Positions 1 to 64,000 of a stretch of DNA of 64,000 nt are shown here, in pieces. Within the stretch, counting starts at the first letter, position 1. Every line of letters begins with the position of its first letter. The notes below the pieces were generated by a model that saw nothing but the letters and a program-made list of their open reading frames with translations, was not told the DNA's origin and ran no database searches. The position numbers were made by a program, and so were the translations under genes. Where the stretch lies: the NCBI GenBank assembly GCA_964474825.1, contig CAYYWQ010000001.1:65420-129419 (forward strand), written 5' to 3'. The DNA comes from an uncultured Candidatus Saccharibacteria bacterium. Its GTDB lineage: Bacteria > Patescibacteriota > Doudnabacteria > UBA920.

Positions 1-1
1 A

Positions 2-24
2 AGATTAAAGATTTATGATTTAAG
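2..24. repeat. 23-mer AGATTAAAGATTTATGATTTAAG (copy 1), overlapping purM stop
   Basis: 22/23 identical to 1965-1987. Confidence 0.7.
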
Positions 25-1060
25 GTTTCCAATTTAAATTGCCATGGAATTTAACCTGCTTACTTCCTTTTGTTATTGTGCCAATTTCATAAGTATTAAT
101 ATTAAATTTTTGTAAATGGGCTATTGCTTTGGCAGCGAAAGATTTTTTAACAACCGCGGTAATACCGACTCCCATATTAAAAGTTCTAAGCATGTCCTGG
201 TCTTCTAGTTTACCGTAGTTTTTTAAGGTTTTAAATATGGGCAGAATTTTAATTTTTTCCAAATTAATTTCTGCGTTTAAATTTTGAGGCAATATTCTGT
301 TTAAGTTTTCTTTTATGCCGCCTCCGGTAATATGCGCTAAGCCGGTTAATTCAGAATTGCCGAATAGTCCTTTTAAGGAATTATAGTAGCAGCGATGCGG
401 CGTCAAAATGGTTTTTATAAAAGTTTGTCCGTCAACTTTTTCTTTTAAAATTTTTGGACTACCGGCCATAATTTTCCGGACTAAAGAATAACCGTTGGTA
501 TGAAGGCCGCTGGAAGCTAAAGCCAATACTACATCACCATCTTTAATTTTTGAACCGTCTATAATAGAATTCTTTTCTACTACTCCTACAATACTGGCAC
601 TTAAAATATAAGTCCCGGCTTCCACTACGCCAGGCTGTTCCGAAGTTTCTCCTCCGGTTAAAACGCAGCCGTTGTCTTTGCACGCTTTGGCAAGTGAGGA
701 AACAATTTTTACAACAACGTTTTTTTCTATTTTACCGCAAACTATGCAGTCTTGGACAGAAAGGGGAGTGGCGCCCATAACAATGGCGTCATTAATTAAA
801 TGGCCAACTAAGTCCTGGCAAATAGTTTCAACGCTATTGTTTTGCAGGGCAAGTTTTTGTTTGGTGCCGGGCTCCTCGGTTTTAAAAACCAAAACCGGGT
901 TTTTGTACCCGGGAAAAGAGCCGTCAAACAGCGTGGCAAAAGCGCCAACTTTGTTTAGCACTTTGGCGTTATTGGTCTTAAGCGCCTTAGCCATTTGCCG
1001 TTTGGAGTCATTGGCAACGTCTATATTTACTCCGGAAGTTTTGTAAGATAGTTTGGGCAT
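20..1060 (-). CDS. purM: Phosphoribosylformylglycinamidine cyclo-ligase (AIR synthetase)
   Basis: 346 aa; N-terminal SGVNIDVAN and TGGETSEQPG motifs typical of PurM; part of pur gene string. Confidence 0.88.
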   Translation of the reverse strand: MPKLSYKTSGVNIDVANDSKRQMAKALKTNNAKVLNKVGAFATLFDGSFPGYKNPVLVFKTEEPGTKQKLALQNNSVETICQDLVGHLINDAIVMGATPLSVQDCIVCGKIEKNVVVKIVSSLAKACKDNGCVLTGGETSEQPGVVEAGTYILSASIVGVVEKNSIIDGSKIKDGDVVLALASSGLHTNGYSLVRKIMAGSPKILKEKVDGQTFIKTILTPHRCYYNSLKGLFGNSELTGLAHITGGGIKENLNRILPQNLNAEINLEKIKILPIFKTLKNYGKLEDQDMLRTFNMGVGITAVVKKSFAAKAIAHLQKFNINTYEIGTITKGSKQVKFHGNLNWKP

Positions 1061-1119
1061 TTAGGCCTTGAATGAATAGTTATTTTATGTTATTATTTTG
1101 CAACCTGGAAGGAGGTAAG

Positions 1120-1395
1120 ATGGTTGGACGGAAGCTGCGAGAAATTGTCGGTTGCATGCGTACAGCGGTGGGGGCTCTCGAAAACGCTTTGAAGTCTCCC
1201 GACTTTTCATCCGAGGATAAAGCGGTAATGGGTGCCGCCTTGGAGGATCAGAGGAGTGCCCTCGCGATGATGAGTTGTCTCGAGGGAAATTGTCGTCATC
1301 GGGAAGGTGGCTCGGAACATAACGCGCCTTGGTGGCCTGTTGTGGAAGCCGAAGGCGACGATGCTCACCTTGCGGCCGATGAACCTGTTGGCTGA
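1120..1395 (+). CDS. Small hypothetical protein encoded in GC-rich island (start re-set to ATG with GGAGGT RBS)
   Basis: GGAGGT 9 nt upstream of ATG at 1120; ~60% GC versus ~40% background; followed by hairpin+T-run at 1408-1450; no recognisable family. Confidence 0.4.
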   Translation: MVGRKLREIVGCMRTAVGALENALKSPDFSSEDKAVMGAALEDQRSALAMMSCLEGNCRHREGGSEHNAPWWPVVEAEGDDAHLAADEPVG

Positions 1396-1407
1396 GACCG
1401 TTTCTAT

Positions 1408-1450
1408 GGGAGGCTTTGGGCACCGCGTTCCGAGCCTCCCTTTCTTATTT
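1408..1450 (+). terminator. Rho-independent terminator-like hairpin (GGGAGGCT-17nt-AGCCTCCC) followed by TTTCTTATTT
   Basis: 8-bp GC stem, T-rich tail on + strand; lies 5 nt beyond purE stop on the other strand. Confidence 0.5.
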
Positions 1451-1957
1451 ACTTTCTAAATATTTTTTATAACCCATTTCTTCCAACTTTTTGGCCTTCT
1501 CATTTACTTGGGAAGCCATCTTTTTTTTGTAATCAACTAATTTTGTAGCCACTGTGTCGTCTGCTGTTCCTAAAATCTGCAAAGCCAATAGGCCGGCGTT
1601 TTTGCCGTTGTCTATTCCTACAGTTGCCACAGGAACTCCAGGTGGCATTTGAGCTGTGGAAAGCAGGGAGTCTAAACCGTTTAGCATCCAGTTAATAGGT
1701 ACGCCAATTACCGGCAAGGTGGTGCTGCCGGCCATAACTCCTGCTAAGTGGGCTGCTCCGCCGGCGCTGGCAATTATAACTTTAAGGCCGCGGATAATGG
1801 CAGTGGTCGCGTATTCGTGCGCGCGTTCCGGCGTCCTGTGGGCAGAGCAAACAGTAATTTCAAAGTCTACACCAAACTCTTCCAAAACTTTAGCAGCTTC
1901 CTGCATGGCTTTTAAATCGCTGTCGCTGCCCATTATAATTCCAACTTTTGGGTTCAT
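1445..1957 (-). CDS. purE: N5-carboxyaminoimidazole ribonucleotide mutase
   Basis: 170 aa; GIIMGSDSD...VIIASAGGAAHLAGVMA motifs of PurE. Confidence 0.88.
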   Translation of the reverse strand: MNPKVGIIMGSDSDLKAMQEAAKVLEEFGVDFEITVCSAHRTPERAHEYATTAIIRGLKVIIASAGGAAHLAGVMAGSTTLPVIGVPINWMLNGLDSLLSTAQMPPGVPVATVGIDNGKNAGLLALQILGTADDTVATKLVDYKKKMASQVNEKAKKLEEMGYKKYLESK

Positions 1958-1964
1958 ATATAGT

Positions 1965-1987
1965 AGATTAAAAATTTATGATTTAAG
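1965..1987. repeat. 23-mer AGATTAAAAATTTATGATTTAAG (copy 2), 8 nt upstream of purE start codon
   Basis: 22/23 identical to 2-24. Confidence 0.7.
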
Positions 1988-2002
1988 ATTAATGTTATTC
2001 TA

Positions 2003-2677
2003 TCATTTATTAAGCTTTTTGATAATTGGGATAAGCTCTTTCATATTGTGAATTAAAAAGTCGGGACGGTGTTTTTTTAAGCGGGCAGCCGTGTTGTAAC
2101 CCCCAGTTATACCCACTGTATAAAATCCATTAGCTTTGCCGATTTCAATTTCTTCTTCTGTGTCGCCAATTGAGACAACCTCTTGGGGTTTAAGTTTATT
2201 TTTTTTAACATAATCACAAAGTTTTTGTTCCTTTCCCCGGCTATGTAGTAGCGAATTGTCTCTCTGTTCCCTGGCTAGTATTGTGGTTATAAAACTATTA
2301 AGTTTTAGTCTGACTAGTTGCCCCATTATTTTAGATTTTATATGGTTGCTGTAAATTATGGATTGGACACTGTTTTTACTAAGCCAACTTAGGGTAACTT
2401 TGCTGCCGGTCCTCGTGCGGCATTTGTCGGCAATCGGTTCATAAAAGTCATGAAAGATTATTTCAATTTGATTAGCGTGCTTTTCAAAAAAGCTTCTTTT
2501 CATTCCCAATGCGGTCCAGTACTGGCTTATGGGAATATGAAAACATTTTTGGAACTCATTTAAAGTAATGGTTCTTTTTATTCCTAATTTTTTTAAGGCA
2601 ATATTATCTGCTTTTACTGAAGCAAAGGTATCGGACAGAAGAGTTCCGTTCCAGTCAAATGCGACGAGTTTAATCAT
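2003..2677 (-). CDS. HAD-superfamily hydrolase (phosphatase-like)
   Basis: 224 aa; N-terminal VAFDWNGTL (HAD motif I variant) and C-terminal SIGDTEEEIE (motif IV). Confidence 0.65.
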   Translation of the reverse strand: MIKLVAFDWNGTLLSDTFASVKADNIALKKLGIKRTITLNEFQKCFHIPISQYWTALGMKRSFFEKHANQIEIIFHDFYEPIADKCRTRTGSKVTLSWLSKNSVQSIIYSNHIKSKIMGQLVRLKLNSFITTILAREQRDNSLLHSRGKEQKLCDYVKKNKLKPQEVVSIGDTEEEIEIGKANGFYTVGITGGYNTAARLKKHRPDFLIHNMKELIPIIKKLNK

Positions 2678-2694
2678 AAAATAGTGTACAGTGA

Positions 2695-3978
2695 TTAGTG
2701 GTTGGTCGGTAGTAAAGATTTGGCACCAATATCTGTGCGGTAATGCGTCCCTTCAAAGCTTATTAGCTTTATTGCTTCATATGCTTTGTTTAGCGCGGAC
2801 TTTAAATCGTCAGCAACAGCAGTAACTCCAAGCACTCTTCCGCCATTTGTTGTTAGTTGATTATTATTCATGGTGGTTCCAGCATGGAAAACTAAAATAT
2901 CATTTAACTTTTCCGCTTCTTCAATTCCTGAAATTGGAAAACCTTTTTCATATTTACCGGGATACCCCCCGCTGGCTAAAGCAATGCAGCAAGCAAATTT
3001 GTTTTCCCATTCTATATTAACTTCCGCCAAACGTCCTTCCACACTGGCTTCTAAAATGTCGAACAAATCTGTTTTTAAAAGGCGCATGTAGCTTTGGGTT
3101 TCCGGGTCACCAAAGCGGCAGTTGAATTCAATAACTTTCGGCCCCTCTTTTGTCATTATAAGTCCGGGGTAAAGCAAGCCAACAAAAGGGGAGCCGTTAT
3201 TTTTTAGTCCTTCCAACGCTGGCTTAACAATATCCGAAGAAACTTTTTCCATAACTTCCTTAGTAACCCAAGGCACAGGCGCAATAGTTCCCATGCCGCC
3301 TGTGTTAGGGCCAAGGCCGTTGTTATTTACAGGTTTATGGTCTTGCGATGGCGGCAAGAGTTTAAAGGTTTTACCGTCAGAAAAAGCGTGGATGGAAAAC
3401 TCCTGGCCTTCTAAAAATTCTTCTATGACCACTTGGTTGCCGCTGTCGCCAAAGATTTTTTTAACCATTACGTCTTCGAGGAATTTTTTTGCTTCATCAA
3501 GCGTTTTGCAAACTGCAACACCCTTGCCTAAAGCCAGGCCCGAAGCTTTTATAACAATTGGCGCCCCGGTTTTTTCTAAATATTTTAGAGCGGATTCATA
3601 ATCACCGAAGCTCTCAAATGTCGCAGTTGGAATTCCCTGTTTTTTCATTAGATCCTTGGCAAAAGTCTTGCTGGCTTCTATTTTCGCGGCGGCCTTGGTT
3701 GGGCCCCAAATTTTAAGGCCCCGTTTTTGGAATTCGTCCACCACGCCCAAAGCAAGGGGATCGTCCTGGCCGACAACTGTAAGGCCAATTTTATTTTTTT
3801 CGGCCCAGTCAGCTAAAGCTACAATGTCGGTTGCTTTAATGTCCACATTCTCGCCAACCTGCGCGGTCCCGGCGTTTCCCGGCGCAATAAAAATTTCCCC
3901 CACCTTAGGGGATTGTTTTAATTTCCAGGCTAACGCATGCTCACGTCCGCCACTGCCAATTATTAGAATCTTGTTCAT
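2695..3978 (-). CDS. purD: Phosphoribosylamine-glycine ligase (GAR synthetase)
   Basis: 427 aa; MNKILIIGSGGREHALAWKL start, ATP-grasp core, GPNTGGMG motif. Confidence 0.9.
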   Translation of the reverse strand: MNKILIIGSGGREHALAWKLKQSPKVGEIFIAPGNAGTAQVGENVDIKATDIVALADWAEKNKIGLTVVGQDDPLALGVVDEFQKRGLKIWGPTKAAAKIEASKTFAKDLMKKQGIPTATFESFGDYESALKYLEKTGAPIVIKASGLALGKGVAVCKTLDEAKKFLEDVMVKKIFGDSGNQVVIEEFLEGQEFSIHAFSDGKTFKLLPPSQDHKPVNNNGLGPNTGGMGTIAPVPWVTKEVMEKVSSDIVKPALEGLKNNGSPFVGLLYPGLIMTKEGPKVIEFNCRFGDPETQSYMRLLKTDLFDILEASVEGRLAEVNIEWENKFACCIALASGGYPGKYEKGFPISGIEEAEKLNDILVFHAGTTMNNNQLTTNGGRVLGVTAVADDLKSALNKAYEAIKLISFEGTHYRTDIGAKSLLPTNH

Positions 3979-4007
3979 GATTTTATAAAAAATGCAAATG
4001 CTTTTTA

Positions 4008-4274
4008 CTACCTACAGCAACTCATCATACAAAGAACATCGGAGATCTTGCCCATTAGTTTTTCGTTATTTGGACAATTGTAACCCATACTACAGCTAAC
4101 AAGATGTCCGCCTGAGGCTGAGCATTCTTGGGCGGTGAAAAAAGGTAAGGTATCGGCGAAAGATTTATTTTTATTGTTTTCATAACGAGTCCAAGTTATG
4201 AAGGCCAGTACCCCAATGACCAAAACAATTAGTGTCGCTAGTAAAATTCTAAAAAGACTTTTCCCCATGGTCAA
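4008..4274 (-). CDS. Small Cys-rich membrane-anchored hypothetical protein
   Basis: 88 aa; N-terminal TM helix, 7 Cys in C-terminal half; 4-nt overlap with purN start suggests co-translation within operon. Confidence 0.4.
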   Translation of the reverse strand: MTMGKSLFRILLATLIVLVIGVLAFITWTRYENNKNKSFADTLPFFTAQECSASGGHLVSCSMGYNCPNNEKLMGKISDVLCMMSCCR

Positions 4275-4876
4275 ATTTCCTCCTTCGTTAATTTTTCCAA
4301 AACCTCAACGTATAACTGGTTTTCTTTTTCCTTTAACCTTTTGTACAAGGTTTCCACAGTGTCGTCAGTTTCAATCTTTTCAAAAGTCTTTCCCAGTACA
4401 GGGCCAAAGTCAAATTCCAAAGTTAAAAAGTGAATGGAAGAGCCGGCGTAAGTTGCTTTTTGGTCTAGGAAGTTTTGGATTGCTTTTTCCGTTAGCATTC
4501 CTTTGTTCCAAAGTCCGAAGCTACCGTCAGCGCATTTTATTGAACTATCGATTGTGTCCGGAATGAGGCCTGGGTGCAGGTTTAATATTTTATTTGGAAA
4601 AGCTAAAATAACTTCGTCTAAAATAATTTGTTTCCAGCCGGCTAGGCAAATGTAGTTGGGGTTTAATTTTTTTAGGAGCGGCAGTAGATCTTCTTTTTTG
4701 GGACAAATTTCAATCGGTAAATTGTTCTCCCGCGCGTGCATGAGTCCGGGAGCATCTTCTTTGTCACAAATTACAGCAGAGATTTCGGCTTTAATTTTTC
4801 CACCTTTAACGCCGTCTAATATAGCTTTAAGGTTTGTACCGGTACCGGCGTTGGAAATAAGGACTGCTATGCGCAT
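4271..4876 (-). CDS. purN: Phosphoribosylglycinamide formyltransferase
   Basis: 201 aa; MRIAVLISNAGTGTNLKAILD N-terminus typical of PurN. Confidence 0.85.
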   Translation of the reverse strand: MRIAVLISNAGTGTNLKAILDGVKGGKIKAEISAVICDKEDAPGLMHARENNLPIEICPKKEDLLPLLKKLNPNYICLAGWKQIILDEVILAFPNKILNLHPGLIPDTIDSSIKCADGSFGLWNKGMLTEKAIQNFLDQKATYAGSSIHFLTLEFDFGPVLGKTFEKIETDDTVETLYKRLKEKENQLYVEVLEKLTKEEI

Positions 4877-4900
4877 GGTGAATATTTAAAGATTGAAAAA

Positions 4901-6319
4901 TTAAAATAGGACACCAGGGTCTTTTGCTTCGGCGTAAACTGGTTCTTTGACTGTGGCTTTCATTTCTTTTAAATCTATTGGGTACTCACCGGTAAAACAG
5001 GATGTGCAGAGTTGGTCTTCTGGAACGCCAATGGAGTTAATTAAACCAGGAAGAGAAAGATAGTAAAGCGAAGTTGCTCCTAAAAATTCCCTAATTTGTT
5101 CAACGGTTTTGTGGGAACCAATTAGTTTTTCTTGCTTTGGAGTATCGATTCCATAAAAGTCCGGGTACTTAACAGGAGGGGAGCTAACTAGAAAATGCAC
5201 TTCTTTGGCGCCGGCTTCAAAAATCATTTTAACTATTTGCCTACTGGTAGTGCCCCGTACAATAGAGTCGTCTATAATTACCACTCGTTTGTCTTTTAAT
5301 ACTTCGGTTAAAGGTGTGAGTTTTAATTTAACACCCAAGTCCCGGCTGTGCTGTTCGGGCTGAATAAAGGTGCGGTGAATGTAACGGTTTTTTACCAAAG
5401 CCATTTCCATTGGGATTTTTGAAGCTTTGCTGTAGCCGCTGGCAACAGGTACGGCTGTTTCCGGAACCGGCACTATAATGTCGGCTTCTATGGGGCATTC
5501 TTCAAAAAGTTTGGTTCCGCAATTGTGGCGGACCTGGTAAACAGATTGTCCGGAAATGTTGCTGTCGGGTCTGGCAAAATAAACAAATTCAAAAACATCC
5601 ACTTTAGTTTTTGGCTGTTCTATTTGCACGCTTTCAATGCCGGCTTCTGTAACAACAACCATTTCTCCTGGGTTTACTTCGCGTTCAAAGGTGGCGCCAA
5701 CTGTGTGGAAGGCACAAGTTTCAGAAGCAAAAACTACGGCGTCATCTACCTTTCCCATAGCCAGAGGACGAATGCCAAAGGTGTCGCGAACCGCAACTAA
5801 AGTGTCCTTAGTCATTACAGTTAAGCAAAACGCTCCGGTAAACAGCGGGTAGGATTTAAGCACTGCATTTTTTAAACTTTCTCCGTGCTCTATATAATAG
5901 GAAATAGCCTTGGCCATAAGTTCACTGTCGTTACTGTCTTCTGTTGGGATGTCTTTGGCCTCTAAAAATTCTTTAAGTGCTGTAACGGACGGCAAATTAC
6001 CGTTGTGCGCCAAAGCCACCAAGCTATCTTTAGTAATTACCGGTTGCGCGTGTTTTAAATGCGATCCTTCCGAAGTGGAGTAACGGTTGTGGCCAATAGC
6101 AATATGACCTTTTAAATTTTGGATAGTTTCTTCATTATAAACATGTGTAACCAGCCCCATGTTTTTGTAGCAGTCTATTCGGTTTCCATCTGCTGTAGCT
6201 ATTCCGGAAGATTCCTGGCCTCTGTGCTGTAATGCAAAAAGACCATAGAAAGTCAGTCTGCTGACATCTAGATTTTTTCCATAAATTCCAAACACCGCGC
6301 ATTTATGTTTTAGGTCCAT
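4901..6319 (-). CDS. purF: Amidophosphoribosyltransferase
   Basis: 472 aa; CAVFGIYG N-terminal nucleophile region, PRTase motif VVIIDDSIVRGTT, C-terminal Cys cluster. Confidence 0.9.
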   Translation of the reverse strand: MDLKHKCAVFGIYGKNLDVSRLTFYGLFALQHRGQESSGIATADGNRIDCYKNMGLVTHVYNEETIQNLKGHIAIGHNRYSTSEGSHLKHAQPVITKDSLVALAHNGNLPSVTALKEFLEAKDIPTEDSNDSELMAKAISYYIEHGESLKNAVLKSYPLFTGAFCLTVMTKDTLVAVRDTFGIRPLAMGKVDDAVVFASETCAFHTVGATFEREVNPGEMVVVTEAGIESVQIEQPKTKVDVFEFVYFARPDSNISGQSVYQVRHNCGTKLFEECPIEADIIVPVPETAVPVASGYSKASKIPMEMALVKNRYIHRTFIQPEQHSRDLGVKLKLTPLTEVLKDKRVVIIDDSIVRGTTSRQIVKMIFEAGAKEVHFLVSSPPVKYPDFYGIDTPKQEKLIGSHKTVEQIREFLGATSLYYLSLPGLINSIGVPEDQLCTSCFTGEYPIDLKEMKATVKEPVYAEAKDPGVLF

Positions 6320-6323
6320 AATT

Positions 6324-6527
6324 TTATTCTCCTCCCAGTTCAGGATCAGTTTTAGGGAGCTGGTTATCGCTGTAGTATCCTGCTTTCCAATTTACATCTT
6401 CCGGTGTGCCAGCAGGATGCCCACTAACCAGTAGTCTATTTTCTGTTTTAGCCCTGGCGCCTTTAAATTTTGCTTTAGCTGACTTAATTTCTTTTTCTGA
6501 CGGGCCGCCTTCAAATTCCAATGACAT
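6324..6527 (-). CDS. Small hypothetical protein (sits at the position usually occupied by purS)
   Basis: 67 aa, Lys/Gly-rich, no PurS similarity; tightly packed between purF and purQ. Confidence 0.3.
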   Translation of the reverse strand: MSLEFEGGPSEKEIKSAKAKFKGARAKTENRLLVSGHPAGTPEDVNWKAGYYSDNQLPKTDPELGGE

Positions 6528-6528
6528 A

Positions 6529-7299
6529 TTATTTAAAATAATTAATTGCGTTTTTAAATATTTGTAAACCCGGGCCGTTTTTTGGGAAAGGCAAACCCTT
6601 TCTAATCAACTTTTGCTTAATTAACGGCCAGTTTGGTAATTGGGTAAAGAACATGGCGCGTTCTGGGTGGGGCATTATTCCTAGTACTCTTCCATTATAA
6701 CCTGTTATGGCCGCAATATCTAACATTGAGCCGTTGGGGTTGGGGTTTAGGTTTTGGTAATCGCAAATTTCACCTTTTGTGTAGTTGGCAACTATTGCTC
6801 GGTCTTTTTTAAGTTGTTTGATAGTTTTATCATCAGCAAAATATTTTCCTTCGCCATGAGCAATAGGTAACATCAACTTTTTAATTCCGGAAAGCCAAGG
6901 GCTGTGGCCGGAAATTTTTAAATCTACCCAGCGGTCGGTGTAGCGCGCGTTTGTATTTACAGTTAATGCTCCTGGAAGCAGACCGGTGTTGGTAAGAATT
7001 TGGAAGCCGTTGCAAATTCCAATAACCAGTTTGTCTTTGGTTGCGAATTCGTACAAATAATTTTTTAAATGGTTTTTTAGTTTGTTGCCATAAGCTTTGC
7101 CGCTGCCTGTGTCATCACCATAGCTAAAGCCTCCGGGTATGGCCAGGATTTGATATTTCATTAGCTGTTTTTTGTTTGCCACTAAATCGTTAACATGAAC
7201 CATATCGGCCTTGCCTCCAACTAATTCAAAAGCCGCAGCAGTTTCCTGTTCGCAGTTTAGGCCGTAACCAGCTAATACTATTACTTTTGGTTGCTTCAT
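6529..7299 (-). CDS. purQ: Phosphoribosylformylglycinamidine synthase, glutaminase subunit
   Basis: 256 aa; class-I GATase motifs (IPGGFSYGD, catalytic Cys in GICNGFQ, HPE). Confidence 0.88.
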   Translation of the reverse strand: MKQPKVIVLAGYGLNCEQETAAAFELVGGKADMVHVNDLVANKKQLMKYQILAIPGGFSYGDDTGSGKAYGNKLKNHLKNYLYEFATKDKLVIGICNGFQILTNTGLLPGALTVNTNARYTDRWVDLKISGHSPWLSGIKKLMLPIAHGEGKYFADDKTIKQLKKDRAIVANYTKGEICDYQNLNPNPNGSMLDIAAITGYNGRVLGIMPHPERAMFFTQLPNWPLIKQKLIRKGLPFPKNGPGLQIFKNAINYFK

Positions 7300-7395
7300 A
7301 AAGTTTTCTGTCTTTACGAACTACGAATCGGTACTAATATACGAATTCTAGATGTTAGCATTAGTATATTCGTAACAAATTAGTAGTTAGTAAAG

Positions 7396-10368
7396 CTAGT
7401 AGTCCTTGAATTTTTCTTTGTATGCTTTTAATGCGTCTGGAATTTTCAAATCAACAATTTTTTTGTTGTTCCTGTCGGCAATTATCAATTTATCATTTTT
7501 ACTAACCGTTCCAATTTTGGCAAAAATATTTCCGGACATTGCGGATTCAAAAGCTTCGGCGTTTTTTGGGTCAACGGTTACTAAGATTCTTCCCTGGCTT
7601 TCGGAAAATAGTGCTTGGTAGTTTTCTTCCCACTTGCCTGGCAAGTCAGTAAAATTAATTTCGCCCCCAAGTCCGCCACCAGCCAAAGTTTTGATAAGCG
7701 CTGTAATTAAGCCACCACGGGTAATGGATATAGAAGAGGCGATTAAATCTTTTTGTATTGCGTTAAATACAGATTTATATAGTCGGTAGTTTTCTGCGGC
7801 GTCTACAGAAGGAACAGTTACTTCTAGTTGTGAGTCGTTAGTTTCTAGTTGCATGTTATTGTATTCGCTACCGCTAAGTTCATTGTTTGTTTTTCCTAAA
7901 ATATAAATAACATCGCCCGGCATTTTGGCGTCTAGGGATACTGTTTTGTTTACATCCGGCACAACTCCTATAGCTGAAATTAAAAGTGTCGGGGGAATGG
8001 AAATTTTTATGCTTTTGCCGTCTTTGTCAAACCCTTTAAAGTCGTTATACATACTGTCTTTGCCGGAAATAAAAGGGGTGCCAAAAGTGGTGGCGTAGTC
8101 AAAACAGGCACGCGCCGCTTCCTTAAGTTGCCAAAGCCTTTGCGGGTCTTCTGGGCTGCACCAGCAAAAGTTGTCTAATAGAGCCAGGTAGTCCACGTCT
8201 GCGCCCGCGACAACTGCGTTTCTAATTGCGGTGTCTATTGAGGCAGCTGCCATTTTGTAAGGGTCCAGTTCGCTGTAGGAAGGATACATTCCATAAGAAA
8301 GTATCACGCCTTTTTTGGAGGTAAGAATTGGACGGGTAACAGTAGCGTCTGCGTTTATTCTTCCGCGCCCTTGAAGTGGTTTTAAAACAGAGCCAGCCTG
8401 AACTTCATGGTCGTATTGGGTGTTAACAAAGTCAGTGGAGGTAATGTTCAGGCGGCTTAACAAATTCAAGATTCTAGATTCTAGATTCAAGATTTTTCTT
8501 TGGGGAACTGTTACATGTTTCGTGTTGCGTGTTACATGTTTCGTGTTTTGCTGCTTAATCGGCCTGCCGTTATGCAAAAATTCCATTTCTAAATCTAGGA
8601 CTGTTTGGTTTTTAAATTTAACCACGCATTTTCCGTCTTTGGTAAACTTGCCAATTGTTGTAGATTCCACCCCACGTTTCTTCATCAGCGCAAAAAATTC
8701 TTTCCATTTTTTTGGTGGTACTGCAAAAATCATTCTTTCCTGGGACTCTGAAATCCAAATTTGCCATGGGGCAAGGCCGGGGTATTTTAAAGGAACTTTA
8801 TCGAGCTCAACAACGCATCCGCCGGATTGCGTAGCCATTTCGCCAACAGCACTGGAAAGTCCGCCGGCGCCACAATCGGTTATAGAAGAATACAAGCCTT
8901 TGTCCCGTGCTTCTTTTACAATTGCGTCGCTAAGTTTTTTTTGAGTAATTGGGTCACCAATTTGTACGGCTGTGGCTGGGCTGTGGGAGTCTAAAGTCTC
9001 AGAAGAAAAAGTGGCGCCGTGAATTCCGTCTGCCCCAACTCGGCCTCCGGCTACAACTATTAAATCTCCAGCTTTGGTTTGTTTTACCCAGGAAGGCTTT
9101 CCTTTTATAGAGCGGGGGATTAGGCCAACAGTTCCGGCAAACACCAAAGGCTTTCCTTGGTAGCGGGAGTCAAAATACAAAAAGCCAGAGTTAGTAGGAA
9201 TGCCGCTTTGGTTGCCGCCAGCGTTAATGCCGGAAATTACGCCTTCAAATATTTTACGCGCGGAAAGCATTGGCCGCGTTAATTCTTTGTCCCTATACAA
9301 AACAGTCTTGTCCTGCGGATCTGCAAAGCAAAAACCAAATGTGTTAATAATCGGTTTTGCTCCTAAACCAAAACCCAAGCAGTCCCGGTTAACGCCAACT
9401 ATGCCGGTAATGGCTCCGCCAAAAGGGTCCAGTGCTGAAGGTGTGTTATGAGTTTCTACTTTGTGGGTAATAATATTGTCTTTGTCAAAAACTATACCAC
9501 CGGCATTGTCTGTAAACACGGAAACACAAAAATCTTTTCGTCCTTTTTGTTTGCGTATGGCCTGCGTTGCGCCTTTTATAAAAGTTTTGTAAAGACCTTG
9601 CTGTAAATTATCAATCGGATCTGCAAAAATTGTGTGCTTGCAGTGTTCGCTCCAGGTTTGGGCCAGGGTTTCTATTTCTACGTCGGTTGGCTTACGGCCG
9701 AGCTTGTTAAAGTAATTGCGAATAACTAATAAATAATCCAAACTTAAAGATAGGGGACCGCGGCGGGTACCGTCACTATCTGCAATTCCCAACTTCCCCA
9801 ATTTCGCCAGTTCATCATCTTTAACATTTAAATCCACCCTGCTTACTTTAGTGGAAGCTGTTAGTTTTACTTTTGGTGCGACTAAATCCATTCCGCTGTC
9901 CTGCTTAAAATTAGCAAAAGATTTTAAAGAAGCGCGCTGAATGAGTGGGTTGTATAAACTGTTTTTTATTTTTTCAATTTCGATACGTGTCACGCCGCCT
10001 GAAATAAAAAACACCTGGGACGTGTAAACGTGTTGTCCAGATGTGAATTTCACTCTTGCTCCATCTTCCAAAGTTTCTTTGGCCGTGCTGCCAACGTTGT
10101 CTGTAACTCCGGGTAGGTAGCCTATTTCAATTGCGTAATCAAATTTGCGTGGTGCGTCTAGAGTTACAGAAGCTTTCTCTATAATTGGGTTGGCGAGAAG
10201 CGCCTGAGCCTTTTCTATTTGCTGTTTGTTTAGCTTGGTGTCTATGGTATAACAGTCCGCTACCCACACTGCTCCCAATTTGCTTTTGAGTCCCAAGCTT
10301 TCGAAATATTTTTTCTTAGCCTGGCCTCTGGTGTCGGGGATTGTGGGCTGAATATATAGACGGAGCAT
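7396..10368 (-). CDS. purL: Phosphoribosylformylglycinamidine synthase with N-terminal PurS-like domain(s) fused (PurS-PurL)
   Basis: 990 aa; residues ~1-80 resemble PurS (…LLANPIIEKASV); a second possible PurS-like segment ~aa 95-165; PurL N-linker TDVEIETLAQTWSEHCKH; FGAM synthetase halves (ILNLLSRLNITS…QYDHEVQ); internal 7-aa tandem repeat insertion NTKHVTR-NTKHVT. Confidence 0.85.
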   Translation of the reverse strand: MLRLYIQPTIPDTRGQAKKKYFESLGLKSKLGAVWVADCYTIDTKLNKQQIEKAQALLANPIIEKASVTLDAPRKFDYAIEIGYLPGVTDNVGSTAKETLEDGARVKFTSGQHVYTSQVFFISGGVTRIEIEKIKNSLYNPLIQRASLKSFANFKQDSGMDLVAPKVKLTASTKVSRVDLNVKDDELAKLGKLGIADSDGTRRGPLSLSLDYLLVIRNYFNKLGRKPTDVEIETLAQTWSEHCKHTIFADPIDNLQQGLYKTFIKGATQAIRKQKGRKDFCVSVFTDNAGGIVFDKDNIITHKVETHNTPSALDPFGGAITGIVGVNRDCLGFGLGAKPIINTFGFCFADPQDKTVLYRDKELTRPMLSARKIFEGVISGINAGGNQSGIPTNSGFLYFDSRYQGKPLVFAGTVGLIPRSIKGKPSWVKQTKAGDLIVVAGGRVGADGIHGATFSSETLDSHSPATAVQIGDPITQKKLSDAIVKEARDKGLYSSITDCGAGGLSSAVGEMATQSGGCVVELDKVPLKYPGLAPWQIWISESQERMIFAVPPKKWKEFFALMKKRGVESTTIGKFTKDGKCVVKFKNQTVLDLEMEFLHNGRPIKQQNTKHVTRNTKHVTVPQRKILNLESRILNLLSRLNITSTDFVNTQYDHEVQAGSVLKPLQGRGRINADATVTRPILTSKKGVILSYGMYPSYSELDPYKMAAASIDTAIRNAVVAGADVDYLALLDNFCWCSPEDPQRLWQLKEAARACFDYATTFGTPFISGKDSMYNDFKGFDKDGKSIKISIPPTLLISAIGVVPDVNKTVSLDAKMPGDVIYILGKTNNELSGSEYNNMQLETNDSQLEVTVPSVDAAENYRLYKSVFNAIQKDLIASSISITRGGLITALIKTLAGGGLGGEINFTDLPGKWEENYQALFSESQGRILVTVDPKNAEAFESAMSGNIFAKIGTVSKNDKLIIADRNNKKIVDLKIPDALKAYKEKFKDY
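8464..8491. repeat. Heptanucleotide tandem array (ATTCAAG/ATTCTAG x4) inside purL
   Basis: Read directly; followed at 8510-8547 by a 21-nt-period direct repeat gttacatgtttcgtgtt(gcgt). Confidence 0.8.
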
Positions 10369-10499
10369 TATTAGGTGTTAGCTATTAGCTTTTAGGTGTT
10401 AGGAAGGGTAGAAAATAAAAATATCTTCCAAAAATGAGGGGTGGAAGATGAGGTTGATTTTGCTAGTTTCTGCCAATTTCTCAGCGCGTCTGTTACCCG

Positions 10500-10930
10500 C
10501 AGTCTAGCAGGAAAATTGGGTCTGGTCAAATTTGATAGGGATAGGGAGGTGAGACTTGCCTTGACCTCCCTGTGTTTGTTTATCGCGTTTCATCAGAGCT
10601 GATCCTTTTCCCTTCTGCAAGTCTGCTTTAAGACCGGTTCCCGTGGGGATCCGGACCGGTTTGGGAATAAGTCTCGAAGTGCCGCATAGGGCGGTCTGGG
10701 GCGTAGAAAGCGCGCGGCTAGAAGTATTGTAGACTTTGCGGCAAAGCCTAGAATTCTTTGTTGCCAGTCGGCTTCCAGAGGCCAAAACCCCTCCTTGGGG
10801 GTTGAGTTGGTGGCTGCTGGGACTAAGCGACGCCGAGCAGCCGAGGAATCTTGGGCAACCAGTTATAGCAAAGCCTGTTGGCCAAGAAAACTAGAAATCC
10901 GCATCCTGCAAGTTGAACAGAGGACGGTTC
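10500..10930 (-). other. GC-rich structured non-coding region upstream of purL (candidate leader/riboswitch-like or ncRNA)
   Basis: ~430 nt, ~57% GC in ~40% background, no convincing ORF (only low-complexity frames), multiple nested stems (e.g. ACCGGT…TCCC-GTG-GGGA…ACCGGT); same strand and upstream of purL start at 10368. Confidence 0.3.
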
Positions 10931-11059
10931 CATAAATAGAGTATATAACAAATTTAGAAAAAATAAAAAACTCCCAAAAAGAAAAAATGGGGAGGGTGTA
11001 ATACAATATCAGCCGGACCCGTTTTAATCTGCGTACCTTATTTTTTACCAAAAATGAGG

Positions 11060-11340
11060 AGCCCGGAGAAGAGCTCTTGTAACGGTTAGTTGCAAGGGCA
11101 TTGCCCTTCTCCGGGGGTTTAAAACGGGGGCAAACAAAATAGCAGTAAGTTCTTAGCAGTGAAAGCGCCGTCCCGTTACGGCGCTGCGGGGTCCTACAAC
11201 CTTCCGGTTTGCATTTTTAGATCATCCAGCGCGCAGTTGCAAACCGAAAGGCCTGGGTCATTGGCCTTCCTCCTTCTTTTGGATTGTTCGTGTTTCCTCC
11301 CTTTCGGAAGGCGAACGGTTGGCCTAACGTCAGCCATCTA
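11060..11340. other. Second GC-rich structured non-coding patch
   Basis: 10-bp inverted repeat CCCGGAGAAG…CTTCTCCGGG (11068-11122) with nested AAGGGC-ATT-GCCCTT hairpin; no supported ORF. Confidence 0.25.
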
Positions 11341-11469
11341 ACGATAGTATAAGTATTTTTAAAAAAGTGTCAATAAAAAATTTTACAAAAGAAAAACCGA
11401 ACAGTGGTTCTTTGTTGAACGGCGTCCTTGCGGATGCTGAAAAACAAAAAAGTTGTTCGGATTTTCTTC

Positions 11470-11512
11470 GGGAGGAAAATGTAAGAATTAGGAACCGGCC
11501 CGCGGGGGCCGG
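11470..11512 (-). terminator. Hairpin plus T-rich tail downstream of the 42-aa ORF
   Basis: 7-bp GC stem, 4-nt loop, then TTCCTAATTCTTACATTTTCC on minus strand. Confidence 0.4.
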
Positions 11513-11545
11513 GTGTTTCAGTGACTGCAACTGCGATCTGCGTTC

Positions 11546-11674
11546 CTAGCTGACGTCGCCGGTCGAATTGCTGGCTTCCACAGTGAAAACCGAGATGCTC
11601 GTGGCGCCGGCGGTGTCGGCCTTGTAGTTCCAGCGGTTGTGGCCCATGTTGTTGCGATTGTTGCGTTTCTTCAT
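11546..11674 (-). CDS. Candidate 42-aa small protein (MKKRNNRNNMGHNRWNYKADTAGATSISVFTVEASNSTGDVS) in GC-rich patch
   Basis: AGAGGAAA RBS 5 nt before ATG (11674); followed on its strand by GC hairpin CCGGCCC-GCGG-GGGCCGG (11495-11512) and T-rich tail; below the 60-aa ORF-track cutoff. Confidence 0.3.
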   Translation of the reverse strand: MKKRNNRNNMGHNRWNYKADTAGATSISVFTVEASNSTGDVS

Positions 11675-12018
11675 TTGGTTTCCTCTAATCGGACAAATTT
11701 CTCTCGAAGAACTAAATAGGTACTTGGGAGTACCAAAGTTTGCTCGGTGAAACCGAGCCTACTTTTTTTATTAGTCCTCCGATAGATGTTAGGATTGTAT
11801 AAGACCCTAATTTTTTTGTCAAATTTTTTCTCTAGAATATGGGGAGTTTTTATTTTTGCCTTAAATATGAGGGAATTTGTGTTTAATAAATTTTAGTAAA
11901 ATTTACATAACTAAAGTATTGCAAAATAATCCCCAAATTTGTCTTTAAAACTGGTCTGGGTCCCAGGTTAAGGCGTGTTATAATTATTGTGCTTATGTAA
12001 TCAAGCCGGAATAAATCT

Positions 12019-13134
12019 ATGCCACGACCTAAAATTTTTGAATCCTTTGACCTTTTAAACTCCGAAGAGGCCGGGCAAGAGGCGGAACAAAAGACTCCAC
12101 ATATAGAAAGAAACCCAAACGATTTAAGTTTAAGGAAATACATAGAGGCTTACGCTGTTTCTTTGCCGGCAATTGTCCGTAGTTTTCCCAGGGGTAATTT
12201 GGACATGCGCGCTTTGGAAGCCCACTATTGGGACAGGTTAAAAAAATACTATCCGTACGACGACTTTAAGGCGGTAAGAATTGAAAGCAAAGAAGAAATT
12301 GAGTTTATAAATACTGCTATTAAAATGATAGAGGGCTGGTTTTATAAAGGCCAATGGACTTCGTGTTTGGCACAGCCTAGTGAAGCAGAAATAAAAGAGG
12401 CTTTAGAAGGGCGGCAAAATAATTTTTTACAAAAAGTTAGGGCGAATAAGCAAATTCCAAATTTGGGAAGGGATCGCAAAGGAGTTAGGCTTCCTCCAAT
12501 GCCCGATATTTACGAAGATGCGCAATTCTCTAAGGATTTGCCGCAAGTTTACAGGGAACATGCTTTTAAATTTTTTCACAGTCCGGCCGCGGTAATGAAT
12601 ACTCTGACTAAAGTTGAAACAGTAAGGAAAGTTGAAGTTAATGACGCGGCTTTCTTAAATTTAATTACCTCTGCCCAAAACCACGCAGAGAGCAAGTTGG
12701 CCGAGTGGTCAAAGTCTCATAAGGGTAATGCTGTAACATCAAACGATGCTGAAATATTAAGGCAGTCCGGGAGAGTAATGAAGATGGAGCCGGGGTACAT
12801 TAGGCATAACCCTAGAAATAAATTTAAGCGCGAGTTGTTTTTTATGAAAACTTGTATGGCTGGCGCTGAACTTATGAGAAGGTCAAATACTGAAAATGGC
12901 GAATTAACATTGGATAATTTTGAAGGCATTATGGATTTGTTAAAGCAAGAAATGGCAAGAGCAAAAGAAGAAGGAAGGGATCCTAACTACCTTCCTATGG
13001 ATTTTGCCGGGGGAGATGGAAAAGAAAAACCTTATAGCCAATCAAGTTCATTGCATGTAAATACAAAAGAGCTACCAATTGCTTTAATGGCTGTAGACTA
13101 TTTACGGCAAAAAAATATGGCTGTCAAAAGATAA
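12019..13134 (+). CDS. Hypothetical soluble protein, no recognisable domain
   Basis: 371 aa ORF with AT-rich upstream region; charged/helical composition. Confidence 0.55.
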   Translation: MPRPKIFESFDLLNSEEAGQEAEQKTPHIERNPNDLSLRKYIEAYAVSLPAIVRSFPRGNLDMRALEAHYWDRLKKYYPYDDFKAVRIESKEEIEFINTAIKMIEGWFYKGQWTSCLAQPSEAEIKEALEGRQNNFLQKVRANKQIPNLGRDRKGVRLPPMPDIYEDAQFSKDLPQVYREHAFKFFHSPAAVMNTLTKVETVRKVEVNDAAFLNLITSAQNHAESKLAEWSKSHKGNAVTSNDAEILRQSGRVMKMEPGYIRHNPRNKFKRELFFMKTCMAGAELMRRSNTENGELTLDNFEGIMDLLKQEMARAKEEGRDPNYLPMDFAGGDGKEKPYSQSSSLHVNTKELPIALMAVDYLRQKNMAVKR

Positions 13135-13163
13135 TAAAAAAATCCCTAAAAAGGGATTATTCG
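13134..13163. terminator. Bidirectional terminator-like hairpin (ATCCCT-AAAA-AGGGAT) flanked by A7 / T-rich
   Basis: Immediately after 12019..13134 stop; the A7 run reads as T7 for the convergent minus-strand gene 13288..13674. Confidence 0.45.
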
Positions 13164-13287
13164 CCTTGGCTATGACTGAGACGGATTTTTTTATGAAATA
13201 AATAATAAAGGGAGTGGCGGCTCCCGGGGCGGGACAGTTGTCTTGCGACAAAAGTCCGCCGTTCGTTAGCCGCCACATATGCGGTCG

Positions 13288-13674
13288 TTAAATCCCGTCC
13301 CAAGACAGGGGTAACGACCGGAACGACTTTCCTCCGCAGAAGAGATCGCGGAGGAGGTCTTCCACTAGGAGTGGTGCCCGCCAGAAATCCTGGTCGGGAA
13401 ACCCAGGTGGATGTAGGTTCGGCCCCGCATCGTATGATGCAAGTATCACCCTAGTGTCGTGCCACGAGACGTGGTCGATGATCGGGGACAGCTCCTGCAT
13501 CGTCATCGCGCGAGGCGGGGTGAAGAATGCTGTTGTGGTTTGCCCGGGCGCAAGAGTCGGCCCGGACAGAGACATTTGTCCCGACAAGGGCGGGGCGATG
13601 TCATAGGTTGAAATGAATCCTACGGCTAGGCCGTAGAACATCATTCCGGCAATCAAAGTAACCACTCGGCCCAT
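13288..13674 (-). CDS. Hypothetical membrane-anchored protein in GC-rich island (start set to inner ATG with AAGGAG RBS)
   Basis: ~128 aa; AAGGAGAAGGAA upstream of ATG at 13674; one N-terminal TM helix; ~60% GC; 9-bp GC hairpin GTGGCGGCT…AGCCGCCAC plus T-rich tail downstream (13205-13270). Confidence 0.4.
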   Translation of the reverse strand: MGRVVTLIAGMMFYGLAVGFISTYDIAPPLSGQMSLSGPTLAPGQTTTAFFTPPRAMTMQELSPIIDHVSWHDTRVILASYDAGPNLHPPGFPDQDFWRAPLLVEDLLRDLFCGGKSFRSLPLSWDGI

Positions 13675-13825
13675 TTCCTTCTCCTTATGCAAAGCATCCG
13701 AACGATGCCTATAGTATCTGCCCCTCCTACGATTTGGGGGTCAAGATATTAAAAGTATAGAGGAAAAAGAAAAAAATATAAATATGTTGTAATTAAGGCA
13801 AATGATATTCAAAAGGCTTTGCAAA

Positions 13826-13853
13826 GGTTTGTTTTAAAATGCTACAATTGGGA
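13826..13853 (+). promoter_or_regulatory. Sigma70-like promoter TTGCAA-18 nt-TACAAT
   Basis: Good -35/-10 match with 18-nt spacer, ~20 nt upstream of ATG at 13874. Confidence 0.45.
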
Positions 13854-13873
13854 AAATTCACGAAGGTTTTCCA

Positions 13874-14053
13874 ATGAAAGTTCGTCTGAAAATCGGGCGG
13901 AAAAAGAAGCCGCTCAAGCCGTCCCCGCCTGAGCCACCAAAGCCCGAGCCCCATTGTCCTCCTGCGACGCAGGATTGGGCAAAGGCCAACGAAAGGGCAA
14001 GGCGAGGCAAGGAGCCCGATGTTTTTTCACTATTTACGAAACGGCTGAAATGA
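13874..14053 (+). CDS. Candidate 59-aa Lys/Pro-rich basic protein (MKVRLKIGRKKKPLKPSPPEPPKPEPHC…)
   Basis: Preceded by the TTGCAA/TACAAT promoter; GC-rich; overlaps antisense track ORFs 13858..14148 and 14030..14215, which I consider less likely. Confidence 0.3.
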   Translation: MKVRLKIGRKKKPLKPSPPEPPKPEPHCPPATQDWAKANERARRGKEPDVFSLFTKRLK

Positions 14054-14200
14054 GGTCCGTCCTCTATTTCTGTCCCGGCGGCCCATGATGGTCCGCCTTT
14101 TTCTTTTGTAATATTTTTTACTCTTGACCAAATATTTTTTTTGTTCAAAAATTAACCTACTGGCGCTACGGGCGCCAAATTCACTCCCAAGAGGAGGAGA

Positions 14201-14567
14201 CGTGAAGAAGTTCATTTTTCAAGTTTGGGAAAATTCCAAACTTCGCAATTGGGCGTACACCCTGGCATTTCTGCTAATCGTGCCAGTCGGTGGGCGATTC
14301 TCCTGGTTCGCGTGGCAGCACGGAAACGGGCTGGATCGCTTTCTGGTGATCGTCACCGGCCTGGTCATGGGCGCTCTGGCGTCGGTGACGCTTTATCGTT
14401 TCTGGCAGGTGTTGCCAGTTGCGACTTCGCCAGAAAAGCCGGTCGACTTCCCGCCGATGTCCGAGGAATTCGATGTGCTTTCGGACTTGGACAGGAGCAA
14501 CGTGCACAATCGTCTGATTGCACGTGATGCAGCCGCTCTGGGCTGGCCAGCACAACGGGTTCATTAG
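14201..14567 (+). CDS. Small two-TM membrane protein in GC-rich island (GTG start after GAGGAGGAG)
   Basis: RBS GAGGAGGAG 4 nt before GTG at 14201; two hydrophobic helices; ~60% GC. Confidence 0.4.
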
Positions 14568-14671
14568 TTGAACGCCGCCGGCGGGGGACACCAAACCTCG
14601 CCTTTTTCTTTTGGCTGTGAAAAGCTATAATGAAGTTAAGGGTTTACGGTATTAGTTAGCAAGGCGCATAT

Positions 14672-15379
14672 ATGAGGAATAAAATTAAATTAGCTATATT
14701 TGACATAGACGGCACAATATTCCGTTCGTCTTTGGTTATTGAGCTTAGTCATGCTTTAGTAGAGGCCGGGGTTTTTCCGGCATCGGCAAAAAAAGAAATT
14801 GCTAAGGAATATTTGGCATGGCTGGACAGGAAGGGGAGTTATGAGGCTTACATAAACAAAGTTGTAAAAATTTATGTTAAGCACATTGGCGGCCAGAATT
14901 TTACCCAGGTTAAAAAAATTGCCCAGGAAGTCATTCATTTTCAAAAAGACAGGGTTTATAGGTTTACGCGCGACTTAATAAAAAAATTAAAACATCAAAA
15001 TTATTTCTTAGTGGCTATTTCCGGCTCTCCTTCTTATATAGTAGGAAGCTATGCCAAAGCTATTGGCTTTAATTTATTTTTTGGCACAGAGTTGGAAGTC
15101 AAGAACGGGAAATTTACAGGCAAGGCCGTAAGTTTAGACAGCGCTTACAACAAGGCAAAAATAGTTAAGAGTTTGGTAAAAAAATATAACATTAGCTTAA
15201 AAGAATCCATTGCCGTGGGAGACACTGAGAGCGACGTTCCCATGCTAAAGTTAGTTGGCAAGCCTATGGCGTTTAACCCTAATTTGCAATTAGCAAAGGC
15301 AGCACAACGTAACAAATGGGCTATTGTTGTTGAACGAAAAGACGTGATGTATGAAGTTAAGAATTTTAAGCTACTTTAG
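14672..15379 (+). CDS. HAD-IB family hydrolase (phosphoserine-phosphatase-like)
   Basis: 235 aa; IFDIDGTIF motif I, AISGSP motif II, VAVGDTESDVPM motif IV. Confidence 0.7.
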   Translation: MRNKIKLAIFDIDGTIFRSSLVIELSHALVEAGVFPASAKKEIAKEYLAWLDRKGSYEAYINKVVKIYVKHIGGQNFTQVKKIAQEVIHFQKDRVYRFTRDLIKKLKHQNYFLVAISGSPSYIVGSYAKAIGFNLFFGTELEVKNGKFTGKAVSLDSAYNKAKIVKSLVKKYNISLKESIAVGDTESDVPMLKLVGKPMAFNPNLQLAKAAQRNKWAIVVERKDVMYEVKNFKLL

Positions 15380-15387
15380 ATTATCTT

Positions 15388-16125
15388 ATGACCATAACTT
15401 TAGCTATTCCTGCCTACAACGAAGAAAATTATATTGGTCCATGTCTGCAAAGCGTGCTTGCGGCCGCGCCGGACAATTTAATAGAGATTTTGGTTATTAA
15501 CAATGCCAGCACAGACAAAACTGCGGAAGTGGCAGCAAGCTTTGACCTCGTGCGGGTAATTAACGAACCGCTAAAAGGCTTGACCAGGGCCAGACAAAAG
15601 GCCCTTTTGGAAGCCAAAGGAGATTTGTTGGCTTTTGTGGACGCGGACAGTATAATGCCAAAAAAGTGGTTTGACGTTTTAAACCGAGAGTTCAAAAATA
15701 ATCCTGAGTTAATTTGTTTAAGCGGCCCTTATAGGTATTACGGCATAGAAAAAGTCAAAAATATTTTTGTGGCTTTTTGGTATAAAGTTTGGTTTATGAT
15801 CTGGTATGGTAGCGCGGATTTTTTTATTGCCTTCACCAGGGGTTATGTTGTTGTGGGCGGAAATTTTGTGGCCAAAAAGCAGGCATTGTGGGACATGGGA
15901 GGTTTTGACACAAAGATTGAATTTTACGGGGAAGATACAGACGTGGCCCGTCGGCTTAACAAGCTCGGGAAAATTAAATACGTTAAAGATTTTTGGATAA
16001 GAAGTTCCGCCAGGAGGTTTAACAATGAAGGCCTGGTCCTTACCGGTATTCGCTATTTGGCTAATTATATTTCCGTGATTTTTTTAAAAAAACCGGTGAC
16101 AAAAGGCTACAAGGACATTAGATAA
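15388..16125 (+). CDS. Family 2 glycosyltransferase
   Basis: 245 aa; LAIPAYNEENYI…ILVINNASTDKT…VDADS DXD-type GT2 signature. Confidence 0.75.
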   Translation: MTITLAIPAYNEENYIGPCLQSVLAAAPDNLIEILVINNASTDKTAEVAASFDLVRVINEPLKGLTRARQKALLEAKGDLLAFVDADSIMPKKWFDVLNREFKNNPELICLSGPYRYYGIEKVKNIFVAFWYKVWFMIWYGSADFFIAFTRGYVVVGGNFVAKKQALWDMGGFDTKIEFYGEDTDVARRLNKLGKIKYVKDFWIRSSARRFNNEGLVLTGIRYLANYISVIFLKKPVTKGYKDIR

Positions 16126-16172
16126 TATCTGACAACGAGTCAATAATCGAATATCGTGGTATAATTTAGGAG

Positions 16173-17879
16173 ATGATTGACTTAAAAGAAATAAAAACAA
16201 AGCTACAGGGTGAAATTAAAACTGACGAACAGACGCTGCAAACTTACAGCCGCGACGCCAGTATTTTTGAAATTAAACCCCAGGCTGTAATAGTGCCAAA
16301 AAACACAGCAGACGTGCAAAGTATTGTTAAGTGGGCGGCTGAGAAAAAAGTAAAAAACCCGGACCTTTCTATTACCGCCCGCTCTGCCGGTACAGACATG
16401 GGCGGTGGCGCGGTTAATGATTCTTTAATTTTAGATTTCACCGGGCATTTTAATAAAATTATTAAAATTGACCCTGCTCCTTCTAGGCCGGTAGTTATAA
16501 AAGAGGGGGATCGTGTTGCCCCGGCCCACATACCCACCGCCGGGACCGCAATTGTTGAGCCTGGGGTTTTTTACCGTGACTTTGAAAAGGCAACGCTGGA
16601 AAAAGGTTTAATTTTACCCTGCTACACGGCCTCTAAAAGTTTAAACACAGTGGGAGGGATGGCGGCCAACAACAGCGCTGGGGAAAAAACTTTGTCTTAC
16701 GGCCAAACTAAAGATTATGTGGAAGAATTGGAAGTGGTGCTTTCGGACGGCAGCGTTTGTACTTTTGGGCAACTGGACAATCACGGGCTTGAGCAAAAAC
16801 TTAAGCTCACGACTTTGGAGGGTAATATTTACCGGAAAATTTTTGCTTTGATAAAAGATAACTATGAATTAATCCAAAAGTCCAAACCCAACACTTCCAA
16901 AAATTCTGCCGGGTATTTGCTTTGGGAAGTTTGGGATAAAGTTAATTTTAATTTAGCTAAATTAATTGTGGGCAGCCAGGGAACATTGGCGTTAATAACT
17001 AAAATTAAATTTGCTTTGGTTAAGCCTAAGCCAAAGAGTGAATTATTGGTCATATTTTTAAAAGATTTAAAACAGCTGGGCGATATAGTTCATACTGTGG
17101 TGCAGTTTGGGCCGGAAAGTTTTGAAAGTTTTGACGACCATACTTTTAATTTGGCTATTCGGTTTTTGCCCGGGCTGCTTAAAAAAATGAAGGGCGGGAT
17201 TATTCATTTGGGGCTGCAGTTCTTGCCGGAACTTTGGATGACTCTAACAGGTGGAGTGCCTAAATTAATTTTAATTGCGGAATTTACAGGAGAGAGTGAA
17301 TACTCTGCCAGAAAGCCAATGCTGGAAGCGCAAAAAATAGTGGAAGAAAAATTTGGCCTTAAAACACATATTACAAAAAATGAAGACGAAGCCCAAAAAT
17401 ACTGGGTAATTCGCCGGGAAAGTTTTAGCTTATTGCGCCAGCACGTAAGCGGGCTCCACACAGCCCCTTTTATAGACGACATTGTGGTGCATCCTAAAGA
17501 TTTGCCTCAGTTTCTTCCAAGGCTCAATACAATTTTAGCTAAGTACCCCAAATTAATTTACACCATTGCCGGACATATGGGTGACGCTAATTTCCATATT
17601 ATCCCTTTAATGGATTTAAAAGATGCCAGCCAGAGAATGATAATTCCCAAGCTTTCTGAAGAGGTTTATAATTTGGTTTTGGAATACCACGGCAGCATAA
17701 CAGCGGAACATAATGACGGGCTTATTCGCACGCCATTTTTGGAAAAAATGTACGGCGTTAAAATGTATGACTTGTTTAAGCAGACCAAGCAGATTTTTGA
17801 CCCCCAGAATATTTTTAACCCGCGCAAAAAAGTTGGAGCTACTTGGGAGTATGTAATGGAGCATGTGAGCAAAAAATAG
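16173..17879 (+). CDS. FAD-linked oxidase (GlcD / D-lactate dehydrogenase-like)
   Basis: 568 aa; FAD-binding PCMH region PQAVIVPKNTADVQSIVKWA…ARSAGTDMGGGAV; C-terminal oxidase domain. Confidence 0.75.
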   Translation: MIDLKEIKTKLQGEIKTDEQTLQTYSRDASIFEIKPQAVIVPKNTADVQSIVKWAAEKKVKNPDLSITARSAGTDMGGGAVNDSLILDFTGHFNKIIKIDPAPSRPVVIKEGDRVAPAHIPTAGTAIVEPGVFYRDFEKATLEKGLILPCYTASKSLNTVGGMAANNSAGEKTLSYGQTKDYVEELEVVLSDGSVCTFGQLDNHGLEQKLKLTTLEGNIYRKIFALIKDNYELIQKSKPNTSKNSAGYLLWEVWDKVNFNLAKLIVGSQGTLALITKIKFALVKPKPKSELLVIFLKDLKQLGDIVHTVVQFGPESFESFDDHTFNLAIRFLPGLLKKMKGGIIHLGLQFLPELWMTLTGGVPKLILIAEFTGESEYSARKPMLEAQKIVEEKFGLKTHITKNEDEAQKYWVIRRESFSLLRQHVSGLHTAPFIDDIVVHPKDLPQFLPRLNTILAKYPKLIYTIAGHMGDANFHIIPLMDLKDASQRMIIPKLSEEVYNLVLEYHGSITAEHNDGLIRTPFLEKMYGVKMYDLFKQTKQIFDPQNIFNPRKKVGATWEYVMEHVSKK

Positions 17880-17904
17880 TTGAAAGTTTATAAAGTTCAT
17901 AAAG

Positions 17905-18585
17905 TTGAAAGTTGGGACAAAAAATCCTAAAGTTATGGAATATCAATTAATTCGCAGCCGCAGGAGGACTGTGGCTTTGGTAATTAACAGGCAGGGGCAG
18001 TTAGTGGTAAGGGCTCCCGGCAGAGTTGGCGTTTCGGAAATTGAAAGGTTTATTTTACAAAAACAGGCTTGGATTGTTAAACATCAGCAAAAGTTGTTGT
18101 CTAATCCGTCTCCCATAAAACAATATATAGAGGGGGAGAAGTTTTTGTTTTTGGGACAGGAATACCCTTTACGTTTGGTAAACGGCCGGGGTAAGGCTGT
18201 GGTTTTATATGACAAAGAATTTTTACTGCCCGCCGTATTGGCGGGAAAAGCCAAGCGTTTGTTTGAACAATGGTATAAAAAACAGGCGCAAGATTTATTG
18301 CCAAAGCGCGCGGCCGTGTTTGGACCGCGTATGCAGGTTAATTATAGAGCAATTAAAATAAGCAGCGCCAAAACCCGTTGGGGAAGCTGTAGTGCTTCGG
18401 GCAACATTACTTTTTCCTGGCGGCTTATTACCGCGCCTTTGGAAGCAGTTGACTATGTTGTGGTCCATGAGCTGGCGCATTTGGTCCACCGTAACCATTC
18501 CCGGCAGTTTTGGGCCTTGGTTGAAAAGTTTTGTCCGCATTATAAAGCCATAAGAAAAAATTTGAACAGCAGGGCTAAATTTTAG
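17905..18585 (+). CDS. YgjP-like metal-dependent hydrolase (DUF45, HExxH)
   Basis: 226 aa; C-terminal VVVHELAHLVHRNHSRQFW motif. Confidence 0.7.
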   Translation: MKVGTKNPKVMEYQLIRSRRRTVALVINRQGQLVVRAPGRVGVSEIERFILQKQAWIVKHQQKLLSNPSPIKQYIEGEKFLFLGQEYPLRLVNGRGKAVVLYDKEFLLPAVLAGKAKRLFEQWYKKQAQDLLPKRAAVFGPRMQVNYRAIKISSAKTRWGSCSASGNITFSWRLITAPLEAVDYVVVHELAHLVHRNHSRQFWALVEKFCPHYKAIRKNLNSRAKF

Positions 18586-18586
18586 G

Positions 18587-18616
18587 TTGCAAACCATTTG
18601 ACAGTAGTGTTATAAT
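18587..18616 (+). promoter_or_regulatory. Promoter TTGCAA-18 nt-TGtTATAAT (extended -10)
   Basis: Consensus-like boxes ~115 nt upstream of GGCT gene; leader contains weak hairpin + T6 (18684-18717). Confidence 0.45.
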
Positions 18617-18732
18617 TAGAACATAAAAGCCTGCACTGCCCGAAAGTAGGGTACCATCAGACTGAATAAAATAAAAAAAGCTTTAAACTAAAACAAGCTT
18701 TGTTTTTTGCGGACGCAAATTAAATTTACCCC

Positions 18733-19155
18733 ATGCTTTATTTCGCTTACGGTTCAAATATGAATATTGCGCATATGCGCCGAATGTGCGGCTGGAATTG
18801 CCGGCCTCTTGGCGCGGCTTTGCTAAGGGGTTTTGAATTTGGTTTTGACTTAAGGGGCTATAATAATGTCCGTCCCAATAATAGCGAGCAGACTTGGGGA
18901 GTTTTATTTGAGATTAACGAAGCAGCGCTGGCAACCATGGACCAGTTTGAAGGGTATCCGAATGTCTTTAACCGCCAAGAAGTTGAGGTTACCGACAACA
19001 GTGGTAAAAGTATGACAGCGTGGATGTATTTTCAGCCTGAGGACCAGTTTGGTGGTAAGCATGCCAAACCCGAACATTTAAAGGGGATTTTAATTGGTGC
19101 CCGCGAAAACGGATTGCCCGAGGAGTGGATAGGCAAGCTAGAAACTTTTTTTTAA
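18733..19155 (+). CDS. Gamma-glutamyl cyclotransferase-like (AIG2/GGCT family)
   Basis: 140 aa; YFAYGSNMN N-terminal signature. Confidence 0.75.
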   Translation: MLYFAYGSNMNIAHMRRMCGWNCRPLGAALLRGFEFGFDLRGYNNVRPNNSEQTWGVLFEINEAALATMDQFEGYPNVFNRQEVEVTDNSGKSMTAWMYFQPEDQFGGKHAKPEHLKGILIGARENGLPEEWIGKLETFF

Positions 19156-19219
19156 AACCGCATAATTTGAGTTACCGCCTTCGAGCGGATTTTTTTTCGC
19201 TAATGATTTTTCTCAGGAA

Positions 19220-19441
19220 TTGGATTATAATCATATTATGATACGAAAAATATTTAAAACCGGACATTCAGCCGCGGTTACCATTTCGGGCAAGCTTTTG
19301 TCGCAAATGGGTTTAAAAATGGGGGACGATGTTAAAATAGAAAGTACCGGGGAAGGTGTTCTAACCATAAAACCGGCCAAGCGCCAAAACCAACTGACTT
19401 TAGATTTAAAAGTCCGCCCTAAATTGGGGGCAAAAAATTGA
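19220..19441 (+). CDS. AbrB/MazE/SpoVT-like small DNA-binding protein
   Basis: 73 aa; swapped-hairpin-like IRKIFKTGHSAAVTI…GDDVKIE…GVLTIKP; 1-nt gap to next gene. Confidence 0.5.
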   Translation: MDYNHIMIRKIFKTGHSAAVTISGKLLSQMGLKMGDDVKIESTGEGVLTIKPAKRQNQLTLDLKVRPKLGAKN

Positions 19442-19442
19442 A

Positions 19443-20954
19443 ATGAATAGACTTTGGAAAATTTTGTGGGCAGCGGCATTTGTGGCGGCCGGAATGGCCG
19501 TGTTTTTTTATTTTCCTAAGCCGCAAAAAATATTGCCAATCCCAGTAGATACCAATTCACATTACTCATATTTTTCCCAAAAAGAGTTTTATGAGGAGGC
19601 TTACAAGGCGGCTAAGCCAAACCGGAATAATATTAGCAGCGGGGAAATTAAAGGCATAATAGTTAACCATCATTTGCTTGCCTCATCATTCATTGCTGAA
19701 GCCTTTAATACAGTGGCTACTACCGCGCCTATTACTGTTTTGTTAATTAGTCCAAATCACTTTGACGCCGGCAGAGCAGATGTTATAACTTCAGCGAAAA
19801 ATTGGCAAACTCCTTACGGGGTTTTGGAGGCAGACACAGAGCAGGTGAACTTGCTGACTGCGTCCGGTTTAGCAAGTGTTGAGGAATCCCCATTTGAACA
19901 GGAGCATGGAGTTAGCGGGATTGTGGGGTTTATAAAAAAGTCTTTGCCAAACAGCAAAGTTGTGCCGTTGATTTTTAAGAACAGAATTAAGCTTCCACAG
20001 ATCCAAAGTTTGGTAAATAGTTACGTTCAGCCAGCTGAAAAAAATGTTTTGGTAGTTGGTTCCTTTGACTTCTCGCACTACTTAACATCGCGCGGAGCGG
20101 ATTTCCATGATATTGAAAATTTGTCTACCGTGGAAAGTTTTAATTTTGGCAGCATTTATAATTTGGACATAGATTCCCGGCCGGGCTTGGCTTTCTTTTT
20201 ACAGCTCCTACAGAATAGCGGCAACCAAAATTTTCATCTTTTGGAAAATTCCAATTCTTCCAAGCTGGCAAAACAGGATGTTTTAGAAACCACTAGCTAT
20301 ATAACTGGCTATTTTACCAAAGGCAAGCCTGTAACAAACCCGGCTGATACAGCGTTAATATTACCGCCTATTGTATCATCACGAAATGCCGGAGAGTCAC
20401 TTAATCGTAACAATAAAGCTTGGTCCGTGGAATACTTGGAACGGTTGTTTTATGGCCAGGACAAAACTATTACTTATGTGGAGGGTAATAAAAGTTTAGT
20501 AGAGCCTCTGCTGAAGAAATATAGTTTTACTGATTTAGTAAGTAAAGATCAAAAGGTTGCTGTTGGTAACTATGAGATCCAAATTTTACTAAAACCTAAT
20601 CAGGCAACATTACAAAAGGCAATTGATCAAGGCGCAGACGCCGTTGTGCAGTATAAAGCTTCCGCGGATAGTGTTAGTTTTTATAAAGGCAAGCCAGTGG
20701 TAAGTATTAGTCGTGATTTCTTGTCAGATGACACCCTAAAAAGTGGGGGAACTGGCCTGGCTTATGGCTTGGCCTGGCAAAATAACCGGGTCAGCATAAC
20801 TATATTGCCAATTGGCATCAATGGCGGCCGCGCAAAGTTGCTTATTGGAAATGACGGTGTTAAGATATTAGAAGAACTAGCGCTAAAATCTTCGGTATAT
20901 GAAGAAATAAAAAAACAGATCGGCCAGGGCATTATTAAAATCAATAATAACTAA
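19443..20954 (+). CDS. Membrane-anchored Memo-like (AmmeMemoRadiSam protein B family) protein with C-terminal extension
   Basis: 503 aa; N-terminal TM; IIVNHHLLAS / LISPNHF / GSFDFSHY match MEMO1 APHAGY / LGPSHH / SSDFCHWG pattern. Confidence 0.5.
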   Translation: MNRLWKILWAAAFVAAGMAVFFYFPKPQKILPIPVDTNSHYSYFSQKEFYEEAYKAAKPNRNNISSGEIKGIIVNHHLLASSFIAEAFNTVATTAPITVLLISPNHFDAGRADVITSAKNWQTPYGVLEADTEQVNLLTASGLASVEESPFEQEHGVSGIVGFIKKSLPNSKVVPLIFKNRIKLPQIQSLVNSYVQPAEKNVLVVGSFDFSHYLTSRGADFHDIENLSTVESFNFGSIYNLDIDSRPGLAFFLQLLQNSGNQNFHLLENSNSSKLAKQDVLETTSYITGYFTKGKPVTNPADTALILPPIVSSRNAGESLNRNNKAWSVEYLERLFYGQDKTITYVEGNKSLVEPLLKKYSFTDLVSKDQKVAVGNYEIQILLKPNQATLQKAIDQGADAVVQYKASADSVSFYKGKPVVSISRDFLSDDTLKSGGTGLAYGLAWQNNRVSITILPIGINGGRAKLLIGNDGVKILEELALKSSVYEEIKKQIGQGIIKINNN

Positions 20955-20965
20955 ACAATTTATTT

Positions 20966-22771
20966 ATGGACCAACCACAAGACCCAAACCAAATTTCGCC
21001 AACCCAGCAGCAGCCACAGTCACCGCAGCAAATGCATGTCTTTACTCCGGCCAAGCGTAATAACATGGTTTTAGGAATTATTATTGCCGCGGTTTTGGTT
21101 ATTGCGGGCGGGGCTTTTGCTTTTTGGCAATACCAGGCAAAGAATAATGACGGCAATCTTGCAAATGAGAACAATGGTAACCAGGTAGTGCCAACACCCA
21201 CAGAATCACCGGATGACTCAACCCCGGGAGGAGACTATATGGGCACGCCCCCTGTATGTAAAAATTCGGGACCAATTTTAGCCAGTAAATCCGGAACGGT
21301 GGAGTGGGGAAAGCCGGAAATAGTGGAAGGCTTGGTTTTATTCGGCTCAACAACACCGGAGAGTATTTATGGGGGGGAGAGCAGCAGGCTAGTTGGCCAT
21401 TTTGTTTCCGGAAAGTATGGAGGAGGCGACTTGTTAATGACAAGCGTGAATTGGAACGAGCCTGGTGGTCCGTCTTGGTTTTTTGTTGTGAAGCAGGGTA
21501 ATGTATTTACTTTTTTAAATAAATATTCGGACCCATTGCCAAACTCTTCAGATACAAAGCCCAAGGTTAATTTAGTTGAAGACAAGGAATTTAGTTTGGT
21601 TGATTTGGATTTTCCCCAAACTTTGCATTCTACAAATCCGGTGGCAGATTTTACCTTGGCTACAAATTTAGGGTTCTATAAGAATGGCACTGAAATTTTT
21701 TGCGCTGACCATTATGTTAAAGTATTTACCGACCCCACCGTGGGAGATGTGTATACCGATGCCGGTACGGAAACAATCGGAACTGGCCCTTATGCTTATG
21801 CCCCAAAATTTGGCTTTTATGTAAAGGCCCCAACCGGTATGCAGCTGTCGTATAAGTTAGACGTAAGTTTTGCCGCCGCAAACAAGGTTCCCTTGCTTAC
21901 TTGGGACAAGGGGCAAAAAAATTCTTTGGAATATTCCTTCCAGCATATTGGCGGTTGCGGGGTTTCCCAATTTTTGGATATTGTTAATATCGACCAATCT
22001 GCTTTAACCCAAATTGGCAGCACTTTTGACGGCCAAGCGGTTTACGGTTACAAAGACGGCAATTCCCAGGAACTGAAAGATATGTACGACAGCATTTATG
22101 TGGAAGAGGGGAAAACCAAACCCTCTTACAATACTTTTTTGGCAGACCACCCAATATTTTTCTGGAAAGACCAATTTGGCCAGTTTGTCAGGTTTAAAAT
22201 AATGAAATACCAGCCTTTGGCTGAATGCGGCAAGCCTGTAATTTATTTGTACCCCGAAACAACACAAAAAATTTCCGTAAAATTAAATCCTGTTGGCGGG
22301 TTTACAAAGTCTGAGCCGGCTTACAATAGCGGCTGGAATGTAATTTCCGACCCCCTGAGCAACATTACTAACCTGGCCGACGGAATAGTTTACCCATATT
22401 TATTCTGGGAAGGCCGAGGGGGGATGTACCAAACTCCGGAAAAAGGTTTTGTTATAGCCAAGGCAGAAGTCCATTCGTTTTTGGTGGAAAAACTTAATAA
22501 GATGGGATTAAACGACAAAGAGACTGCGGACTTTATGGAATTTTGGGAACCAAAAATGCAAAGCTCCCCGTATTATTTTGTGACCTTTATGGGAAATAAT
22601 ATTATGGACCAGTTGGCTCCACTATCAATAACCCCCAAACCGGACACAGTTATTCGTATACTTATGGATTTTACTCCGCTGGAACATCCAATTACAGTTG
22701 AAGGTTTTAAAATCCGCACTCCTGTGAGAAAAGGCTTTACTGTTGTGGAGTGGGGTGGGGTATTAAGATAG
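20966..22771 (+). CDS. Hypothetical membrane-anchored extracellular protein
   Basis: 601 aa; Gln/Pro-rich N-terminus then single TM; no recognised domain. Confidence 0.5.
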   Translation: MDQPQDPNQISPTQQQPQSPQQMHVFTPAKRNNMVLGIIIAAVLVIAGGAFAFWQYQAKNNDGNLANENNGNQVVPTPTESPDDSTPGGDYMGTPPVCKNSGPILASKSGTVEWGKPEIVEGLVLFGSTTPESIYGGESSRLVGHFVSGKYGGGDLLMTSVNWNEPGGPSWFFVVKQGNVFTFLNKYSDPLPNSSDTKPKVNLVEDKEFSLVDLDFPQTLHSTNPVADFTLATNLGFYKNGTEIFCADHYVKVFTDPTVGDVYTDAGTETIGTGPYAYAPKFGFYVKAPTGMQLSYKLDVSFAAANKVPLLTWDKGQKNSLEYSFQHIGGCGVSQFLDIVNIDQSALTQIGSTFDGQAVYGYKDGNSQELKDMYDSIYVEEGKTKPSYNTFLADHPIFFWKDQFGQFVRFKIMKYQPLAECGKPVIYLYPETTQKISVKLNPVGGFTKSEPAYNSGWNVISDPLSNITNLADGIVYPYLFWEGRGGMYQTPEKGFVIAKAEVHSFLVEKLNKMGLNDKETADFMEFWEPKMQSSPYYFVTFMGNNIMDQLAPLSITPKPDTVIRILMDFTPLEHPITVEGFKIRTPVRKGFTVVEWGGVLR

Positions 22772-22777
22772 ATTAAA

Positions 22778-23347
22778 ATGAAAAAAATAGTAATTGTTAT
22801 TGTCATAGTTGTTATTGTGGTTTTGATTGGCATAATTTATTTTCGTTCCGGAAATAAAACTGTTACATACACCAATCAACCCAACCAAACTAATACAAAC
22901 ACGCCTATGAAAATTTCCAGCCCGGCTTTTGTTTCAGGGGAAGCCATTCCAAAAAAATATACCTGTGACGATATTGGCGTTAATCCGCCTTTGGAAATTT
23001 CCGATGTGCCAGCGCAGGCCCAGAGTTTGGCTTTAATTATAGACGACCCCGACGCGCCGGCCGGTACTTGGACGCATTGGGTAGTATGGAATATACCGCC
23101 GGACACCAAGACAATAGCGGAAAACAGCGTGCCTCCCACGGCAACCGTGGGTCAAGCCAGCAGCGGACAAAATGTTTACGGGAGCCTCTGCCCTCCTTCC
23201 GGCATACACCACTATTATTTTAAACTTTACGCCTTACCTAACAAGTTAACCTTGTCTTCTTTTTCGGACGTAGCGGTTTTGCAAAAAGCCATGGACGGAA
23301 ATGTAATTGCGACAGCTGAGTTAATGGGAACTTACAGCAGGCCATAA
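22778..23347 (+). CDS. PEBP / YbhB-YbcL family protein (Raf kinase inhibitor-like), membrane-anchored
   Basis: 189 aa; N-terminal TM; IIDDPDAP…WTHWVVWNIP…YYFKLYAL PEBP signature. Confidence 0.75.
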   Translation: MKKIVIVIVIVVIVVLIGIIYFRSGNKTVTYTNQPNQTNTNTPMKISSPAFVSGEAIPKKYTCDDIGVNPPLEISDVPAQAQSLALIIDDPDAPAGTWTHWVVWNIPPDTKTIAENSVPPTATVGQASSGQNVYGSLCPPSGIHHYYFKLYALPNKLTLSSFSDVAVLQKAMDGNVIATAELMGTYSRP

Positions 23348-23356
23348 TTAAGAGTT

Positions 23357-23384
23357 TTCAAATTAAAGGAACTATTTCGATAGT
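23357..23384 (+). terminator. Rho-independent terminator AGGAACTAT-TTCG-ATAGTTCCT + T6
   Basis: Perfect 9-bp stem, tetraloop, T-run; directly followed by extended -10 TGgTATAAT (23386-23394). Confidence 0.75.
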
Positions 23385-23385
23385 T

Positions 23386-23394
23386 CCTTTTTTT
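23386..23394 (+). promoter_or_regulatory. Extended -10 promoter element TGgTATAAT for the pilin gene string
   Basis: Consensus extended -10, 42 nt upstream of ATG 23436. Confidence 0.5.
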
Positions 23395-23435
23395 GTGGTA
23401 TAATATAGGTCAAATAGGAAACTTTTGAAAGAAAA

Positions 23436-25253
23436 ATGCCAGTAAAAATCATGTCTAAAAATACGGGATTTACTCTAATTGAAGTCATTGTGACTTTGGC
23501 AATTTTTGCGCTGCTTTTGACTACGGCTTTAAGCGTATCTTCCGCATTAACTCAGTCAGTAAAAGCTTCCCGCCAAAAAACTATTATTGCTTCTTTGGCC
23601 GACAATTATATGGAAATAATGCGCAATATGCCTTACAGCCAAATTGGCACTGTGCATGGTAACCCGGTTGGGACTTTGGCGGATTGCAACGGCACGCCGC
23701 CCGCTTGTCCGGGTGCTACGCAAACTACCGTAGAAGGCCAGCTCTATAAAATTTTCTATGAAGTTACGTACATAGACGACCCGGCAGACGCGCTTGCCAC
23801 TACAGACGTTGCGCCGGCAGATTATAAGCAGGTTAAACTAACAATTCTAAACACCCAAACGGGCGGTTTTACTAATTTTGTAACAACTGTGGTGCCAAAG
23901 GGTTTGGAAAACACCAATAACGCCGGAGCGCTTTCCATTAACGTAATTGATTATTTGGGACAGGCTGTGCCTGGAGCTATTGTTACAATACAATCACCAC
24001 CTACGAGTCCTACTATGAACCTGTCCCGCACCAGCGACTCCAGCGGAAATTGGATTGAAGTTGGTTTACCTGCCGGGGTGAACAGTTACCGCGTAACCGT
24101 AACCAAGGGCGGGTATTCCACAGACCTAACTTACCCCAGCACTGTTTCAAACCCCAACCCTGTAAACCCTGACGCGACTGTTATTAATGGCCAGGCCACG
24201 CCCATAACTTTTGCTATAGACTCGTTGGCAAATTTAACGGTTAACACCGTGGACCAGTTTTGCGCCCCTATTAACGGAGTTAACGTGAACATTACAGGAG
24301 CTAAGCCAGTCGGCACTAACCCAAGTGTTTATAAATTCAACCAAAATTTTACTTCGTCGGGTGGAGCCGTGGCTTTAAACAGTGCTGAGTGGGATACCTA
24401 TACGCCCACACTGCTTACCGGGCAAACTTATGTAATTGCCGGTACGTCGCCAATACAAAAAATTGATGTCCTTCCCACTACCTCCCAAACTTTTACCATG
24501 GTGCTAAACGCTTCTACAACCGGCAACACTTTGCTGGCCATAGTAAAAGATGCGGCAACGGGAGCGGCTTTGGAAGGGGCTACTGTAACGCTTAGCGGCC
24601 CGAGTTATCCGGCCAATGCGCTTATCACCGGAGGCAGTGTGTGGGTGGAGACAGATTGGAGCCATGGCGCGGGGCAGGCCATGTTTAACGACGGGGACAC
24701 TTTAAAATATTGGACCGATGACGGGAATATAAACAACACCAGTCCCAGCGGACAAATCCAGCTCAGGAAAACTGGCAGCAATTATTCTCCCGCCGGCTGG
24801 CTGGAATCTTCCACTTACGACACGGGGACCAGCGCTACCCAATTTACAAATATTACCTGGCAGCCGCTTTCTCAGAATGCCAATACAGTTTTAAAATTTC
24901 AGCTAGCTTCCAATAATGACAACACCACCTGGGACTACGTCGGTCCCGACGGTACAGCCGCAACTTACTATACGGTTTCCGGGACTTCCATGAGTGCTAA
25001 TTTGAACAGTAAACGTTATATTCGCTACAAAGCTTTTTTGTCTACAACCAACAGTTCTTTTACGCCGGTACTTACTTCGCTTAACATTAATTACGTTTCG
25101 GGCTGCAGGACTCCTGGCCAAGTGTTGTTTAATAACAGTTTGCCCCAGGGCAGTTACACTTTAACCGTTTCCATGACCGGCTATTCCACACAAACGTTTA
25201 ATAACCTAAATATTAGCGGGAACCAAACGCTTACAGTGCAAATGGCACCATGA
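23436..25253 (+). CDS. Large type IV pilin-like / pseudopilin protein
   Basis: 605 aa; prepilin N-terminus MSKNTGFTLIEVIVTLAIFALLL (G^FTLIE cleavage/methylation motif) then beta-rich Thr/Asn-rich domain. Confidence 0.7.
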   Translation: MPVKIMSKNTGFTLIEVIVTLAIFALLLTTALSVSSALTQSVKASRQKTIIASLADNYMEIMRNMPYSQIGTVHGNPVGTLADCNGTPPACPGATQTTVEGQLYKIFYEVTYIDDPADALATTDVAPADYKQVKLTILNTQTGGFTNFVTTVVPKGLENTNNAGALSINVIDYLGQAVPGAIVTIQSPPTSPTMNLSRTSDSSGNWIEVGLPAGVNSYRVTVTKGGYSTDLTYPSTVSNPNPVNPDATVINGQATPITFAIDSLANLTVNTVDQFCAPINGVNVNITGAKPVGTNPSVYKFNQNFTSSGGAVALNSAEWDTYTPTLLTGQTYVIAGTSPIQKIDVLPTTSQTFTMVLNASTTGNTLLAIVKDAATGAALEGATVTLSGPSYPANALITGGSVWVETDWSHGAGQAMFNDGDTLKYWTDDGNINNTSPSGQIQLRKTGSNYSPAGWLESSTYDTGTSATQFTNITWQPLSQNANTVLKFQLASNNDNTTWDYVGPDGTAATYYTVSGTSMSANLNSKRYIRYKAFLSTTNSSFTPVLTSLNINYVSGCRTPGQVLFNNSLPQGSYTLTVSMTGYSTQTFNNLNISGNQTLTVQMAP

Positions 25254-25882
25254 AAAAAAATCTAAATTCTAAATTCGAAATTCGAAATTCCGGTTTTACC
25301 TTGGTGGAAATGCTGGTGGCAATTTTTTCTTTTACTTTAATTTCCGCCGGTATGATTGGTTTAATTTCAGTAATGTTTACCACTTACAAGCAGCAGGGTG
25401 GACTTCTTTCCGACCAGGACCAGGCGCGCAAGGTGGCTTTTAATATTATGGCGGAATTGCGTAACTGCCAAACATCTTCTTTAGGTTCTTACGCCATAGA
25501 AACGGCGCAAGACCAGCAGTTAACTTTTTATACCAATGTAGACAGCGACAATGCCATTGAAAAAATTCGTTACTTTGTACAAACTTCCCAGTTGTGGAAG
25601 GGTGTTACCAAGCTTAGCGGCGGCAGCTATAATCCGGCAAACGAAGTAAAAACCATGGTCCAGAATAATTTAGCCAACGGGGCCGCCCCATTGTTTTATT
25701 ATTATGACGGCAGTTACACCGGCACCCAAGCAGCGCTGACCCAGCCTGTGTCAGTGGCTAACATAAAGTTTGTGGTACTCAAGCTCATGGTTTACAATAA
25801 AGCGGGAGTGAAAAACACCAACACTTATACTGTAACGGCCAGCGGCGCTGTGCGTAATTTAAAAACAAACCTTGGACAATGA
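25250..25882 (+). CDS. Type IV pilin-like protein
   Basis: 210 aa; leader MKKNLNSKFEIRNS then GFTLVEMLVAIFSF prepilin motif; 4-nt start/stop overlap with upstream gene. Confidence 0.7.
   Translation: MKKNLNSKFEIRNSGFTLVEMLVAIFSFTLISAGMIGLISVMFTTYKQQGGLLSDQDQARKVAFNIMAELRNCQTSSLGSYAIETAQDQQLTFYTNVDSDNAIEKIRYFVQTSQLWKGVTKLSGGSYNPANEVKTMVQNNLANGAAPLFYYYDGSYTGTQAALTQPVSVANIKFVVLKLMVYNKAGVKNTNTYTVTASGAVRNLKTNLGQ
25261..25288. repeat. Heptanucleotide tandem array TCTAAAT x2 TCGAAAT x2 at codons 5-13 of pilin gene 25250
   Basis: Read directly; preceded by A8 homopolymer at 25253-25260. Confidence 0.8.
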
Positions 25883-27417
25883 GAAAAATTCTGAATTCTA
25901 AATTCAAAATTCTAAATTCTAAACTGGGCCAGCGCGGGTCCATAATGATTTATAACATCCTGATTATTTTTATTTTCAGCACGGTTATGGTGGGTATTTT
26001 AAGCGTGGCCACAAGCCAGCTAAGGCTTCTTCGCAGCAGTATTAGCCGCGAGTCGTCTTTTAATATTGCCGAGGCGGGGATTAATTATTACATTTGGCAT
26101 TTAGCCCATTTTCAAAGTGATTACGCGGACGGCACTGGCCAGACCGGCTGTAACCCCTGCGGCCCTTATGTCCATAATTACACTGACACGGACAACGCCA
26201 CAGTTATTGGAAAATTTAGTTTAACCATAACGCCGCCTTTGCTCGGTTCCACGGTGGTAACAATTAAATCCACCGGTTATACCTTGGCTGACCCAGGCAA
26301 CAAGCGCACAATTACCGCGCAATATGGGATTCCTAGTTTGGCCCAGTATTCTTTTTTAAGCAATGCCGATGCTTGGATTGGTTCAACAGAAGCAGTGCAC
26401 GGGCAGTTCCGTAATAACGGAGGAGTGCGTTTTGACGGCAGCGGCGACTCCTGGATTTCTTCGGCCAAAAATAATTTGCCCCCCGGGCCGGGCTACCAAT
26501 GCAGCCCGCTTTTTGGCTGTTGTCCCGCGCTGACCAAGCCGGGAATATGGGGAGCGGCCGGAGCTTCTACCCAGGCATTTTGGAAAATGGCCCAGCCTAA
26601 TGTAAACTTTGCGGGAATAACGGGGGATTTAAATACTATTAAAGCTAACGCCCAAGCCAGCGGTATTGATTTGGCACCTTCTAACAGCCAGGGCTACTCT
26701 TTGGTGTTTAAGTCCGACGGCACTTTCGACACTTATAAAGTGACGTCTTTAAAATCCAACCCCACCGGTTACAGTACTAATTGCACGTATAACAGCGCGG
26801 CCTGCGCCGCGGCCTGTAACTCAACATGCACGAATTCCATTCAGTGCGAAGCGCGTAACGACAAGCTGGACTATAACGCGCGGACTTTTCTTAATAACCG
26901 CGCTATTCCTGCCAACGGCATTATTTTTGTGGAAGACAATGCCTGGGTGGAAGGTACGGTTAAAGGACGGGCTTTGGTTGTGGCCGCGCGGTTGGGTTCT
27001 TCGCTTGCCGGTATGCCAAATATTTTTATTCCTAACAATATTCTATATAATGACCTTACCGCTAACAGTAACGACATTTTAGGATTGCTTTCACAGAAAG
27101 ATATTATTATTACTTACCTGGCACCAAGCACTTTAACTATAGACGCGGCTATGATAGCCCAAAACGGTGTGGTTAATTTTTTTGACTATAGCGCGGGTTG
27201 CACTACAACCGCTGCGCAAAAAACCACTTTAAATTTGTTTGGCTCGTTGGCCAGTTATGGCGTTTGGACCTGGACCTGGACCTGTGGTAATGGCGTTTAC
27301 TCCGGATATTTAAACACCAACACAACTTACGACGGCCGGCTGCTTTACTATCCTCCGCCAAGTTTTCCGGTAGACAGCGCAGCGGGATACCAGCAACTTA
27401 ACTGGAAGAGTAACTGA
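25879..27417 (+). CDS. PilX-like (TfpX N-terminal domain) minor pilin / pilus-tip protein
   Basis: 512 aa; MIYNILIIFIFSTVMVGILSVATSQLRLLRSSISRE…AEAGINYY resembles PilX N-terminal; 4-nt overlap with upstream gene. Confidence 0.5.
   Translation: MRKILNSKFKILNSKLGQRGSIMIYNILIIFIFSTVMVGILSVATSQLRLLRSSISRESSFNIAEAGINYYIWHLAHFQSDYADGTGQTGCNPCGPYVHNYTDTDNATVIGKFSLTITPPLLGSTVVTIKSTGYTLADPGNKRTITAQYGIPSLAQYSFLSNADAWIGSTEAVHGQFRNNGGVRFDGSGDSWISSAKNNLPPGPGYQCSPLFGCCPALTKPGIWGAAGASTQAFWKMAQPNVNFAGITGDLNTIKANAQASGIDLAPSNSQGYSLVFKSDGTFDTYKVTSLKSNPTGYSTNCTYNSAACAAACNSTCTNSIQCEARNDKLDYNARTFLNNRAIPANGIIFVEDNAWVEGTVKGRALVVAARLGSSLAGMPNIFIPNNILYNDLTANSNDILGLLSQKDIIITYLAPSTLTIDAAMIAQNGVVNFFDYSAGCTTTAAQKTTLNLFGSLASYGVWTWTWTCGNGVYSGYLNTNTTYDGRLLYYPPPSFPVDSAAGYQQLNWKSN
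25890..25924. repeat. Heptanucleotide tandem array TCTGAAT-TCTAAAT-TCAAAAT-TCTAAAT-TCTAAAC at codons 4-15 of PilX-like gene
   Basis: Read directly. Confidence 0.8.
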
Positions 27418-27456
27418 CAAACTTCTATTTATAACATAGCTGTCATCCCGAGCGAG

Positions 27457-27476
27457 CCTGCCTGCCGGCAGGCAGG
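27457..27476. repeat. Perfect 20-bp palindrome CCTGCCTGCCGGCAGGCAGG flanked by direct repeats CATCCcGAGcGAG / CATCCGAGAGAG
   Basis: Read directly; in 105-nt spacer after PilX-like gene. Confidence 0.8.
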
Positions 27477-27522
27477 TGCATCCGAGAGAGGGATCCCTTA
27501 AATCTTTTTAGTAAAGTTAATT

Positions 27523-27909
27523 ATGAAAAATATTTTTATCAAAATAAGTTTGATTGTGGCTATGGCACTATTTCCTTTGTCTGCTTTGGCAATGATATAC
27601 GTGCCGGCAGGTATGGTGCCCAACACGCCGCCGCTGCAGCCACACTCGCCTTTGGTGACGCCCAATATCTCCCAAAATGTCACTACAGCCACTTCATCTG
27701 AGTCCACAGGGGAGTCTTTGCAGCCAACGCCAATCATTATAGAAGATGTTATGGCGGGTAGTGAGGAACAGGCCAGGAGCCCTCAAGAGGATGATGACGA
27801 AGAAAATTCCAAAAGTTTTTGGAGCGGCGTTTGGCTGTGGACCCTGCTTCTTTTGGCCGGAGCCAGCTTTGGTTACTGGATGATAGTAAAACGAAATGGA
27901 CGCGACTAG
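27523..27909 (+). CDS. Small secreted protein with C-terminal TM anchor
   Basis: 128 aa; signal peptide MKNIFIKISLIVAMALFPLSALA; Pro/Thr/Ser-rich middle; acidic stretch then TM. Confidence 0.4.
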   Translation: MKNIFIKISLIVAMALFPLSALAMIYVPAGMVPNTPPLQPHSPLVTPNISQNVTTATSSESTGESLQPTPIIIEDVMAGSEEQARSPQEDDDEENSKSFWSGVWLWTLLLLAGASFGYWMIVKRNGRD

Positions 27910-29092
27910 CCTTACCAAACAAAATACTTGTCTTTATTGCGGCAACAACCCAACGCCGCATTTTTTTACTTGGTATTTTGAGAGCTTGGACATTTTGTTT
28001 AGGCCGCTGAGGCGGCTAATTTCATTTAACCCGGTTTCTTTGCTTATTAAAACCTGGCTAAAGAATAATAATTTTGGTTGGTACGTGGCTAAATTTTTAT
28101 TAGGTGCTGGCTTCATTCAAAAACAGCCCGACATTTTAAAATGCAAAGTCAGACGCGCGCAGGTTTTATGGGAAGAAGCGCAAAAGCGCGGCATTGAATT
28201 TTACGGACTGAAACTTTTGGGGAAAAATTTAGATATGTATATGGCCCGGGGAAGGGCAAATAAATTATTTATAGACGGACTGCCCAGGCCAAAAAGCTAC
28301 AACGGCAGCATGCTGGAAGACTTGGACGACAAAATGGTGCTTAAACAAAAACTTGGGGACGCGGGACTGCCTGTGCCAAAAGGCGGGAGTGTGTTTAGTT
28401 ATTCATCTGCCGCAAAGATTTTTAAGAGAATCAATAAGCCTGTTATAGTTAAACCGCGCAGCGGCAGCAGGGGAAGACACACCACAACCTATATATATAG
28501 TGAAGCCGAGTTAAAACAGGCTTTTAAAGTGGCAAAACAACTTTGCAGCTGGGTGGTTGTGGAAGAGCAATTATTTGGTCCCGTCTACCGCGCCACTATA
28601 ATAAACGAACATTTGGCAGGGGTTTTGCGGGGAGATTCGCCTGCTGTTACTGGTGATGGTGTTGCTAGAATTATGGATTTGATAAATAAAAAAAATCATT
28701 TAACTCACGCAGGTGTTAAAGATATAGTGCCGGACAGCGGAATGGAATTATTTTTACAAAGACAAAACCTAACATTAGCATCAGTCCTCCCAAAAGGACA
28801 AACCATTAGTCTAACGGAAAAAATTGGCGTAAATTATGGAGGCAGTTCTTCAGAAGATTTTGAAATTTGCCACCAAGACAATAAAGAATTGTTTTTGCAG
28901 GCCGCCAAAGTTTTAGGAGACCCAATAGTTGGTTTTGATTTTATTATTGCCGACATTACCAAGTCCTGGAAAGAACAACGCTGCGGGTTTATAGAAGCCA
29001 ATTCTTTACCGTTCATTAACCTACATCACGACCCACTCCTTGGCACCCCGCGTAACGTCGCGGCATTGGTTTGGGATATGATGCAGATGTAG
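27896..29092 (+). CDS. ATP-grasp family ligase (RimK/cyanophycin-synthetase-like)
   Basis: 398 aa; DKMVLKQKLGDAGLPVP…PVIVKPRSGSRGRHTT…FIEANSLP ATP-grasp signature; N-terminal hydrophobic extension; 14-nt overlap with upstream ORF (start may be downstream). Confidence 0.6.
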   Translation: MDATSLTKQNTCLYCGNNPTPHFFTWYFESLDILFRPLRRLISFNPVSLLIKTWLKNNNFGWYVAKFLLGAGFIQKQPDILKCKVRRAQVLWEEAQKRGIEFYGLKLLGKNLDMYMARGRANKLFIDGLPRPKSYNGSMLEDLDDKMVLKQKLGDAGLPVPKGGSVFSYSSAAKIFKRINKPVIVKPRSGSRGRHTTTYIYSEAELKQAFKVAKQLCSWVVVEEQLFGPVYRATIINEHLAGVLRGDSPAVTGDGVARIMDLINKKNHLTHAGVKDIVPDSGMELFLQRQNLTLASVLPKGQTISLTEKIGVNYGGSSSEDFEICHQDNKELFLQAAKVLGDPIVGFDFIIADITKSWKEQRCGFIEANSLPFINLHHDPLLGTPRNVAALVWDMMQM

Positions 29093-29110
29093 GGGATAGA
29101 TTTAAGATGT

Positions 29111-29326
29111 ATGAATAACGCTCCAGATAACAAAGCTTGGTTTAAAAAAATTACAGAAACAAATTCCCCCTACAAGAAAGCGGCCGGGATTGTTTTAATC
29201 ATAATTGGCTTTTTGGCGTTAATTACTCCTTTTACACCAGGTTCATGGCTTATGTTTGTTGGCCTGGAATTACTCGGTGTGCGTCTGGCACTCTGGGACA
29301 AAATAAAGTCTAAGTTTATAAAATAA
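29111..29326 (+). CDS. Small two-TM membrane protein
   Basis: 71 aa hydrophobic ORF. Confidence 0.3.
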   Translation: MNNAPDNKAWFKKITETNSPYKKAAGIVLIIIGFLALITPFTPGSWLMFVGLELLGVRLALWDKIKSKFIK

Positions 29327-29391
29327 GCATAGCAGTCCCATTGGTCTAATAACCATAGGACCTATTTTTTGAGTTATCCACTTTACATTTA

Positions 29392-31449
29392 GTGAACGAT
29401 TGTTTACTATATATATTATATTACTTTATGCAGGGCACCCAGAAACCAAAATTTAACATGGAAGAACTTAGGAAAAAGTATCCTAAAGCGGGTAAGAAGT
29501 GGGAAAAAGAAGAAGACGAAAAACTTAAAAGTCTTTATGAGCAGCGGCGCACTGCCGGTTTTGGAAATCTTGAAGAGTTTGTTTTTGAAATTACCAAAGA
29601 ATTTCAGCGCGCCTCCGGAGGCCTAAAAGCAAGAATGGCTATGCATTTTGGGGACGTACCAGGCTGGGATTACGAAGGCGCCAAACAGCGGGACGAATGG
29701 AGAAAGCAGCAGCAAACAGTGGATATAGAAAAACAGGCCAGTCCGGAAATAGATTTAATTTTGCTGGAAGAGTATAAGAAGTATAGTGTTTCTAAAAAGG
29801 AAACTTTTAGGAAGTTTACTTTAAGACTGGCTCAGGTAGTTGATCGTCCTCGGGGTTTTATAAGATCAAGAATATATCATTTGGTGAAAGACGTAGTGGA
29901 GTATCAAAAGGAAGATGTAAATCCGTATGGCGACGCCCGTAAGCAAAAAGTGGATCCGGAAATGCCAAAATTTACTTTTACGGAAAATTCCGAAGCCCGG
30001 GAAGCTTTGCGAATAATGAACGAATCTTCTGAAAATTTATTTTTAACAGGGGAGGCTGGAACTGGGAAATCCACGCTGCTGAAATATTTTAGGCACAATA
30101 CAACAAAGAACATTGTGGTGCTTGCGCCAACTGGTGTGGCGGCCATAAACGTTTCTGGCCAGACTATTCATTCTTTTTGCGGTTTTGGGCCGGACATAAC
30201 TTTAAATAAAGTTAAAAAATTAGGGCCGGGTACAGGAAAACTTCAGCTTCTGCAAAAGTTAAACACCGTAATTATAGACGAAATTTCCATGGTTCGGGCG
30301 GATTTGCTTGACTGCGTGGACAAATTTTTGCGAATAAATGGGCCAGCTCCTAGTGAGCCTTTTGGCGGCCTGCAGATGGTTTTTATTGGTGATCTTTACC
30401 AGCTTCCTCCAGTGGACAAAGACTTTATAGCAGGGGACGGTTTAATTAAGGAATATGAATCCCCGTATTTTTTTGACTCCCATGCTTTTAAGCGTTCAAA
30501 GTTTAATCATGTCCAATTAAAACAAATGTATAGGCAGCAGGACAGGGTATTTATAGACGTCTTAAATGCAGTTAGAAATAATGTTGCTTCGCATGATCAT
30601 CTGACAACAATAAATACCAGAGTAATGAAACCGGGAGAAAAGCATGCCCTGCACCGGAGCGAAGAGGCTGGTACAGGGTTCGCCATTTATTTAACCCCTC
30701 ATAACTCTCAGGCCCAAAAAGTAAATAATTATTTTTTGGAAAAGTTAGCCACACCTCTTAAGACCTATGAAGGCGTTTTGCGGGGCAGTTTTGAAAATCG
30801 CCAGCCTCCTACGGACCAAAGTTTACAAATAAAAGTTGGCGCCCAAGTTATGATGCTTAACAACGATCAGCGCAAACGCTGGGTCAACGGCACTATGGGG
30901 AAAGTGGTTAGAATAGAAAAATGTGATAGTTGGCACAGCGAGGATGACAAAGTGCAGTTCTCTCCTCCTTTTAAGGAAGAGTACCCCGCGCAGCGGGGGG
31001 TGGTGGTTGGAGTAGAGGAGGATTCTTTTGGCGACGATGAAAATAATTCTACATCTTCCGATGTGATTGTAGTGGAGCTCGAAACCGGCGAAACGGTTTA
31101 TGTGGAACCTCACACCTGGGAAATGTTCCAGTTTATTTTGGACAAAGGCAGTCAAAAAGTAGACAGTCGAACAACCGGAACTTTTACCCAGTATCCATTT
31201 AAATTAGCCTGGGCCGTAACCATTCACAAAGCTCAAGGAAAAACTTTTGACAAAGTTTACATAGACCTAAGCACCGGCACCTTTGCTCACGGCCAACTCT
31301 ACGTAGCCCTCTCCCGCTGCCGTACCCTTGAAGGCCTTTTCCTAAAACGTCCCATTACCCAACAAGACATTATTTTAGACAACCGCATTGTAGAATTCCT
31401 ACACAGCTTTAATCCAACTGAGGAATATTATTCTACTGTGGAAGAATAA
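29392..31449 (+). CDS. PIF1/RecD-like 5'-3' DNA helicase with ~200-aa N-terminal extension
   Basis: 685 aa; Walker A LTGEAGTGKSTLLKYF, TIHS, Walker B IIDEISMV, GDLYQLPPV, C-terminal TIHKAQGKTF…ALSRCRTLEGL. Confidence 0.75.
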   Translation: MNDCLLYILYYFMQGTQKPKFNMEELRKKYPKAGKKWEKEEDEKLKSLYEQRRTAGFGNLEEFVFEITKEFQRASGGLKARMAMHFGDVPGWDYEGAKQRDEWRKQQQTVDIEKQASPEIDLILLEEYKKYSVSKKETFRKFTLRLAQVVDRPRGFIRSRIYHLVKDVVEYQKEDVNPYGDARKQKVDPEMPKFTFTENSEAREALRIMNESSENLFLTGEAGTGKSTLLKYFRHNTTKNIVVLAPTGVAAINVSGQTIHSFCGFGPDITLNKVKKLGPGTGKLQLLQKLNTVIIDEISMVRADLLDCVDKFLRINGPAPSEPFGGLQMVFIGDLYQLPPVDKDFIAGDGLIKEYESPYFFDSHAFKRSKFNHVQLKQMYRQQDRVFIDVLNAVRNNVASHDHLTTINTRVMKPGEKHALHRSEEAGTGFAIYLTPHNSQAQKVNNYFLEKLATPLKTYEGVLRGSFENRQPPTDQSLQIKVGAQVMMLNNDQRKRWVNGTMGKVVRIEKCDSWHSEDDKVQFSPPFKEEYPAQRGVVVGVEEDSFGDDENNSTSSDVIVVELETGETVYVEPHTWEMFQFILDKGSQKVDSRTTGTFTQYPFKLAWAVTIHKAQGKTFDKVYIDLSTGTFAHGQLYVALSRCRTLEGLFLKRPITQQDIILDNRIVEFLHSFNPTEEYYSTVEE

Positions 31450-31486
31450 TAAAATTGATTTAATATTCCCTAATTTAAAAAAAGTT

Positions 31487-31494
31487 TGTATAAT
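31487..31494 (+). promoter_or_regulatory. Extended -10 element TGTATAAT upstream of major pilin gene
   Basis: tTGTATAAT 58 nt before ATG 31553. Confidence 0.4.
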
Positions 31495-31510
31495 GAAATT
31501 GTTAAGAAAC

Positions 31511-31538
31511 CCGAGAGGTTCACCCCTTTCGGTTTTTT
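31511..31538 (+). terminator. Hairpin CCGAGAGG-6nt-CCTTTCGG + T6 (terminator of helicase gene and/or 5'-leader structure of pilin mRNA)
   Basis: 8-bp stem with one G·U pair, T6 tail; located between the -10 box and pilin ATG. Confidence 0.45.
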
Positions 31539-31552
31539 AATTTGGCATTTTA

Positions 31553-32023
31553 ATGAAACAAAAAGGATTTACTTTAATTGAACTGCTTGTAGTAATTTCC
31601 ATAATAGGGTTACTTTCTTCAGTTTTATTTGTTTCCTTGAATAATGCCAGAGTAAAGGCCAGGGATGCAAAAAGGAAGTCCGAAATCAAGCAGATTGTTA
31701 CCGGATTGGTAATGTATTACAATGCCCATAATTCCTACCCGGCTAATACCTATAATGGTGCCTGTGGTACGGCCTTAAACGGCACTGACCTTATTTCTCA
31801 GGGGTTAATTAATGACGGAATAATAAAAAAAATACCATTGCCGCCTTCCAATTCAGGTCAATGCGGGGATTATTATTATTCCGGCACTTGGAATAATGCC
31901 CAAAGTTTGGCCATTATGACTAAACTGGAAAATGCTGATGTCGGGTGCAAGCCTTTTACCGGAGACCCAGACTGGTATATTTCCGGCTCCTACTGTAATG
32001 GTATTTATATTGTCACACAATAA
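31553..32023 (+). CDS. Type IV major pilin (PilA-like)
   Basis: 156 aa; MKQKGFTLIELLVVISIIGLLSSV prepilin motif; C-terminal Cys pair. Confidence 0.8.
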   Translation: MKQKGFTLIELLVVISIIGLLSSVLFVSLNNARVKARDAKRKSEIKQIVTGLVMYYNAHNSYPANTYNGACGTALNGTDLISQGLINDGIIKKIPLPPSNSGQCGDYYYSGTWNNAQSLAIMTKLENADVGCKPFTGDPDWYISGSYCNGIYIVTQ

Positions 32024-32123
32024 ATTTAAAAAATAATTAAAAAAGCCGTTCTACAAGTTCTATTCTTTGTTGTTTTTTAGGTTAAGTTAGAGTAAAATAA
32101 GCCTAAAGGGCTTATTTTAATTT

Positions 32124-32408
32124 ATGTCTAAAGACCACGAACAATATACAAAGGAGTTTTTAAAAGGCCAGGAAATTCCTACAACCTCAGCAAGCGGATA
32201 TTTGCGGGGTAATTCTGCTTTGGCAAAATATAACCCCAAAGGCCTCGCCAGATTTGCCAAAGCATTTTACCTAGCCCCACTTTTATTTATTGCCCTAGGC
32301 ATGATTTTTAAATCCAGAAATTTTGGCGAAGCGTTAATATTTTTAGGTGTCTTTTTACTTTTAGCTTTTGTGATATATAAATTACTTAAAAAGGTAACGC
32401 AAAAGTAA
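32124..32408 (+). CDS. Small membrane protein, hypothetical
   Basis: 94 aa; C-terminal two TM helices. Confidence 0.4.
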   Translation: MSKDHEQYTKEFLKGQEIPTTSASGYLRGNSALAKYNPKGLARFAKAFYLAPLLFIALGMIFKSRNFGEALIFLGVFLLLAFVIYKLLKKVTQK

Positions 32409-32422
32409 ATTCAATCTATAAT

Positions 32423-32716
32423 ATGAACAAATACGAGCGGGTACCGGAACATATTATAGATTTGCATGGGTTTACCACGAAAGAGGCTGGGGAAATTTTG
32501 GACGAGCTTATAGAAAAAGGGGGGTATAGTCATGTTAGGGTTATTACGGGTAAAGGAACTTTTCGGGAGACTGGTCCGGTTATGAGGAGGTATGTGGAAA
32601 ATTATTTGGAGAATAGGGATATAACTTTCCAAGTAGCTAAACTTCAAAATGGTGGAGAGGGTGCGTTTGAGGTTTACCCCGCACCACTTCCCGGCAATAA
32701 ACGGAAGATAAAATAA
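32423..32716 (+). CDS. Smr-domain protein
   Basis: 97 aa; IDLHGFTTKEA…VRVITGKG Smr signature. Confidence 0.65.
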   Translation: MNKYERVPEHIIDLHGFTTKEAGEILDELIEKGGYSHVRVITGKGTFRETGPVMRRYVENYLENRDITFQVAKLQNGGEGAFEVYPAPLPGNKRKIK

Positions 32717-32762
32717 CTAAAGGCTATTTAAAATATTTTGTATTGTGTAAAATATAAAAAAA

Positions 32763-33116
32763 GTGGTTCTGGGGTTTTTAAAAATAATAGTTATGTCTAC
32801 AAAGCAGTCTACAATAGATTATTTGCTAGATCAGCTATCTGAAGTGGGAGATGTGCGTGCGCGAAAGATGTTTGGTGAGTACGCGCTTTATTGCGAAAAT
32901 AAAGTTGTAGCACTGGTTTGTGACGACGAGCTGTTTGTAAAAATTACCGAGCCAGGCAAGAAGTTTGCAGGCAAACATTATGAAGAAGGCTTTGCGTACA
33001 AGGGCGCTAAAGCTTCCATGCATATTTCCGGTGACTTGCTGGAAGACCGGAAATTTATTTGCAGTTTAATTACAATAACGGCGAAGGCTTTACCTGTTCC
33101 TAAGCCAAAAAAATAA
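32763..33116 (+). CDS. TfoX/Sxy N-terminal domain protein (competence-associated family)
   Basis: 117 aa (true start may be ATG at 32793); VRARKMFGEYALYCENKVVALVCDDELFVK matches TfoX_N. Confidence 0.6.
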   Translation: MVLGFLKIIVMSTKQSTIDYLLDQLSEVGDVRARKMFGEYALYCENKVVALVCDDELFVKITEPGKKFAGKHYEEGFAYKGAKASMHISGDLLEDRKFICSLITITAKALPVPKPKK

Positions 33117-33119
33117 TTT

Positions 33120-34379
33120 ATGCAATCACCGGTTAGTAAATCTAAAATTTGGGATGTCGTAGTCATTGGCGGGGGAGCGGCGGGGATGATGGCGGCGGGA
33201 AGAGCGGCGGAACGGGGCCGCTCTGTTTTGTTGCTGGAAAAAAATCTTACACTTGGAAAAAAACTGCTTATTACCGGCGGCGGACGCTGTAATGTTACTA
33301 ACAATAAACCCAATGTTAGAACAATGCTTTCTAAATATAGAGGCAATAATAAATTTCTTTTTTCTTGCTTTTCACAGTTTGCGGTAGAAGAAGCCATGGA
33401 ATTTTTTCATAGCAGGGGTATGGAAACTAAAGAAGAAGCTGAGGAAAGAGTTTTTCCGATTTCTAACAAAGCACGCTCGGTTTGGGAGGTACTTGTGAGT
33501 TACTTAAAACAAACTGGTGTTGAAGTGCGGACTGGTGCTGGCGTGGCTGGAATATCAACCGATAACGAAACTAATCATTTGCGCATAAAGTTAAAAGACA
33601 AGTCGGAAATTATTTGCAGTTCTTGTATTGTTGCAACGGGCGGGCTTTCACATCCGGAAACCGGCTCAACCGGCGAAGGGTTTACTTGGCTAAAAAAGTT
33701 GGGACATACAATTGTGGAAAATAACTTTGCATTGGTCCCGCTTTCTTTAAAAAATGACTGGACAAAAAAATTGGGAGGCGTGGCACTTAAAGATATTAAA
33801 CTTACCACATATCAAGGTGGCAAAAAACAGGATAGCCAAAAAGGGAAATTTTTATTTACGCATTTTGGCATAAGCGGGCCCACGGTTTTAAACATGAGCA
33901 AGGGAGTGGGAGATCTTTTGCAATACGGCGAAGTTACAATTATGTTAGACCTGTTTCCGCATTTAGACGTAGTTGCCTTAAAACAAAAGCTCCAGAAACT
34001 TTTGGTTATGGAAAGCAATAAAAAATTAAAAAATGTACTTAATCGCCTCATGCCGGCAGCATTGGTTTTGCCTTTGCTGGAACTTTCCGGGATAGACGGA
34101 GAAACCACAAACCATAGTGTTATTCGTGAAGACCGTGTAAAGTTAGTAGAACTTTTAAAAGCTGTACCACTAGAAGTAAAAGGTTTATTGGGTTCAGACA
34201 AAGCAGTAATATCTTCGGGTGGGGCAGAGCCAGAGCAAATAAATTTTAAAACCATGCAGTCGCGCCTGGTGCCGGGGTTATATATAGTTGGTGATGCCTT
34301 AAACATAGACCGCCCGTCCGGCGGCTACAGCCTACAGCTTTGCTGGACAACAGGTTATGTTGCCGGGAGTAACGCATAA
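33120..34379 (+). CDS. HI0933-family NAD(FAD)-dependent flavoprotein
   Basis: 419 aa; WDVVVIGGGAAGMMAAGRAAERG…ITGGGRCNVTN. Confidence 0.8.
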   Translation: MQSPVSKSKIWDVVVIGGGAAGMMAAGRAAERGRSVLLLEKNLTLGKKLLITGGGRCNVTNNKPNVRTMLSKYRGNNKFLFSCFSQFAVEEAMEFFHSRGMETKEEAEERVFPISNKARSVWEVLVSYLKQTGVEVRTGAGVAGISTDNETNHLRIKLKDKSEIICSSCIVATGGLSHPETGSTGEGFTWLKKLGHTIVENNFALVPLSLKNDWTKKLGGVALKDIKLTTYQGGKKQDSQKGKFLFTHFGISGPTVLNMSKGVGDLLQYGEVTIMLDLFPHLDVVALKQKLQKLLVMESNKKLKNVLNRLMPAALVLPLLELSGIDGETTNHSVIREDRVKLVELLKAVPLEVKGLLGSDKAVISSGGAEPEQINFKTMQSRLVPGLYIVGDALNIDRPSGGYSLQLCWTTGYVAGSNA

Positions 34380-34451
34380 AATCGCTAAAACAGCGGTTTT
34401 TTGCTAGAATGATAATGCAGCGGGTCCAACAAACTAAATCTTTTTAAAGTT

Positions 34452-34832
34452 ATGGAAGGAATGTTTAATTTTGTAATTATTGTTTTTGTAATAGTCTCGG
34501 TTATTTTTCGTATAAAAAAAGCTCAGGAGAAATTGCAAAAGACAGGCGTACGTAGTGATGATCCTGTTGGTAAAAATTTTCAAAATGCATTACTGCAGGG
34601 TTTTTTAGGTCAGCCCCCAGAGCAAGTAGCCAAGTTTGCCGGCGGCAGTAAAGACATAGACAAGCTAGTAACGGTTTATGGGCCCGGCGCAATTTTAGGA
34701 ATAAACGAAGTTTCAGTGTTTCTGAAAATTAGTGAACAAGACGCACAGGAAATTTTAGACCAACTGCTAAGTTCAGGCAAAGCCATAACCACCACCAGCG
34801 CCAGCGGCAAAATCCGCTACAAGCTCATTTAA
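34452..34832 (+). CDS. Hypothetical membrane-anchored protein
   Basis: 126 aa; N-terminal TM. Confidence 0.4.
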   Translation: MEGMFNFVIIVFVIVSVIFRIKKAQEKLQKTGVRSDDPVGKNFQNALLQGFLGQPPEQVAKFAGGSKDIDKLVTVYGPGAILGINEVSVFLKISEQDAQEILDQLLSSGKAITTTSASGKIRYKLI

Positions 34833-34845
34833 AATTATCTCCCGA

Positions 34846-34920
34846 GTCCTTTTGCGTTAGCGCACTAGCTGAAAGTCCGCCGAAGCCTTGGCGAAGGTGG
34901 ATGCAGTAAAGCAAAAGGAC
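34846..34920 (+). other. Candidate small structured RNA / leader (10-bp closing stem GTCCTTTTGC…GCAAAAGGAC around a 55-nt GC-rich insert)
   Basis: Seen in 110-nt GC-enriched spacer before YwbE-like gene; no ORF. Confidence 0.25.
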
Positions 34921-34942
34921 CCGCAACAGGAAAGTTGAATTT

Positions 34943-35137
34943 ATGGCAGGACAAAATAGGGAAGATGTGAATATTGGGGCTACTGTGGGTATAGTTTTAA
35001 AGCAAGATCAGCCCACAGGCAAGCTTACGCGCGGCGTGGTTGCGGAACTTTTAACTAATTCACAGTTTCATCCGCATGGAATAAAAGTTAGGCTAGAAAG
35101 CGGCGAGGTCGGAAGAGTCCAAGCAATAATCAACTAA
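34943..35137 (+). CDS. YwbE-like small conserved protein (DUF2196)
   Basis: 64 aa; HPHGIKVRLESGEVGRV motif. Confidence 0.55.
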   Translation: MAGQNREDVNIGATVGIVLKQDQPTGKLTRGVVAELLTNSQFHPHGIKVRLESGEVGRVQAIIN

Positions 35138-35149
35138 AAAAATATAGTC

Positions 35150-35734
35150 ATGAATATCACCTCAGCAAAGTTTGTAAAGGGAGTTGTGGAAGAAGACGAG
35201 GTTTTGGACGACGGGGTGCCGCAGGTGGCTTTTGTCGGCAGGTCCAATGTGGGTAAGTCCAGCGTTATAAATTCTTTGGCAAACCAAAAAGGCCTGGCCA
35301 GGACCAGTTCTTTTCCGGGGCATACCCAGGAAATAAATATTTTTTTAATATCCGCTACCGGCGGGAATAAATTTTATTTGGTGGATTTGCCGGGCTACGG
35401 CTTTGCCAAAGCCTCAAAGGAAACCCAAGCCAGGCTGCAGCAGTTAATTTATTGGTACTTGCTGGATTCACATTATCTACAGGAAAAAATAGTTTTAATT
35501 ATAGACGCCGTGGTTGGCCCCACCGAAACAGACATGCAAATGCTCCATAGTTTAAAAGAGCAGCATAAGAATGTTGTTGTTGTGGCCAACAAAGTGGACA
35601 AGTTAAAAAAATCTGAATACAAAAAGCAGCTGCAAGAAATAAAAGATTCTTTGGGTGATAAATACAAAGTCATTCCTTATTCCGCGGAAAAGAAAATTGG
35701 CATAAACGAACTTTTAAACGAAATATTAAAATAG
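35150..35734 (+). CDS. engB: Ribosome-biogenesis GTPase YihA/EngB
   Basis: 194 aa; G1 GRSNVGKSS, G3 DLPGYG, G4 NKVDK. Confidence 0.85.
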   Translation: MNITSAKFVKGVVEEDEVLDDGVPQVAFVGRSNVGKSSVINSLANQKGLARTSSFPGHTQEINIFLISATGGNKFYLVDLPGYGFAKASKETQARLQQLIYWYLLDSHYLQEKIVLIIDAVVGPTETDMQMLHSLKEQHKNVVVVANKVDKLKKSEYKKQLQEIKDSLGDKYKVIPYSAEKKIGINELLNEILK

Positions 35735-35739
35735 ATTTT

Positions 35740-36216
35740 ATGAAAATTTCTTGGGGTAAACTTTTAGGGTTTATTGTTCTCTGCGAAGCAGTGGGAATTT
35801 TAGGGTCATTGTTTACAGTAGCGGCCATACCCAGTTGGTATGCTGCTTTAAATAAACCCTGGTTTAGTCCGCCCAATTGGCTGTTTGGCCCGGTGTGGAC
35901 CCTTCTTTATTTACTTATGGGAATTGCCGGCTACATGCTGTGGCAAAACAAGGGAACAGGTAAGGCCGCCAAGTTAGCATTAGTATTTTTCTTTATTCAA
36001 TTGGTTTTAAACGGAGTGTGGACGCCTCTGTTTTTTGGCGCGCATTTAATTGCTTGGGCTTTTGTGGAAATAGTCTTGATGTTGTTGTTTATTTTATTAA
36101 CCATCATCTTTTCTTTTAAAACCAAGCCCAAAGCCGCGATTTTACTGTTGCCTTATTTGTTTTGGGTCAGCTTTGCCAGTCTATTGAATTTTAGCCTGTG
36201 GCAATTGAATAAATAA
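35740..36216 (+). CDS. tspO: TspO/MBR tryptophan-rich sensory protein
   Basis: 158 aa; five TM helices, WYAALNKPWFSPPNWLFGPVWTLLY signature. Confidence 0.8.
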   Translation: MKISWGKLLGFIVLCEAVGILGSLFTVAAIPSWYAALNKPWFSPPNWLFGPVWTLLYLLMGIAGYMLWQNKGTGKAAKLALVFFFIQLVLNGVWTPLFFGAHLIAWAFVEIVLMLLFILLTIIFSFKTKPKAAILLLPYLFWVSFASLLNFSLWQLNK

Positions 36217-36224
36217 TCGCGATA

Positions 36225-36860
36225 ATGGATTTAACCGGAAATAAAAAGTTAATTTACACAGGAGCAGTTGTTTTAGTTGCTGTAATAATTTTTATTTTTT
36301 TTCGTAGCGGCGGTAGTCCCGTTGTAAAAAATTATCCATCATCGGGAATAGACATTATTGCCTTTGGTGACAGCTTGGTGTTTGGAACAGGGGCAACAAA
36401 GCCAGAAAATAATTTTGTTTCTGTTTTGTCTAAAAAACTTAATTTGCCTATTGTAAACCTTGGGGTGCCGGGCAATACTACGACAGACGGTTTAGCAAGA
36501 ATTAGCGACTTGGACAAGTATAATCCAAAAATAGTGCTGCTTCTTTTAGGCGGCAATGACCGTTTAAGGAGATTTCCGGAAGAGCAGTCAATTGCAAACC
36601 TAACAAGCATAATTGAAAATATTCAAAATAGGGGAGCCATTGTGGTTTTGCTTGGCGTTCGCGGAAACCTTTTGGGGAATAGTTTTGAAAAACAGCTTGA
36701 AAAGTTGGCAGAAAAATACCAAACTGCGTATGTGTCCGATGTTTTAGGCGGATTGTTCGGCAATTCCAAATATATGTTTGACACTATTCACCCAAACGAC
36801 GCGGGTAATGCCGTAATCGCTGACCGTATTTATCCTGTAATTTTGAAATTATTAAATTAA
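36225..36860 (+). CDS. SGNH/GDSL hydrolase
   Basis: 211 aa; N-terminal TM, GDSL block IIAFGDSLVFGTG, GGND block, DxxH at C-terminus. Confidence 0.75.
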   Translation: MDLTGNKKLIYTGAVVLVAVIIFIFFRSGGSPVVKNYPSSGIDIIAFGDSLVFGTGATKPENNFVSVLSKKLNLPIVNLGVPGNTTTDGLARISDLDKYNPKIVLLLLGGNDRLRRFPEEQSIANLTSIIENIQNRGAIVVLLGVRGNLLGNSFEKQLEKLAEKYQTAYVSDVLGGLFGNSKYMFDTIHPNDAGNAVIADRIYPVILKLLN

Positions 36861-36899
36861 CCGTGACGCCCAAGAGCCGCAGAACAGAGGAAAATAATG
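36853..36899 (+). promoter_or_regulatory. Conserved ~45-nt leader motif copy 1 (AAATTAAC…TGAcGCC…GAGCCGCA…AGAGGAAAAT-ATG)
   Basis: Near-identical blocks shared with 37758-37805; ends at start codon. Confidence 0.4.
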
Positions 36900-37268
36900 G
36901 ACAAGCAAATTGTTCGGGACAGTTTGGGTTGGGGTTTTGTGTTGTGGTTAATAGGTTATATTTTGGGAATAGTGTTTTTTAAGGCAGTGCCTCCAAGTTT
37001 GATTGGCTGGGTAATTACGCCAATAGGCATAATTTTTACTTTGCTCGTATTGTTTAAAAAGGTTAAAGGGATGGTGTTTAGTTATTACTTTTGTGTGGCA
37101 ATTGTTTGGACTTTAATTGCCGTAGTTTTGGATTATGTGTTTATTGTAAAAGCTTTTAAGCCGGCAGACGGTTATTATAAGCCGGATGTTTATTTGTATT
37201 ATGTTTTAACTTTTATTTTGCCATTACTTGTCGGTTGGCGTAAAAGTAAAACGTGCCGGTTAATTTAG
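36897..37268 (+). CDS. Small polytopic membrane protein
   Basis: 123 aa; 3-4 TM helices. Confidence 0.45.
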   Translation: MDKQIVRDSLGWGFVLWLIGYILGIVFFKAVPPSLIGWVITPIGIIFTLLVLFKKVKGMVFSYYFCVAIVWTLIAVVLDYVFIVKAFKPADGYYKPDVYLYYVLTFILPLLVGWRKSKTCRLI

Positions 37269-37289
37269 ATCAGGTAAAATAAAAAATCA

Positions 37290-37334
37290 GGAAGGGGAAG
37301 CAGAGGTCTGCGTCCCCTTCCCGTGACTACGTCC
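37290..37334 (-). terminator. Hairpin GGAAGGGGA-14nt-TCCCCTTCC with T-rich tail on minus strand, plus conserved CGTGACTACGTCC box (shared 3' element, copy 1)
   Basis: 9-bp stem; on minus strand followed by CTGATTTTTTATTTT; box overlaps stop codon of GC-rich gene. Confidence 0.55.
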
Positions 37335-37665
37335 GTTCTAGGAGTTTGTCCACCTCCATTTCGAGAATGAGGAAGTCACCCTCAACCTCGCCGCTTGAGC
37401 CGACCCAGCTGTCGTCGTAGAAAACTACGTGGGTTCCGCGGCAGTGGGCTACGAGCGTATCCCACTCAAGGCCGAGCTTAGCCCCGAGGTGGATGGAGGC
37501 TCGAATCATTGAAGGTTCGTTAGGCAGGGTTTCTAGGCGCCCGTCCCATCGCACCTCCTCATGCTCGACCCCTCTGGCAGCCAGATACGCGACCAACTGC
37601 GGCGAGTGGTCAAGAGGTGAAATACAACTGTGCCGCTCCGGCGGTTCGTAAACAAATATCTTCAT
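37327..37665 (-). CDS. Hypothetical protein in GC-rich island (start re-set to ATG with AAGGGAGG RBS)
   Basis: 112 aa (MKIFVYEPPERH…); RBS AAGGGAGGAAAAAACG-ATG; ~60% GC. Confidence 0.4.
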   Translation of the reverse strand: MKIFVYEPPERHSCISPLDHSPQLVAYLAARGVEHEEVRWDGRLETLPNEPSMIRASIHLGAKLGLEWDTLVAHCRGTHVVFYDDSWVGSSGEVEGDFLILEMEVDKLLERT

Positions 37666-37757
37666 ATCGTTTTTTCCTCCCTTTGAAAAACATTTTAGTA
37701 TACAAGAAATAGTAAAAAAAATCAAGAGCGCAATTAAAAATTGCTTAATAAGTGTAA

Positions 37758-37805
37758 AAAAATTAACATGATGGCCCAGAGCCGCAAAAAGGAGACAAAA
37801 CTATG
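37758..37805 (+). promoter_or_regulatory. Conserved ~45-nt leader motif copy 2
   Basis: AAATTAAC…TGAtGGCC…GAGCCGCA…AGGAGACAAAACT-ATG. Confidence 0.4.
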
Positions 37806-38207
37806 AACAAAGCCCTGGCCAATGTATTTTATATTTTTTCGGCCTTAGGTTTGGTGGACACCATTTATTTGTCTTACCACGCCATAAAAAAGACCGACGT
37901 TTCCTGTTGGTGGTTCCCAAAAGAGTGGTGCCAAAAAGTCCAATACAGCAAATTCAGCAAAACCTTGGGCATTCCTAATCCTTTTTTAGGGCTTTTGATT
38001 TACATAGTAATCATTGCCTTAACTTATTTAACTCTTGCCGGTTCAGCCTCGCCTTGGCTGGTTAAAGCCGTAATAGTTTTTGGTTTTGTTTTTTCAATGT
38101 ATTTTACCGCTATTCAGGCTTTTGTCTTGCGCGCCTTTTGCACGTGGTGCGTAATTTCCGCTGTAAATTTTACGGTTATGTTCCTGGCTTTGTTTCTGGT
38201 AAGGTAG
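37803..38207 (+). CDS. Vitamin K epoxide reductase (VKOR)-like membrane thiol oxidoreductase
   Basis: 134 aa; 4 TM helices; CxxC-type pair CWWFPKEWC and C-terminal CTWC. Confidence 0.55.
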   Translation: MNKALANVFYIFSALGLVDTIYLSYHAIKKTDVSCWWFPKEWCQKVQYSKFSKTLGIPNPFLGLLIYIVIIALTYLTLAGSASPWLVKAVIVFGFVFSMYFTAIQAFVLRAFCTWCVISAVNFTVMFLALFLVR

Positions 38208-38246
38208 CTTGAAAGTTGCTAAAATGACATAAAGCAACAACAAGCA

Positions 38247-39545
38247 ATGGAAATAAAAATAAATCACATAATCAAAAATTTCGATCACTTGGCCACTAAC
38301 CCTTTAAGGCGGCAGGCTTTGCTTATTGCCGAGGCAGGGCTTAAAGCCATAGACACTAAGGCGGCGGTGAGGAGGCTGGTTAAATATAATAACCAAAAAG
38401 AAATTTTAGAAGTTGCCGGAAAAAAATACGCGTTAATGGATTACGAGAGGGTAATGTGCGTAGGCTTTGGCAAAGCTGCGTTTGATGCTGTTTCGGAAAT
38501 TCAAGTTTCACTGGCAGACAAAATTAAATGCGGGTTTGTTATAGATTTAAAAGAGGGAAGTTTGGGAAATATTGTCTGCAAAGTAGGGACGCATCCGTAT
38601 CCTACCAAGGTAAATATAGAAGCCACAAAAGAATTAATGGCCATGCTTTCGAATTGCAGCGAAAAAGATTTAGTGCTTTGCGTGGTTTCAGGCGGCGGTA
38701 GCGCTCTACTTTGCAGTCCGCACGACATGAGCTGCGAGCAGGAAGTGGCAATAATTGCGGCCCTCACTGTTAAGGGCGCGACCATTCAGGAAATAAACAC
38801 CGTGCGCAAACACATTAGCACAATTAAAGGGGGGCAGTTAGCCAAGTTAATGTATCCGGCAACTGTCATTAGCCTTATTTTTTCAGATGTTCCGGGGGAT
38901 GACTTAAGTTTAATTGCCAGCGGCCCCACAGTTTTAGACAAAAGTAAAGTTCAGGACGCCGGAGATATTTTAAAAAAGTACGATGCCTTGGAAGCAGTAG
39001 GTATGCATTCGTGCAGGTTAATAGAAACACCAAAAGAACAAAAGTATTTTGAAAAAGTGCACAACATTTTGGCAGTTTCACCCAGGCAGGCACTGAGCGC
39101 TATGAAGGACGAGGCCGAGCAGATTGGTTTTGATGTGGAAATTTTTTCCCAAAATTTCCAAGGTCTTGCAAAAGAACTGGGGCCGCAAATTGTTTCCGCA
39201 AGCAAGTCGCGTATGGCACTCATTGGCGCGGGGGAAAGTACTGTCCAAATTACTGGTCACGGCGTTGGCGGCAGGAACCAGGAAATGGCTTTGGCCGCAA
39301 TACCTAATCTTTCCGAAAATCAAGTTCTGGTTTGTGTGGCAAGCGACGGCCACGACAACACCGACGCGGCCGGGGCTATTGCGGACAGCTCGTCATCTCT
39401 CAGGGCAAAGGCTTTGGGGTTGGATGTTAGTCACTATTTGGAGAATAACGACAGTTTCCATTTTTTTGAGCAACTGGGGGACCAATTAATAACCGGACAG
39501 ACCGGCGCCAATGTTTCGGATTTTTTTATTTGTTTAAAACAATAA
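38247..39545 (+). CDS. Glycerate 2-kinase (MOFRL family)
   Basis: 432 aa; DUF4147+MOFRL architecture, VVSGGGSALL motif. Confidence 0.8.
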   Translation: MEIKINHIIKNFDHLATNPLRRQALLIAEAGLKAIDTKAAVRRLVKYNNQKEILEVAGKKYALMDYERVMCVGFGKAAFDAVSEIQVSLADKIKCGFVIDLKEGSLGNIVCKVGTHPYPTKVNIEATKELMAMLSNCSEKDLVLCVVSGGGSALLCSPHDMSCEQEVAIIAALTVKGATIQEINTVRKHISTIKGGQLAKLMYPATVISLIFSDVPGDDLSLIASGPTVLDKSKVQDAGDILKKYDALEAVGMHSCRLIETPKEQKYFEKVHNILAVSPRQALSAMKDEAEQIGFDVEIFSQNFQGLAKELGPQIVSASKSRMALIGAGESTVQITGHGVGGRNQEMALAAIPNLSENQVLVCVASDGHDNTDAAGAIADSSSSLRAKALGLDVSHYLENNDSFHFFEQLGDQLITGQTGANVSDFFICLKQ

Positions 39546-39602
39546 ATTGTGCTATACCTAAGAGAGAAATAGCAAAAGTAGAGAAACAAAAGTTTACTTT
39601 TT

Positions 39603-42470
39603 ATGAAAAAGGTTTCAATAAAAAGGGTAAAGAAAAATAAAAAAGTCATAGGCCCAAAGGAAAAACTGCTTACGGGTTTAGGTGTAGGCGCAAGTTTAAT
39701 GGGAGGAATGGGCGCGGGTGTATCTAAGTCTCCCGCCCAAAAGCCTATTGTGGCAACAAATAAACAAGCCAAAGATTCGGTGGGCGGAAAAATTAAATCC
39801 GCTCTTACCAGTATTTTTGGCGTGCAGGAAGCCAAGGCTAATTTAGCGCAAACTATTTTTGGTAGCGGTGGAAGCTGGGACGGTGGTGGATTTATTGGGG
39901 GTTCAGATGGAGGTGGCGGAGGAGGTGGCGGAGGCTGGGGAGGAAATGATATACCCGGTTTTATGGGAGCAGACCAAAGCGGCTCTTCTATGGGAGGAAG
40001 GTTTTCCTCGATTGAAAATTCTCAGCGGTCACTGGACTATTGGAATAACGTTGCCGACCAAGCTCAAGCCCGTTCTGACGCAACAATACAAGCACAGGAT
40101 GCCGCAAATGCAACCACGCCCCAGCTTGCGGGTGATTCAGAGGAAGATAGAGAAGCTAATAATCAGAACACAACCGAAGTTGCTTCGGATGTTGTAAATA
40201 ATCTTTTGGACACCAGTCCTTACACATCTCCGTCCTTGCCTGAAAATCCGGATCCGGGAGCTGCTTCTGTTAATTCAAATATAGATTTTAATTTTAATAA
40301 TAATCCATATACCCCTTTTACGCCCGCACAAAACGACTACAATTCTAACACTGAGTATTTTAATAACGAAGGTATTGCCCAAAATTTTCCCACTCCTGAT
40401 CCTATTCCAGCTAATTCCAACAGTTACGATGTTTGGGATAATGTAACAGGAGGACAAAATGGCCCGTATGCCTCAACTTTAAATAATAATCCAAGCCCAA
40501 CAAGTAATGTGCCCGAAACAAGTAACTATATTGTCCCCGGTACGGAAGACATGTATGGTCCCGGCACAGGTATTGGACAAAATGGGGATGTGGTTAATCA
40601 AACAAATAATTCATACGATCCTTTTAGTGCAGTGGATGGCAGCGGGCAAATTAATCCAGCTGTCGTATTTACCCCAAGTGATGGTTTTTCCAAAGACGAT
40701 AGTACGGATTCGGACCAAACACGAACTTTTAACCTTGGGGAGCCTGGCAGCAGGTTAGGCTCCGGAGAAGAATTTGTTCCCACAGAGCTTCCCGGCAGAA
40801 CTTCCGGTATGTCCCAAAATACTGACGGCACTTTTAGTCCGGAAGGCAGCACTAACCGCTATTGGGTTAACGAGGAAACCGGTAATTATGAATTACTCGG
40901 GGCCGGTAATAATGTTTCCGCCCAAGTTACTGACCAAGTGGCTTACCATCCTTTTACCGCTAATGAGTTTTACGACGCCAGTCATGGGCAGCAATATGTA
41001 ACAACTCAGCCGGGTTTTACCCCAAATGTAGGGGTTGAAACGGGAACGCCGGAAGAAATTTTAGCACGGTCCGGTCAAAATTTAAATTTTCAAACTTCCG
41101 GAGAGCAGGATTTAATATCCGCAGCCGGAAATAACCAGGAAGGCACAAATGGAGCCCAAAGCCAGCAGTCTTCTGGGGAAGTTACAGGCAACGCTCAAAA
41201 TCCATATGCAAATACTTTTGCCAACCAGCAAGGGAGTTTAGAGTACCAAAACGCCACCCCCAAAAGTTCTGATCTCCAAACCGATACAGGATTAGCCAAT
41301 CAGTCCGTTTCAACGGAAAACAGCTTTAAACCATCTGAAAGAAGCGCGGAACAAATTGGCACCCCATTAATTACCGAAGAATTCCAACAAAAGCCGCTGT
41401 CACCAGAAGAAGTGTTGGCTAATGGCCCAAACTTCCGCGAATCCGATTTAAGCAACCCCATTTTCCTGCCCGTTAGCAGAATAGACGGAACCAGTGTTCC
41501 TAATGTCCTGCTTGGCAGCGACAGCAGTATTTATAGCCAAGACCCCACGACCGGTGAACTAAGCCGGGTCGGAAATATTACCGACTTAGAAAAAGCCGGC
41601 TGGAAACCCGGAGATGCTTTTCCAGACCTCCCAAGCTCCCAAAGTTTGGCTTCTACTGCCAAAGAAACAGGTAAAAAAGTTACCGATGCTGTAAACAAAG
41701 CCAGTGAAAAACTTCAAGCGAAGGAAACAGCGTTAACTAAAAAAGTTATAGGGTTTTTCCATAAGGACGACAGCGGTAATACTTCTACTCAGTCAACAGG
41801 GAAAGCTACCGATGAAATGTCTGCCACCGCGGATGCTAAAACGGCCGATGGTACTCCTTTGTGGAAGCTAGACAACGGCGTCTATACGGATTTTGACGGT
41901 AACCTTTACACCCAAACCCCTAAAGGTAGGTTCGAGGAAGCCGGTATTACCGTTGACCAATTAGATCCGAACACTTTGCCTTCTAACCAAGACCGGACAA
42001 TTACAGGCCCTAAAGGACAAACCCTGCAAAGTTATGGTAATGGTACTTACACTGATGCCAACGGAAATATTTATTCTTTAAATGAAAATGGCAAGCCAGT
42101 TAGCACCGGAATTTCAACAGACGTACAAGGGCAAAATTTTTATTCCGCAGCCGCGGGTTTGACTCTTGACGAAACTACCGTCAAAGGCCGTATTGACAAT
42201 GCCCTGTCAAAACCCGGTAGGCTAGGTATGGCGGCTATTACCATAGCAAACCCCTTGGCGGGAATTGCCCTACAGGGGTATTCCACTTTAAATGCCGGGC
42301 AGCAAAAGAGTTTTAACCAGTGGCTGGCCCGCCCTGAAGACGGCACTTTAAATTATACTTACAGGGATCCGGCTACCGGCCAGGATGTTACGGTCAGGAC
42401 GACAAAATCGGACCTTAGGGCTGCCATTGATTTTGTTAACAGCTTTGGAATGAATGTGGTAAAGCCGTAA
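39603..42470 (+). CDS. Giant low-complexity surface protein (paralogous N-terminal module shared with 43543 gene)
   Basis: 955 aa; basic N-terminus MKKVSIKRVKKNKK…GLGVGASLMGG (YSIRK-like), Gly-rich tract, Asn/Ser/Thr/Gln-rich body. Confidence 0.6.
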   Translation: MKKVSIKRVKKNKKVIGPKEKLLTGLGVGASLMGGMGAGVSKSPAQKPIVATNKQAKDSVGGKIKSALTSIFGVQEAKANLAQTIFGSGGSWDGGGFIGGSDGGGGGGGGGWGGNDIPGFMGADQSGSSMGGRFSSIENSQRSLDYWNNVADQAQARSDATIQAQDAANATTPQLAGDSEEDREANNQNTTEVASDVVNNLLDTSPYTSPSLPENPDPGAASVNSNIDFNFNNNPYTPFTPAQNDYNSNTEYFNNEGIAQNFPTPDPIPANSNSYDVWDNVTGGQNGPYASTLNNNPSPTSNVPETSNYIVPGTEDMYGPGTGIGQNGDVVNQTNNSYDPFSAVDGSGQINPAVVFTPSDGFSKDDSTDSDQTRTFNLGEPGSRLGSGEEFVPTELPGRTSGMSQNTDGTFSPEGSTNRYWVNEETGNYELLGAGNNVSAQVTDQVAYHPFTANEFYDASHGQQYVTTQPGFTPNVGVETGTPEEILARSGQNLNFQTSGEQDLISAAGNNQEGTNGAQSQQSSGEVTGNAQNPYANTFANQQGSLEYQNATPKSSDLQTDTGLANQSVSTENSFKPSERSAEQIGTPLITEEFQQKPLSPEEVLANGPNFRESDLSNPIFLPVSRIDGTSVPNVLLGSDSSIYSQDPTTGELSRVGNITDLEKAGWKPGDAFPDLPSSQSLASTAKETGKKVTDAVNKASEKLQAKETALTKKVIGFFHKDDSGNTSTQSTGKATDEMSATADAKTADGTPLWKLDNGVYTDFDGNLYTQTPKGRFEEAGITVDQLDPNTLPSNQDRTITGPKGQTLQSYGNGTYTDANGNIYSLNENGKPVSTGISTDVQGQNFYSAAAGLTLDETTVKGRIDNALSKPGRLGMAAITIANPLAGIALQGYSTLNAGQQKSFNQWLARPEDGTLNYTYRDPATGQDVTVRTTKSDLRAAIDFVNSFGMNVVKP

Positions 42471-42544
42471 ATTAAATTTAGTTTTTTTGTGTTTTTGTGG
42501 TATGATAAATAGACAAAAGTGACTATTAAAATCAAAAATAAAGG

Positions 42545-43537
42545 ATGAATATTGTTTTTTGCGAGACCGAAGACTGGCAGCAGGAATATTTGAAACAAAA
42601 ACTTACTGAACATAAGTTAATTTTTGAAAAAAGCACAAAAATAAGCCCCAATCCGGAAGCGGAAATTATTTCTAATTTTGTCGCGTCTCCAGTTACGGCG
42701 GAAACATTAAATGATTTCCCAAAATTAAAGTATGTTACAACCCGAAGCACGGGTTTTGACCATATAGACCTTAAAGCCTGCCAAGAGCGGGGTATTTTAG
42801 TTAGCAATGTGCCGACTTATGGGGAAAACACTGTAGCGGAATTTGCTTTTGCATTGCTGTTGGCGCTTTCCCGCAAAATTTACCAGGGTGTTAAGCAAGT
42901 TAGGGAAAAGGGCTTGTTCGCAACTGAAAACTTGCGGGGGTTTGATTTGCAGGGTAGGACAATTGGCGTAGTTGGAGCCGGGCATATTGGCATGCATGTT
43001 ATTAACATGGCCAAAGGTTTTGACATGAAAGTGCTGGCTTACGACCCGCACCCAAACGAAGAATTGGCAAAAAAAATTGGCTACGAATATGCCAGCTTGG
43101 AAGATTTGCTAAAAACTTCGGACGTAATAACCCTGCATGTACCGTATTTGCCCGCCACGCATCACTTAATAAATTCGCAAAATATTAATTTGTGTAAACA
43201 GGGCTGCGTAATTATTAATACCGCGCGCGGCGGGTTAATAGAAACCGCGGCATTAATTAGCGGCTTAAAATCAGGGAGAGTGGCGGCCGCGGGCTTAGAC
43301 GTTTTGGAAGAAGAAGGTTTTATAAAAGACGAACTTGATTTACTATACAGCGGACATCCTAACGAAGACCAGTTAAAAACTGCTTTGGCCGACCATGAAT
43401 TAATGCAAATGGAAAATGTGTTAATTACACCGCATAACGCTTTTAACAGCCATGAGGCAATGCTGAGGATTTTAGACACCACAGTGGAAAATATTATTTC
43501 TTTCGCGTCCGGAAAGCCGGTTAATTTAGTAAAGTAA
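42545..43537 (+). CDS. D-isomer-specific 2-hydroxyacid dehydrogenase
   Basis: 330 aa; NAD-binding GRTIGVVGAGHIG, catalytic R/E/H pattern. Confidence 0.85.
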   Translation: MNIVFCETEDWQQEYLKQKLTEHKLIFEKSTKISPNPEAEIISNFVASPVTAETLNDFPKLKYVTTRSTGFDHIDLKACQERGILVSNVPTYGENTVAEFAFALLLALSRKIYQGVKQVREKGLFATENLRGFDLQGRTIGVVGAGHIGMHVINMAKGFDMKVLAYDPHPNEELAKKIGYEYASLEDLLKTSDVITLHVPYLPATHHLINSQNINLCKQGCVIINTARGGLIETAALISGLKSGRVAAAGLDVLEEEGFIKDELDLLYSGHPNEDQLKTALADHELMQMENVLITPHNAFNSHEAMLRILDTTVENIISFASGKPVNLVK

Positions 43538-43542
43538 ATTTT

Positions 43543-46500
43543 ATGGATAAAAAATCCCCACCAAACCATACCGGACACCATCCGCCCCACCAAAAAAGCA
43601 GTCATAGCGGACATCACGGGCACCATCATTCACATAATAACAACGAAGCCATGGAACAGGTTAAAATTAGCAGGGTAAAAAGGAATAAAAAGAAAATTAC
43701 TTCCAAAGAAAAGGTTTTGGCCGGTTTGGGCTTGGGCGCGAGTTTAATTGGCGGAGCAGGGGCGGTCGCGCCAAAACCCAGCCAGACCCAAATTGTGCGC
43801 AGCGACGACAGCCAGAAAACCGGAGCAAGCGGAAAAATTAAAGAAACTATTAAAAATATTTTTGGTGTAGGAAAAGCTAAAGCCGCGGAGTTGACCCCGG
43901 AGCAGCAAGCGGCTTTGTCAATATTGTCTTCAGGTTTAAATCCTGACGGAACGCCGGCTAGTCAAGAGGACTTGGCAGCGGCAAATCAAATTTATTACGG
44001 TCAGGTTTACAATAATCAATCCAATGTGGCCGGCGCTAATGCCGGAGTCCAAAACCCCGCAGATCCTGACGCGGGGAATAACGACGAGCCGCCTCCTGCA
44101 AATGTAGGAAACGACACGCAAACCCCTCCCGCAACCGGCGTTGATTTGACCGGCCTTACAACGGTTAAGGACATTAACGAATCCCGTACAGGAACGGTAA
44201 ACGTAAACGGGGTACCAACGCAGCTTTCGGTTATTGGCAGTGACGGGAGAATTTTTGACAATGAAGGACATGAGGTGACCGGTAATTTTTCCGCCACAGA
44301 ATTAGACGCCATACGCGCGGCTTTTAATAATGACAGTAATTTAGCTAACACCGGGGGCGGCGGAACAGACGGTGGCGGCTCAGGAGCCGGCACAGGAAAT
44401 GACGACCAAGGCGCTGCGACAACTCGGATAGACACCACGGGCGGACGCAGCGTACACCAGGTTTATCAAAACAACCAATGGGTAGATGCGCCGGAAGTTG
44501 GCGACACTTTTATAGACAGTGAAGGTAAAACACACAGAAACGTTGGTTCCGCAAATGGTTCCCCATATTGGATAGTGGAAGGCCAGGAAACCGGCGACGG
44601 CACACAAGAAGGCGAAGTTCGTTCCACACAAGAAGGCGGATTTTTGGCCTATCATAATGGAGACTGGACACAACCCCGCCCCGGCGACAAGTTTACGGAC
44701 GGCAGCGGACTTATTTATACATTTAGCCAAACCTTAACAGCACCGGGAAGTTGGGTGCTTGATGACGGTCAGCATACTACTGATGGTCAAGGTATTCCTT
44801 TGGTTTCCGTTGGCGGAGTTTGGCAGCCGGTTGGCCAAGAAAATAATAATCAAACACCGCCTGGCGCGGCTGTAATACCGGCGGGCCTTACCGTGGAAGA
44901 TGACATTAATAATTCTAAAAAGGGCACAGTTAGTATTAATGGCGAGTCAACGGTAATAAATGTTACGTTGGATCCTTATGGTAGCTATCATGTTTATAAT
45001 GACAAAGGAGAAGAAATAACCAGCACCATTGCGAATGTGAATGATTTAGGCCGGGCGTTTTTTGCGACCGACGACAACGGGGGCGACGAAACAGCCCATG
45101 AAGGGGATGTCAAATCCGAGGGAGGACTTGACTATATTTACCATAATAACCAGTGGGTCTTAAAAGACGGGAATGTAAAAATTGAGAACGGCAGGCACTA
45201 CCATACCGAAGGAGGCGTGTGGGTGGAAGACCAGGCAGAAGGCGAACAGCCCCACGAAGGTGAAAGCCGCAGCGCCGATGGCGGCATTGTGGTCTATCAT
45301 ATTGATTCAAACGGTAACGGCCAATGGACAGCTCCCCGCTCCGGCGACAAGTTCACGGACGGCAGTGGTTTTACTTATACCTTTGAAAAAGTTTTAACTG
45401 AGCCGGGCAGTTGGGTAATGGATAATGGCCAGCACACAACCAATGCAGCCGGGGAACAATTGGAATCACAAGGTGGCAAGTGGGTGGTAACTGGAACAGT
45501 TGTTTTGCCCTCAGCGGTTACAATCCCAACGGGCTTAACTTTAAAGGACGACGTTAATAATTCCAAGCAAGGCACAGTCAGTATAAGAGGTGTTAATACA
45601 GTAGTAAATGTTACAAGAGATTCGGACGGGAATTACCATGTTTACAATGAAAAAGGTGAAGAAATTACGTCCACAATTACTAACTTGGAGGAATTGGGGA
45701 ATGCCTTCTTCCGTTCTGGTGACGGCGGCGGAGCGTCTGGGATAAATTTAACCGGCCTTAGGACCACTCCTGACATAAATAGGTCCCGCACCGGCGTAAT
45801 TAAAATAAACGGAGTCAATACCACGCTGTCTATGTTGAGCGATGGCAGGATTTTTGACGACAGGGGTCAGGAAATAACAGACACTTTTTCTGAGAGTGAC
45901 CTCGCGGCAATCCGAGCTGCTTTTGCCGACGACGCTAACTTAGCTTCTGTGGCCAGGGAAGGGGACGTGAGGGACGACGCGGACGGTTTCCATTATACTT
46001 ACCACGGCACGCAATGGGTCTTAAACGACGGCCAGGAGCGGACCCGGAATACTTTTAAAGAAAGAAGTTTAGGCGGCGCTTGGGTGTTAGTAGACGGCCA
46101 GTCCGCAACCCGTGACGGGTTTAGGTATATTTCCCGCGGCGGAAGTTTTGTATTAGTAGACGGCCAGACAAAAACTGAAAACGGGAAGGGTTACCATACC
46201 GCAGGCGGGGTTTGGGTGGAAGACGGAGCGGCCGGTGTTTCCCCTGAACAGGCAAAAATAAATGCCGCTGGCGCGTCACTTTCTCGCGGGTCTTTAACTC
46301 CTGAGGCAATACAGCTTGGAATAAAAGACATGGCCGAGGCAAATAGTATTTATTATACGTTTTACGCGCAGCAGCAAAAAAGTGAAATGGTAACCAGCGG
46401 GGAGTCGCCGGTAGACGCCAATGGCAATGTAAGAACTGCTGCGGGTTGGAAGCAAATGGGTGACGGTATTTATTACAATACCAAAACAGGAATAACATCC

Positions 46501-49218
46501 AACCGCGACGGCAGTATACAGTCCCGAACTTCCGACGGTTTTGGCAACACCAGGAACCAAGCCTTTTTAAATGGGTTTACAGCTACCCCGCTTGCGAATT
46601 TAAGCCAGTACGGAGTTCCTTATACAGACAAGCATGGCAACCCTATTGGCGGAAAATCCAGTTACAACCCTGACTATTATGTGGACCAGGATACTGCCAC
46701 GGCTTTGGCTAAGGCATTGGGCCTTGAGGCAGTGTTAGTTAGCCCGGGCGGTGGCATGTTTAACATGCCTCCTGAATGGGGCATAAGGCTGCCTAACGGG
46801 GATATAATGTCAGCGGGCTTAACAGCCCACATGTATTTGAATAATCCCGTATCGGCAGACGAGATAGTCCGGCAAATGGTTAAGGCAGCGGGTGGAACTT
46901 TTACGGGAGCTGATTTTGGATCGGGCCGGTTAAATAACGTCAGCTCTACAGGCGCAGGGTCCACAGGATCGGGAACTACAGCTGTGTTACCAACGGGGCA
47001 AACTTTTAGTTTTATAAATGTCACCACAGGCAACAGTTCCATATTTAAAGTCGGCGACACTTGGAGAATGACTGTAAAGGGAGCACCGGATACAGATGTT
47101 TTTGTTGTTACTAGTAAAAATGGAGGCGCATCGGAAACAGTTAAAATAGGAAGGACAGATAAAGTAACGGGCGAATTTACCGTTAGTAAAACAATTGGCG
47201 TGGGCGACGTGGGTAATTGGTCGGAAACTTGGAAAGTCGGGGACGTAACAGTGGCGCAATTTAGCTTTACAGTAACCGCGGCAGCGACCGCTTTGCCTAA
47301 CCCGGCGGAAGTTTCTTTTACTTTTGTAAATAAAACCCATCCCGGCGCTTCGGTGTTTACGGTAGGGGACGAATTTGAAATTACCTTTACCTCTACGCCC
47401 AATACCAAAGTTTACGTAACTACTAACCATAATGGTTTTATTTCCAGCGAAGAAAGAGGAATCACGGGAGTAACTGACGGTAAGTTTGTGACAAGGGGAG
47501 TTATGAAAACCGAGCACATTGGCGATTGGTCGGAAACCTGGAAAGTGGGGGATAAAATAATTTCCTCCTTTACCTTTAAAGTCCAGGCCTCTCCCAGCGC
47601 GGCTGCCGCAGCTTTTACCCTGTCTTCTTCAACAGTGGCTTTGGTGCCCGGGATGAGCTTTAATGTTTCTATCCAAAATGCCGGGACAGAACAATTTACA
47701 GTTACTTCTTCTAACCCAAACGCGGTTAAGGCAACACTTAACGGCGGATCCATTGTTTTAACAGCCGGATCTTTTCCGGGCAATGCCGTAATTACCGTGC
47801 ATCCTAATTCTGCCGGCACCGCTACGGACAAAGACAAAACAATTACGGTTACTGTGGCGACCCCCGGAACAGTGGTTGTTTCCGGGACAGTCAGTTCTTT
47901 GACCCTGTCAAAAACTACTTCCTCTGTTGCTGTTGGATCAACCGACACGGTTATTGCTTTGGTAGCCATGACAACCGGCGCCAACAATGGTAATGTTTCC
48001 GTTACTTCTTCTGACCCGGCAAAAGTTACGGCAAGTGTTAATACCGCAACCGGTGTTATTACCTTGCGAGGAGTAACCGCCGGGACCGCAACAATTACTG
48101 TGCATCCGTTGAACGCCACCGATGCTTCCAAAGACAAAGTTATTGTTGTAACCGTAGCGGGGACAGTTTCTACTGCTCCGGTGGTTTCCCAAATTACCCC
48201 AAATTCCGCAGCGCGGGGAGAACACGGGACATTTGTTATTACCGGACAGAATTTGCAAAATGCCACCCTTTCGTTTGTTAATTCCACAGGCTTAACTCTT
48301 TCCAATGTCCAGGTAAATGCCTCCGGTACACAAATTTCCGCTTCGTTAAGCATCGCAAATACCGCGACTTTGGGACTGAATATTTTAAGGGTTACTACAG
48401 CAACAGGAAGTGCGGATACTACTTTTACGGTGAACGCTGCCGCTGCTTCGACTGCCGATAAAACATCCACCGGAACCGGAGCTAAGGATGACTTGGTTGT
48501 AACCACCACAGGGGGCAGTACCGGAACTCAAGGTACCGGAAGCGGCGGCACAGTAACCTATACTTCTTCCGGGGGAGGAGGAATTGTTGCCGGGGTTACG
48601 CCTTTCTTTACCACCATAAACCCGCCGAATGCAGCGGTGGGACAAAGCTACGGCGCTTACATTCAGGCCGTGAGCAACTACCCAATGACTTTTTCTATTA
48701 TTAATGGCACATTGCCTCCGGGTTTGAGCATGAATGACGCGGGTTATATTAGCGGTACTCCAATGGCTACGGGCAGTTTTACTTTTACCGTTAAAGCGGC
48801 AACTAACCAGGGAGTTATTTCGACTAAACAATTTATTCTTGTTGTGGGCAATGCGGGCAGTGTGTCTTTCTCTTCACAATACGGCGGTGCAGTAGCCGGG
48901 GTCCAAACTTTCCAGGGCCTGCAAATGCCTTCAGGGTATTCGGCTTCCACGGGCGGGTTAAAAATGCCCGCGGGTTATCCGGCTTCCGAGGGAGGATCCG
49001 GCCTTCAAATGCCCGAAGATGTTGGCAGGGACACAGAAAAAAGCGGTAAAAGTTACACAGTTAAAAAAGGCGACACACTTTGGAAGATTGCCAAAGCAAC
49101 TACGGGGGATGGGCGCAATTGGCGTAAAATTTTAGCTGAAAACCCAAAGAGTTTAAGCAGTCCCGGTAATACCAAGACTTTAAAAGTTGGGGCAGTACTA
49201 AGTATCCCGCAAATTTAA
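43543..49218 (+). CDS. Giant surface protein with His-rich N-terminus, internal tandem repeats, Big_2/Ig-like domains and C-terminal LysM
   Basis: 1891 aa; alt start ATG 43651 gives MEQVKISRVKRNKKK…GLGLGASLIGG matching paralog; four ~180-aa repeats (TGLTxxDDINNSKxGTVSINGxxTVxNVT…); BIG2-like FTVTSSNPNAVKATLNGG; C-terminal LysM YTVKKGDTLWKIAK…VGAVLSIP. Confidence 0.7.
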   Translation: MDKKSPPNHTGHHPPHQKSSHSGHHGHHHSHNNNEAMEQVKISRVKRNKKKITSKEKVLAGLGLGASLIGGAGAVAPKPSQTQIVRSDDSQKTGASGKIKETIKNIFGVGKAKAAELTPEQQAALSILSSGLNPDGTPASQEDLAAANQIYYGQVYNNQSNVAGANAGVQNPADPDAGNNDEPPPANVGNDTQTPPATGVDLTGLTTVKDINESRTGTVNVNGVPTQLSVIGSDGRIFDNEGHEVTGNFSATELDAIRAAFNNDSNLANTGGGGTDGGGSGAGTGNDDQGAATTRIDTTGGRSVHQVYQNNQWVDAPEVGDTFIDSEGKTHRNVGSANGSPYWIVEGQETGDGTQEGEVRSTQEGGFLAYHNGDWTQPRPGDKFTDGSGLIYTFSQTLTAPGSWVLDDGQHTTDGQGIPLVSVGGVWQPVGQENNNQTPPGAAVIPAGLTVEDDINNSKKGTVSINGESTVINVTLDPYGSYHVYNDKGEEITSTIANVNDLGRAFFATDDNGGDETAHEGDVKSEGGLDYIYHNNQWVLKDGNVKIENGRHYHTEGGVWVEDQAEGEQPHEGESRSADGGIVVYHIDSNGNGQWTAPRSGDKFTDGSGFTYTFEKVLTEPGSWVMDNGQHTTNAAGEQLESQGGKWVVTGTVVLPSAVTIPTGLTLKDDVNNSKQGTVSIRGVNTVVNVTRDSDGNYHVYNEKGEEITSTITNLEELGNAFFRSGDGGGASGINLTGLRTTPDINRSRTGVIKINGVNTTLSMLSDGRIFDDRGQEITDTFSESDLAAIRAAFADDANLASVAREGDVRDDADGFHYTYHGTQWVLNDGQERTRNTFKERSLGGAWVLVDGQSATRDGFRYISRGGSFVLVDGQTKTENGKGYHTAGGVWVEDGAAGVSPEQAKINAAGASLSRGSLTPEAIQLGIKDMAEANSIYYTFYAQQQKSEMVTSGESPVDANGNVRTAAGWKQMGDGIYYNTKTGITSNRDGSIQSRTSDGFGNTRNQAFLNGFTATPLANLSQYGVPYTDKHGNPIGGKSSYNPDYYVDQDTATALAKALGLEAVLVSPGGGMFNMPPEWGIRLPNGDIMSAGLTAHMYLNNPVSADEIVRQMVKAAGGTFTGADFGSGRLNNVSSTGAGSTGSGTTAVLPTGQTFSFINVTTGNSSIFKVGDTWRMTVKGAPDTDVFVVTSKNGGASETVKIGRTDKVTGEFTVSKTIGVGDVGNWSETWKVGDVTVAQFSFTVTAAATALPNPAEVSFTFVNKTHPGASVFTVGDEFEITFTSTPNTKVYVTTNHNGFISSEERGITGVTDGKFVTRGVMKTEHIGDWSETWKVGDKIISSFTFKVQASPSAAAAAFTLSSSTVALVPGMSFNVSIQNAGTEQFTVTSSNPNAVKATLNGGSIVLTAGSFPGNAVITVHPNSAGTATDKDKTITVTVATPGTVVVSGTVSSLTLSKTTSSVAVGSTDTVIALVAMTTGANNGNVSVTSSDPAKVTASVNTATGVITLRGVTAGTATITVHPLNATDASKDKVIVVTVAGTVSTAPVVSQITPNSAARGEHGTFVITGQNLQNATLSFVNSTGLTLSNVQVNASGTQISASLSIANTATLGLNILRVTTATGSADTTFTVNAAAASTADKTSTGTGAKDDLVVTTTGGSTGTQGTGSGGTVTYTSSGGGGIVAGVTPFFTTINPPNAAVGQSYGAYIQAVSNYPMTFSIINGTLPPGLSMNDAGYISGTPMATGSFTFTVKAATNQGVISTKQFILVVGNAGSVSFSSQYGGAVAGVQTFQGLQMPSGYSASTGGLKMPAGYPASEGGSGLQMPEDVGRDTEKSGKSYTVKKGDTLWKIAKATTGDGRNWRKILAENPKSLSSPGNTKTLKVGAVLSIPQI

Positions 49219-49317
49219 GAGCATAAACTAACTAGCGGACCTAAAATTAGGTTTGAAAGTTTTAGCTTTGGCGACCGTGTGCTATAATAAAAACCAACGT
49301 AATTAATTTATAGACAA

Positions 49318-50136
49318 ATGAATCACACACATCATCATGCAGTAAAAGATCCGGAGGCCGGCACAACCGCGGAATATTGCGCGGAATGCGAAAGAGATTC
49401 AGGCTCCTCTTACTTTGTTCCCGGGGCGGTTTTGGTTGGCGCAATATTAATTTCCCTGAGCATTTTCTTTAGCGGAAAAATGGTGGTTGGCAAGCTGGAA
49501 AACAGCGTGGCCGCAGCGCCGAGCCAACCCGTTGCTCTAGGACAACCCCAGCAAGCCGCGCCTCAACAGCCCACAGGCCCGGTAAATGTCGCGGCGCGCA
49601 GCGACCAGCCAACTTTGGGAAACAAAAGCGCTAAAGTTACTATTGTAGAATTTGCTGATTTCCAATGCCCGTTCTGCAAAAAATATTTCGATGAAACCTT
49701 TGCCCAAATTAAGTCTAAGTATATAGAAACCGGCAAGGTTAAGTATGTTTACCGACACTATCCATTGCCTTTCCATGTTAATGCCCAAGTTGCCGCTGTG
49801 GCCGCCGAGTGCGCGAACCAGCAGGGGAAATTTTGGGAATATCACGACGTGTTATTTAAAAACGGCCAGGCCGACGGCACCGGTTTAGACAAGGCGAGTT
49901 TGGAAAAATACGCCTCTGACATGGGTTTAAATAACGGCACTTTGGGTTTTGGTAAAAATAAATTTAACCAGTGTGTGGACGGTAACGCGACTTTGTCTAT
50001 AGTGCAGGCTGACAATACCGAAGGCAGCAAAGACGGCGTAAGCGGTACCCCGAGCTTCTTTATTAACGGTCAACTTTTAGTAGGCGCCCAGCCTTACAGT
50101 GCGTTTGAACAAGCTATAGAAGCGGCGCTTAAGTAA
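49318..50136 (+). CDS. DsbA-family thiol:disulfide oxidoreductase, membrane-anchored, His-rich N-terminus
   Basis: 272 aa; MNHTHHHAV…, one TM, thioredoxin CPFC motif (FADFQCPFCKKYF). Confidence 0.8.
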   Translation: MNHTHHHAVKDPEAGTTAEYCAECERDSGSSYFVPGAVLVGAILISLSIFFSGKMVVGKLENSVAAAPSQPVALGQPQQAAPQQPTGPVNVAARSDQPTLGNKSAKVTIVEFADFQCPFCKKYFDETFAQIKSKYIETGKVKYVYRHYPLPFHVNAQVAAVAAECANQQGKFWEYHDVLFKNGQADGTGLDKASLEKYASDMGLNNGTLGFGKNKFNQCVDGNATLSIVQADNTEGSKDGVSGTPSFFINGQLLVGAQPYSAFEQAIEAALK

Positions 50137-50176
50137 TAAGAAGATTAAGACCTGCCCGCAGGCAGGAATAAAAAAT

Positions 50177-50205
50177 GGATGACCCAAGCGGTCATCCATT
50201 TTTTT
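50177..50205. terminator. Bidirectional rho-independent terminator GGATGACC-CAAGC-GGTCATCC + T7
   Basis: 8-bp stem between convergent genes DsbA (+) and YYY membrane protein (-); A-run upstream, T-run downstream. Confidence 0.7.
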
Positions 50206-52273
50206 AATATATTTTGTAGAGTATTTTATTTCCTTGTTGGAATACCGCAAGTCCTAATTGACTGAACTTTTCTTCCTGTAAAAGCGGGTATGCTTCGTGT
50301 TCCAGGGAGCCAATGTAAACATATTTTGCGTTAAATTCTTTTAACAGGTTTTTTGCCACCGCCAGATCCTTTGTTTCGTAAAGCAATTTAACTTTGTCGG
50401 CAGTTCCGGCTACCGCGCCGTAGCCGGTTTCCAGCTGCATACCCGGTTTAATTTTTACGCCTTTAGGCAGGGTAAAGCGCCATGTCCATTCATGACTTTT
50501 CCAGTTAATGGGACTTATGGTGCCGGCAAAAACCGCAAAGCGTCCGTAATCTGAGTAACTGTCGCCAACTGCTTCCACCAAAACCACCGGTTGTTTTTGG
50601 TTTTGTTGCAGCCATTTTATGGCCGCAAAATCCTCGGGCGCAATCTTCTCCATGTAATCCAAGCCGTCTAAGGTCCCTTTGGGAGAAGGATCGTCAACGT
50701 AAAATTGCTCAACAGCCTGATAAGGGTAGTACAGGCCGGACAAAAAAGCTAAAAACAAAATAACAATAATAAAATTTCTTAAAGCGCGGGAACCGGAGCT
50801 TAAAATGTCCGGCCGCATAAACAGACTTTTGGCAAATATCATGGAAGCTAAAACCAAAAGTGTCCAGGTATGGAAGCCAAATTTAAACACTGTGTTGGCG
50901 CGGAAGAATGGGGGATTGGCCAAAAAATAAATATCTTTAACAAAAAATAATTCCACGGCCACCAATAAAATTAAAGCGGTAATAGTTAAAATTTTGGCAA
51001 AACTTTGTTTTTCCGCCACGCGTTTTTTCCCGGCAATCCAGGCTAAAATAATAATCCCTAAAAACGCCCCCCACATCCCCAGCCAGCCCAAGATTGGGGA
51101 AGGGAATTGGTAGCCGTGGAGTAATTTATTTTGAGCGGCAAAAGCCGGCGCAAAACCAAAACCCGGGGAGCCGCTTTGGAAACTTTGGAGGAAAGGAGAT
51201 ATTAATATTACTGCCGCCGTGCCCGAAGCCGCAGCGCCAACAATTACCCACTTCGCGGATTTAACAGATTCAATTAAAGAAGGTTTGGAACCGTAAACTT
51301 TGGCAAAAACCAAAACGCCGGTTAAAATCGCAAGGGTTACAAAATCCCAGGGATTTATTAGGGCTTCGGTGGCATAAGTTAAAGTTAAGGCTGCAAGTAA
51401 AGTTTTGGAAGGTTTTTCAGATTCGTAAAAAGCATAAAGCAGGCACACGGCGGTTAAAAAGAAGATCAACGCTAAAAGGTGGGCGTGCAAATCGCCAACT
51501 GTAAAACTGTAGGACGGGATTTCGTTAATAATGTAAGATGGTGTGTAGAGCCTGGTAGAACTGGCATAACTGCAAATGGAGTCGGAGGTCATTACGCAAA
51601 CGCTGTAAGCCATTGTTCCGGAAATTGTAACAAAAAATCCGGCAAGGACGGAAAAGAATTTTGATTTGGAAACTTCATAAGTTAAAAGGCCACTAAGCAT
51701 TGCGGCAGTGGAAAAAATAATACCTAAAGTAAAATTGTAAGCTAGGCTATAGGTGTTGCGGGAAAGGTTTGCCAGCAAAGAAAAAAGATAGTGTCCGTAA
51801 TAATAGTAGTTTACGGTTTTGCCTGCCCACCAGCCGTCTTGCGGAGGGAAGTAATTGGCATGGCCGGAAGCGTTAAAAAGCATCATGTCCATAAACCGTT
51901 CCGTGCCGGAAATGGCCGGGTGGTAGCTGCGAACCCATAAGTACAGGAAATATAAAATAAGCCACAAGGCTTCAATTTTTAAAATAGATTTAATTGGGAA
52001 TGTGTAACCGCCATTTTTAAAAATTAAGTAAGCAGATCCGGCAAGGGTAAGTAAAAATAAAACAGAAATTATCCCAATTTTTTGGAAATCTAGGATTTTT
52101 AAGGAACCAAGAAGCCAGATAAAATAGCCAAAAATTAAAAAGCCCAGCGGCTTGGCTACGGCATAGGCTAAGGAAAAATTTTTAAATAATTTACGCGTTA
52201 AAAGCAGCCCCGGCAGGGTAAAGAGGGAAAAACAGGCGTAAAATAGAAAAGCCAGTAAAAGTTGGTAAAGCAT
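50204..52273 (-). CDS. Large polytopic membrane protein of the YYY (DUF2298) family, glycosyltransferase-like
   Basis: 689 aa; >12 TM helices; NYYYYGHYLFS motif characteristic of chlor_Arch_YYY domain. Confidence 0.55.
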   Translation of the reverse strand: MLYQLLLAFLFYACFSLFTLPGLLLTRKLFKNFSLAYAVAKPLGFLIFGYFIWLLGSLKILDFQKIGIISVLFLLTLAGSAYLIFKNGGYTFPIKSILKIEALWLILYFLYLWVRSYHPAISGTERFMDMMLFNASGHANYFPPQDGWWAGKTVNYYYYGHYLFSLLANLSRNTYSLAYNFTLGIIFSTAAMLSGLLTYEVSKSKFFSVLAGFFVTISGTMAYSVCVMTSDSICSYASSTRLYTPSYIINEIPSYSFTVGDLHAHLLALIFFLTAVCLLYAFYESEKPSKTLLAALTLTYATEALINPWDFVTLAILTGVLVFAKVYGSKPSLIESVKSAKWVIVGAAASGTAAVILISPFLQSFQSGSPGFGFAPAFAAQNKLLHGYQFPSPILGWLGMWGAFLGIIILAWIAGKKRVAEKQSFAKILTITALILLVAVELFFVKDIYFLANPPFFRANTVFKFGFHTWTLLVLASMIFAKSLFMRPDILSSGSRALRNFIIVILFLAFLSGLYYPYQAVEQFYVDDPSPKGTLDGLDYMEKIAPEDFAAIKWLQQNQKQPVVLVEAVGDSYSDYGRFAVFAGTISPINWKSHEWTWRFTLPKGVKIKPGMQLETGYGAVAGTADKVKLLYETKDLAVAKNLLKEFNAKYVYIGSLEHEAYPLLQEEKFSQLGLAVFQQGNKILYKIY

Positions 52274-52338
52274 AGGAGGTTTTGGTTGCTCCAGTTATTT
52301 TATCATATTTTAAAAGAAAATTGGCAAGATTTTAAGTT

Positions 52339-52367
52339 TTGACTTTGGGTTTAGGGGTGGTATAATT
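52339..52367 (+). promoter_or_regulatory. Sigma70-like promoter TTGACT-16 nt-TGgTATAAT
   Basis: Near-consensus -35 and extended -10, 35 nt upstream of ATG 52402. Confidence 0.55.
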
Positions 52368-52401
52368 AAAGTAATATAAATATTTTACAGAAACAAACAA
52401 T

Positions 52402-52914
52402 ATGGATAACAACATTCCAGTAACAAGCGCCCCAGTGCCGAGTGGAAATAAAAATTATATAATAGTAGGCATTGTTGTTTTGGTTTTGCTGGCAGCGGGC
52501 GTTGTGGTAGCTTTAAAGTTAAAAAATAAAAACAAGCCTGCTGAGCAGCAGACCCAAAACGAGCCTCAGGCAATCATAAATAGGCAAGAGGTTCCCAAAA
52601 CCGAGAGGCCGGCAAATGTACCCAAGGATATTCCGGTGGAAAAATCCGCGGAAATTACCGCCAACAACAACATTGAGTTTAACGGGATTAAGGAAGGTCA
52701 GACCCAGTACACCAGTAACAAAACTTTGGCGGAAAATTATAAAACCTATATGGATTATTTGGCCAAAAATAATTGGGAAATTGTTTCCAATATGGATACT
52801 GAAAATTTTAAGGCAATAACCGCCAGAAAAAATGGAGAAACTTTTAGCGGAATATTTGACTTAAATAGTACCACCGGAAAAGTAAACGTAAATATTATGG
52901 TAGAGAGTAAATAA
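52402..52914 (+). CDS. Hypothetical membrane-anchored secreted protein (paralog of 55941 gene)
   Basis: 170 aa; N-terminal TM; C-terminal ENYKTYMDYLAKNNWEI… region alignable with 55941 product. Confidence 0.45.
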   Translation: MDNNIPVTSAPVPSGNKNYIIVGIVVLVLLAAGVVVALKLKNKNKPAEQQTQNEPQAIINRQEVPKTERPANVPKDIPVEKSAEITANNNIEFNGIKEGQTQYTSNKTLAENYKTYMDYLAKNNWEIVSNMDTENFKAITARKNGETFSGIFDLNSTTGKVNVNIMVESK

Positions 52915-52925
52915 TTTTTTCCAAT

Positions 52926-52961
52926 AAAAAATCCCCTTCAAATTTTGAAGGGGATTTTTAT
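52926..52961. terminator. Bidirectional terminator ATCCCCTTCA-loop-TGAAGGGGAT flanked by A5/T5
   Basis: Perfect 10-bp stem directly after 52914 stop. Confidence 0.7.
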
Positions 52962-53008
52962 ATTTTAGGTTGTGGCATTTTGGTTGGTTAATTATTTAGA
53001 GAGAGGGT

Positions 53009-53063
53009 GGGGGAAGGTAGAGGCTAATACTCTAAACTCCTTCCCCCCGTGACAACTACGTCC
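53009..53063 (-). other. Shared 3' element copy 2: hairpin GGGGGAAGG-21nt-CCTTCCCCC followed by CGTGACAACTACGTCC
   Basis: Aligns with 37290-37334 (CCTTCCC-CGTGAC-ACTACGTCC, 21/24 with gaps, plus similar GGAAGG/CCTTCC stems); lies ~85 nt 3' of the 754-aa GC-rich gene. Confidence 0.45.
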
Positions 53064-53146
53064 AATCCCCGTACTTACGGGAAGCGGACGAAAAACATAC
53101 AAATGAGAAAGGTCGTGTGGGACGCTGTGGTCCCCAGTGGAAAAGG

Positions 53147-55411
53147 TCATGCTTGACCCTCCTCCACCGGTGGCGGATCGGCCGGCGGCGGTTCCGCGGG
53201 CGGATCGCTGGGTTGCGGTGTCGGTTCCGGTTCCGGGTTAGGCTCCGGTGTTGGAGCTGGTGACGGATTCGGATTTGGATCTGGTCCTGGTTGGGGTGGC
53301 TCTTGTCCTGCTGTATCACCCGGTGGCGGAGCCACCAAGGTCAGCTTAATCCATCCGCTGGACTTGCCGTCCGCACGAACCACACGCAGCCAGAGATCTC
53401 CTGGTGCCGGGTAATCCGCAGGGAGAGGTAAAAACATGGACTTGGTGTCGTTGAATGTTGCTGTCCACTTGGTGTGGTCCGCTAATTCAACAACGGCGCA
53501 TTCTGCCGAACAGCCAGGAGTTGTCAGGAAGTTTCCAAGGATCTGGAAAGTAACTCCGGGCCATAGCTCCGAGCGTTCGGGCTTTTCGGCATTTACCACC
53601 GATCCGATCTCGGGCGGAGGTTGGACAACCTCAACCTGAATCGGTCCTGCCGAGGCGGTGTTACCGCGAGCGGAAGCACGGACAGTGAAGCTGCCGTTTT
53701 CCATGGGCGTAAAACTAACACATTTGTCGCTGACGCTGTCAGCGGCACCGAAATCCCGGATGTCTCCGGAAATCCCGGCCCACGTAATGACCCACGTGGA
53801 GGGTTGTTCGCTGGTAGTGAAGCAAGCCGCAGTAGGCTTACCTAAGTCCAGCGAAGTCGGCGTCACCGTGAACTTGGTCACGGCAATAGGTCCTGGGGCA
53901 TTGGTCACGGTGATGTTGAGCGGCAGACTCCACGCAACACCTGTGTTGCGGTTGGTGGAATACGTCTGAAGCTCATAGTTACCAGCCTTGGGAACGTTGA
54001 CAACAGCGTCGTCGCTCCGAAGGATCTGGTTGGATTCGTACCCGGTTGCCTTAGTGTAGAGGACAGTGGTCCAGTCTACACCGAAACATCCGGCGCACCT
54101 TAGCGAGATAGGAGATCCCGCAAAGAAAGGTGCCTTCGTGGTCAGTTCAAGCAGGGGCTTGGGAAATACCAGCGGAACAGTCCCGCCGCCTTCCTTTGCT
54201 CCAGTTGCGTAAACCGTTCCGGCGTCGTCCATGTAAATGGAGCCGGCAACGATACCGTTGAGTTTGAACTTCGCCGTAACATCACCGGGTAAAACCAAAT
54301 TATACGTCTGGCCTCCGGTTTCCTTCAGGATCAGCTTGCCCGGTCCTGGAGGATCAAAGGATGTTGGGAACGTGAGGAAGGCGATTCCGGCGGCGCTAGT
54401 CGCTGCCGAAGATGCTTTGAGGTTTTGTGCTCCCGAGGTACCTCGAGCTACGAGGGTAAGCTTGAGGGTGACGGGATCCAGAACTGCGAGTGCGTTGGCA
54501 TCAAACCTTGAAGAGCTGATTGCTATAGCTCCGTTCGGTCCTGCTGACAAATAGCAGCACTCTACCGAGTCCTGGAACAGAAAGTCGGTCGCCGAGGTTA
54601 CAGCTAAGCGCGCACCGCCTGCGAGTCCGACAACGTAGACGTTGTCGTGATTCAGAGCAGCACTAGTTGTAACTGCAAAGTAGTCGCCGGTGGCAACTAC
54701 GTCTTTTATAACCAGACCTAGAGACCAAGGCGTTACATCAGCGATCTCACCACCTTCTGGGGGGATTTGAAAAATCCGCCAGTTGCCTTGGAGGTAACAG
54801 CTCGTATAGAGCTTGCCGTCCTTGGCAAGATTGACTGTGGTGAATTGCGCCGGGATGCCCAGGGTTTTAACTATGGTTTCTTCGCGCAGCTTGAAAGGAA
54901 AGAGCTGGCGATTGTTGAGGGGGGAAAACACCCTTAGATCAGCTGTAGACACTGTGAAGATCGTGTCATCAAGCCACCCGAATTGTGGAGATCCTGTGAC
55001 GTCGCTGATTGTGGAGACTGCCACATAGCGGTCGTCAACAGAGAGGTTGCCCATGAACGGATCGACATAACTTGCCGGCCCTACATGGTAAAACAACAGT
55101 TTGCCGCGCCGTTGACCTGGATTTGGTAGGCCAGCTTTTGCGGCCAACTCTTCCATGGTTCCGACATATTGCATCGAGGAATCAATCCCTTTGCGGAGCA
55201 CGTAGAGGGAGTGCTCTCCCGTAGCGGTACCCAGCACACAAGCCCTGGTAAGGCGTGTTGATGAGCTCCTGCATTGAAAGGCTGCAGGAAGGCCGTCTAA
55301 AGCAGTATCGACCGAGACGAATCGCCCCGGAACGATACCGACTTGTTGTGACCAAGCGTTACCACTAAAAAGCAGTAGTAACACTAAAAGAGATGCAAGT
55401 TTGAGCTGCAT
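53147..55411 (-). CDS. Large secreted protein encoded by GC-rich island, Pro-rich C-terminal tail
   Basis: 754 aa; signal peptide MQLKLASLLVLLLLFSGNAWS; ~58% GC; GGAGGTGA RBS 5 nt before ATG; C-terminal PEPNPEPEPTPQP tract; no recognised domain. Confidence 0.55.
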   Translation of the reverse strand: MQLKLASLLVLLLLFSGNAWSQQVGIVPGRFVSVDTALDGLPAAFQCRSSSTRLTRACVLGTATGEHSLYVLRKGIDSSMQYVGTMEELAAKAGLPNPGQRRGKLLFYHVGPASYVDPFMGNLSVDDRYVAVSTISDVTGSPQFGWLDDTIFTVSTADLRVFSPLNNRQLFPFKLREETIVKTLGIPAQFTTVNLAKDGKLYTSCYLQGNWRIFQIPPEGGEIADVTPWSLGLVIKDVVATGDYFAVTTSAALNHDNVYVVGLAGGARLAVTSATDFLFQDSVECCYLSAGPNGAIAISSSRFDANALAVLDPVTLKLTLVARGTSGAQNLKASSAATSAAGIAFLTFPTSFDPPGPGKLILKETGGQTYNLVLPGDVTAKFKLNGIVAGSIYMDDAGTVYATGAKEGGGTVPLVFPKPLLELTTKAPFFAGSPISLRCAGCFGVDWTTVLYTKATGYESNQILRSDDAVVNVPKAGNYELQTYSTNRNTGVAWSLPLNITVTNAPGPIAVTKFTVTPTSLDLGKPTAACFTTSEQPSTWVITWAGISGDIRDFGAADSVSDKCVSFTPMENGSFTVRASARGNTASAGPIQVEVVQPPPEIGSVVNAEKPERSELWPGVTFQILGNFLTTPGCSAECAVVELADHTKWTATFNDTKSMFLPLPADYPAPGDLWLRVVRADGKSSGWIKLTLVAPPPGDTAGQEPPQPGPDPNPNPSPAPTPEPNPEPEPTPQPSDPPAEPPPADPPPVEEGQA

Positions 55412-55413
55412 CT

Positions 55414-55466
55414 TTCACCTCCGGGGAAGAGGGATCAAGGTTGATCCAACCTTTCCCGGAGGTGAA
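55414..55466. repeat. 12-bp perfect inverted repeat TTCACCTCCGGG…CCCGGAGGTGAA around the start of the 754-aa gene (carries RBS in both orientations)
   Basis: Read directly; inner GGATCAA-GG-TTGATCC palindrome. Confidence 0.75.
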
Positions 55467-55565
55467 ATGAAAACACTAAAACACATTACTAAACACGACA
55501 AAAATCGAGATTTGTTATCTCGTTTCTCATTTGTATTTCCTCCATTATTCTCACAAGGTTTTCAT

Positions 55566-55599
55566 TTCTCGAGCCTTTCCGGCCGGAAAGGCTCGAGAA
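55566..55599. repeat. Perfect 34-bp palindrome TTCTCGAGCCTTTCCGG|CCGGAAAGGCTCGAGAA
   Basis: Read directly; followed by hairpin AAATCAGC-CCCC-GCTGATTT (55611-55630). Confidence 0.85.
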
Positions 55600-55940
55600 T
55601 ACACACGCTAAAATCAGCCCCCGCTGATTTGTATTCACGTGATTGTATACAAACCAGCCATTGGGACTAAAGTACTATAAAATAGTAGCGAGGCAGGTCA
55701 AGAAAACCTATGCGATATTTTAACGTGCTGAAAATACTATAAAGTATTTCTTAATTTTTGTCAAGTTTTAGATTGTGGATAACTTTACCATTTTTGGAAC
55801 GAATAAAAACGGTTTTTATAGTTGTCTTTATAATTTTTGTGGTATAATAAAATCACTACAGAACTACGAATTTATTGCGCTACCGATGCCTACAGAAAAA
55901 TGCACTTAATTTGTAATTGTCTAAAATTTAGAAACAAAAA

Positions 55941-56489
55941 ATGGATAATCAAATAAGAATAAATACACCAATGTCTCCGGCACCTTTACCGCCAAAGTCC
56001 CACAAAGGCAATGCCATTGCAGCAGTTGTTTTAGCTATGGTTGTTATTGCCGGTGGCTTAGTGTGGTGGAATAACAAAAAACCCAATACTACTAATAATC
56101 CTCCTGTGGGTTCCCAGCCAACCCCTACTCCCACTCCTTCAACAGACCCTGTGCATTTAAACGCGGCAAATCCCGCTCCTGCTCTGTTTCCTTTAAAAGT
56201 TCCTTTGGAAGCGGAAGGAAAAGTTATAAATACCATAGACGAGCCTACCAAGGCCCAACGTTCTTTTATTAGCAGTAAAACTGTAGAAGAGAACTATAAT
56301 CTTTATAAAGATTATTTTGAAAAAAACGGTTGGACAATTACGGATCGCCCTGAACCTACCGGCGTCACCGGTCAGGCTTTTGACGCTACTAAAAATAATT
56401 TAAAAGCTTCCTTTGAAACTAAAGCTAATAAGAGCGGCGTGGTTACCGTAAACATATATTTTACAGTAGTACCTCCCAAAAATAACTAA
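55941..56489 (+). CDS. Hypothetical membrane-anchored secreted protein (paralog of 52402 gene)
   Basis: 182 aa; N-terminal TM, Pro/Thr-rich linker, conserved C-terminal domain. Confidence 0.45.
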   Translation: MDNQIRINTPMSPAPLPPKSHKGNAIAAVVLAMVVIAGGLVWWNNKKPNTTNNPPVGSQPTPTPTPSTDPVHLNAANPAPALFPLKVPLEAEGKVINTIDEPTKAQRSFISSKTVEENYNLYKDYFEKNGWTITDRPEPTGVTGQAFDATKNNLKASFETKANKSGVVTVNIYFTVVPPKNN

Positions 56490-56497
56490 AAAGCACA

Positions 56498-59400
56498 ATG
56501 TCAATAAGTAAGACCAAGCTTGTCACTACAATAATTTTTACTTTTTTTGCGTTAGGCGTTGTTTTTGCAACGGGTTATTATAACAACAGTGGATTTAAAG
56601 CTACCTCCTTTAGTTCAAAAATTTTATCAACTGCCTACGCCCAAAATTGTGACGGCTTTTGTGATTACAGGTGTGGTACTCCATGTGAGAGCAGTCCAAA
56701 CTTATGTGGGCGGACGAATACCGGGACTTACGATTGTTCCGGGTACTGCCCGGGCGTGTATCAGCCAAATGATCCTGAGACGGGTTACGGAGATACGTGT
56801 ACTTCAGCTTCAGCGAATAATTGCGGCACTTATGGTATAGGCTATATGACCTGTAGCGGCGGCAGCGACAATTTGTATTGTAATGCCGTAAAACCTGCGG
56901 ACGGCACCATTGCTTGTACTTCGGACTCCAATTGCAGCGACCCCGATGCCTGTACAACAGACAGGTGTAATAATGCAGGTTCATGTTCTTCTTATTGCAG
57001 TAATATAAGTAATCCTATTAATGGCGACTGGTCAGGATGGGGAACCTGTAGTAATACTTGCGGCAGCGGCACCCAAACTCGTTCTTGTAATAACCCTTCC
57101 CAGGCTTGCGGGGGTAGTAATTGTGTGGGGTCGAATACCCAGTCATGCGAAGATTACAGTACCTGTTCATATAATTGGCAAACAACCGCTTTTGACAGTT
57201 GTTCAGTGTCTTGCGGCCCGGGAACGCAAAACCGAAGTGTGGCCTGTGTGCGCAGCGACGGCACTCAGGTTGACGACAGTTTTTGTCCGGGCGCGAAACC
57301 TGCTATTTCACAACCTTGCAACAACGGAGCGTGCGCGTCGTGTACACCGGACGGGAGCTGTAGCGCTGCAGCACCCTCATGTGAACAAACAACCTATGGT
57401 TTAGACAACTGCGACAATCAATGTCAAAAAGTGGGAAGCTCTTGTTCCACATGTGTTTCCGATGCTAATAGTTGTGATGCTGCTACGCCACCTTGCGGCC
57501 AAACTACAACTGGGCTTGATAACTGCAATAGGTCTTGTCAAAAAACAGGCCCTTCTTGTAGTGTTACAGTAACCCCCTCCAATGGAGTCACTCCAACTCC
57601 TGATTACTCTCAAGGGTCAACGTCGGTTTCTTGTACTAGCGATGACCAATGCGCGTTTTTAAACGCTACGGCTTGTAATAAAAATGCCAGATGCAACGCA
57701 GGGTTTTGTCAGGCTGAGCCAAGCTGTTTTGCTTGTAGGTATGACTCAAGCAAACAATTAAGCGAAAGATATTCTTGTTCCGATACTTTAACATTCTGGG
57801 GAGCTACTACATTAGATACATGCTGGAGTTCTTGTAATCCTAACCATCTTTCTCCACCATCTTCTTGTGATACAGCCTGTTATCCTCAAGGGCCCGCGGC
57901 GTATGGCTCCGGTGTGCAGGATGGGTGTGGCTTTTTGGCCACTGACGGAGGGACAAGTTGTGTGGAAGTTGACGGCGGTACTTGGCACTATACCTTAACC
58001 ACTTGGACAAAATTAACCTGCAACGGTCAACAGCATACCCTAAACAATGGGGTTTGTAGTAATAATACATCAAGCTGCACTTTTACTATGAATCAACCAG
58101 GTTCTTCCTCCACTGGAGGAGCAGATGGTCCTTGTCCCGGAGGAGCCGGTCCCTCTAGCGGGGCTGTTTGCGGAAACCACAATGTAGAAAGTCCTGAAAC
58201 TTGTGACGACGGAAACCTGGTAAACGGTGATGGTTGCGACAAAGATTGCAAATTAGAAAAAGTAATTACCGTAAGCGCCCAGCCTACGTTTTTGTCTATT
58301 AATCCGGGTAACAGCGCGTTGTATGTTTTAACTTCGTCTTCTTTGGGCGCGCCTATTGCCAATGCAAAATTTACTTTTACAGGCGGTTGCCCTTCCGGCG
58401 CCACCTGCAGTTTTAATGCCAGCGGCAATTCTACGGACACCAAAGCTTTTAGCAGCAACTCGGCATCTACAAATTTAACTATTACTAATACGACAACTGT
58501 TGTGGCTCCCCAAACTAGGAGCTTAACATTTAAAGTGGAAGATTCTTCGTGCTCCGGCCAAGTTGGGTGTCCGACGGCGACTGGGATTGTAACTTTAGAC
58601 ATTGCTTCTAGTGCTTCCCGAACAATTAAGGGTAGTAAAGTTATAATGCCCGGAAACCAAGCTATTGCCCCGGCCGCGGCACAGGCAGTGAGTTTAGACG
58701 GCGGCTCCCCAACTACGGCTAATCCTTACATTTTTTCAAATGTTTCTTCGGGTAATCACACGGTTTCTGTTCCCAACATAAGCGGTTACAATACGGGTTA
58801 CACTTTGTGTTACAACGGCACTACCTGCCATAGCACTACAACCCCAACTGCGGGCAATAGTGTTGTGGTAAGTGTCCCGGCGGGAGGGTATGCGGATTTA
58901 TGGTGGCACTATACCCCGAGCGGCGGCGTTACTGCGGACTTAAAAGGCACTGTTTGGACAAATAGCACCCGTAATACGGCTTGGGGCGGATACAGTAATA
59001 TAGATGGGCCGGTTATTGTTTACGAAACCGCACCTTATGGTTTAACTTGGACAAGCAATGCGACAACATGTCTTTTGGATGGAGTTTCTGTAACTCCAAA
59101 TAGCAGTAACAATACTTACACCGCAGGCACAAATACCTGGACCCGTGTGCATACCTTGGCTTGCACCAGTGCTGCCGGCTCTGCAAGCGACACCTTTACT
59201 ATTTCCATACCACCGCCTCCAACCAACCCGGGCGGAAGTTGCGGGGGAGCGGGTACTTCGCTTTCGCTTTCTTGGTCTGCCCCGGCCGGGTACAATAGTT
59301 TTTATGTCCGTGTTGTGGATTTAGCCAACAACTCCGTGTTCTTTTATACAAACGACAACTATTCCGGTACAACCATAACCGTGCCGAATACAATAAGCGG

Positions 59401-61135
59401 ACATACTTATTCCTGGTGGGTTCATACCAGGAACGCGGTGCAGGGCGCTTACAGTACTGCCGTAGGTACAAATGTTGTTTGCGGAACAATTGTCGCGCCT
59501 CACATTTCCTTGGCTGGCGGTCCATTTAACTTTAGCGGCTACTCCGGCGGGCCAACCCCGGCCTCGCAGAATTCCTTAACCTTAACAAACACTGTTAGCG
59601 GAACCACTTTAAAATGGAAAGCATCAACCGACCAGTCCTGGTGCCACGTTAGTCCGACCACAGGTACACTTTCGAACACTTCGCCGGTTAATTTAACCTT
59701 AAGCGTAGACGCGCCTTCAAGGGTTACCACTGCCCAGTGTAACGTAAAAGTTGAGGACAATAGTTCTTCCCCGGCGGCAGACAACAGCCCTCAGACCGTG
59801 GCGGTTACTTACACTGTTGCCAGCTGCGCGGATTATTTGGTCCCTGCGTCTAATAACAGTACCGCAACTTTTACCAACATTACTTCAAACGGTTATACAA
59901 TTAACTGGAACCCCAACAGCGGTCCTGTGGACAATTGGTATGGTTATAAAGCGCGCTTACGCTTTGCGGCAAGCTCGGCCGATGCTATTAGCTGTAACCC
60001 GGGAGTTAATAGTTGCATAGTAAAATTTGATACTAACTCAGCCATTTCCAGCTATACAGTTACCGGCGCCTCTCCAAACACAACCTATTACAACCGCATT
60101 CCTGCTGTATGCTGGGACTTTAACGACCTCTATAATCCTGCCGGTAATCCGGCCGCCGCGGAAAACCAAAATAACGGTTATAACCAGCTGAGGTTTAAGG
60201 ATAATACGCCGTATCCGACAGTTACAACTTTGGCTTCAACCCCTGTTAACCCTATAAATCCGGGAAGCTGTAATTCCCAAACTAGCTGCGCCAGCGGTGG
60301 CGGTACCCCAGCTTGTGCCAACGTCCGTTTCCAGTTCACCGACAATTCCACAAACGAAGACGGCTTTAAAATCTACAAAAATTCCGTTAATTCTACTTCC
60401 AGCGCGGCGTTAATAAAGACTATTACCAGCACCACAGTGGCCTCCACCGGACAGAAATATACATACGATTATGATTTGGCCGGCGATACAGCAGTTTATT
60501 ATTACTGGGTAACTGCCTTCAGTTCTACCTTGGGGCAGTCCGCGTACTCGTCCATGAATTCCATTGCCGCTTTTATTTGCGGGCCGACTATTATCAATTC
60601 AGACAAGGAAATAGTAAAAATCAACGGAGCTACTATTAATCCCGCGCCCACTGCCTGCAACCAGGACAGTACCCCGCTGCCGTCTTATATTGTTCCAAAA
60701 CTCGACGACGTCCTAACCTTTTCCGTTAATATTTGCAATACTAACGGTTCAACTGTCCTTACCGGAATTACAGTCAGCGACACGCTAGTTAATTTGATTA
60801 TGCCTACCAGCGGTTGGAATATGTGTTTTACCAGGACTTATGGAGATTGCTCCGTGGGTACTCCAATTACTACTGTAGGCAGCGGCAGCGGCAAGTATAC
60901 AGTGAGCGGTAATACCTTAAATATTAATTTAACCGGCAGCTCCTTCAATATTCCGGCCGGACAGTCCGCCTATATAATGCTGGACGCGCAATTGCCTAAT
61001 AATACCAGTAGTCGTTTGTTCCAAAACACAGCCAGTATTAATTACACCGGGTCAGCCGGAGCCTTAGACGTGTTTACACCCTTCCAGCAGTTCCTAAACG
61101 GCGCCAACGCCCCAATTATTAGGGAAAGACCATAG
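56498..61135 (+). CDS. Giant Cys-rich extracellular protein with thrombospondin type-1-like repeats, Myxococcus-type Cys-rich repeat and DUF11-like C-terminal repeats
   Basis: 1545 aa; signal/TM N-terminus; WSGWGTCSNTCGSGTQTRSC (TSP1 consensus WSxWxxCSxTCGxGxxxRxC) at aa 178-197 and second TSP1-like WQTTAFDSCSVSCGPGTQNRSVAC; CGNHNVESPETCDDGNLVNGDGCDKDC; C-terminal TVLTGITVSDTL DUF11-like. Confidence 0.7.
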   Translation: MSISKTKLVTTIIFTFFALGVVFATGYYNNSGFKATSFSSKILSTAYAQNCDGFCDYRCGTPCESSPNLCGRTNTGTYDCSGYCPGVYQPNDPETGYGDTCTSASANNCGTYGIGYMTCSGGSDNLYCNAVKPADGTIACTSDSNCSDPDACTTDRCNNAGSCSSYCSNISNPINGDWSGWGTCSNTCGSGTQTRSCNNPSQACGGSNCVGSNTQSCEDYSTCSYNWQTTAFDSCSVSCGPGTQNRSVACVRSDGTQVDDSFCPGAKPAISQPCNNGACASCTPDGSCSAAAPSCEQTTYGLDNCDNQCQKVGSSCSTCVSDANSCDAATPPCGQTTTGLDNCNRSCQKTGPSCSVTVTPSNGVTPTPDYSQGSTSVSCTSDDQCAFLNATACNKNARCNAGFCQAEPSCFACRYDSSKQLSERYSCSDTLTFWGATTLDTCWSSCNPNHLSPPSSCDTACYPQGPAAYGSGVQDGCGFLATDGGTSCVEVDGGTWHYTLTTWTKLTCNGQQHTLNNGVCSNNTSSCTFTMNQPGSSSTGGADGPCPGGAGPSSGAVCGNHNVESPETCDDGNLVNGDGCDKDCKLEKVITVSAQPTFLSINPGNSALYVLTSSSLGAPIANAKFTFTGGCPSGATCSFNASGNSTDTKAFSSNSASTNLTITNTTTVVAPQTRSLTFKVEDSSCSGQVGCPTATGIVTLDIASSASRTIKGSKVIMPGNQAIAPAAAQAVSLDGGSPTTANPYIFSNVSSGNHTVSVPNISGYNTGYTLCYNGTTCHSTTTPTAGNSVVVSVPAGGYADLWWHYTPSGGVTADLKGTVWTNSTRNTAWGGYSNIDGPVIVYETAPYGLTWTSNATTCLLDGVSVTPNSSNNTYTAGTNTWTRVHTLACTSAAGSASDTFTISIPPPPTNPGGSCGGAGTSLSLSWSAPAGYNSFYVRVVDLANNSVFFYTNDNYSGTTITVPNTISGHTYSWWVHTRNAVQGAYSTAVGTNVVCGTIVAPHISLAGGPFNFSGYSGGPTPASQNSLTLTNTVSGTTLKWKASTDQSWCHVSPTTGTLSNTSPVNLTLSVDAPSRVTTAQCNVKVEDNSSSPAADNSPQTVAVTYTVASCADYLVPASNNSTATFTNITSNGYTINWNPNSGPVDNWYGYKARLRFAASSADAISCNPGVNSCIVKFDTNSAISSYTVTGASPNTTYYNRIPAVCWDFNDLYNPAGNPAAAENQNNGYNQLRFKDNTPYPTVTTLASTPVNPINPGSCNSQTSCASGGGTPACANVRFQFTDNSTNEDGFKIYKNSVNSTSSAALIKTITSTTVASTGQKYTYDYDLAGDTAVYYYWVTAFSSTLGQSAYSSMNSIAAFICGPTIINSDKEIVKINGATINPAPTACNQDSTPLPSYIVPKLDDVLTFSVNICNTNGSTVLTGITVSDTLVNLIMPTSGWNMCFTRTYGDCSVGTPITTVGSGSGKYTVSGNTLNINLTGSSFNIPAGQSAYIMLDAQLPNNTSSRLFQNTASINYTGSAGALDVFTPFQQFLNGANAPIIRERP

Positions 61136-61145
61136 TAAAGTAAAT

Positions 61146-61182
61146 AAAAAGACGGCCGCCTACAAAAGGTTGGCCGTTTTTT
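61146..61182 (+). terminator. Terminator ACGGCC-14nt-GGCCGT + T6
   Basis: A-run, 6-bp GC stem, T-run right after the giant gene stop. Confidence 0.55.
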
Positions 61183-61205
61183 AATGATACAAAAAGAACT
61201 CGCTG

Positions 61206-61234
61206 TTGATTTGATTATATTTTTATTTTATAAT
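61206..61234 (+). promoter_or_regulatory. Sigma70-like promoter TTGATT-17 nt-TATAAT for pilin gene 61288
   Basis: Consensus spacing, 54 nt upstream of ATG. Confidence 0.5.
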
Positions 61235-61287
61235 GCTTAAAGGGCTTACTTAGGAACAAAATTGGAAACAAATTTATTAGGCTAATA

Positions 61288-61830
61288 ATGAAAAATAAAA
61301 AAACCACGGGATTTACATTGCTTGAGGTCCTTATAGTTTTGGCAATTATAGGGGTTTTAGCGTCTGTGGTTATGCTTGCGTTAAAAAGGAGCCGGCTTAA
61401 AGCTGCTAATGCTAAAATTCAAACCACAGTGCACCAGTTTCAAATAGCTTCGGAGTTGTATTTGGCCGACCATGGTGGTCAATATGTAAGAGTGTCTTCT
61501 TCTAATATTCTTCCAGGATGGGATATGAGTTCCCAGGGAAATTTTTTGCCAGAACTTAAGCCTTATATGGCCCAGGAGATTGAGCATCCAAACAACATAG
61601 ACAGTTATTTATATATTAATTTTCAAGACGTAGACGCTAATCCTTACAACGCCATTTCGGAAGCCTTTAGAAATGGGTGTTCATCAAAAGTGAAAGCAGT
61701 GCTCGTTTATGATTTTATTGGGGATGATCCCAATAACCCACAAACTACAGTAATAGATAGCTCCTGGCCGGTGTGTCATTCCTCTTACGGTGGGTCACCC
61801 TTAGATTTTAATTGCCTATGCCTTAATTAG
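61288..61830 (+). CDS. Type IV pilin
   Basis: 180 aa; MKNKKTTGFTLLEVLIVLAIIGVLASVV prepilin motif; C-terminal Cys pairs. Confidence 0.75.
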   Translation: MKNKKTTGFTLLEVLIVLAIIGVLASVVMLALKRSRLKAANAKIQTTVHQFQIASELYLADHGGQYVRVSSSNILPGWDMSSQGNFLPELKPYMAQEIEHPNNIDSYLYINFQDVDANPYNAISEAFRNGCSSKVKAVLVYDFIGDDPNNPQTTVIDSSWPVCHSSYGGSPLDFNCLCLN

Positions 61831-61852
61831 GTTGGCTTTGCATAGTTCCAAA

Positions 61853-61912
61853 TAAAAAAACCCGGATCCGTTGTCAGTTGTAATGCTGGCAAAATAAATC
61901 CGGGTTTTTATT
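61853..61912. terminator. Bidirectional terminator-like structure ACCCGGAT-30nt-ATCCGGGT flanked by A7/T5
   Basis: Between convergent genes 61288 (+) and 61916 (-); long loop lowers confidence. Confidence 0.4.
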
Positions 61913-61915
61913 TTA

Positions 61916-62410
61916 CTATACTTTTTTTCTAAGGCGTACCAGGTATGTTGTGGCTGTTATTACCAGGAGAATAATTAGCAGTTGACCCAGGGGAGTGTTG
62001 GTAAATGGTTTTGCCGTTTCTGAAACGGTAATGGTTATGGGAATTTTAGCCCCTGCCGCTACCGATAAACTGGTTTGGTCCAAAGGACGGCCAAGTATTG
62101 CCAGTTGTGTTTTATCTGCCCCGAGGAGGCCCTTAGGGTTAACTTTTACTGTTACGGTTCTGCGCCCACCCGGTTCTAAGGAGAAGCTGGTTGGCTCGGC
62201 CGTAATATAGTTGGGATAATCTTCCGAGTAAACCGCAAACACTACTACGTCTGGGCTTGGGTTGGCAACGGTTATTTCCTGGATTTTTTGCGCATTGTCA
62301 TCAAAAACAAAATCCAGCCTGGCAGGGGAAACCTGGATGCCGGAGGCAAGGGCGGTTGGCATGGATATCACAGCCCAAGTGATGATGAATATCAGAATTT
62401 TTTTTATCAT
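61916..62410 (-). CDS. Secreted protein with C-terminal TM anchor, hypothetical
   Basis: 164 aa; signal peptide MIKKILIFIITWAVISMPTALA; beta-rich body; C-terminal hydrophobic helix + RLRKKV. Confidence 0.45.
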   Translation of the reverse strand: MIKKILIFIITWAVISMPTALASGIQVSPARLDFVFDDNAQKIQEITVANPSPDVVVFAVYSEDYPNYITAEPTSFSLEPGGRRTVTVKVNPKGLLGADKTQLAILGRPLDQTSLSVAAGAKIPITITVSETAKPFTNTPLGQLLIILLVITATTYLVRLRKKV

Positions 62411-62485
62411 AATCTTGTTAGAGCAGGTAGCTTGTAGGAAGTAGTTGGTAGCCAGTATTGCTACAAGCTACCCGCTACTGACTAC

Positions 62486-64000
62486 TTACTGCCCCGTTGC
62501 CCAAATTATTAACTGTCCGGTTTTGCTGCCGCTACTTCCGGAGAAACCGGCAGGGATTTTTAATAGGGCATCTACAGCCAGGCTTTGCCCGCTATTTACA
62601 GTGGTGTTGAATTTTTGCCAGAATTTATTGTTTAGCCAAAGGTTGTTACCAAATAGCGTATCGCCGGAAACCGAAGCTGCAAGGCTAATGTTGCCGCTGC
62701 TGTTGTTTTGTATATGCAGGGTTTTGGCCACCTGGCTGCCGGGGGCAACGCTTCCAAAATTCAGGCTAGAACTGTCTACCGTAAAAGAAATAGAGGAGGG
62801 GAGCGTGGGCTGTGTTGAAGTGCCGTTGACTTGGCCGCCGCTAAAATTGGCGGCAAGGCTTACGGAAGAAGCAGAGGGTTCGCCAATTTTAAGCAAAACC
62901 TGGTTACTGCGAATGTAGCCGGTCTTTTGGGCGTAGACCTGATAGTAGCCGTCTGGGGCGGTTATAGAAGCGTGGCCGCTGCTGTCGCTGGAATTGTTAC
63001 CGGTGCCAAAATAAACGGTGGCGGCGGAAAGAGCGGAGAAGGAGCTGTTTTCAAAACCTTGTACGGTTGCGGTTACAGTTTGGCCGGAATTTGCGGTTAC
63101 AGCGGAGAGGTCCAACTTTGTCGGCTTCCAGCCGGAAAGGCCGTAGTACCATAGGACGCTGTCACCGTCTTTAAGCTGGTAGTCAGCCGCGCCTGTGGAA
63201 GGAGGCAGCGTGTTGTTAACTAAATAAAGCCAGCCTGTGGCGCCTGCTGCCGCATCGGTATTAATTTGGGTTAGGTAAGGACCTAAATTGTCGTTGTCTA
63301 TATTAAAGGTAAAGCCGCAAGTAGTAGCTGAATTTTTTATTACGTCCATGACTGTTTGAGCAGCGATTTGGCCGTTGCACACGGAGGCGCTTGAGCCTTC
63401 AATTCTAAAACCAACGGTGGGGAGCGAAGCGGTAATGGAATTAACCGGCAAACTTTTGCCTGTTAGCGCTATAACTGAGTAAGCGGTTTGTACGGGGGTA
63501 AAAGCATTGTCTTCGGTCGCAAAATAACCGTTAGCGTTTTGTTGTGACACTAAATAATCTACAGGACTGTGGCCGGACTTTGTCCAGCTCGAAGGTGAAA
63601 TAGCTAAACCGTTTAGCGCCCAAATTACAGAAGCGGTAGAAGACGGGTCGCTGTCCGTGCCCCAAGAGCTGGCAGGGTCAGAGGTGAAGCCGCCGTCATT
63701 ATTTTGAGCCGTCTTTAAAAAGTTTAACGCAGACTGAATGTGATTGTCGGATTCGTTTACACCCGCAGCTTTTAAAGCTAAAATTGCTGCTGCGGTAATG
63801 CCACTGTCAGCGTCACCAAAAGTAGTCCATCCAAAGCTGCCGTTTTCATTTTGATGGGACAGAATAAAGTTTTTAGCTCCGACAATAACAGGGTCAGTCG
63901 CGGGAACGCCCGAAGAAGTTAAAGCTAATATCCCAAAAACGTCATCGTTAATGGTAGAGTCTTCGCCAAGCTGACCGCCAGAAAAAAATGATTTTAATTT
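62486..64000 (-). CDS. Large secreted protein with prenyltransferase/squalene-oxidase-like repeats (N-terminal part lies beyond window; partial)
   Basis: Frame stays open from 63550 to 64000 (no stop in 150 codons), so the GTG at 63550 in the ORF track is internal; repeats QNENGSFGW…, QNNDGGFTS…SVIWAL, QNANGYFA…TAYSVIAL; C-terminal Ser/Thr-rich beta region. Confidence 0.6.
   Translation of the reverse strand, partial: KLKSFFSGGQLGEDSTINDDVFGILALTSSGVPATDPVIVGAKNFILSHQNENGSFGWTTFGDADSGITAAAILALKAAGVNESDNHIQSALNFLKTAQNNDGGFTSDPASSWGTDSDPSSTASVIWALNGLAISPSSWTKSGHSPVDYLVSQQNANGYFATEDNAFTPVQTAYSVIALTGKSLPVNSITASLPTVGFRIEGSSASVCNGQIAAQTVMDVIKNSATTCGFTFNIDNDNLGPYLTQINTDAAAGATGWLYLVNNTLPPSTGAADYQLKDGDSVLWYYGLSGWKPTKLDLSAVTANSGQTVTATVQGFENSSFSALSAATVYFGTGNNSSDSSGHASITAPDGYYQVYAQKTGYIRSNQVLLKIGEPSASSVSLAANFSGGQVNGTSTQPTLPSSISFTVDSSSLNFGSVAPGSQVAKTLHIQNNSSGNISLAASVSGDTLFGNNLWLNNKFWQKFNTTVNSGQSLAVDALLKIPAGFSGSSGSKTGQLIIWATGQ

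Follow-up and report, generated by a model that had tools for sequence, protein, structure and literature searches.

In a Parcubacteria-like (CPR) bacterium, the largest GC-rich island of the window (the whole 64,000-nucleotide stretch that was analysed) is best read as a single transcription unit, monocistronic and conserved. The analysis showed that it stands out in composition, synteny, synonymous-site base pairing, UTR architecture and its use of a strong Shine-Dalgarno (SD) sequence. We give about an even chance to the reading that this unit was shaped by selection to keep the mRNA of a secreted surface protein stable and heavily base-paired, with high GC as a by-product: an AT-rich genome can reach such pairing only through more G and C, so that GC rises, synonymous sites included. 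The high G+C of the island probably does not indicate a foreign source.

Composition, borders and gene content of the main island

The main island (52990-55667) has 53.9% GC, with sharp steps at both borders to flanks of about 36% (35.6% and 36.6%). Within it, the coding sequence has 55.3% GC, the leader 43.4% and the 3'UTR 50.3%. The initial annotation had described an island of ~58% GC in a ~40% window; the island is real, but ~58% is a local peak (58.8% at 53001-53500) and the window overall has 44.1%. Codon usage deviates from that of the host as well: GC3 of the coding sequence is 0.558, against 0.446 expected from its own amino acids and host codon preferences. Amino-acid composition and synonymous choice each account for about half of the coding sequence's GC excess.

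The coding sequence (53147-55411, minus strand), hyper-structured at synonymous sites, encodes a 754-aa secreted protein. Its ORF translation bears out the earlier description of a signal-peptide protein with a Pro-rich tail: the N-terminus MQLKLASLLVLLLLFSGNAWSQQ is signal-peptide-like, and a beta-rich N-terminal part and two C-terminal Ig-like/IPT-TIG-like domains precede the tail. No match was found in Pfam, NCBIfam or PHROG. A PDB profile search returned an IPT/TIG protein at a weak E = 0.07, and TIG was recorded for homologue P0004 and faintly for P0003. AlphaFold2, run on a 5-sequence alignment, modelled two C-terminal beta-sandwich domains with confidence (pLDDT 75-90) and the N-terminal 470 residues with low confidence; the fold search returned generic multi-Ig arrays, the B. 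anthracis Sap S-layer among them. The signal peptide, the IPT/TIG similarity and these generic folds suggest a candidate surface or S-layer protein.

The gene is bracketed by paralogues, also as first described (29% identity, E = 2e-9). One is the convergent partner gene (52402-52914, plus strand; 38.8% GC, no SD), which encodes a small protein of Pfam family AF_1845 with an N-terminal anchor and has a synonymous-permutation z of -4.94. The other (55941-56489, plus strand) lies upstream of a gene for a 1545-aa surface protein. Neighbouring products include DUF2298, AF_1845-like and TSP1/BACON/fn3 proteins. Among ORFs of at least 100 aa in the island, the 754-aa gene alone has support. A bidirectional intrinsic terminator (52927-52959, both strands) is common to the 754-aa gene and its convergent partner.

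Sharp GC steps would also be seen if reads of a higher-GC organism had been joined into the contig, and two Logan contigs (L009, L010) start at 55570, close to the right border. Both, however, match the window at 100% over 55570-57973, and they break inside a perfect 34-nt palindrome, an expected artefact of k-mer assembly. On the left side, the exact DUF2298 protein is encoded on two contigs of two SRA runs (L012, L013); next to it lie a 144-aa gene of the partner family, on which a PF27226 match was found, and a further large ORF (460 aa in L012). Logan contigs from two SRA runs cover both borders. Contig L011 matches 7019-15873 at 100%, spanning islands 2 and 3, and the junction between GC-rich gene and AT-rich partner recurs on independent JGI contigs. 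The chimeric assembly that the initial annotation had warned of is therefore largely refuted, and we assign it almost no weight.

Predicted transcript architecture

Two candidate promoters, identified by consensus matches only, face the gene on the minus strand. P1 (55736-55764; TTGACA-17-TATAGT, 11/12 consensus) lies in AT-rich DNA just outside the island, and P2 (55674-55701; TTGACC-16-TATAGT, 10/12 consensus) has an inferred start near 55667, on the GC and structure boundary; the island edges coincide with the inferred transcript edges. Promoters resembling P1 were found upstream of the orthologue on contig L005 (TTGACA-17-CATAGT) and of an unrelated GC-rich gene on contig L015 (TTGACA-17-TATAGT).

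All RNA structures described here are thermodynamic predictions. The 5' leader (55412-55667, minus strand, ~256 nt) is strongly structured, with an MFE of -123 kcal/mol (z -9.4) for a 301-nt fold and z-scores of -11.6 and -13.7 for the minus-strand windows 55351-55500 and 55501-55650. It contains the perfect palindrome (55566-55599, minus strand), which forms a 17-bp hairpin. Nearer the start codon, a leader segment (55523-55543) was predicted to pair with a 3'UTR segment (53090-53110), both on the minus strand, through the 14-nt perfect complement AUACAAAUGAGAAA. A complement of 14 nt was reached in one of 500 shuffles (p ~0.002), so the 5'-3' UTR complementarity exceeds chance in the window. 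Pairing of the two UTRs was also predicted for the L005 orthologue: the full-length MFE structures contain 43 leader-3'UTR base pairs in the window and 15 in L005, with the core GAGAAA/UUUCUC in both, though the complementarity of L005 taken alone is weak (p = 0.06). A 13-codon uORF has its SD and AUG within this leader segment; the uORF is not kept in L005, where ACG replaces AUG.

The SD of the 754-aa gene, GGAGGTGA (55415-55422, minus strand), has a GGAGG core ending 6 nt before the ATG and lies in a predicted sequestering hairpin (55413-55467, minus strand), in which the anti-SD mimic UUUCACCUCCGGG pairs with CCCGGAGGUGAAA. This hairpin has -35.9 kcal/mol (z -6.05), and its L005 equivalent -48.5 kcal/mol (z -8.4). 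At the other end, twin 3'UTR hairpins were predicted (53009-53090, minus strand), the second with GGAAGGAG as its 5' arm and a CU-rich 3' arm, and the C/U-rich tail ACCCUCUCUCUAAAUAAUU (52990-53008, minus strand) closes the GC-rich segment. The twin-hairpin and CU-tail architecture is common to three orthologues (window, L005, L006) with differing stem sequences; similar tails were found in L005, L006 and L015. Rfam 15 gave no match at the gathering threshold in the whole window, and chance-level matches only (E >= 0.14) in 52900-55950 and 10300-14700.

Base pairing at synonymous sites

When the coding sequence was compared with synonymous-codon permutations, it folded with a z of -9.35, and its L005 and L006 orthologues with -11.2 and -12.6; folding energy was 17-23% more negative than that of the permutations. 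The same test on 44 other window genes gave a mean z of -0.91 (SD 1.4, minimum -4.9). Permutation within local 50-codon blocks left z at -4.9 (window), -10.8 (L005) and -12.9 (L006), and dinucleotide shuffles of 29 windows spanning the coding sequence gave a mean z of -2.2 (Mann-Whitney p = 1e-10). A structure map of the window showed the GC islands of the initial annotation to be its most structured segments. A type IV pilin gene of the window likewise exceeds its own permutations in predicted structure (z -3.5).

The excess lies in Watson-Crick pairs, with G-U pairs not enriched, and is nearly equal on the antisense and sense strands (z about -8 on both), which leaves room for a mutational or DNA-level cause. 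Neutral processes might raise GC and inverted repeats with no selection on RNA: local GC-biased gene conversion in a hot spot of recombination, or quasi-palindrome (hairpin-templated) mutation in heavily transcribed DNA whose paired bases are protected from deamination. The absence of positionally conserved structure among the orthologues fits such an origin too. Biased gene conversion, however, lifts GC without creating complementarity; the boundaries of GC and structure track the transcript rather than a recombination tract; and orthologues share the design of both the specific 5'-3' UTR pairing and the hairpins that sequester the SD. Moreover, selection for stability also prefers G-C over G-U, so strand symmetry is expected under the RNA model as well. 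We regard a neutral origin as improbable.

Strand symmetry would likewise be expected if the hairpin-rich DNA itself mattered, for example as single-stranded DNA in uptake, transfer or replication, and the leader palindrome and a 14-nt inverted repeat bracketing the ORF could be read in the same way. The 14-nt repeats, however, lie within conserved hairpin-bearing UTRs and not at the ends of the GC segment, no transposase, relaxase or target duplication was found, and anti-SD:SD pairing and terminator-like ends make sense in RNA only. A function at the DNA level appears very unlikely.

Conservation in homologues and the question of foreign origin

The two closest homologues, on L005 and L006, share 24-27% identity, and third codon positions are saturated (third-position identity among orthologues 0.29-0.35); GC and structure must therefore be kept up independently in each lineage. 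Synteny with the partner gene was found on three contigs: homologues P0002 (L005), P0006 (L006) and P0003 (L007) are each convergent to a partner-gene homologue that is 26-34% identical to that of the window. The GC contrast is repeated in the two closest homologues (54.3% vs 40% in L005, 59.6% vs 34-36% in L006). The distant homologues on L007 and L008 are AT-rich, match their hosts in GC and have no folding excess (z -0.5). On L015, an unrelated 277-aa signal-peptide gene adjoins a partner homologue and has 57% GC, a z of -9.1 and the SD AAGGAGGTGA; the folding excess is thus not tied to one protein family. The comparison set comprises three orthologues and this one analogue, which may come from related organisms.

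The initial annotation had taken the islands for cargo from a higher-GC donor, or for deliveries of one mobile element family. A self-BLAST of the window showed no similarity between the islands, which speaks against the latter. The former would require an SD-using donor pool of higher GC (an unsampled CPR virus or plasmid, for instance, or the symbiont's host) whose genes were repeatedly inserted near partner-family genes and have not yet ameliorated. Atypical GC and GC3, strong SDs in an SD-poor genome and island ORFs that are without exception ORFans fit this account, and the L015 gene beside a partner homologue could mark a preferred landing site. Yet no integrase, transposase or relaxase was found in or next to the main island, no tRNA anywhere in the window and no phage or viral match; the borders lack direct repeats, target duplications and shared ends, the 14-nt inverted repeat being inside the conserved UTRs. 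Among 1.84e9 representative proteins, no homologue from a high-GC genome was found. Partner, promoter type, SD hairpin and 3'UTR architecture have been kept in orthologues despite saturated synonymous sites; synteny would not be expected of a recent import, nor an unameliorated composition of an old one. Nor are high-GC genes normally expected to reach a folding z of about -10, so the donor would need the same odd property. Foreign cargo is in our view a rather unlikely explanation, if the least so of the alternatives considered.

Smaller islands and Shine-Dalgarno usage

Of the "five discrete islands" first proposed, the other four are indeed GC-elevated relative to their flanks (55.6% at 1104-1457, 51.8% at 13160-14610, 55.2% at 37280-37690), but 10400-11700 reaches only 48.0%, and several stretches within large surface-protein genes have 50-53%, which makes the count of five a little generous. 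The further claim that islands are functional, self-contained units rather than drift agrees with what we found: promoter, strong SD, ORF and hairpin terminator, the last lying 3' of the island ORFs. Strong SDs (GGAGGTGA, AAGGAGGT, AAGGAG, AGGAGG, GGAGG) were confirmed on island ORFs and are rare on other genes, where 2/44 ORFs match the anti-SD complement over at least 5 nt and 36/44 over at most 3 nt. In about half of Parcubacteria, the anti-SD motif is absent from 16S rRNA (PMC9297842).

Island 1 (1104-1457, plus strand) lies between purM and purE, which are on the opposite strand. It has a TTGAAT-17-TATTAT promoter match, the SD GGAAGGAGGT, a 91-codon ORFan ORF (1120-1395) and a terminal GGGAGGCU/AGCCUCCC hairpin with a U/C tail. 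Island 2 (10400-11822, minus strand) contains no ORF above 93 aa; two minus-strand promoters that match the consensus at 11/12 positions (11822-11794 and 11373-11346) each lead into a short structured predicted transcript with a hairpin end, one of which holds a 42-codon ORF (11546-11674). Island 3a (13160-13692, minus strand) has the SD AAGGAG before a 128-aa ORFan (13288-13674) with an N-terminal hydrophobic segment, and a long hairpin followed by UCCCUUUAUUAUUU; it is 24.7% more stable than its permutations (synonymous z -4.67). Island 3b (14124-14610, plus strand; TTGACC-17-AAAAAT, SD GAGGAGGAG) encodes a 121-aa ORFan membrane-like protein (14202-14567), ends in a GC hairpin with a U-rich tail and has a synonymous z of -2.8. 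Island 4 (37280-37690, minus strand; TTGATT-17-TATACT, SD GGGAGG) encodes a 112-aa ORFan (37327-37665) and has the terminator GGGAAGGGGA/UCCCCUUCC. Islands 1 and 4 gave no significant synonymous-site signal (z -0.8 and -1.2).

The island ORFs had no Pfam, NCBIfam or PHROG match, and the small ones, being without homologues, are putative coding sequences. On the whole, the smaller islands seem to belong with the main one, as SD-led, GC-rich transcripts that are structured and specify ORFan proteins; for two of these proteins, membrane-spanning segments are predicted.

Proposed mechanism and implications

From these observations we infer a model of the message's stability, expression level and translational control, and of the surface location of its product. 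Two strong promoters would fire into the long folded leader. Dense local helices along the entire coding region, closure of the mRNA by pairing of 5' leader and 3'UTR, and capping of its end by the twin 3' hairpins may together shield it from decay that depends on the 5' end, from endonucleases and from 3' exonucleases, and so make the message long-lived. With the start site inside a -36 kcal/mol anti-SD:SD hairpin, translation would rely on the strong SD, because initiation without an SD needs a start region free of structure, and some event that opens the hairpin is probably needed as well. A hairpin of -36 to -48 kcal/mol on top of the SD speaks against a simple picture of constitutive high expression; the message could be stored and then used on demand.

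More tentatively, and with a fair measure of doubt, some SD-poor Parcubacteria may possess a distinct class of genes with natural "superfolder" mRNAs and mostly lineage-specific, secreted or membrane-like products. Such transcripts would be GC-enriched and, owing to selection at synonymous sites, paired over the whole coding sequence; pairing of the 5' and 3' UTRs would close them, and they would depend on strong, sometimes masked SDs. If so, one small genome would contain a second, separately controlled regime of translation and stability, and compositional scans would report false horizontally transferred islands. We consider it extremely improbable that these messages, resistant to nucleases and equipped with an SD, are meant to function beyond the normal cytoplasm of the producer, for example in a host cell.

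Should selection for mRNA pairing be the correct reading, GC islands of small AT-rich genomes should not be ascribed to horizontal transfer by default, because RNA folding can make them and keep them up across long divergence; this bears on the detection of such transfer and on MAG curation, where such segments are often suspected chimeras. It would also represent unusually strong natural synonymous-site selection for whole-message pairing (17-23%, z about -10, in separate lineages); to our knowledge, the effects of such selection described earlier in bacterial genes are far weaker. Strong SDs confined to these genes, in a clade with many 16S rRNAs that lack the anti-SD, would point to a testable split in initiation within CPR, and candidates for the major surface proteins would be flagged in a symbiotic lineage not yet cultured. 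Finally, the reading would bear on mRNA design and on the debate over coding-sequence structure and mRNA lifetime or output, in which coding-sequence structure has been reported to raise functional mRNA half-life (PMC6883848).

Comparison with known systems

S-layer mRNAs have two promoters, long stabilising 5'UTRs and biased codons, and they live exceptionally long, with half-lives of 14-15 min (PMC3666127). The island gene resembles S-layer genes such as Lactobacillus slpA in its signal peptide and, in silico, in its tandem promoters, long structured 5'UTR, codon bias and strong terminator. It differs in that it has no sequence homology to any S-layer family, its structure spans the whole 2.3-kb coding sequence with GC shifted by ~18 points against the flanks, and its SD is locked in a predicted -36 kcal/mol hairpin.

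In the B. subtilis hbs mRNA, a strong SD occurs together with a highly structured 5'UTR and an interaction of the 5' and 3' UTRs (PMC5737220). All three have counterparts here, the UTR base pairing as a prediction. The hbs mRNA, however, is short, encodes a small DNA-binding protein and has normal composition, and neither a whole-CDS folding excess nor a GC island has been described for it. In the compact, stable mRNAs of hok/mok-type type I toxins, 5'-3' end pairing and an upstream anti-SD block translation until processing. The predicted 5'-3' helix here similarly covers the SD and AUG of the 13-codon uORF, but the product is a 754-aa secreted protein and not a small toxic peptide, and no antisense RNA is evident.

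The main island resembles horizontally transferred islands in its abrupt change of GC and GC3, in its ORFan content and in having a translation signal unlike that of its neighbours. It departs from them in lacking mobility genes, tRNA and border repeats, in being syntenic in diverged relatives with the same contrast, and in an anomaly that coincides with a transcript and with base pairing. RNA viruses have ordered RNA structure on a genome scale. Unlike them, the present case is a chromosomal bacterial gene with a sigma-70-type promoter and no replicase or reverse transcriptase; like their genomes and engineered "superfolder" mRNAs, it shows 17-23% extra folding over the whole coding sequence, generic rather than positional, with predicted pairing from end to end.

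Composition of the main island and its product

The main island (52990-55667) was found to contain 53.9% GC, against 35.6% and 36.6% in its flanks and 44.1% in the window as a whole. The single long ORF within it (53147-55411, minus strand) encodes the 754-aa secreted protein described in the initial annotation, with the signal-peptide-like sequence MQLKLASLLVLLLLFSGNAWSQQ at the N-terminus and a Pro-rich tail at the C-terminus. GC at codon positions 1/2/3 is 0.59/0.51/0.56, compared with approximately 0.47/0.37/0.42 in the window's typical genes. The amino acids together with host codon preferences would give 50.2% GC; 55.3% is observed, corresponding to a GC3 excess of +0.11. The two small genes bracketing the island (52402-52914, hereafter the partner gene, and 55941-56489, both on the plus strand) are indeed paralogues (29% identity, E = 2e-9). 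Four further islands had been reported, here delimited as island 1 (1104-1457), island 2 (10400-11822), island 3 (3a, 13160-13692; 3b, 14124-14610) and island 4 (37280-37690). All exceed their flanks in GC (55.6%, 48.0%, 51.8% and 55.2%), but they are less exceptional than claimed, as large surface-protein genes elsewhere in the window also reach 50-53%.

Annotation of the 754-aa protein gave no match in any library searched. AlphaFold2 with a 5-sequence alignment reached confidence solely in the C-terminal ~190 residues, modelled as two beta-sandwich domains; the single-sequence prediction was uninformative (pLDDT 38). Foldseek searches with the model returned generic multi-Ig arrays, one S-layer protein among them, and a profile search of PDB sequences gave a weak match to an IPT/TIG protein (E = 0.07). 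The product is probably best regarded as a surface protein, secreted and rich in beta structure, whose C-terminal domains are Ig-like.

Assembly and source organism

The initial annotation had allowed for a chimera, with coverage breaks or contig joins at the island borders. The window's organism is present in independent Logan assemblies of two SRA runs (SRR14271365 and SRR14271372), whose contigs argue against such an artefact. Two of them (L009 and L010) are 100% identical to window 55570-57973, and L011 is 100% identical to 7019-15873, spanning islands 2 and 3. On two others (L012 and L013) the exact DUF2298 protein is encoded next to a 144-aa AF_1845 gene and another large ORF (460 aa in L012), which, compared by encoded genes, is the gene layout of the main island's left border. 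L009 and L010, both Logan contigs that cover the right flank, begin at 55570, inside a 34-nt perfect palindrome of the leader (55566-55599; 17-bp stem, no loop). Assemblers based on k-mers are expected to break inside perfect palindromes, and such a break could pass for an island boundary. Since the Logan contigs agree and the palindrome explains the break, we rejected an assembly artefact as the source of the main island.

A scan of genome collections showed the neighbouring DUF2298 protein to share 43-48% identity with proteins from MAGs of Sungiibacteriota, Giovannonibacteria and Paceibacterota; synteny with the window was not found in the genomes of these relatives. Judged by these protein affinities, the window comes from a Parcubacteria-like CPR bacterium.

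Homologues and conserved gene order

Word-index searches, including those with trimmed alignments, recovered only the query itself. When 1.84 billion representative proteins were scanned in full with HMMER, six remote matches were obtained besides the query. P0002 and P0006 (27% and 24% identical) align across most of their length, while P0003, P0004 and P0007 (a 72-aa fragment) are similar mainly in the C-terminal domains. P0005 appears to be a spurious hit on a repetitive protein.

On the contigs carrying P0002, P0006 and P0003 (L005, L006 and L007), the homologue is convergent to a small gene which is itself homologous to both flank genes of the window (26-34% identity; Pfam AF_1845). The homologues form GC islands in L005 (54.3%, GC3 0.59) and L006 (59.6%, GC3 0.65), where their partners have just 36-40% GC; those of L007 and L008 (the contig of another distant homologue) have the base composition of their host. 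At third codon positions the three GC-rich orthologues have an identity of 0.29-0.35, i.e. saturation. Synteny would not be expected of a recent import, and an ancient one should have ameliorated, so something must maintain the GC richness in each lineage. The acquisition from a higher-GC donor put forward initially is thus mostly unsupported, given homologues syntenic with the same partner and a GC contrast kept despite saturation; no phage or viral matches were found. A foreign donor pool that shares these unusual properties and has so far escaped sampling is possible, though nothing found here favours it. Other candidates were rejected: a DGR target has no template repeat, and an integron cassette, an IS200/605-type element and a type I toxin lack supporting genes, the products also being too long.

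The surroundings of the main island appear, from their predicted products, to code for envelope proteins. A 1545-aa Cys/Ser/Thr-rich protein with thrombospondin type 1 (TSP1), BACON and fn3 domains lies at 56498-61135 (+), and a 1891-aa LysM protein, a DsbA-like protein and two type IV pilins with the N_methyl motif (31553-32023 and 61288-61830, both +) are also encoded nearby. In L005 the partner gene adjoins a gene (3876-4748, minus strand) whose product is homologous to the C-terminal part of the 1545-aa protein; the association of partner-family genes with large surface proteins thus seems to be general.

Folding excess of the coding sequences

We compared the mean folding energy over 150-nt windows of each native gene with that of sequences in which synonymous codons had been permuted between sites encoding the same amino acid, keeping protein and codon usage. 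The 754-aa gene gave -49.0 kcal/mol against -41.9 ± 0.75 kcal/mol (z -9.35). Its orthologues were more extreme, with -51.5 against -42.0 kcal/mol in L005 (z -11.2) and -62.2 against -50.5 kcal/mol in L006 (z -12.6). The AT-rich homologues stayed close to the null, at -32.3 against -31.9 kcal/mol in L007 and -24.1 against -23.7 kcal/mol in L008 (both z -0.5). The 44 other genes of the window had a mean z of -0.91 (SD 1.4, minimum -4.9). The excess persisted under two further nulls: permutation within 50-codon blocks gave z -4.9 (window), -10.8 (L005) and -12.9 (L006), with controls at +0.5 and -1.8; dinucleotide shuffles gave a mean z of -2.2 across the 29 windows spanning the CDS (p = 1e-10 against the remaining window). 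When structure was mapped across the whole window, the most structured segments were the GC islands first noted.

The excess consists of many short helices rather than long palindromes. It is not fixed in position among the orthologues, and no conserved consensus RNA structure was detected in their CDSs (alifold z -0.6, in only four usable windows); general foldedness, rather than one specific structure, appears to be maintained.

Two AT-richer genes also deviated from synonymous permutations. The partner gene is 41% more stable (z -4.94), mostly from positions 52426-52575 (z -4.3), and its homologues in L005, L006, L007 and L015 have no such excess. The pilin gene at 31553-32023 is 17% more stable (z -3.5), yet its GC is just 39%.

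Predicted transcript of the main island

Two near-consensus promoter-like sites lie in AT-rich DNA on the minus strand (55764-55736 and 55701-55674). The second predicts a start at ~55667, exactly at the rise in GC and structure. The 256-nt leader has a predicted fold with z -9.4, and in a predicted start hairpin the SD GGAGGUGA pairs with upstream UUUCACCUCCGGG (-35.9 kcal/mol, z -6). An analogous hairpin of -48.5 kcal/mol is predicted over the SD and AUG of the L005 gene. Rfam searches at gathering and permissive thresholds returned nothing credible.

The 3'UTRs of window, L005 and L006 share a design of two successive hairpins, the second with a purine-rich and a CU-rich arm, and a C/U-rich tail; the stem sequences differ between the three. 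Next comes the partner gene's bidirectional terminator. The two ends of the message are also predicted to pair. Leader positions 55523-55536 are a 14-nt perfect complement of 3'UTR positions 53097-53110, a length reached by 1/500 shuffles, and in full-length MFE folds 43 base pairs join leader and 3'UTR in the window gene and 15 in L005. The L005 pairs include the same GAGAAA/UUUCUC core with another extension, and a GGAGG paired with the CU-rich tail. The 5'UTRs of window and L005 show weak sequence homology except for a short AAAACCUU...GAGAAACG(A/G)GAUAA stretch.

The leader contains a 13-codon uORF (55487-55530, minus strand; MRNEITNLDFCRV) with its own GGAGG SD. Its SD and AUG fall within the predicted 5'-3' UTR helix, recalling the logic of hok/mok. 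In L005 the corresponding codon is ACG, so the uORF peptide is probably not conserved.

The folding excess may have a mutational or DNA-level cause, because it is nearly equal on sense and antisense strands and shows no enrichment of G-U pairs. RNA is favoured instead by the anti-SD:SD hairpins, by the terminator-like ends and by the coincidence of island and predicted transcript.

An unrelated gene with the same features

Scanning metagenomes with the alignment of the 754-aa family gave no match, and the partner alignment found two contigs, L014 and L015. L014 ends 94 nt beyond the partner, and its GC peak is just a Gly-rich low-complexity region. L015 was informative. Here the partner homologue adjoins a signal-peptide ORFan of 277 aa, unrelated to the 754-aa family, which forms an island (1333-2400) with 57% GC against 30-38% in the flanks and a folding z of -9.1. 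The gene has the SD AAGGAGGTGA, a TTGACA-17-TATAGT promoter and, at the 3' end, a hairpin with a CU-rich tract after it; its 230-nt 3'UTR carries repeated CCCCGGUUAAAU/AUUUAACGGGG inverted repeats. The phenomenon is therefore a property of a gene class and not of one protein family.

Shine-Dalgarno split

Strong SDs had been noted on the island genes, and we found GGAGGTGA, AAGGAGGT, AAGGAG, AGGAGG and GGAGG before the island ORFs. Measured as complementarity to the anti-SD in the 25 nt upstream, a motif that the host's 16S may lack, only 2/44 non-island ORFs have a match of at least 5 nt; 36 of the 44 have at most 3 nt, with A-rich start regions. The genome is SD-poor, and strong SDs are limited to the GC-rich units of the window. 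The same split was seen in L005, L014 and L015. The anti-SD motif is missing from about half of Parcubacteria 16S rRNAs (PMC9297842). Island genes may need a strong SD because SD-independent initiation is impossible at a folded start region.

Smaller islands

Islands 3a and 3b show a synonymous-site folding signal (z -4.7 and -2.8); the ORFs of islands 1 and 4 are too short for a telling one. The ORFs of the small islands are putative and their products ORFans. Island 2 is a 1.6-kb stretch with no ORF longer than 93 aa, in a compact genome. It has two minus-strand promoters matching 11/12 consensus positions (11822-11794 and 11373-11346), each followed by a short, structured predicted transcript with a hairpin end, one of which includes a 42-codon ORF (11546-11674). 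No Rfam match was found for island 2, which seems to contain small minus-strand transcripts, candidate small RNAs or small proteins.

Island 1 (here 1072-1457) lies between purM and purE, on the strand opposite to both. Its terminator hairpin (~1412-1441) stops just short of the purE stop codon (1445-1447), which the U/C-rich tail overlaps. The gene at 12019-13134 (+), lying between islands 2 and 3, encodes an ORFan of 371 aa without any family match and has a host-like GC of 40%; an identical protein is present in a Logan assembly from the same environment.

Interpretation and comparison with known systems

The main island is probably best seen as a conserved surface-protein gene with an exceptionally structured message. 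The window has several such units, and a sharp SD dichotomy goes with them. The most economical reading appears to be that selection has long favoured a heavily base-paired mRNA with closed ends, GC enrichment being a consequence. The very stable SD hairpin suggests that the message may be stored or regulated, rather than plainly constitutive.

We found no description of this combination of features in the literature searched. The main island would be a variation on known mRNA-stabilising designs. For the main-island mRNA there are three partial precedents. S-layer genes have biased codons, a pair of promoters and long 5'UTRs that stabilise the mRNA, with half-lives of 14-15 min (PMC3666127). 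In the B. subtilis hbs mRNA, a strong SD and a structured 5'UTR occur together with an interaction between the 5' and 3'UTRs (PMC5737220), and structure in the CDS gives a longer functional mRNA half-life (PMC6883848).

Follow-up and report, generated by a model that had tools for sequence, protein, structure and literature searches.

The window, i.e. the whole 64,000-nucleotide stretch analysed here, contains an open reading frame with an ATG start that encodes a protein of 1545 amino acids. The preliminary description had called it cysteine-rich, and both the reading frame call and the cysteine count agree with this: there are 88 cysteines (5.7%), 64 of them within residues 1-600. In all remaining window frames of at least 150 aa cysteine makes up at most 2.6%, and two further giant proteins of the window have none. 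Protein P0001, encoded on an NCBI contig of 1.21 Mb, is identical to the query. An N-terminal signal segment is followed by about 560 disulfide-rich residues, about 750 residues of beta-sandwich modules and a CnaA/CLIPPER domain of about 200 residues. The features are:

49318..50136, forward strand: DsbA-like thioredoxin-fold oxidoreductase (Thioredoxin_4, E 1.5e-34; DSBA, E 1.5e-16)
50204..52273, reverse strand: DUF2298 / chlor_Arch_YYY polytopic membrane protein (PF10060, E 6e-77; TIGR03662, 366 bits)
55941..56489, forward strand: small single-TM protein of 182 aa, ending 9 nt ahead of the giant gene
56498..61135 (stop codon included), forward strand: whole gene of the 1545-aa secreted Cys-rich multidomain surface protein (reading frame, composition)
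56498..56578, forward strand: N-terminal signal peptide or signal anchor, residues 1-27, the sole hydrophobic segment
56639..56911, forward strand: unnamed 4-Cys repeat of about 36 aa, block 1, residues 48-138 (similarity to P0107 and P0109)
57017..57169, forward strand: thrombospondin-like TSP1 repeat A, residues 174-224 (TSP_1; match to human TSP-1 repeats)
57170..57340, forward strand: ADAMTS-like TSP1 repeat B with six Cys, residues 225-281 (TSP1_ADAMTS)
57341..57556, forward strand: 4-Cys repeat, block 2, residues 282-353 (pattern matches at 288 and 326; alignment with P0107 and P0109)
57557..58162, forward strand: Cys-rich region, residues 354-555, with no family assignment in the Pfam scan
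58163..58267, forward strand: Myxococcus-type cysteine-rich acidic repeat, residues 556-590 (TIGR02232 / DUF4215)
58268..60544, forward strand: stalk of beta-rich modules, residues 591-1349 (fn3, BACON_2, relatives of the modules)
60545..61132, forward strand: C-terminal CnaA/CLIPPER(DUF11)-like domain, residues 1350-1545, which defines a wider family

The Kyte-Doolittle hydropathy in 19-residue windows exceeds 1.6 at residues 5-27 only, and signal-peptide-like starts are likewise present in the orthologues and family members. The 1545 residues contain no recognised anchoring signal, neither LPXTG nor a C-terminal TM segment. The single N-terminal hydrophobic segment, the cysteine content and the conserved DsbA neighbour suggest that the protein is extracellular.

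Two thrombospondin type-1 repeats (TSRs) lie in the Cys-rich part. Both had been noticed from their core motifs: WSGWGTCSNTCGSGTQTRSC occurs at residue 178, in repeat A, and WQTTAFDSCSVSCGPGTQNRSVAC at residue 228, in repeat B. Repeat A carries WSGW, CSNTCG and six canonical Cys, plus one additional Cys (C204) that co-occurs with the upstream Cys167 in the query's lineage only. A Pfam scan, suggested earlier as a check for TSP_1, yields TSP1_ADAMTS (46.3 bits, E 5e-12, cut-off 23.8) and, in two stretches, TSP_1 (25.3 bits, E 1.7e-5, cut-off 21.6) for the whole protein. Scanned singly, both copies are above the curated cut-offs, repeat A with 28.5 bits for TSP_1 (E 1.8e-6) and repeat B with 54.7 bits for TSP1_ADAMTS (E 1.2e-14) and 28.6 bits for TSP_1. 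A phmmer search of PDB sequences retrieves TSR2/3 of human thrombospondin-1 (1lsl, E 5.4e-10), as well as ADAMTS-5 and UNC5D.

One could suppose that these matches are an artefact of low complexity rich in Cys, Gly and Ser, with no TSR fold behind them. Indeed, the region has 13 Cys per 100 residues, repeat A has just two Trp and one Arg as layer residues, and the single-sequence AF2 model of the pair (residues 149-291) is poor, with pLDDT 46.6. However, each copy exceeds the cut-off on its own, with two independent Pfam models, and the phmmer matches to TSP-1 structures remain after bias correction. The orthologue P0117 holds both repeats above the cut-offs (30.3 bits for its repeat B), and identity to it is 51% in repeat A and 46% in repeat B versus 28-35% in the flanking Cys-rich segments. 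In variant TSRs, cysteines are lost solely as canonical partners, C2 and C6 in P0030 and C1 and C5 in P0063; both pairs agree with those defined in PMC2173040. Chance resemblance is thus effectively refuted and extremely improbable. The repeats are genuine, since the Pfam cut-offs are passed, TSP-1 structures are matched and the paired loss of Cys fits the known disulfides.

The query shares WSxW and CSxTCGxG with the TSR prototype (PF00090 TSP_1 / PF19030 TSP1_ADAMTS; human TSP-1 TSR2-3, PDB 1LSL, PMC2173040), and like the human TSRs it has the strand-B Arg, six canonically placed Cys and about 50 residues per repeat. Repeat A is 39-51% identical to human TSR2/3, and the W, S, W, G, R and C columns of the alignment are invariant. 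On the other hand, human TSP-1 repeats have three Trp and two Arg, as against two and one in repeat A. TSP-1 has a basic groove, whereas the TSRs of the query are net acidic or neutral and reside in a bacterium. Thus glycosaminoglycan binding and other TSR binding functions of the eukaryotic type should not be assumed. We know of no bacterial counterpart of C-mannosylation or O-fucosylation of TSRs. According to two reports, these modifications stabilise eukaryotic TSRs (PMC6954052, PMC9198472). Under the best explanation, given below, the repeats do not indicate a eukaryotic host. Apicomplexan TRAP/MIC2 adhesins are TSR-bearing surface adhesins of obligate parasites, and TRAP combines a single TSR, which binds sulfated glycans, with a vWA domain, a TM helix and a motor-coupled cytoplasmic tail. 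The query resembles them in that TSRs belong to the extracellular region of a surface protein, in an organism dependent on other cells. However, the vWA domain, the single TSR, the TM helix, the motor-coupled tail and sulfated-glycan binding are neither present nor shown in the query.

TSP1 domains had been described as rare in bacteria. They are indeed sporadic, yet they are known from a Sphingomonas RefSeq entry, one protein of Patescibacteria and prokaryote-style metagenomic contigs. WP_422513524.1 of Sphingomonas sp. 3-13AW, annotated as a thrombospondin type-1 domain-containing protein, is a large secreted bacterial protein with Pfam-significant TSRs, as are the query and MBU1046767.1 of a Patescibacteria group bacterium, and MBU1046767.1 has the 4-Cys repeat in common with the query. 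However, neither is orthologous: the TSR and 4-Cys modules alone align (3-12% of the query), the remaining architecture differs and the C-terminal CLIPPER-like domain is absent.

Two orthologues come from metagenome assemblies. One of them, P0117 (locus L029), is collinear with the query over residues 134-705, 808-1137 and 1334-1545. The order of repeat A, repeat B, Myxococcus-type repeat, stalk and C-terminal domain is the same, whereas CARDB replaces BACON, there are three DUF4215 copies instead of one, and module 706-807 is missing. The order of seven genes in L029 is identical to that around the query, with identities of 60% for a LysM giant protein, 62% for the DsbA-like enzyme, 70% for the DUF2298 protein and 37% for the TSR protein. 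The other, P0030 (locus L026), shares the neighbourhood, including the DsbA-like gene (63%), and the C-terminal domain, with three modules in common overall. However, its N-terminal half is different, and it has a single degenerate TSR.

A eukaryotic contaminant, a chimeric assembly or a recent transfer of the TSR segment from an animal or protist host would agree with several observations. Database TSRs are mostly eukaryotic, many top-scoring matches are cnidarian or mollusc, and the GC content of the TSR-coding segment is 0.53, versus 0.48 for the gene and 0.44 for the window. However, the eukaryotic matches score high through summing of many repeats, and bacterial architectures are found among the closest single-repeat relatives, namely in P0053 (PA14 and DUF4215) and in P0063, which adjoins nusA, pilB and pilC. 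Further, the bacterial modules TIGR02232 and BACON and the equally bacterial CLIPPER-like domain share one unbroken reading frame with the TSRs, and independent assemblies contain the same gene in the same seven-gene bacterial neighbourhood. Such an origin is very unlikely; TSR domains of 50 residues are too short to resolve an ancient transfer in either direction. As P0117 is collinear inside the same neighbourhood, the TSR gene is a native bacterial gene with vertical descent and neither a contaminant nor a chance match.

The 4-Cys repeat is 41-44% identical to tandem repeats of P0107 and of MBU1046767.1 (P0109); Pfam gives no match in block 1. Residues 354-555 are common to P0117 only (34% identity). 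The Myxococcus-type repeat CxxxxxxxExCDDGNxxxGDGCxxxC was recognised correctly at the outset, as TIGR02232 (myxo_disulf_rpt) scores 37 bits at residues 558-588 against a cut-off of 20.8, and the region matches Myxococcota loci. It is present in a single copy, whereas myxobacterial proteins contain arrays of TIGR02232 / Pfam DUF4215. To our knowledge, no function is known for it in any organism. The stalk contains a mobile 'GGYADLWWHY' module (706-807), fn3 domains at about 906-995 and 1124-1204 (29.3 bits in Pfam), BACON_2 at 1024-1085 (29.8 bits) and an fn3-like segment just ahead of the C-terminal domain. Relatives of the stalk modules occur in Patescibacteria MAGs, as do most module relatives.

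The C-terminal part had been described as DUF11-like repeats. The DUF11-like fold is borne out by the model (pLDDT 92.5), whose fold is that of CnaA/CLIPPER (DUF11) isopeptide domains, with matches to Cna, SdrG, RrgB, PrgB, SpaP and CLIPPER 9ifr. However, there is a single domain and not repeats. Pfam does not detect DUF11 (PF01345) anywhere in the query, and the isolated domain gives TIGR01451 (DUF11-type repeat) with E 1.1e-3 and TIGR04226 with E 1.8e-3, both under the cut-offs. Profile searches with the domain matched no solved structure by sequence. The initial observation as a whole is confirmed, the TSP1 and Myxococcus repeats standing and the plural DUF11 repeats being partly right; its interpretation is partly supported. 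K1370, D1428 and N1510 are invariant, as is a set of S, K, D, N, P and E in 39 diverse family members. In the model K, D and N lie in the first, a central and a late strand, respectively, and the same placement is described for CnaA-like isopeptide domains (PMC12617251). The family has 199 representatives, the domain being terminal in 144 of 150, and all named members are from Patescibacteria. The passengers include PA14, GLEYA, BACON, InlB-B and cadherin-like Ig modules. Gram-positive CnaA-type fibrillar adhesins and pilins and CLIPPER (DUF11; PDB 9IFR; PMC12617251) differ from the query, which has no LPXTG or known sorting signal. Its domain is single, larger (about 190 versus about 120 residues), below the DUF11 HMM thresholds and always terminal, with a conserved P-x-I-x-E-x-P end (...APIIRERP-COOH in the query).

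The 182-aa single-TM protein is 35% identical to the gene at the same position in L029, and its counterparts overlap the giant gene in L026 and L029; the two genes are probably co-transcribed, and the position is conserved. The DsbA-like enzyme, syntenic and 62-63% identical in both loci, is a candidate for catalysing disulfide formation in the Cys-rich head. It is encoded six kilobases from the giant gene, with divergently oriented genes in between, and thus the link is one of conserved co-location and not of an operon.

The protein is secreted, disulfide-rich and adhesin-like, with two genuine TSP1 repeats conserved across related genomes. Although unusual, it belongs to known protein classes and is not a new kind of system. 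We consider it reasonably probable that the protein resembles fibrillar adhesins and is exported via Sec, its disulfide-knotted head, which includes the TSRs, being followed by a beta-sandwich stalk and a C-terminal isopeptide-type domain. The adhesin-like chassis is suggested by the terminal position, adhesin passengers and fold matches of the C-terminal domain family. The protein would reach the surface of a small-genome bacterium, most likely of the Patescibacteria/CPR, as suggested by the 1.21-Mb contig, the predominance of Patescibacteria MAGs among module relatives and the named family members. Its Cys-rich modules would acquire their disulfides outside the cytoplasm, with the upstream DsbA-like enzyme as the probable catalyst, and form a putative ligand-binding head. 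The fn3, BACON and unnamed modules may serve as the stalk. The C-terminal domain would be held by a predicted Lys1370-Asn1510 isopeptide bond with Asp1428 as the catalyst. It may be a shared module retaining or assembling proteins at the cell surface, since it ends about 200 otherwise different proteins with the conserved end; anchoring as such is inferred from the invariant terminal position only. The TSRs may have been recruited into this rapidly evolving surface protein of a bacterium as compact modules with three disulfides each, serving for recognition or as spacers.

Pilins and giant proteins had been reported from the window, and the analysis bears out pilin-like genes as well as other giant proteins. 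One pilin-like gene (61288-61830; N_methyl, E 6e-8) begins 153 nt downstream, several more pilins are found in the window, and the TSR-rich P0063 is immediately upstream of pilB and pilC. The protein might thus be displayed on, or work with, a type IV pilus. However, the pilin gene has a promoter-like site of its own, and both syntenic loci have TraG/TrwB-like and AAA genes in place of an adjacent pilin. The protein lacks a prepilin motif, and its C-terminal fold resembles that of sortase-type pilins and adhesins rather than that of type IV pilins. A pilus-associated role is therefore unlikely.

Somewhat less doubtful, although still improbable, is a non-adhesive role as a structural envelope or S-layer-associated protein, or a nutrient-scavenging, glycan-capturing scaffold, in which the Cys-rich modules provide stability only. 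Pfam scans of the protein found neither a catalytic nor a known ligand-binding domain, and the gene is conserved alongside the LysM giant and polytopic membrane proteins. BACON and fn3 modules are frequent in glycan-handling proteins. DUF11 domains are noted in archaeal S-layer-associated porins (PMC12617251). However, the protein diverges rapidly compared with its neighbours, and modules are shuffled between orthologues. Exposed proteins engaged in interactions typically evolve in this way, structural lattice proteins less so. Further, the C-terminal domain elsewhere accompanies classic adhesin modules, such as PA14, GLEYA and cadherin-like ones.

The open reading frame at 56498-61135 on the plus strand has 1545 codons and an ATG start, as originally annotated. 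Its product (the TSR protein) contains 88 cysteines (5.7%), of which 64 fall within the first 600 residues; in the other ORFs of at least 150 aa in the window the cysteine content is at most 2.6%. Two other giant proteins of 955 and 1891 aa, encoded at 39603-42470 and 43543-49218 on the plus strand, have zero cysteines, and the larger of them begins with a His-rich stretch and carries a LysM domain at its C-terminus. The sole hydrophobic segment of the TSR protein is formed by residues 5-27. The C-terminus contains neither an LPXTG-type motif nor a transmembrane helix: the sequence ends with ...GANAPIIRERP, and nothing past residue 27 is hydrophobic. The parts of the protein, all encoded on the plus strand, are as follows.

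Residues ~48-590: putative head, consisting of 4-Cys repeats, two thrombospondin type-1 repeats (TSR-A, residues 174-224, and TSR-B, residues 225-281), a Cys-rich region without family assignment, and a Myxococcus-type repeat
56684-56749 (residues 63-84): 4-Cys repeat
57359-57424 (residues 288-309): 4-Cys repeat
57473-57538 (residues 326-347): 4-Cys repeat
Residues 591-1349: stalk of beta-sandwich modules
58613-58918 (residues 706-807): apparently mobile beta-rich module, ending with ...GGYADLWWHYTP
60545-61132 (residues 1350-1545): C-terminal isopeptide-type domain

The Myxococcus-type repeat suggested earlier was recovered at residues 558-588 by TIGR02232 (37 bits, cut-off 20.8). The 4-Cys repeat is about 36 aa long, follows the pattern C-x5-7-C-[GE]-x3-6-G-x2-4-C-x2-4-C, and is matched by no Pfam or NCBIfam model. 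It also occurs in at least 15 tandem copies in P0107 and in three copies in the Patescibacteria protein MBU1046767.1, the latter not an orthologue of the TSR protein. BACON_2 (residues 1024-1085) and fn3 (twice) score above their cut-offs, and there are additional unnamed beta modules. The module at residues 706-807 has no family assignment. It is missing from the orthologue P0117 considered below, is tandemly duplicated in L001, and is 56-68% identical to modules in many proteins from Patescibacteria metagenome-assembled genomes (MAGs). Its behaviour is that of a mobile module of surface proteins of the candidate phyla radiation (CPR). Readings of the TSR protein as a toxin, an enzyme or a defence protein were rejected, since none of the library scans of the protein revealed a domain of this kind. 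Scans for promoters and terminators yielded signals no higher than the shuffled expectation, and no tRNA or Rfam feature was found in the window.

Both TSP1 motifs reported in the preliminary description are present, starting at residues 178 and 228, and the Pfam check proposed there was positive. The whole protein scores 25.3 bits with TSP_1 (PF00090, gathering threshold 21.6) and 46.3 bits with TSP1_ADAMTS (PF19030, cut-off 23.8). When the copies are scanned alone, TSP_1 gives 28.5 bits for copy A (residues ~177-223), and for copy B (residues ~227-279) the scores are 54.7 bits with TSP1_ADAMTS and 28.6 bits with TSP_1. A phmmer search against all PDB sequences retrieved TSR2/3 of human thrombospondin-1 (1lsl, E 5.4e-10), followed by ADAMTS-5 and UNC5D. 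Copy A contains all six canonical cysteines (C183, C187, C197, C209, C217, C223) and an extra C204; copy B also has six cysteines (C235, C239, C251 and three more). In an alignment of human TSR2, human TSR3 and five bacterial TSRs the invariant columns are two tryptophans, a serine, the glycine of CGxG, the strand-B arginine and two cysteines. The Trp/Arg layer of copy A (W178, W181, R195) coincides with invariant columns. In copy B the layer residues are W228 and R246, and phenylalanine stands in place of the second tryptophan. Thrombospondin-1 itself has more Trp/Arg layers than the TSRs considered here.

The pattern of cysteine loss is informative. The disulfide pairs C1-C5 and C3-C4 and the dispensable pair C2-C6 of TSRs were defined by Tan et al. 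2002 (PMC2173040). In the same alignment, the degenerate TSR of P0030, a relative from a third locus, lacks exactly C2 and C6, and a variant TSR of the protein P0063 lacks exactly C1 and C5. From a real TSR disulfide framework one would expect cysteines to be lost together with their partners, so that this pattern lends indirect support to the fold. A single-sequence AlphaFold2 (AF2) model of the TSR pair (residues 149-291) was unusable (pLDDT 46.6). At the level of sequence, both copies can be regarded as genuine TSP1 repeats. On the other hand, the recognition face proposed for TSP-1 by Tan et al. (PMC2173040) is a basic groove. Since the net charge of the TSRs of this protein is acidic or neutral, binding of glycosaminoglycans or of the CD36 type should not be assumed.

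An identical protein is encoded on a 1.21-Mb NCBI contig. The window also contains purM, purD, purF and purL, a DsbA-like gene, several genes of the prepilin type and one for a Pif1-type helicase. The non-TSP part of the protein, used as a query, identified P0117 (1343 aa), which is collinear with it over residues 134-705 (37% identity), 808-1137 (40%) and 1334-1545 (33%). P0117 retains both TSRs (34.8 and 30.3 bits) and has a CARDB domain at the place of BACON. The gene order of the window segment 43543-61135 is repeated in the P0117 locus, L029 (positions 1-14032), as a block of seven genes.

Gene 1: giant LysM protein, 60% identical in L029
Gene 2: DsbA-like protein, 62% identical
Gene 3 (50204-52273, minus strand): DUF2298/chlor_Arch_YYY protein, 70% identical
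Gene 4: small transmembrane protein, 48% identical
Gene 5 (minus strand): secreted protein of ~750 aa, 26% identical
Gene 6: second small transmembrane protein, paralogous to that of gene 4, 35% identical
Gene 7: TSR protein, 37% identical

The two large secreted proteins of the block (26% and 37%) diverge far faster than the rest (60-70%). The product of gene 3 is a polytopic membrane protein (TIGR03662, 366 bits), and the gene adjoins genes for Ser/Thr-rich surface proteins. The third locus, L026, encodes a DsbA that is 63% identical, and its TSR-protein relative P0030 has three modules in common with the protein considered here. Between the latter and P0117, the TSRs are 51% and 46% identical, as compared with 28-35% for the flanking Cys-rich segments, and within the N-terminal half they are among the better conserved parts. 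The TSR gene is thus native to bacteria: it descends within a lineage, changes much faster than the genes around it, and exchanges modules. A metagenome scan keyed on the TSR patterns alone produced no further orthologue; it yielded TSR proteins from a mixture of eukaryotic and prokaryotic contigs. The relatives of individual modules come mostly from Patescibacteria MAGs (Woykebacteria, Levybacteria, Woesebacteria, Gottesmanbacteria, Sungiibacteriota), and the sole named family members are also from Patescibacteria. Together with the 1.21-Mb contig, this indicates that the lineage carrying the gene most probably belongs to this taxon.

The TSRs of bacteria are sporadic, but not unique to this lineage. 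Among the matches are a Sphingomonas entry in RefSeq that already bears the name 'thrombospondin type-1 domain-containing protein' and one protein from a Patescibacteria MAG. About twenty matches have partner domains of apparently bacterial style (LruC, He_PIG, DUF1573-type Ig, DUF4215, PA14, CBM6). Further TSR proteins were found at the following positions.

L028, 8001-12290: P0063, 1429 aa, five variant TSRs (GGWSDWSAKNTTCGYSGTQTRTC...) without C1 and C5
L034, 9521-12667: TSR ORF
L035, 3947-7093: TSR ORF
L031, 5104-7095: TSR ORF

The P0063 gene lies directly upstream of pilB- and pilC-like genes and also adjoins nusA, on a bacterial contig from the sample JGI 3300037810, which is listed in a landfill metagenome/virome paper. 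The contigs L034, L035 and L031 are fully coding, with 61-65% GC, and the signals of their TSR ORFs are Tat-like (RRxLL...) or of the lipoprotein type (LASC). These ORFs indicate that TSP1 repeats occur in unrelated, non-CPR bacteria. A literature search on TSP1 repeats in bacteria or Patescibacteria retrieved nothing relevant; one 'thrombospondin' match concerned type-3 repeats. Domains of 50 residues are too short to fix the direction and the age of any TSR transfer between eukaryotes and bacteria. A note of caution is in order: 'eukaryote-like' TSRs in a bacterium need not mean a eukaryotic host.

The C-terminal domain links the TSR protein to a large family. A profile built from the last ~200 residues of three relatives was compared with 1.84 billion proteins and retrieved 199 cluster representatives at E<=1e-3, 128 of which reach E<=1e-10. 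Among the matches listed, the domain ends at most 5 residues from the C-terminus in 144 out of 150. The host proteins vary in length from 112 to 4289 aa. The conserved tail is ...P-x-[IRK]-x-E-[VIT]-(A)P, and no transmembrane segment follows it. Six positions, numbered as in the TSR protein, are invariant across 39 diverse members: S1368, K1370, D1428, N1510, P1539 and E1543. The AF2 model of the domain, obtained with an alignment, has pLDDT 92.5 and pTM 0.87. It shows a CnaA-like Ig fold in which the invariant K1370, D1428 and N1510 are situated on strands 20-26, 75-82 and 158-166, respectively. In CnaA-like domains, including DUF11/CLIPPER, an aspartate catalyses a Lys-Asn isopeptide bond between the first and the penultimate strand (PMC12617251). 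By analogy, the modelled domain may contain such a bond. Comparison of the domain profiles with PDB sequences gave nothing significant, and so these three residues have no sequence alignment to a solved triad.

The preliminary description mentioned DUF11-like C-terminal repeats. Pfam finds no DUF11 (PF01345) match in the protein, and its C-terminal domain remains below threshold (E ~1e-3; TIGR01451, 18.9 bits, cut-off 24). At the family level, TIGR01451 matches 25 of the 39 members, PF01345 12 and TIGR04226 5, the TIGR01451 and PF01345 matches being sub-threshold. Given these sub-threshold matches and the CLIPPER-like fold modelled for one domain, the assignment was right in kind and wrong in number: there is a single domain rather than repeats. 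Passenger domains of the family include PA14, GLEYA, BACON, InlB-B and cadherin-like Ig modules. Cys-rich proteins account for 48 of 120 members (forty per cent), and TSR-like modules occur in only 5 of 150 among the matches listed.

Little is known about the attachment of ultra-small Patescibacteria to their partner cells, and annotation is lacking for most of their surface proteins. Here the observation of TSP1 repeats stands, and the interpretation of the protein as a host-attachment factor is supported in part. The TSR protein is best read as Sec-exported and fibrillar-adhesin-like, composed of a head, a stalk and a terminal isopeptide-type domain common to ~200 other surface proteins. The disulfide-rich head would probably be oxidised by the conserved DsbA-like neighbour. 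Surface retention or assembly of the protein would probably fall to the terminal domain, perhaps with the help of the small transmembrane protein whose gene lies directly upstream in each of the three loci. The probable target of the head is a ligand in the matrix or on a partner cell. Of the features by which fibrillar adhesins are recognized (PMC8286594, PMC9210967), an N-terminal signal segment and a stalk of fn3/Ig-like modules are present. Pfam scans of the TSR protein detected no other adhesive domain. The survey of adhesive domains (PMC9210967) uses neither the word 'thrombospondin' nor 'TSP' in its main text.

In sum, the protein is well conserved and fits both among the bacterial TSP1-domain proteins and among fibrillar-adhesin-like surface proteins, here with a CnaA/CLIPPER-type domain; it extends known families and reveals no new mechanism. 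A lineage that most probably belongs to Patescibacteria maintains a disulfide-rich surface protein whose modules are more familiar from animals (TSP1) and from myxobacteria. The terminal domain shared with ~200 variable surface proteins, together with the conserved DsbA neighbour, yields concrete candidates for attachment proteins. A more specific and rather unlikely scenario treats the C-terminal domain as a so far undescribed module by which Patescibacteria retain or assemble proteins at the surface. It would replace LPXTG-type sorting and carry interchangeable heads, the TSR head of the present lineage attaching the episymbiont to its partner cell. If the retention-module reading were true, the family would provide a sequence handle for CPR attachment proteins and their ligands.

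A relation of the TSR protein to pili was also considered. The prepilin cleavage/methylation motif (N_methyl) is absent from the protein itself and was found only in a separate downstream gene. This pilin gene (61288-61830) directly follows the TSR gene, but the adjacency is not kept in the syntenic loci, and therefore the link is weak. Prepilin-type (N_methyl) genes are located at 23436-27417, 31553-32023 and 61288-61830; one of the products is 605 aa long and contains a CarboxypepD_reg domain.
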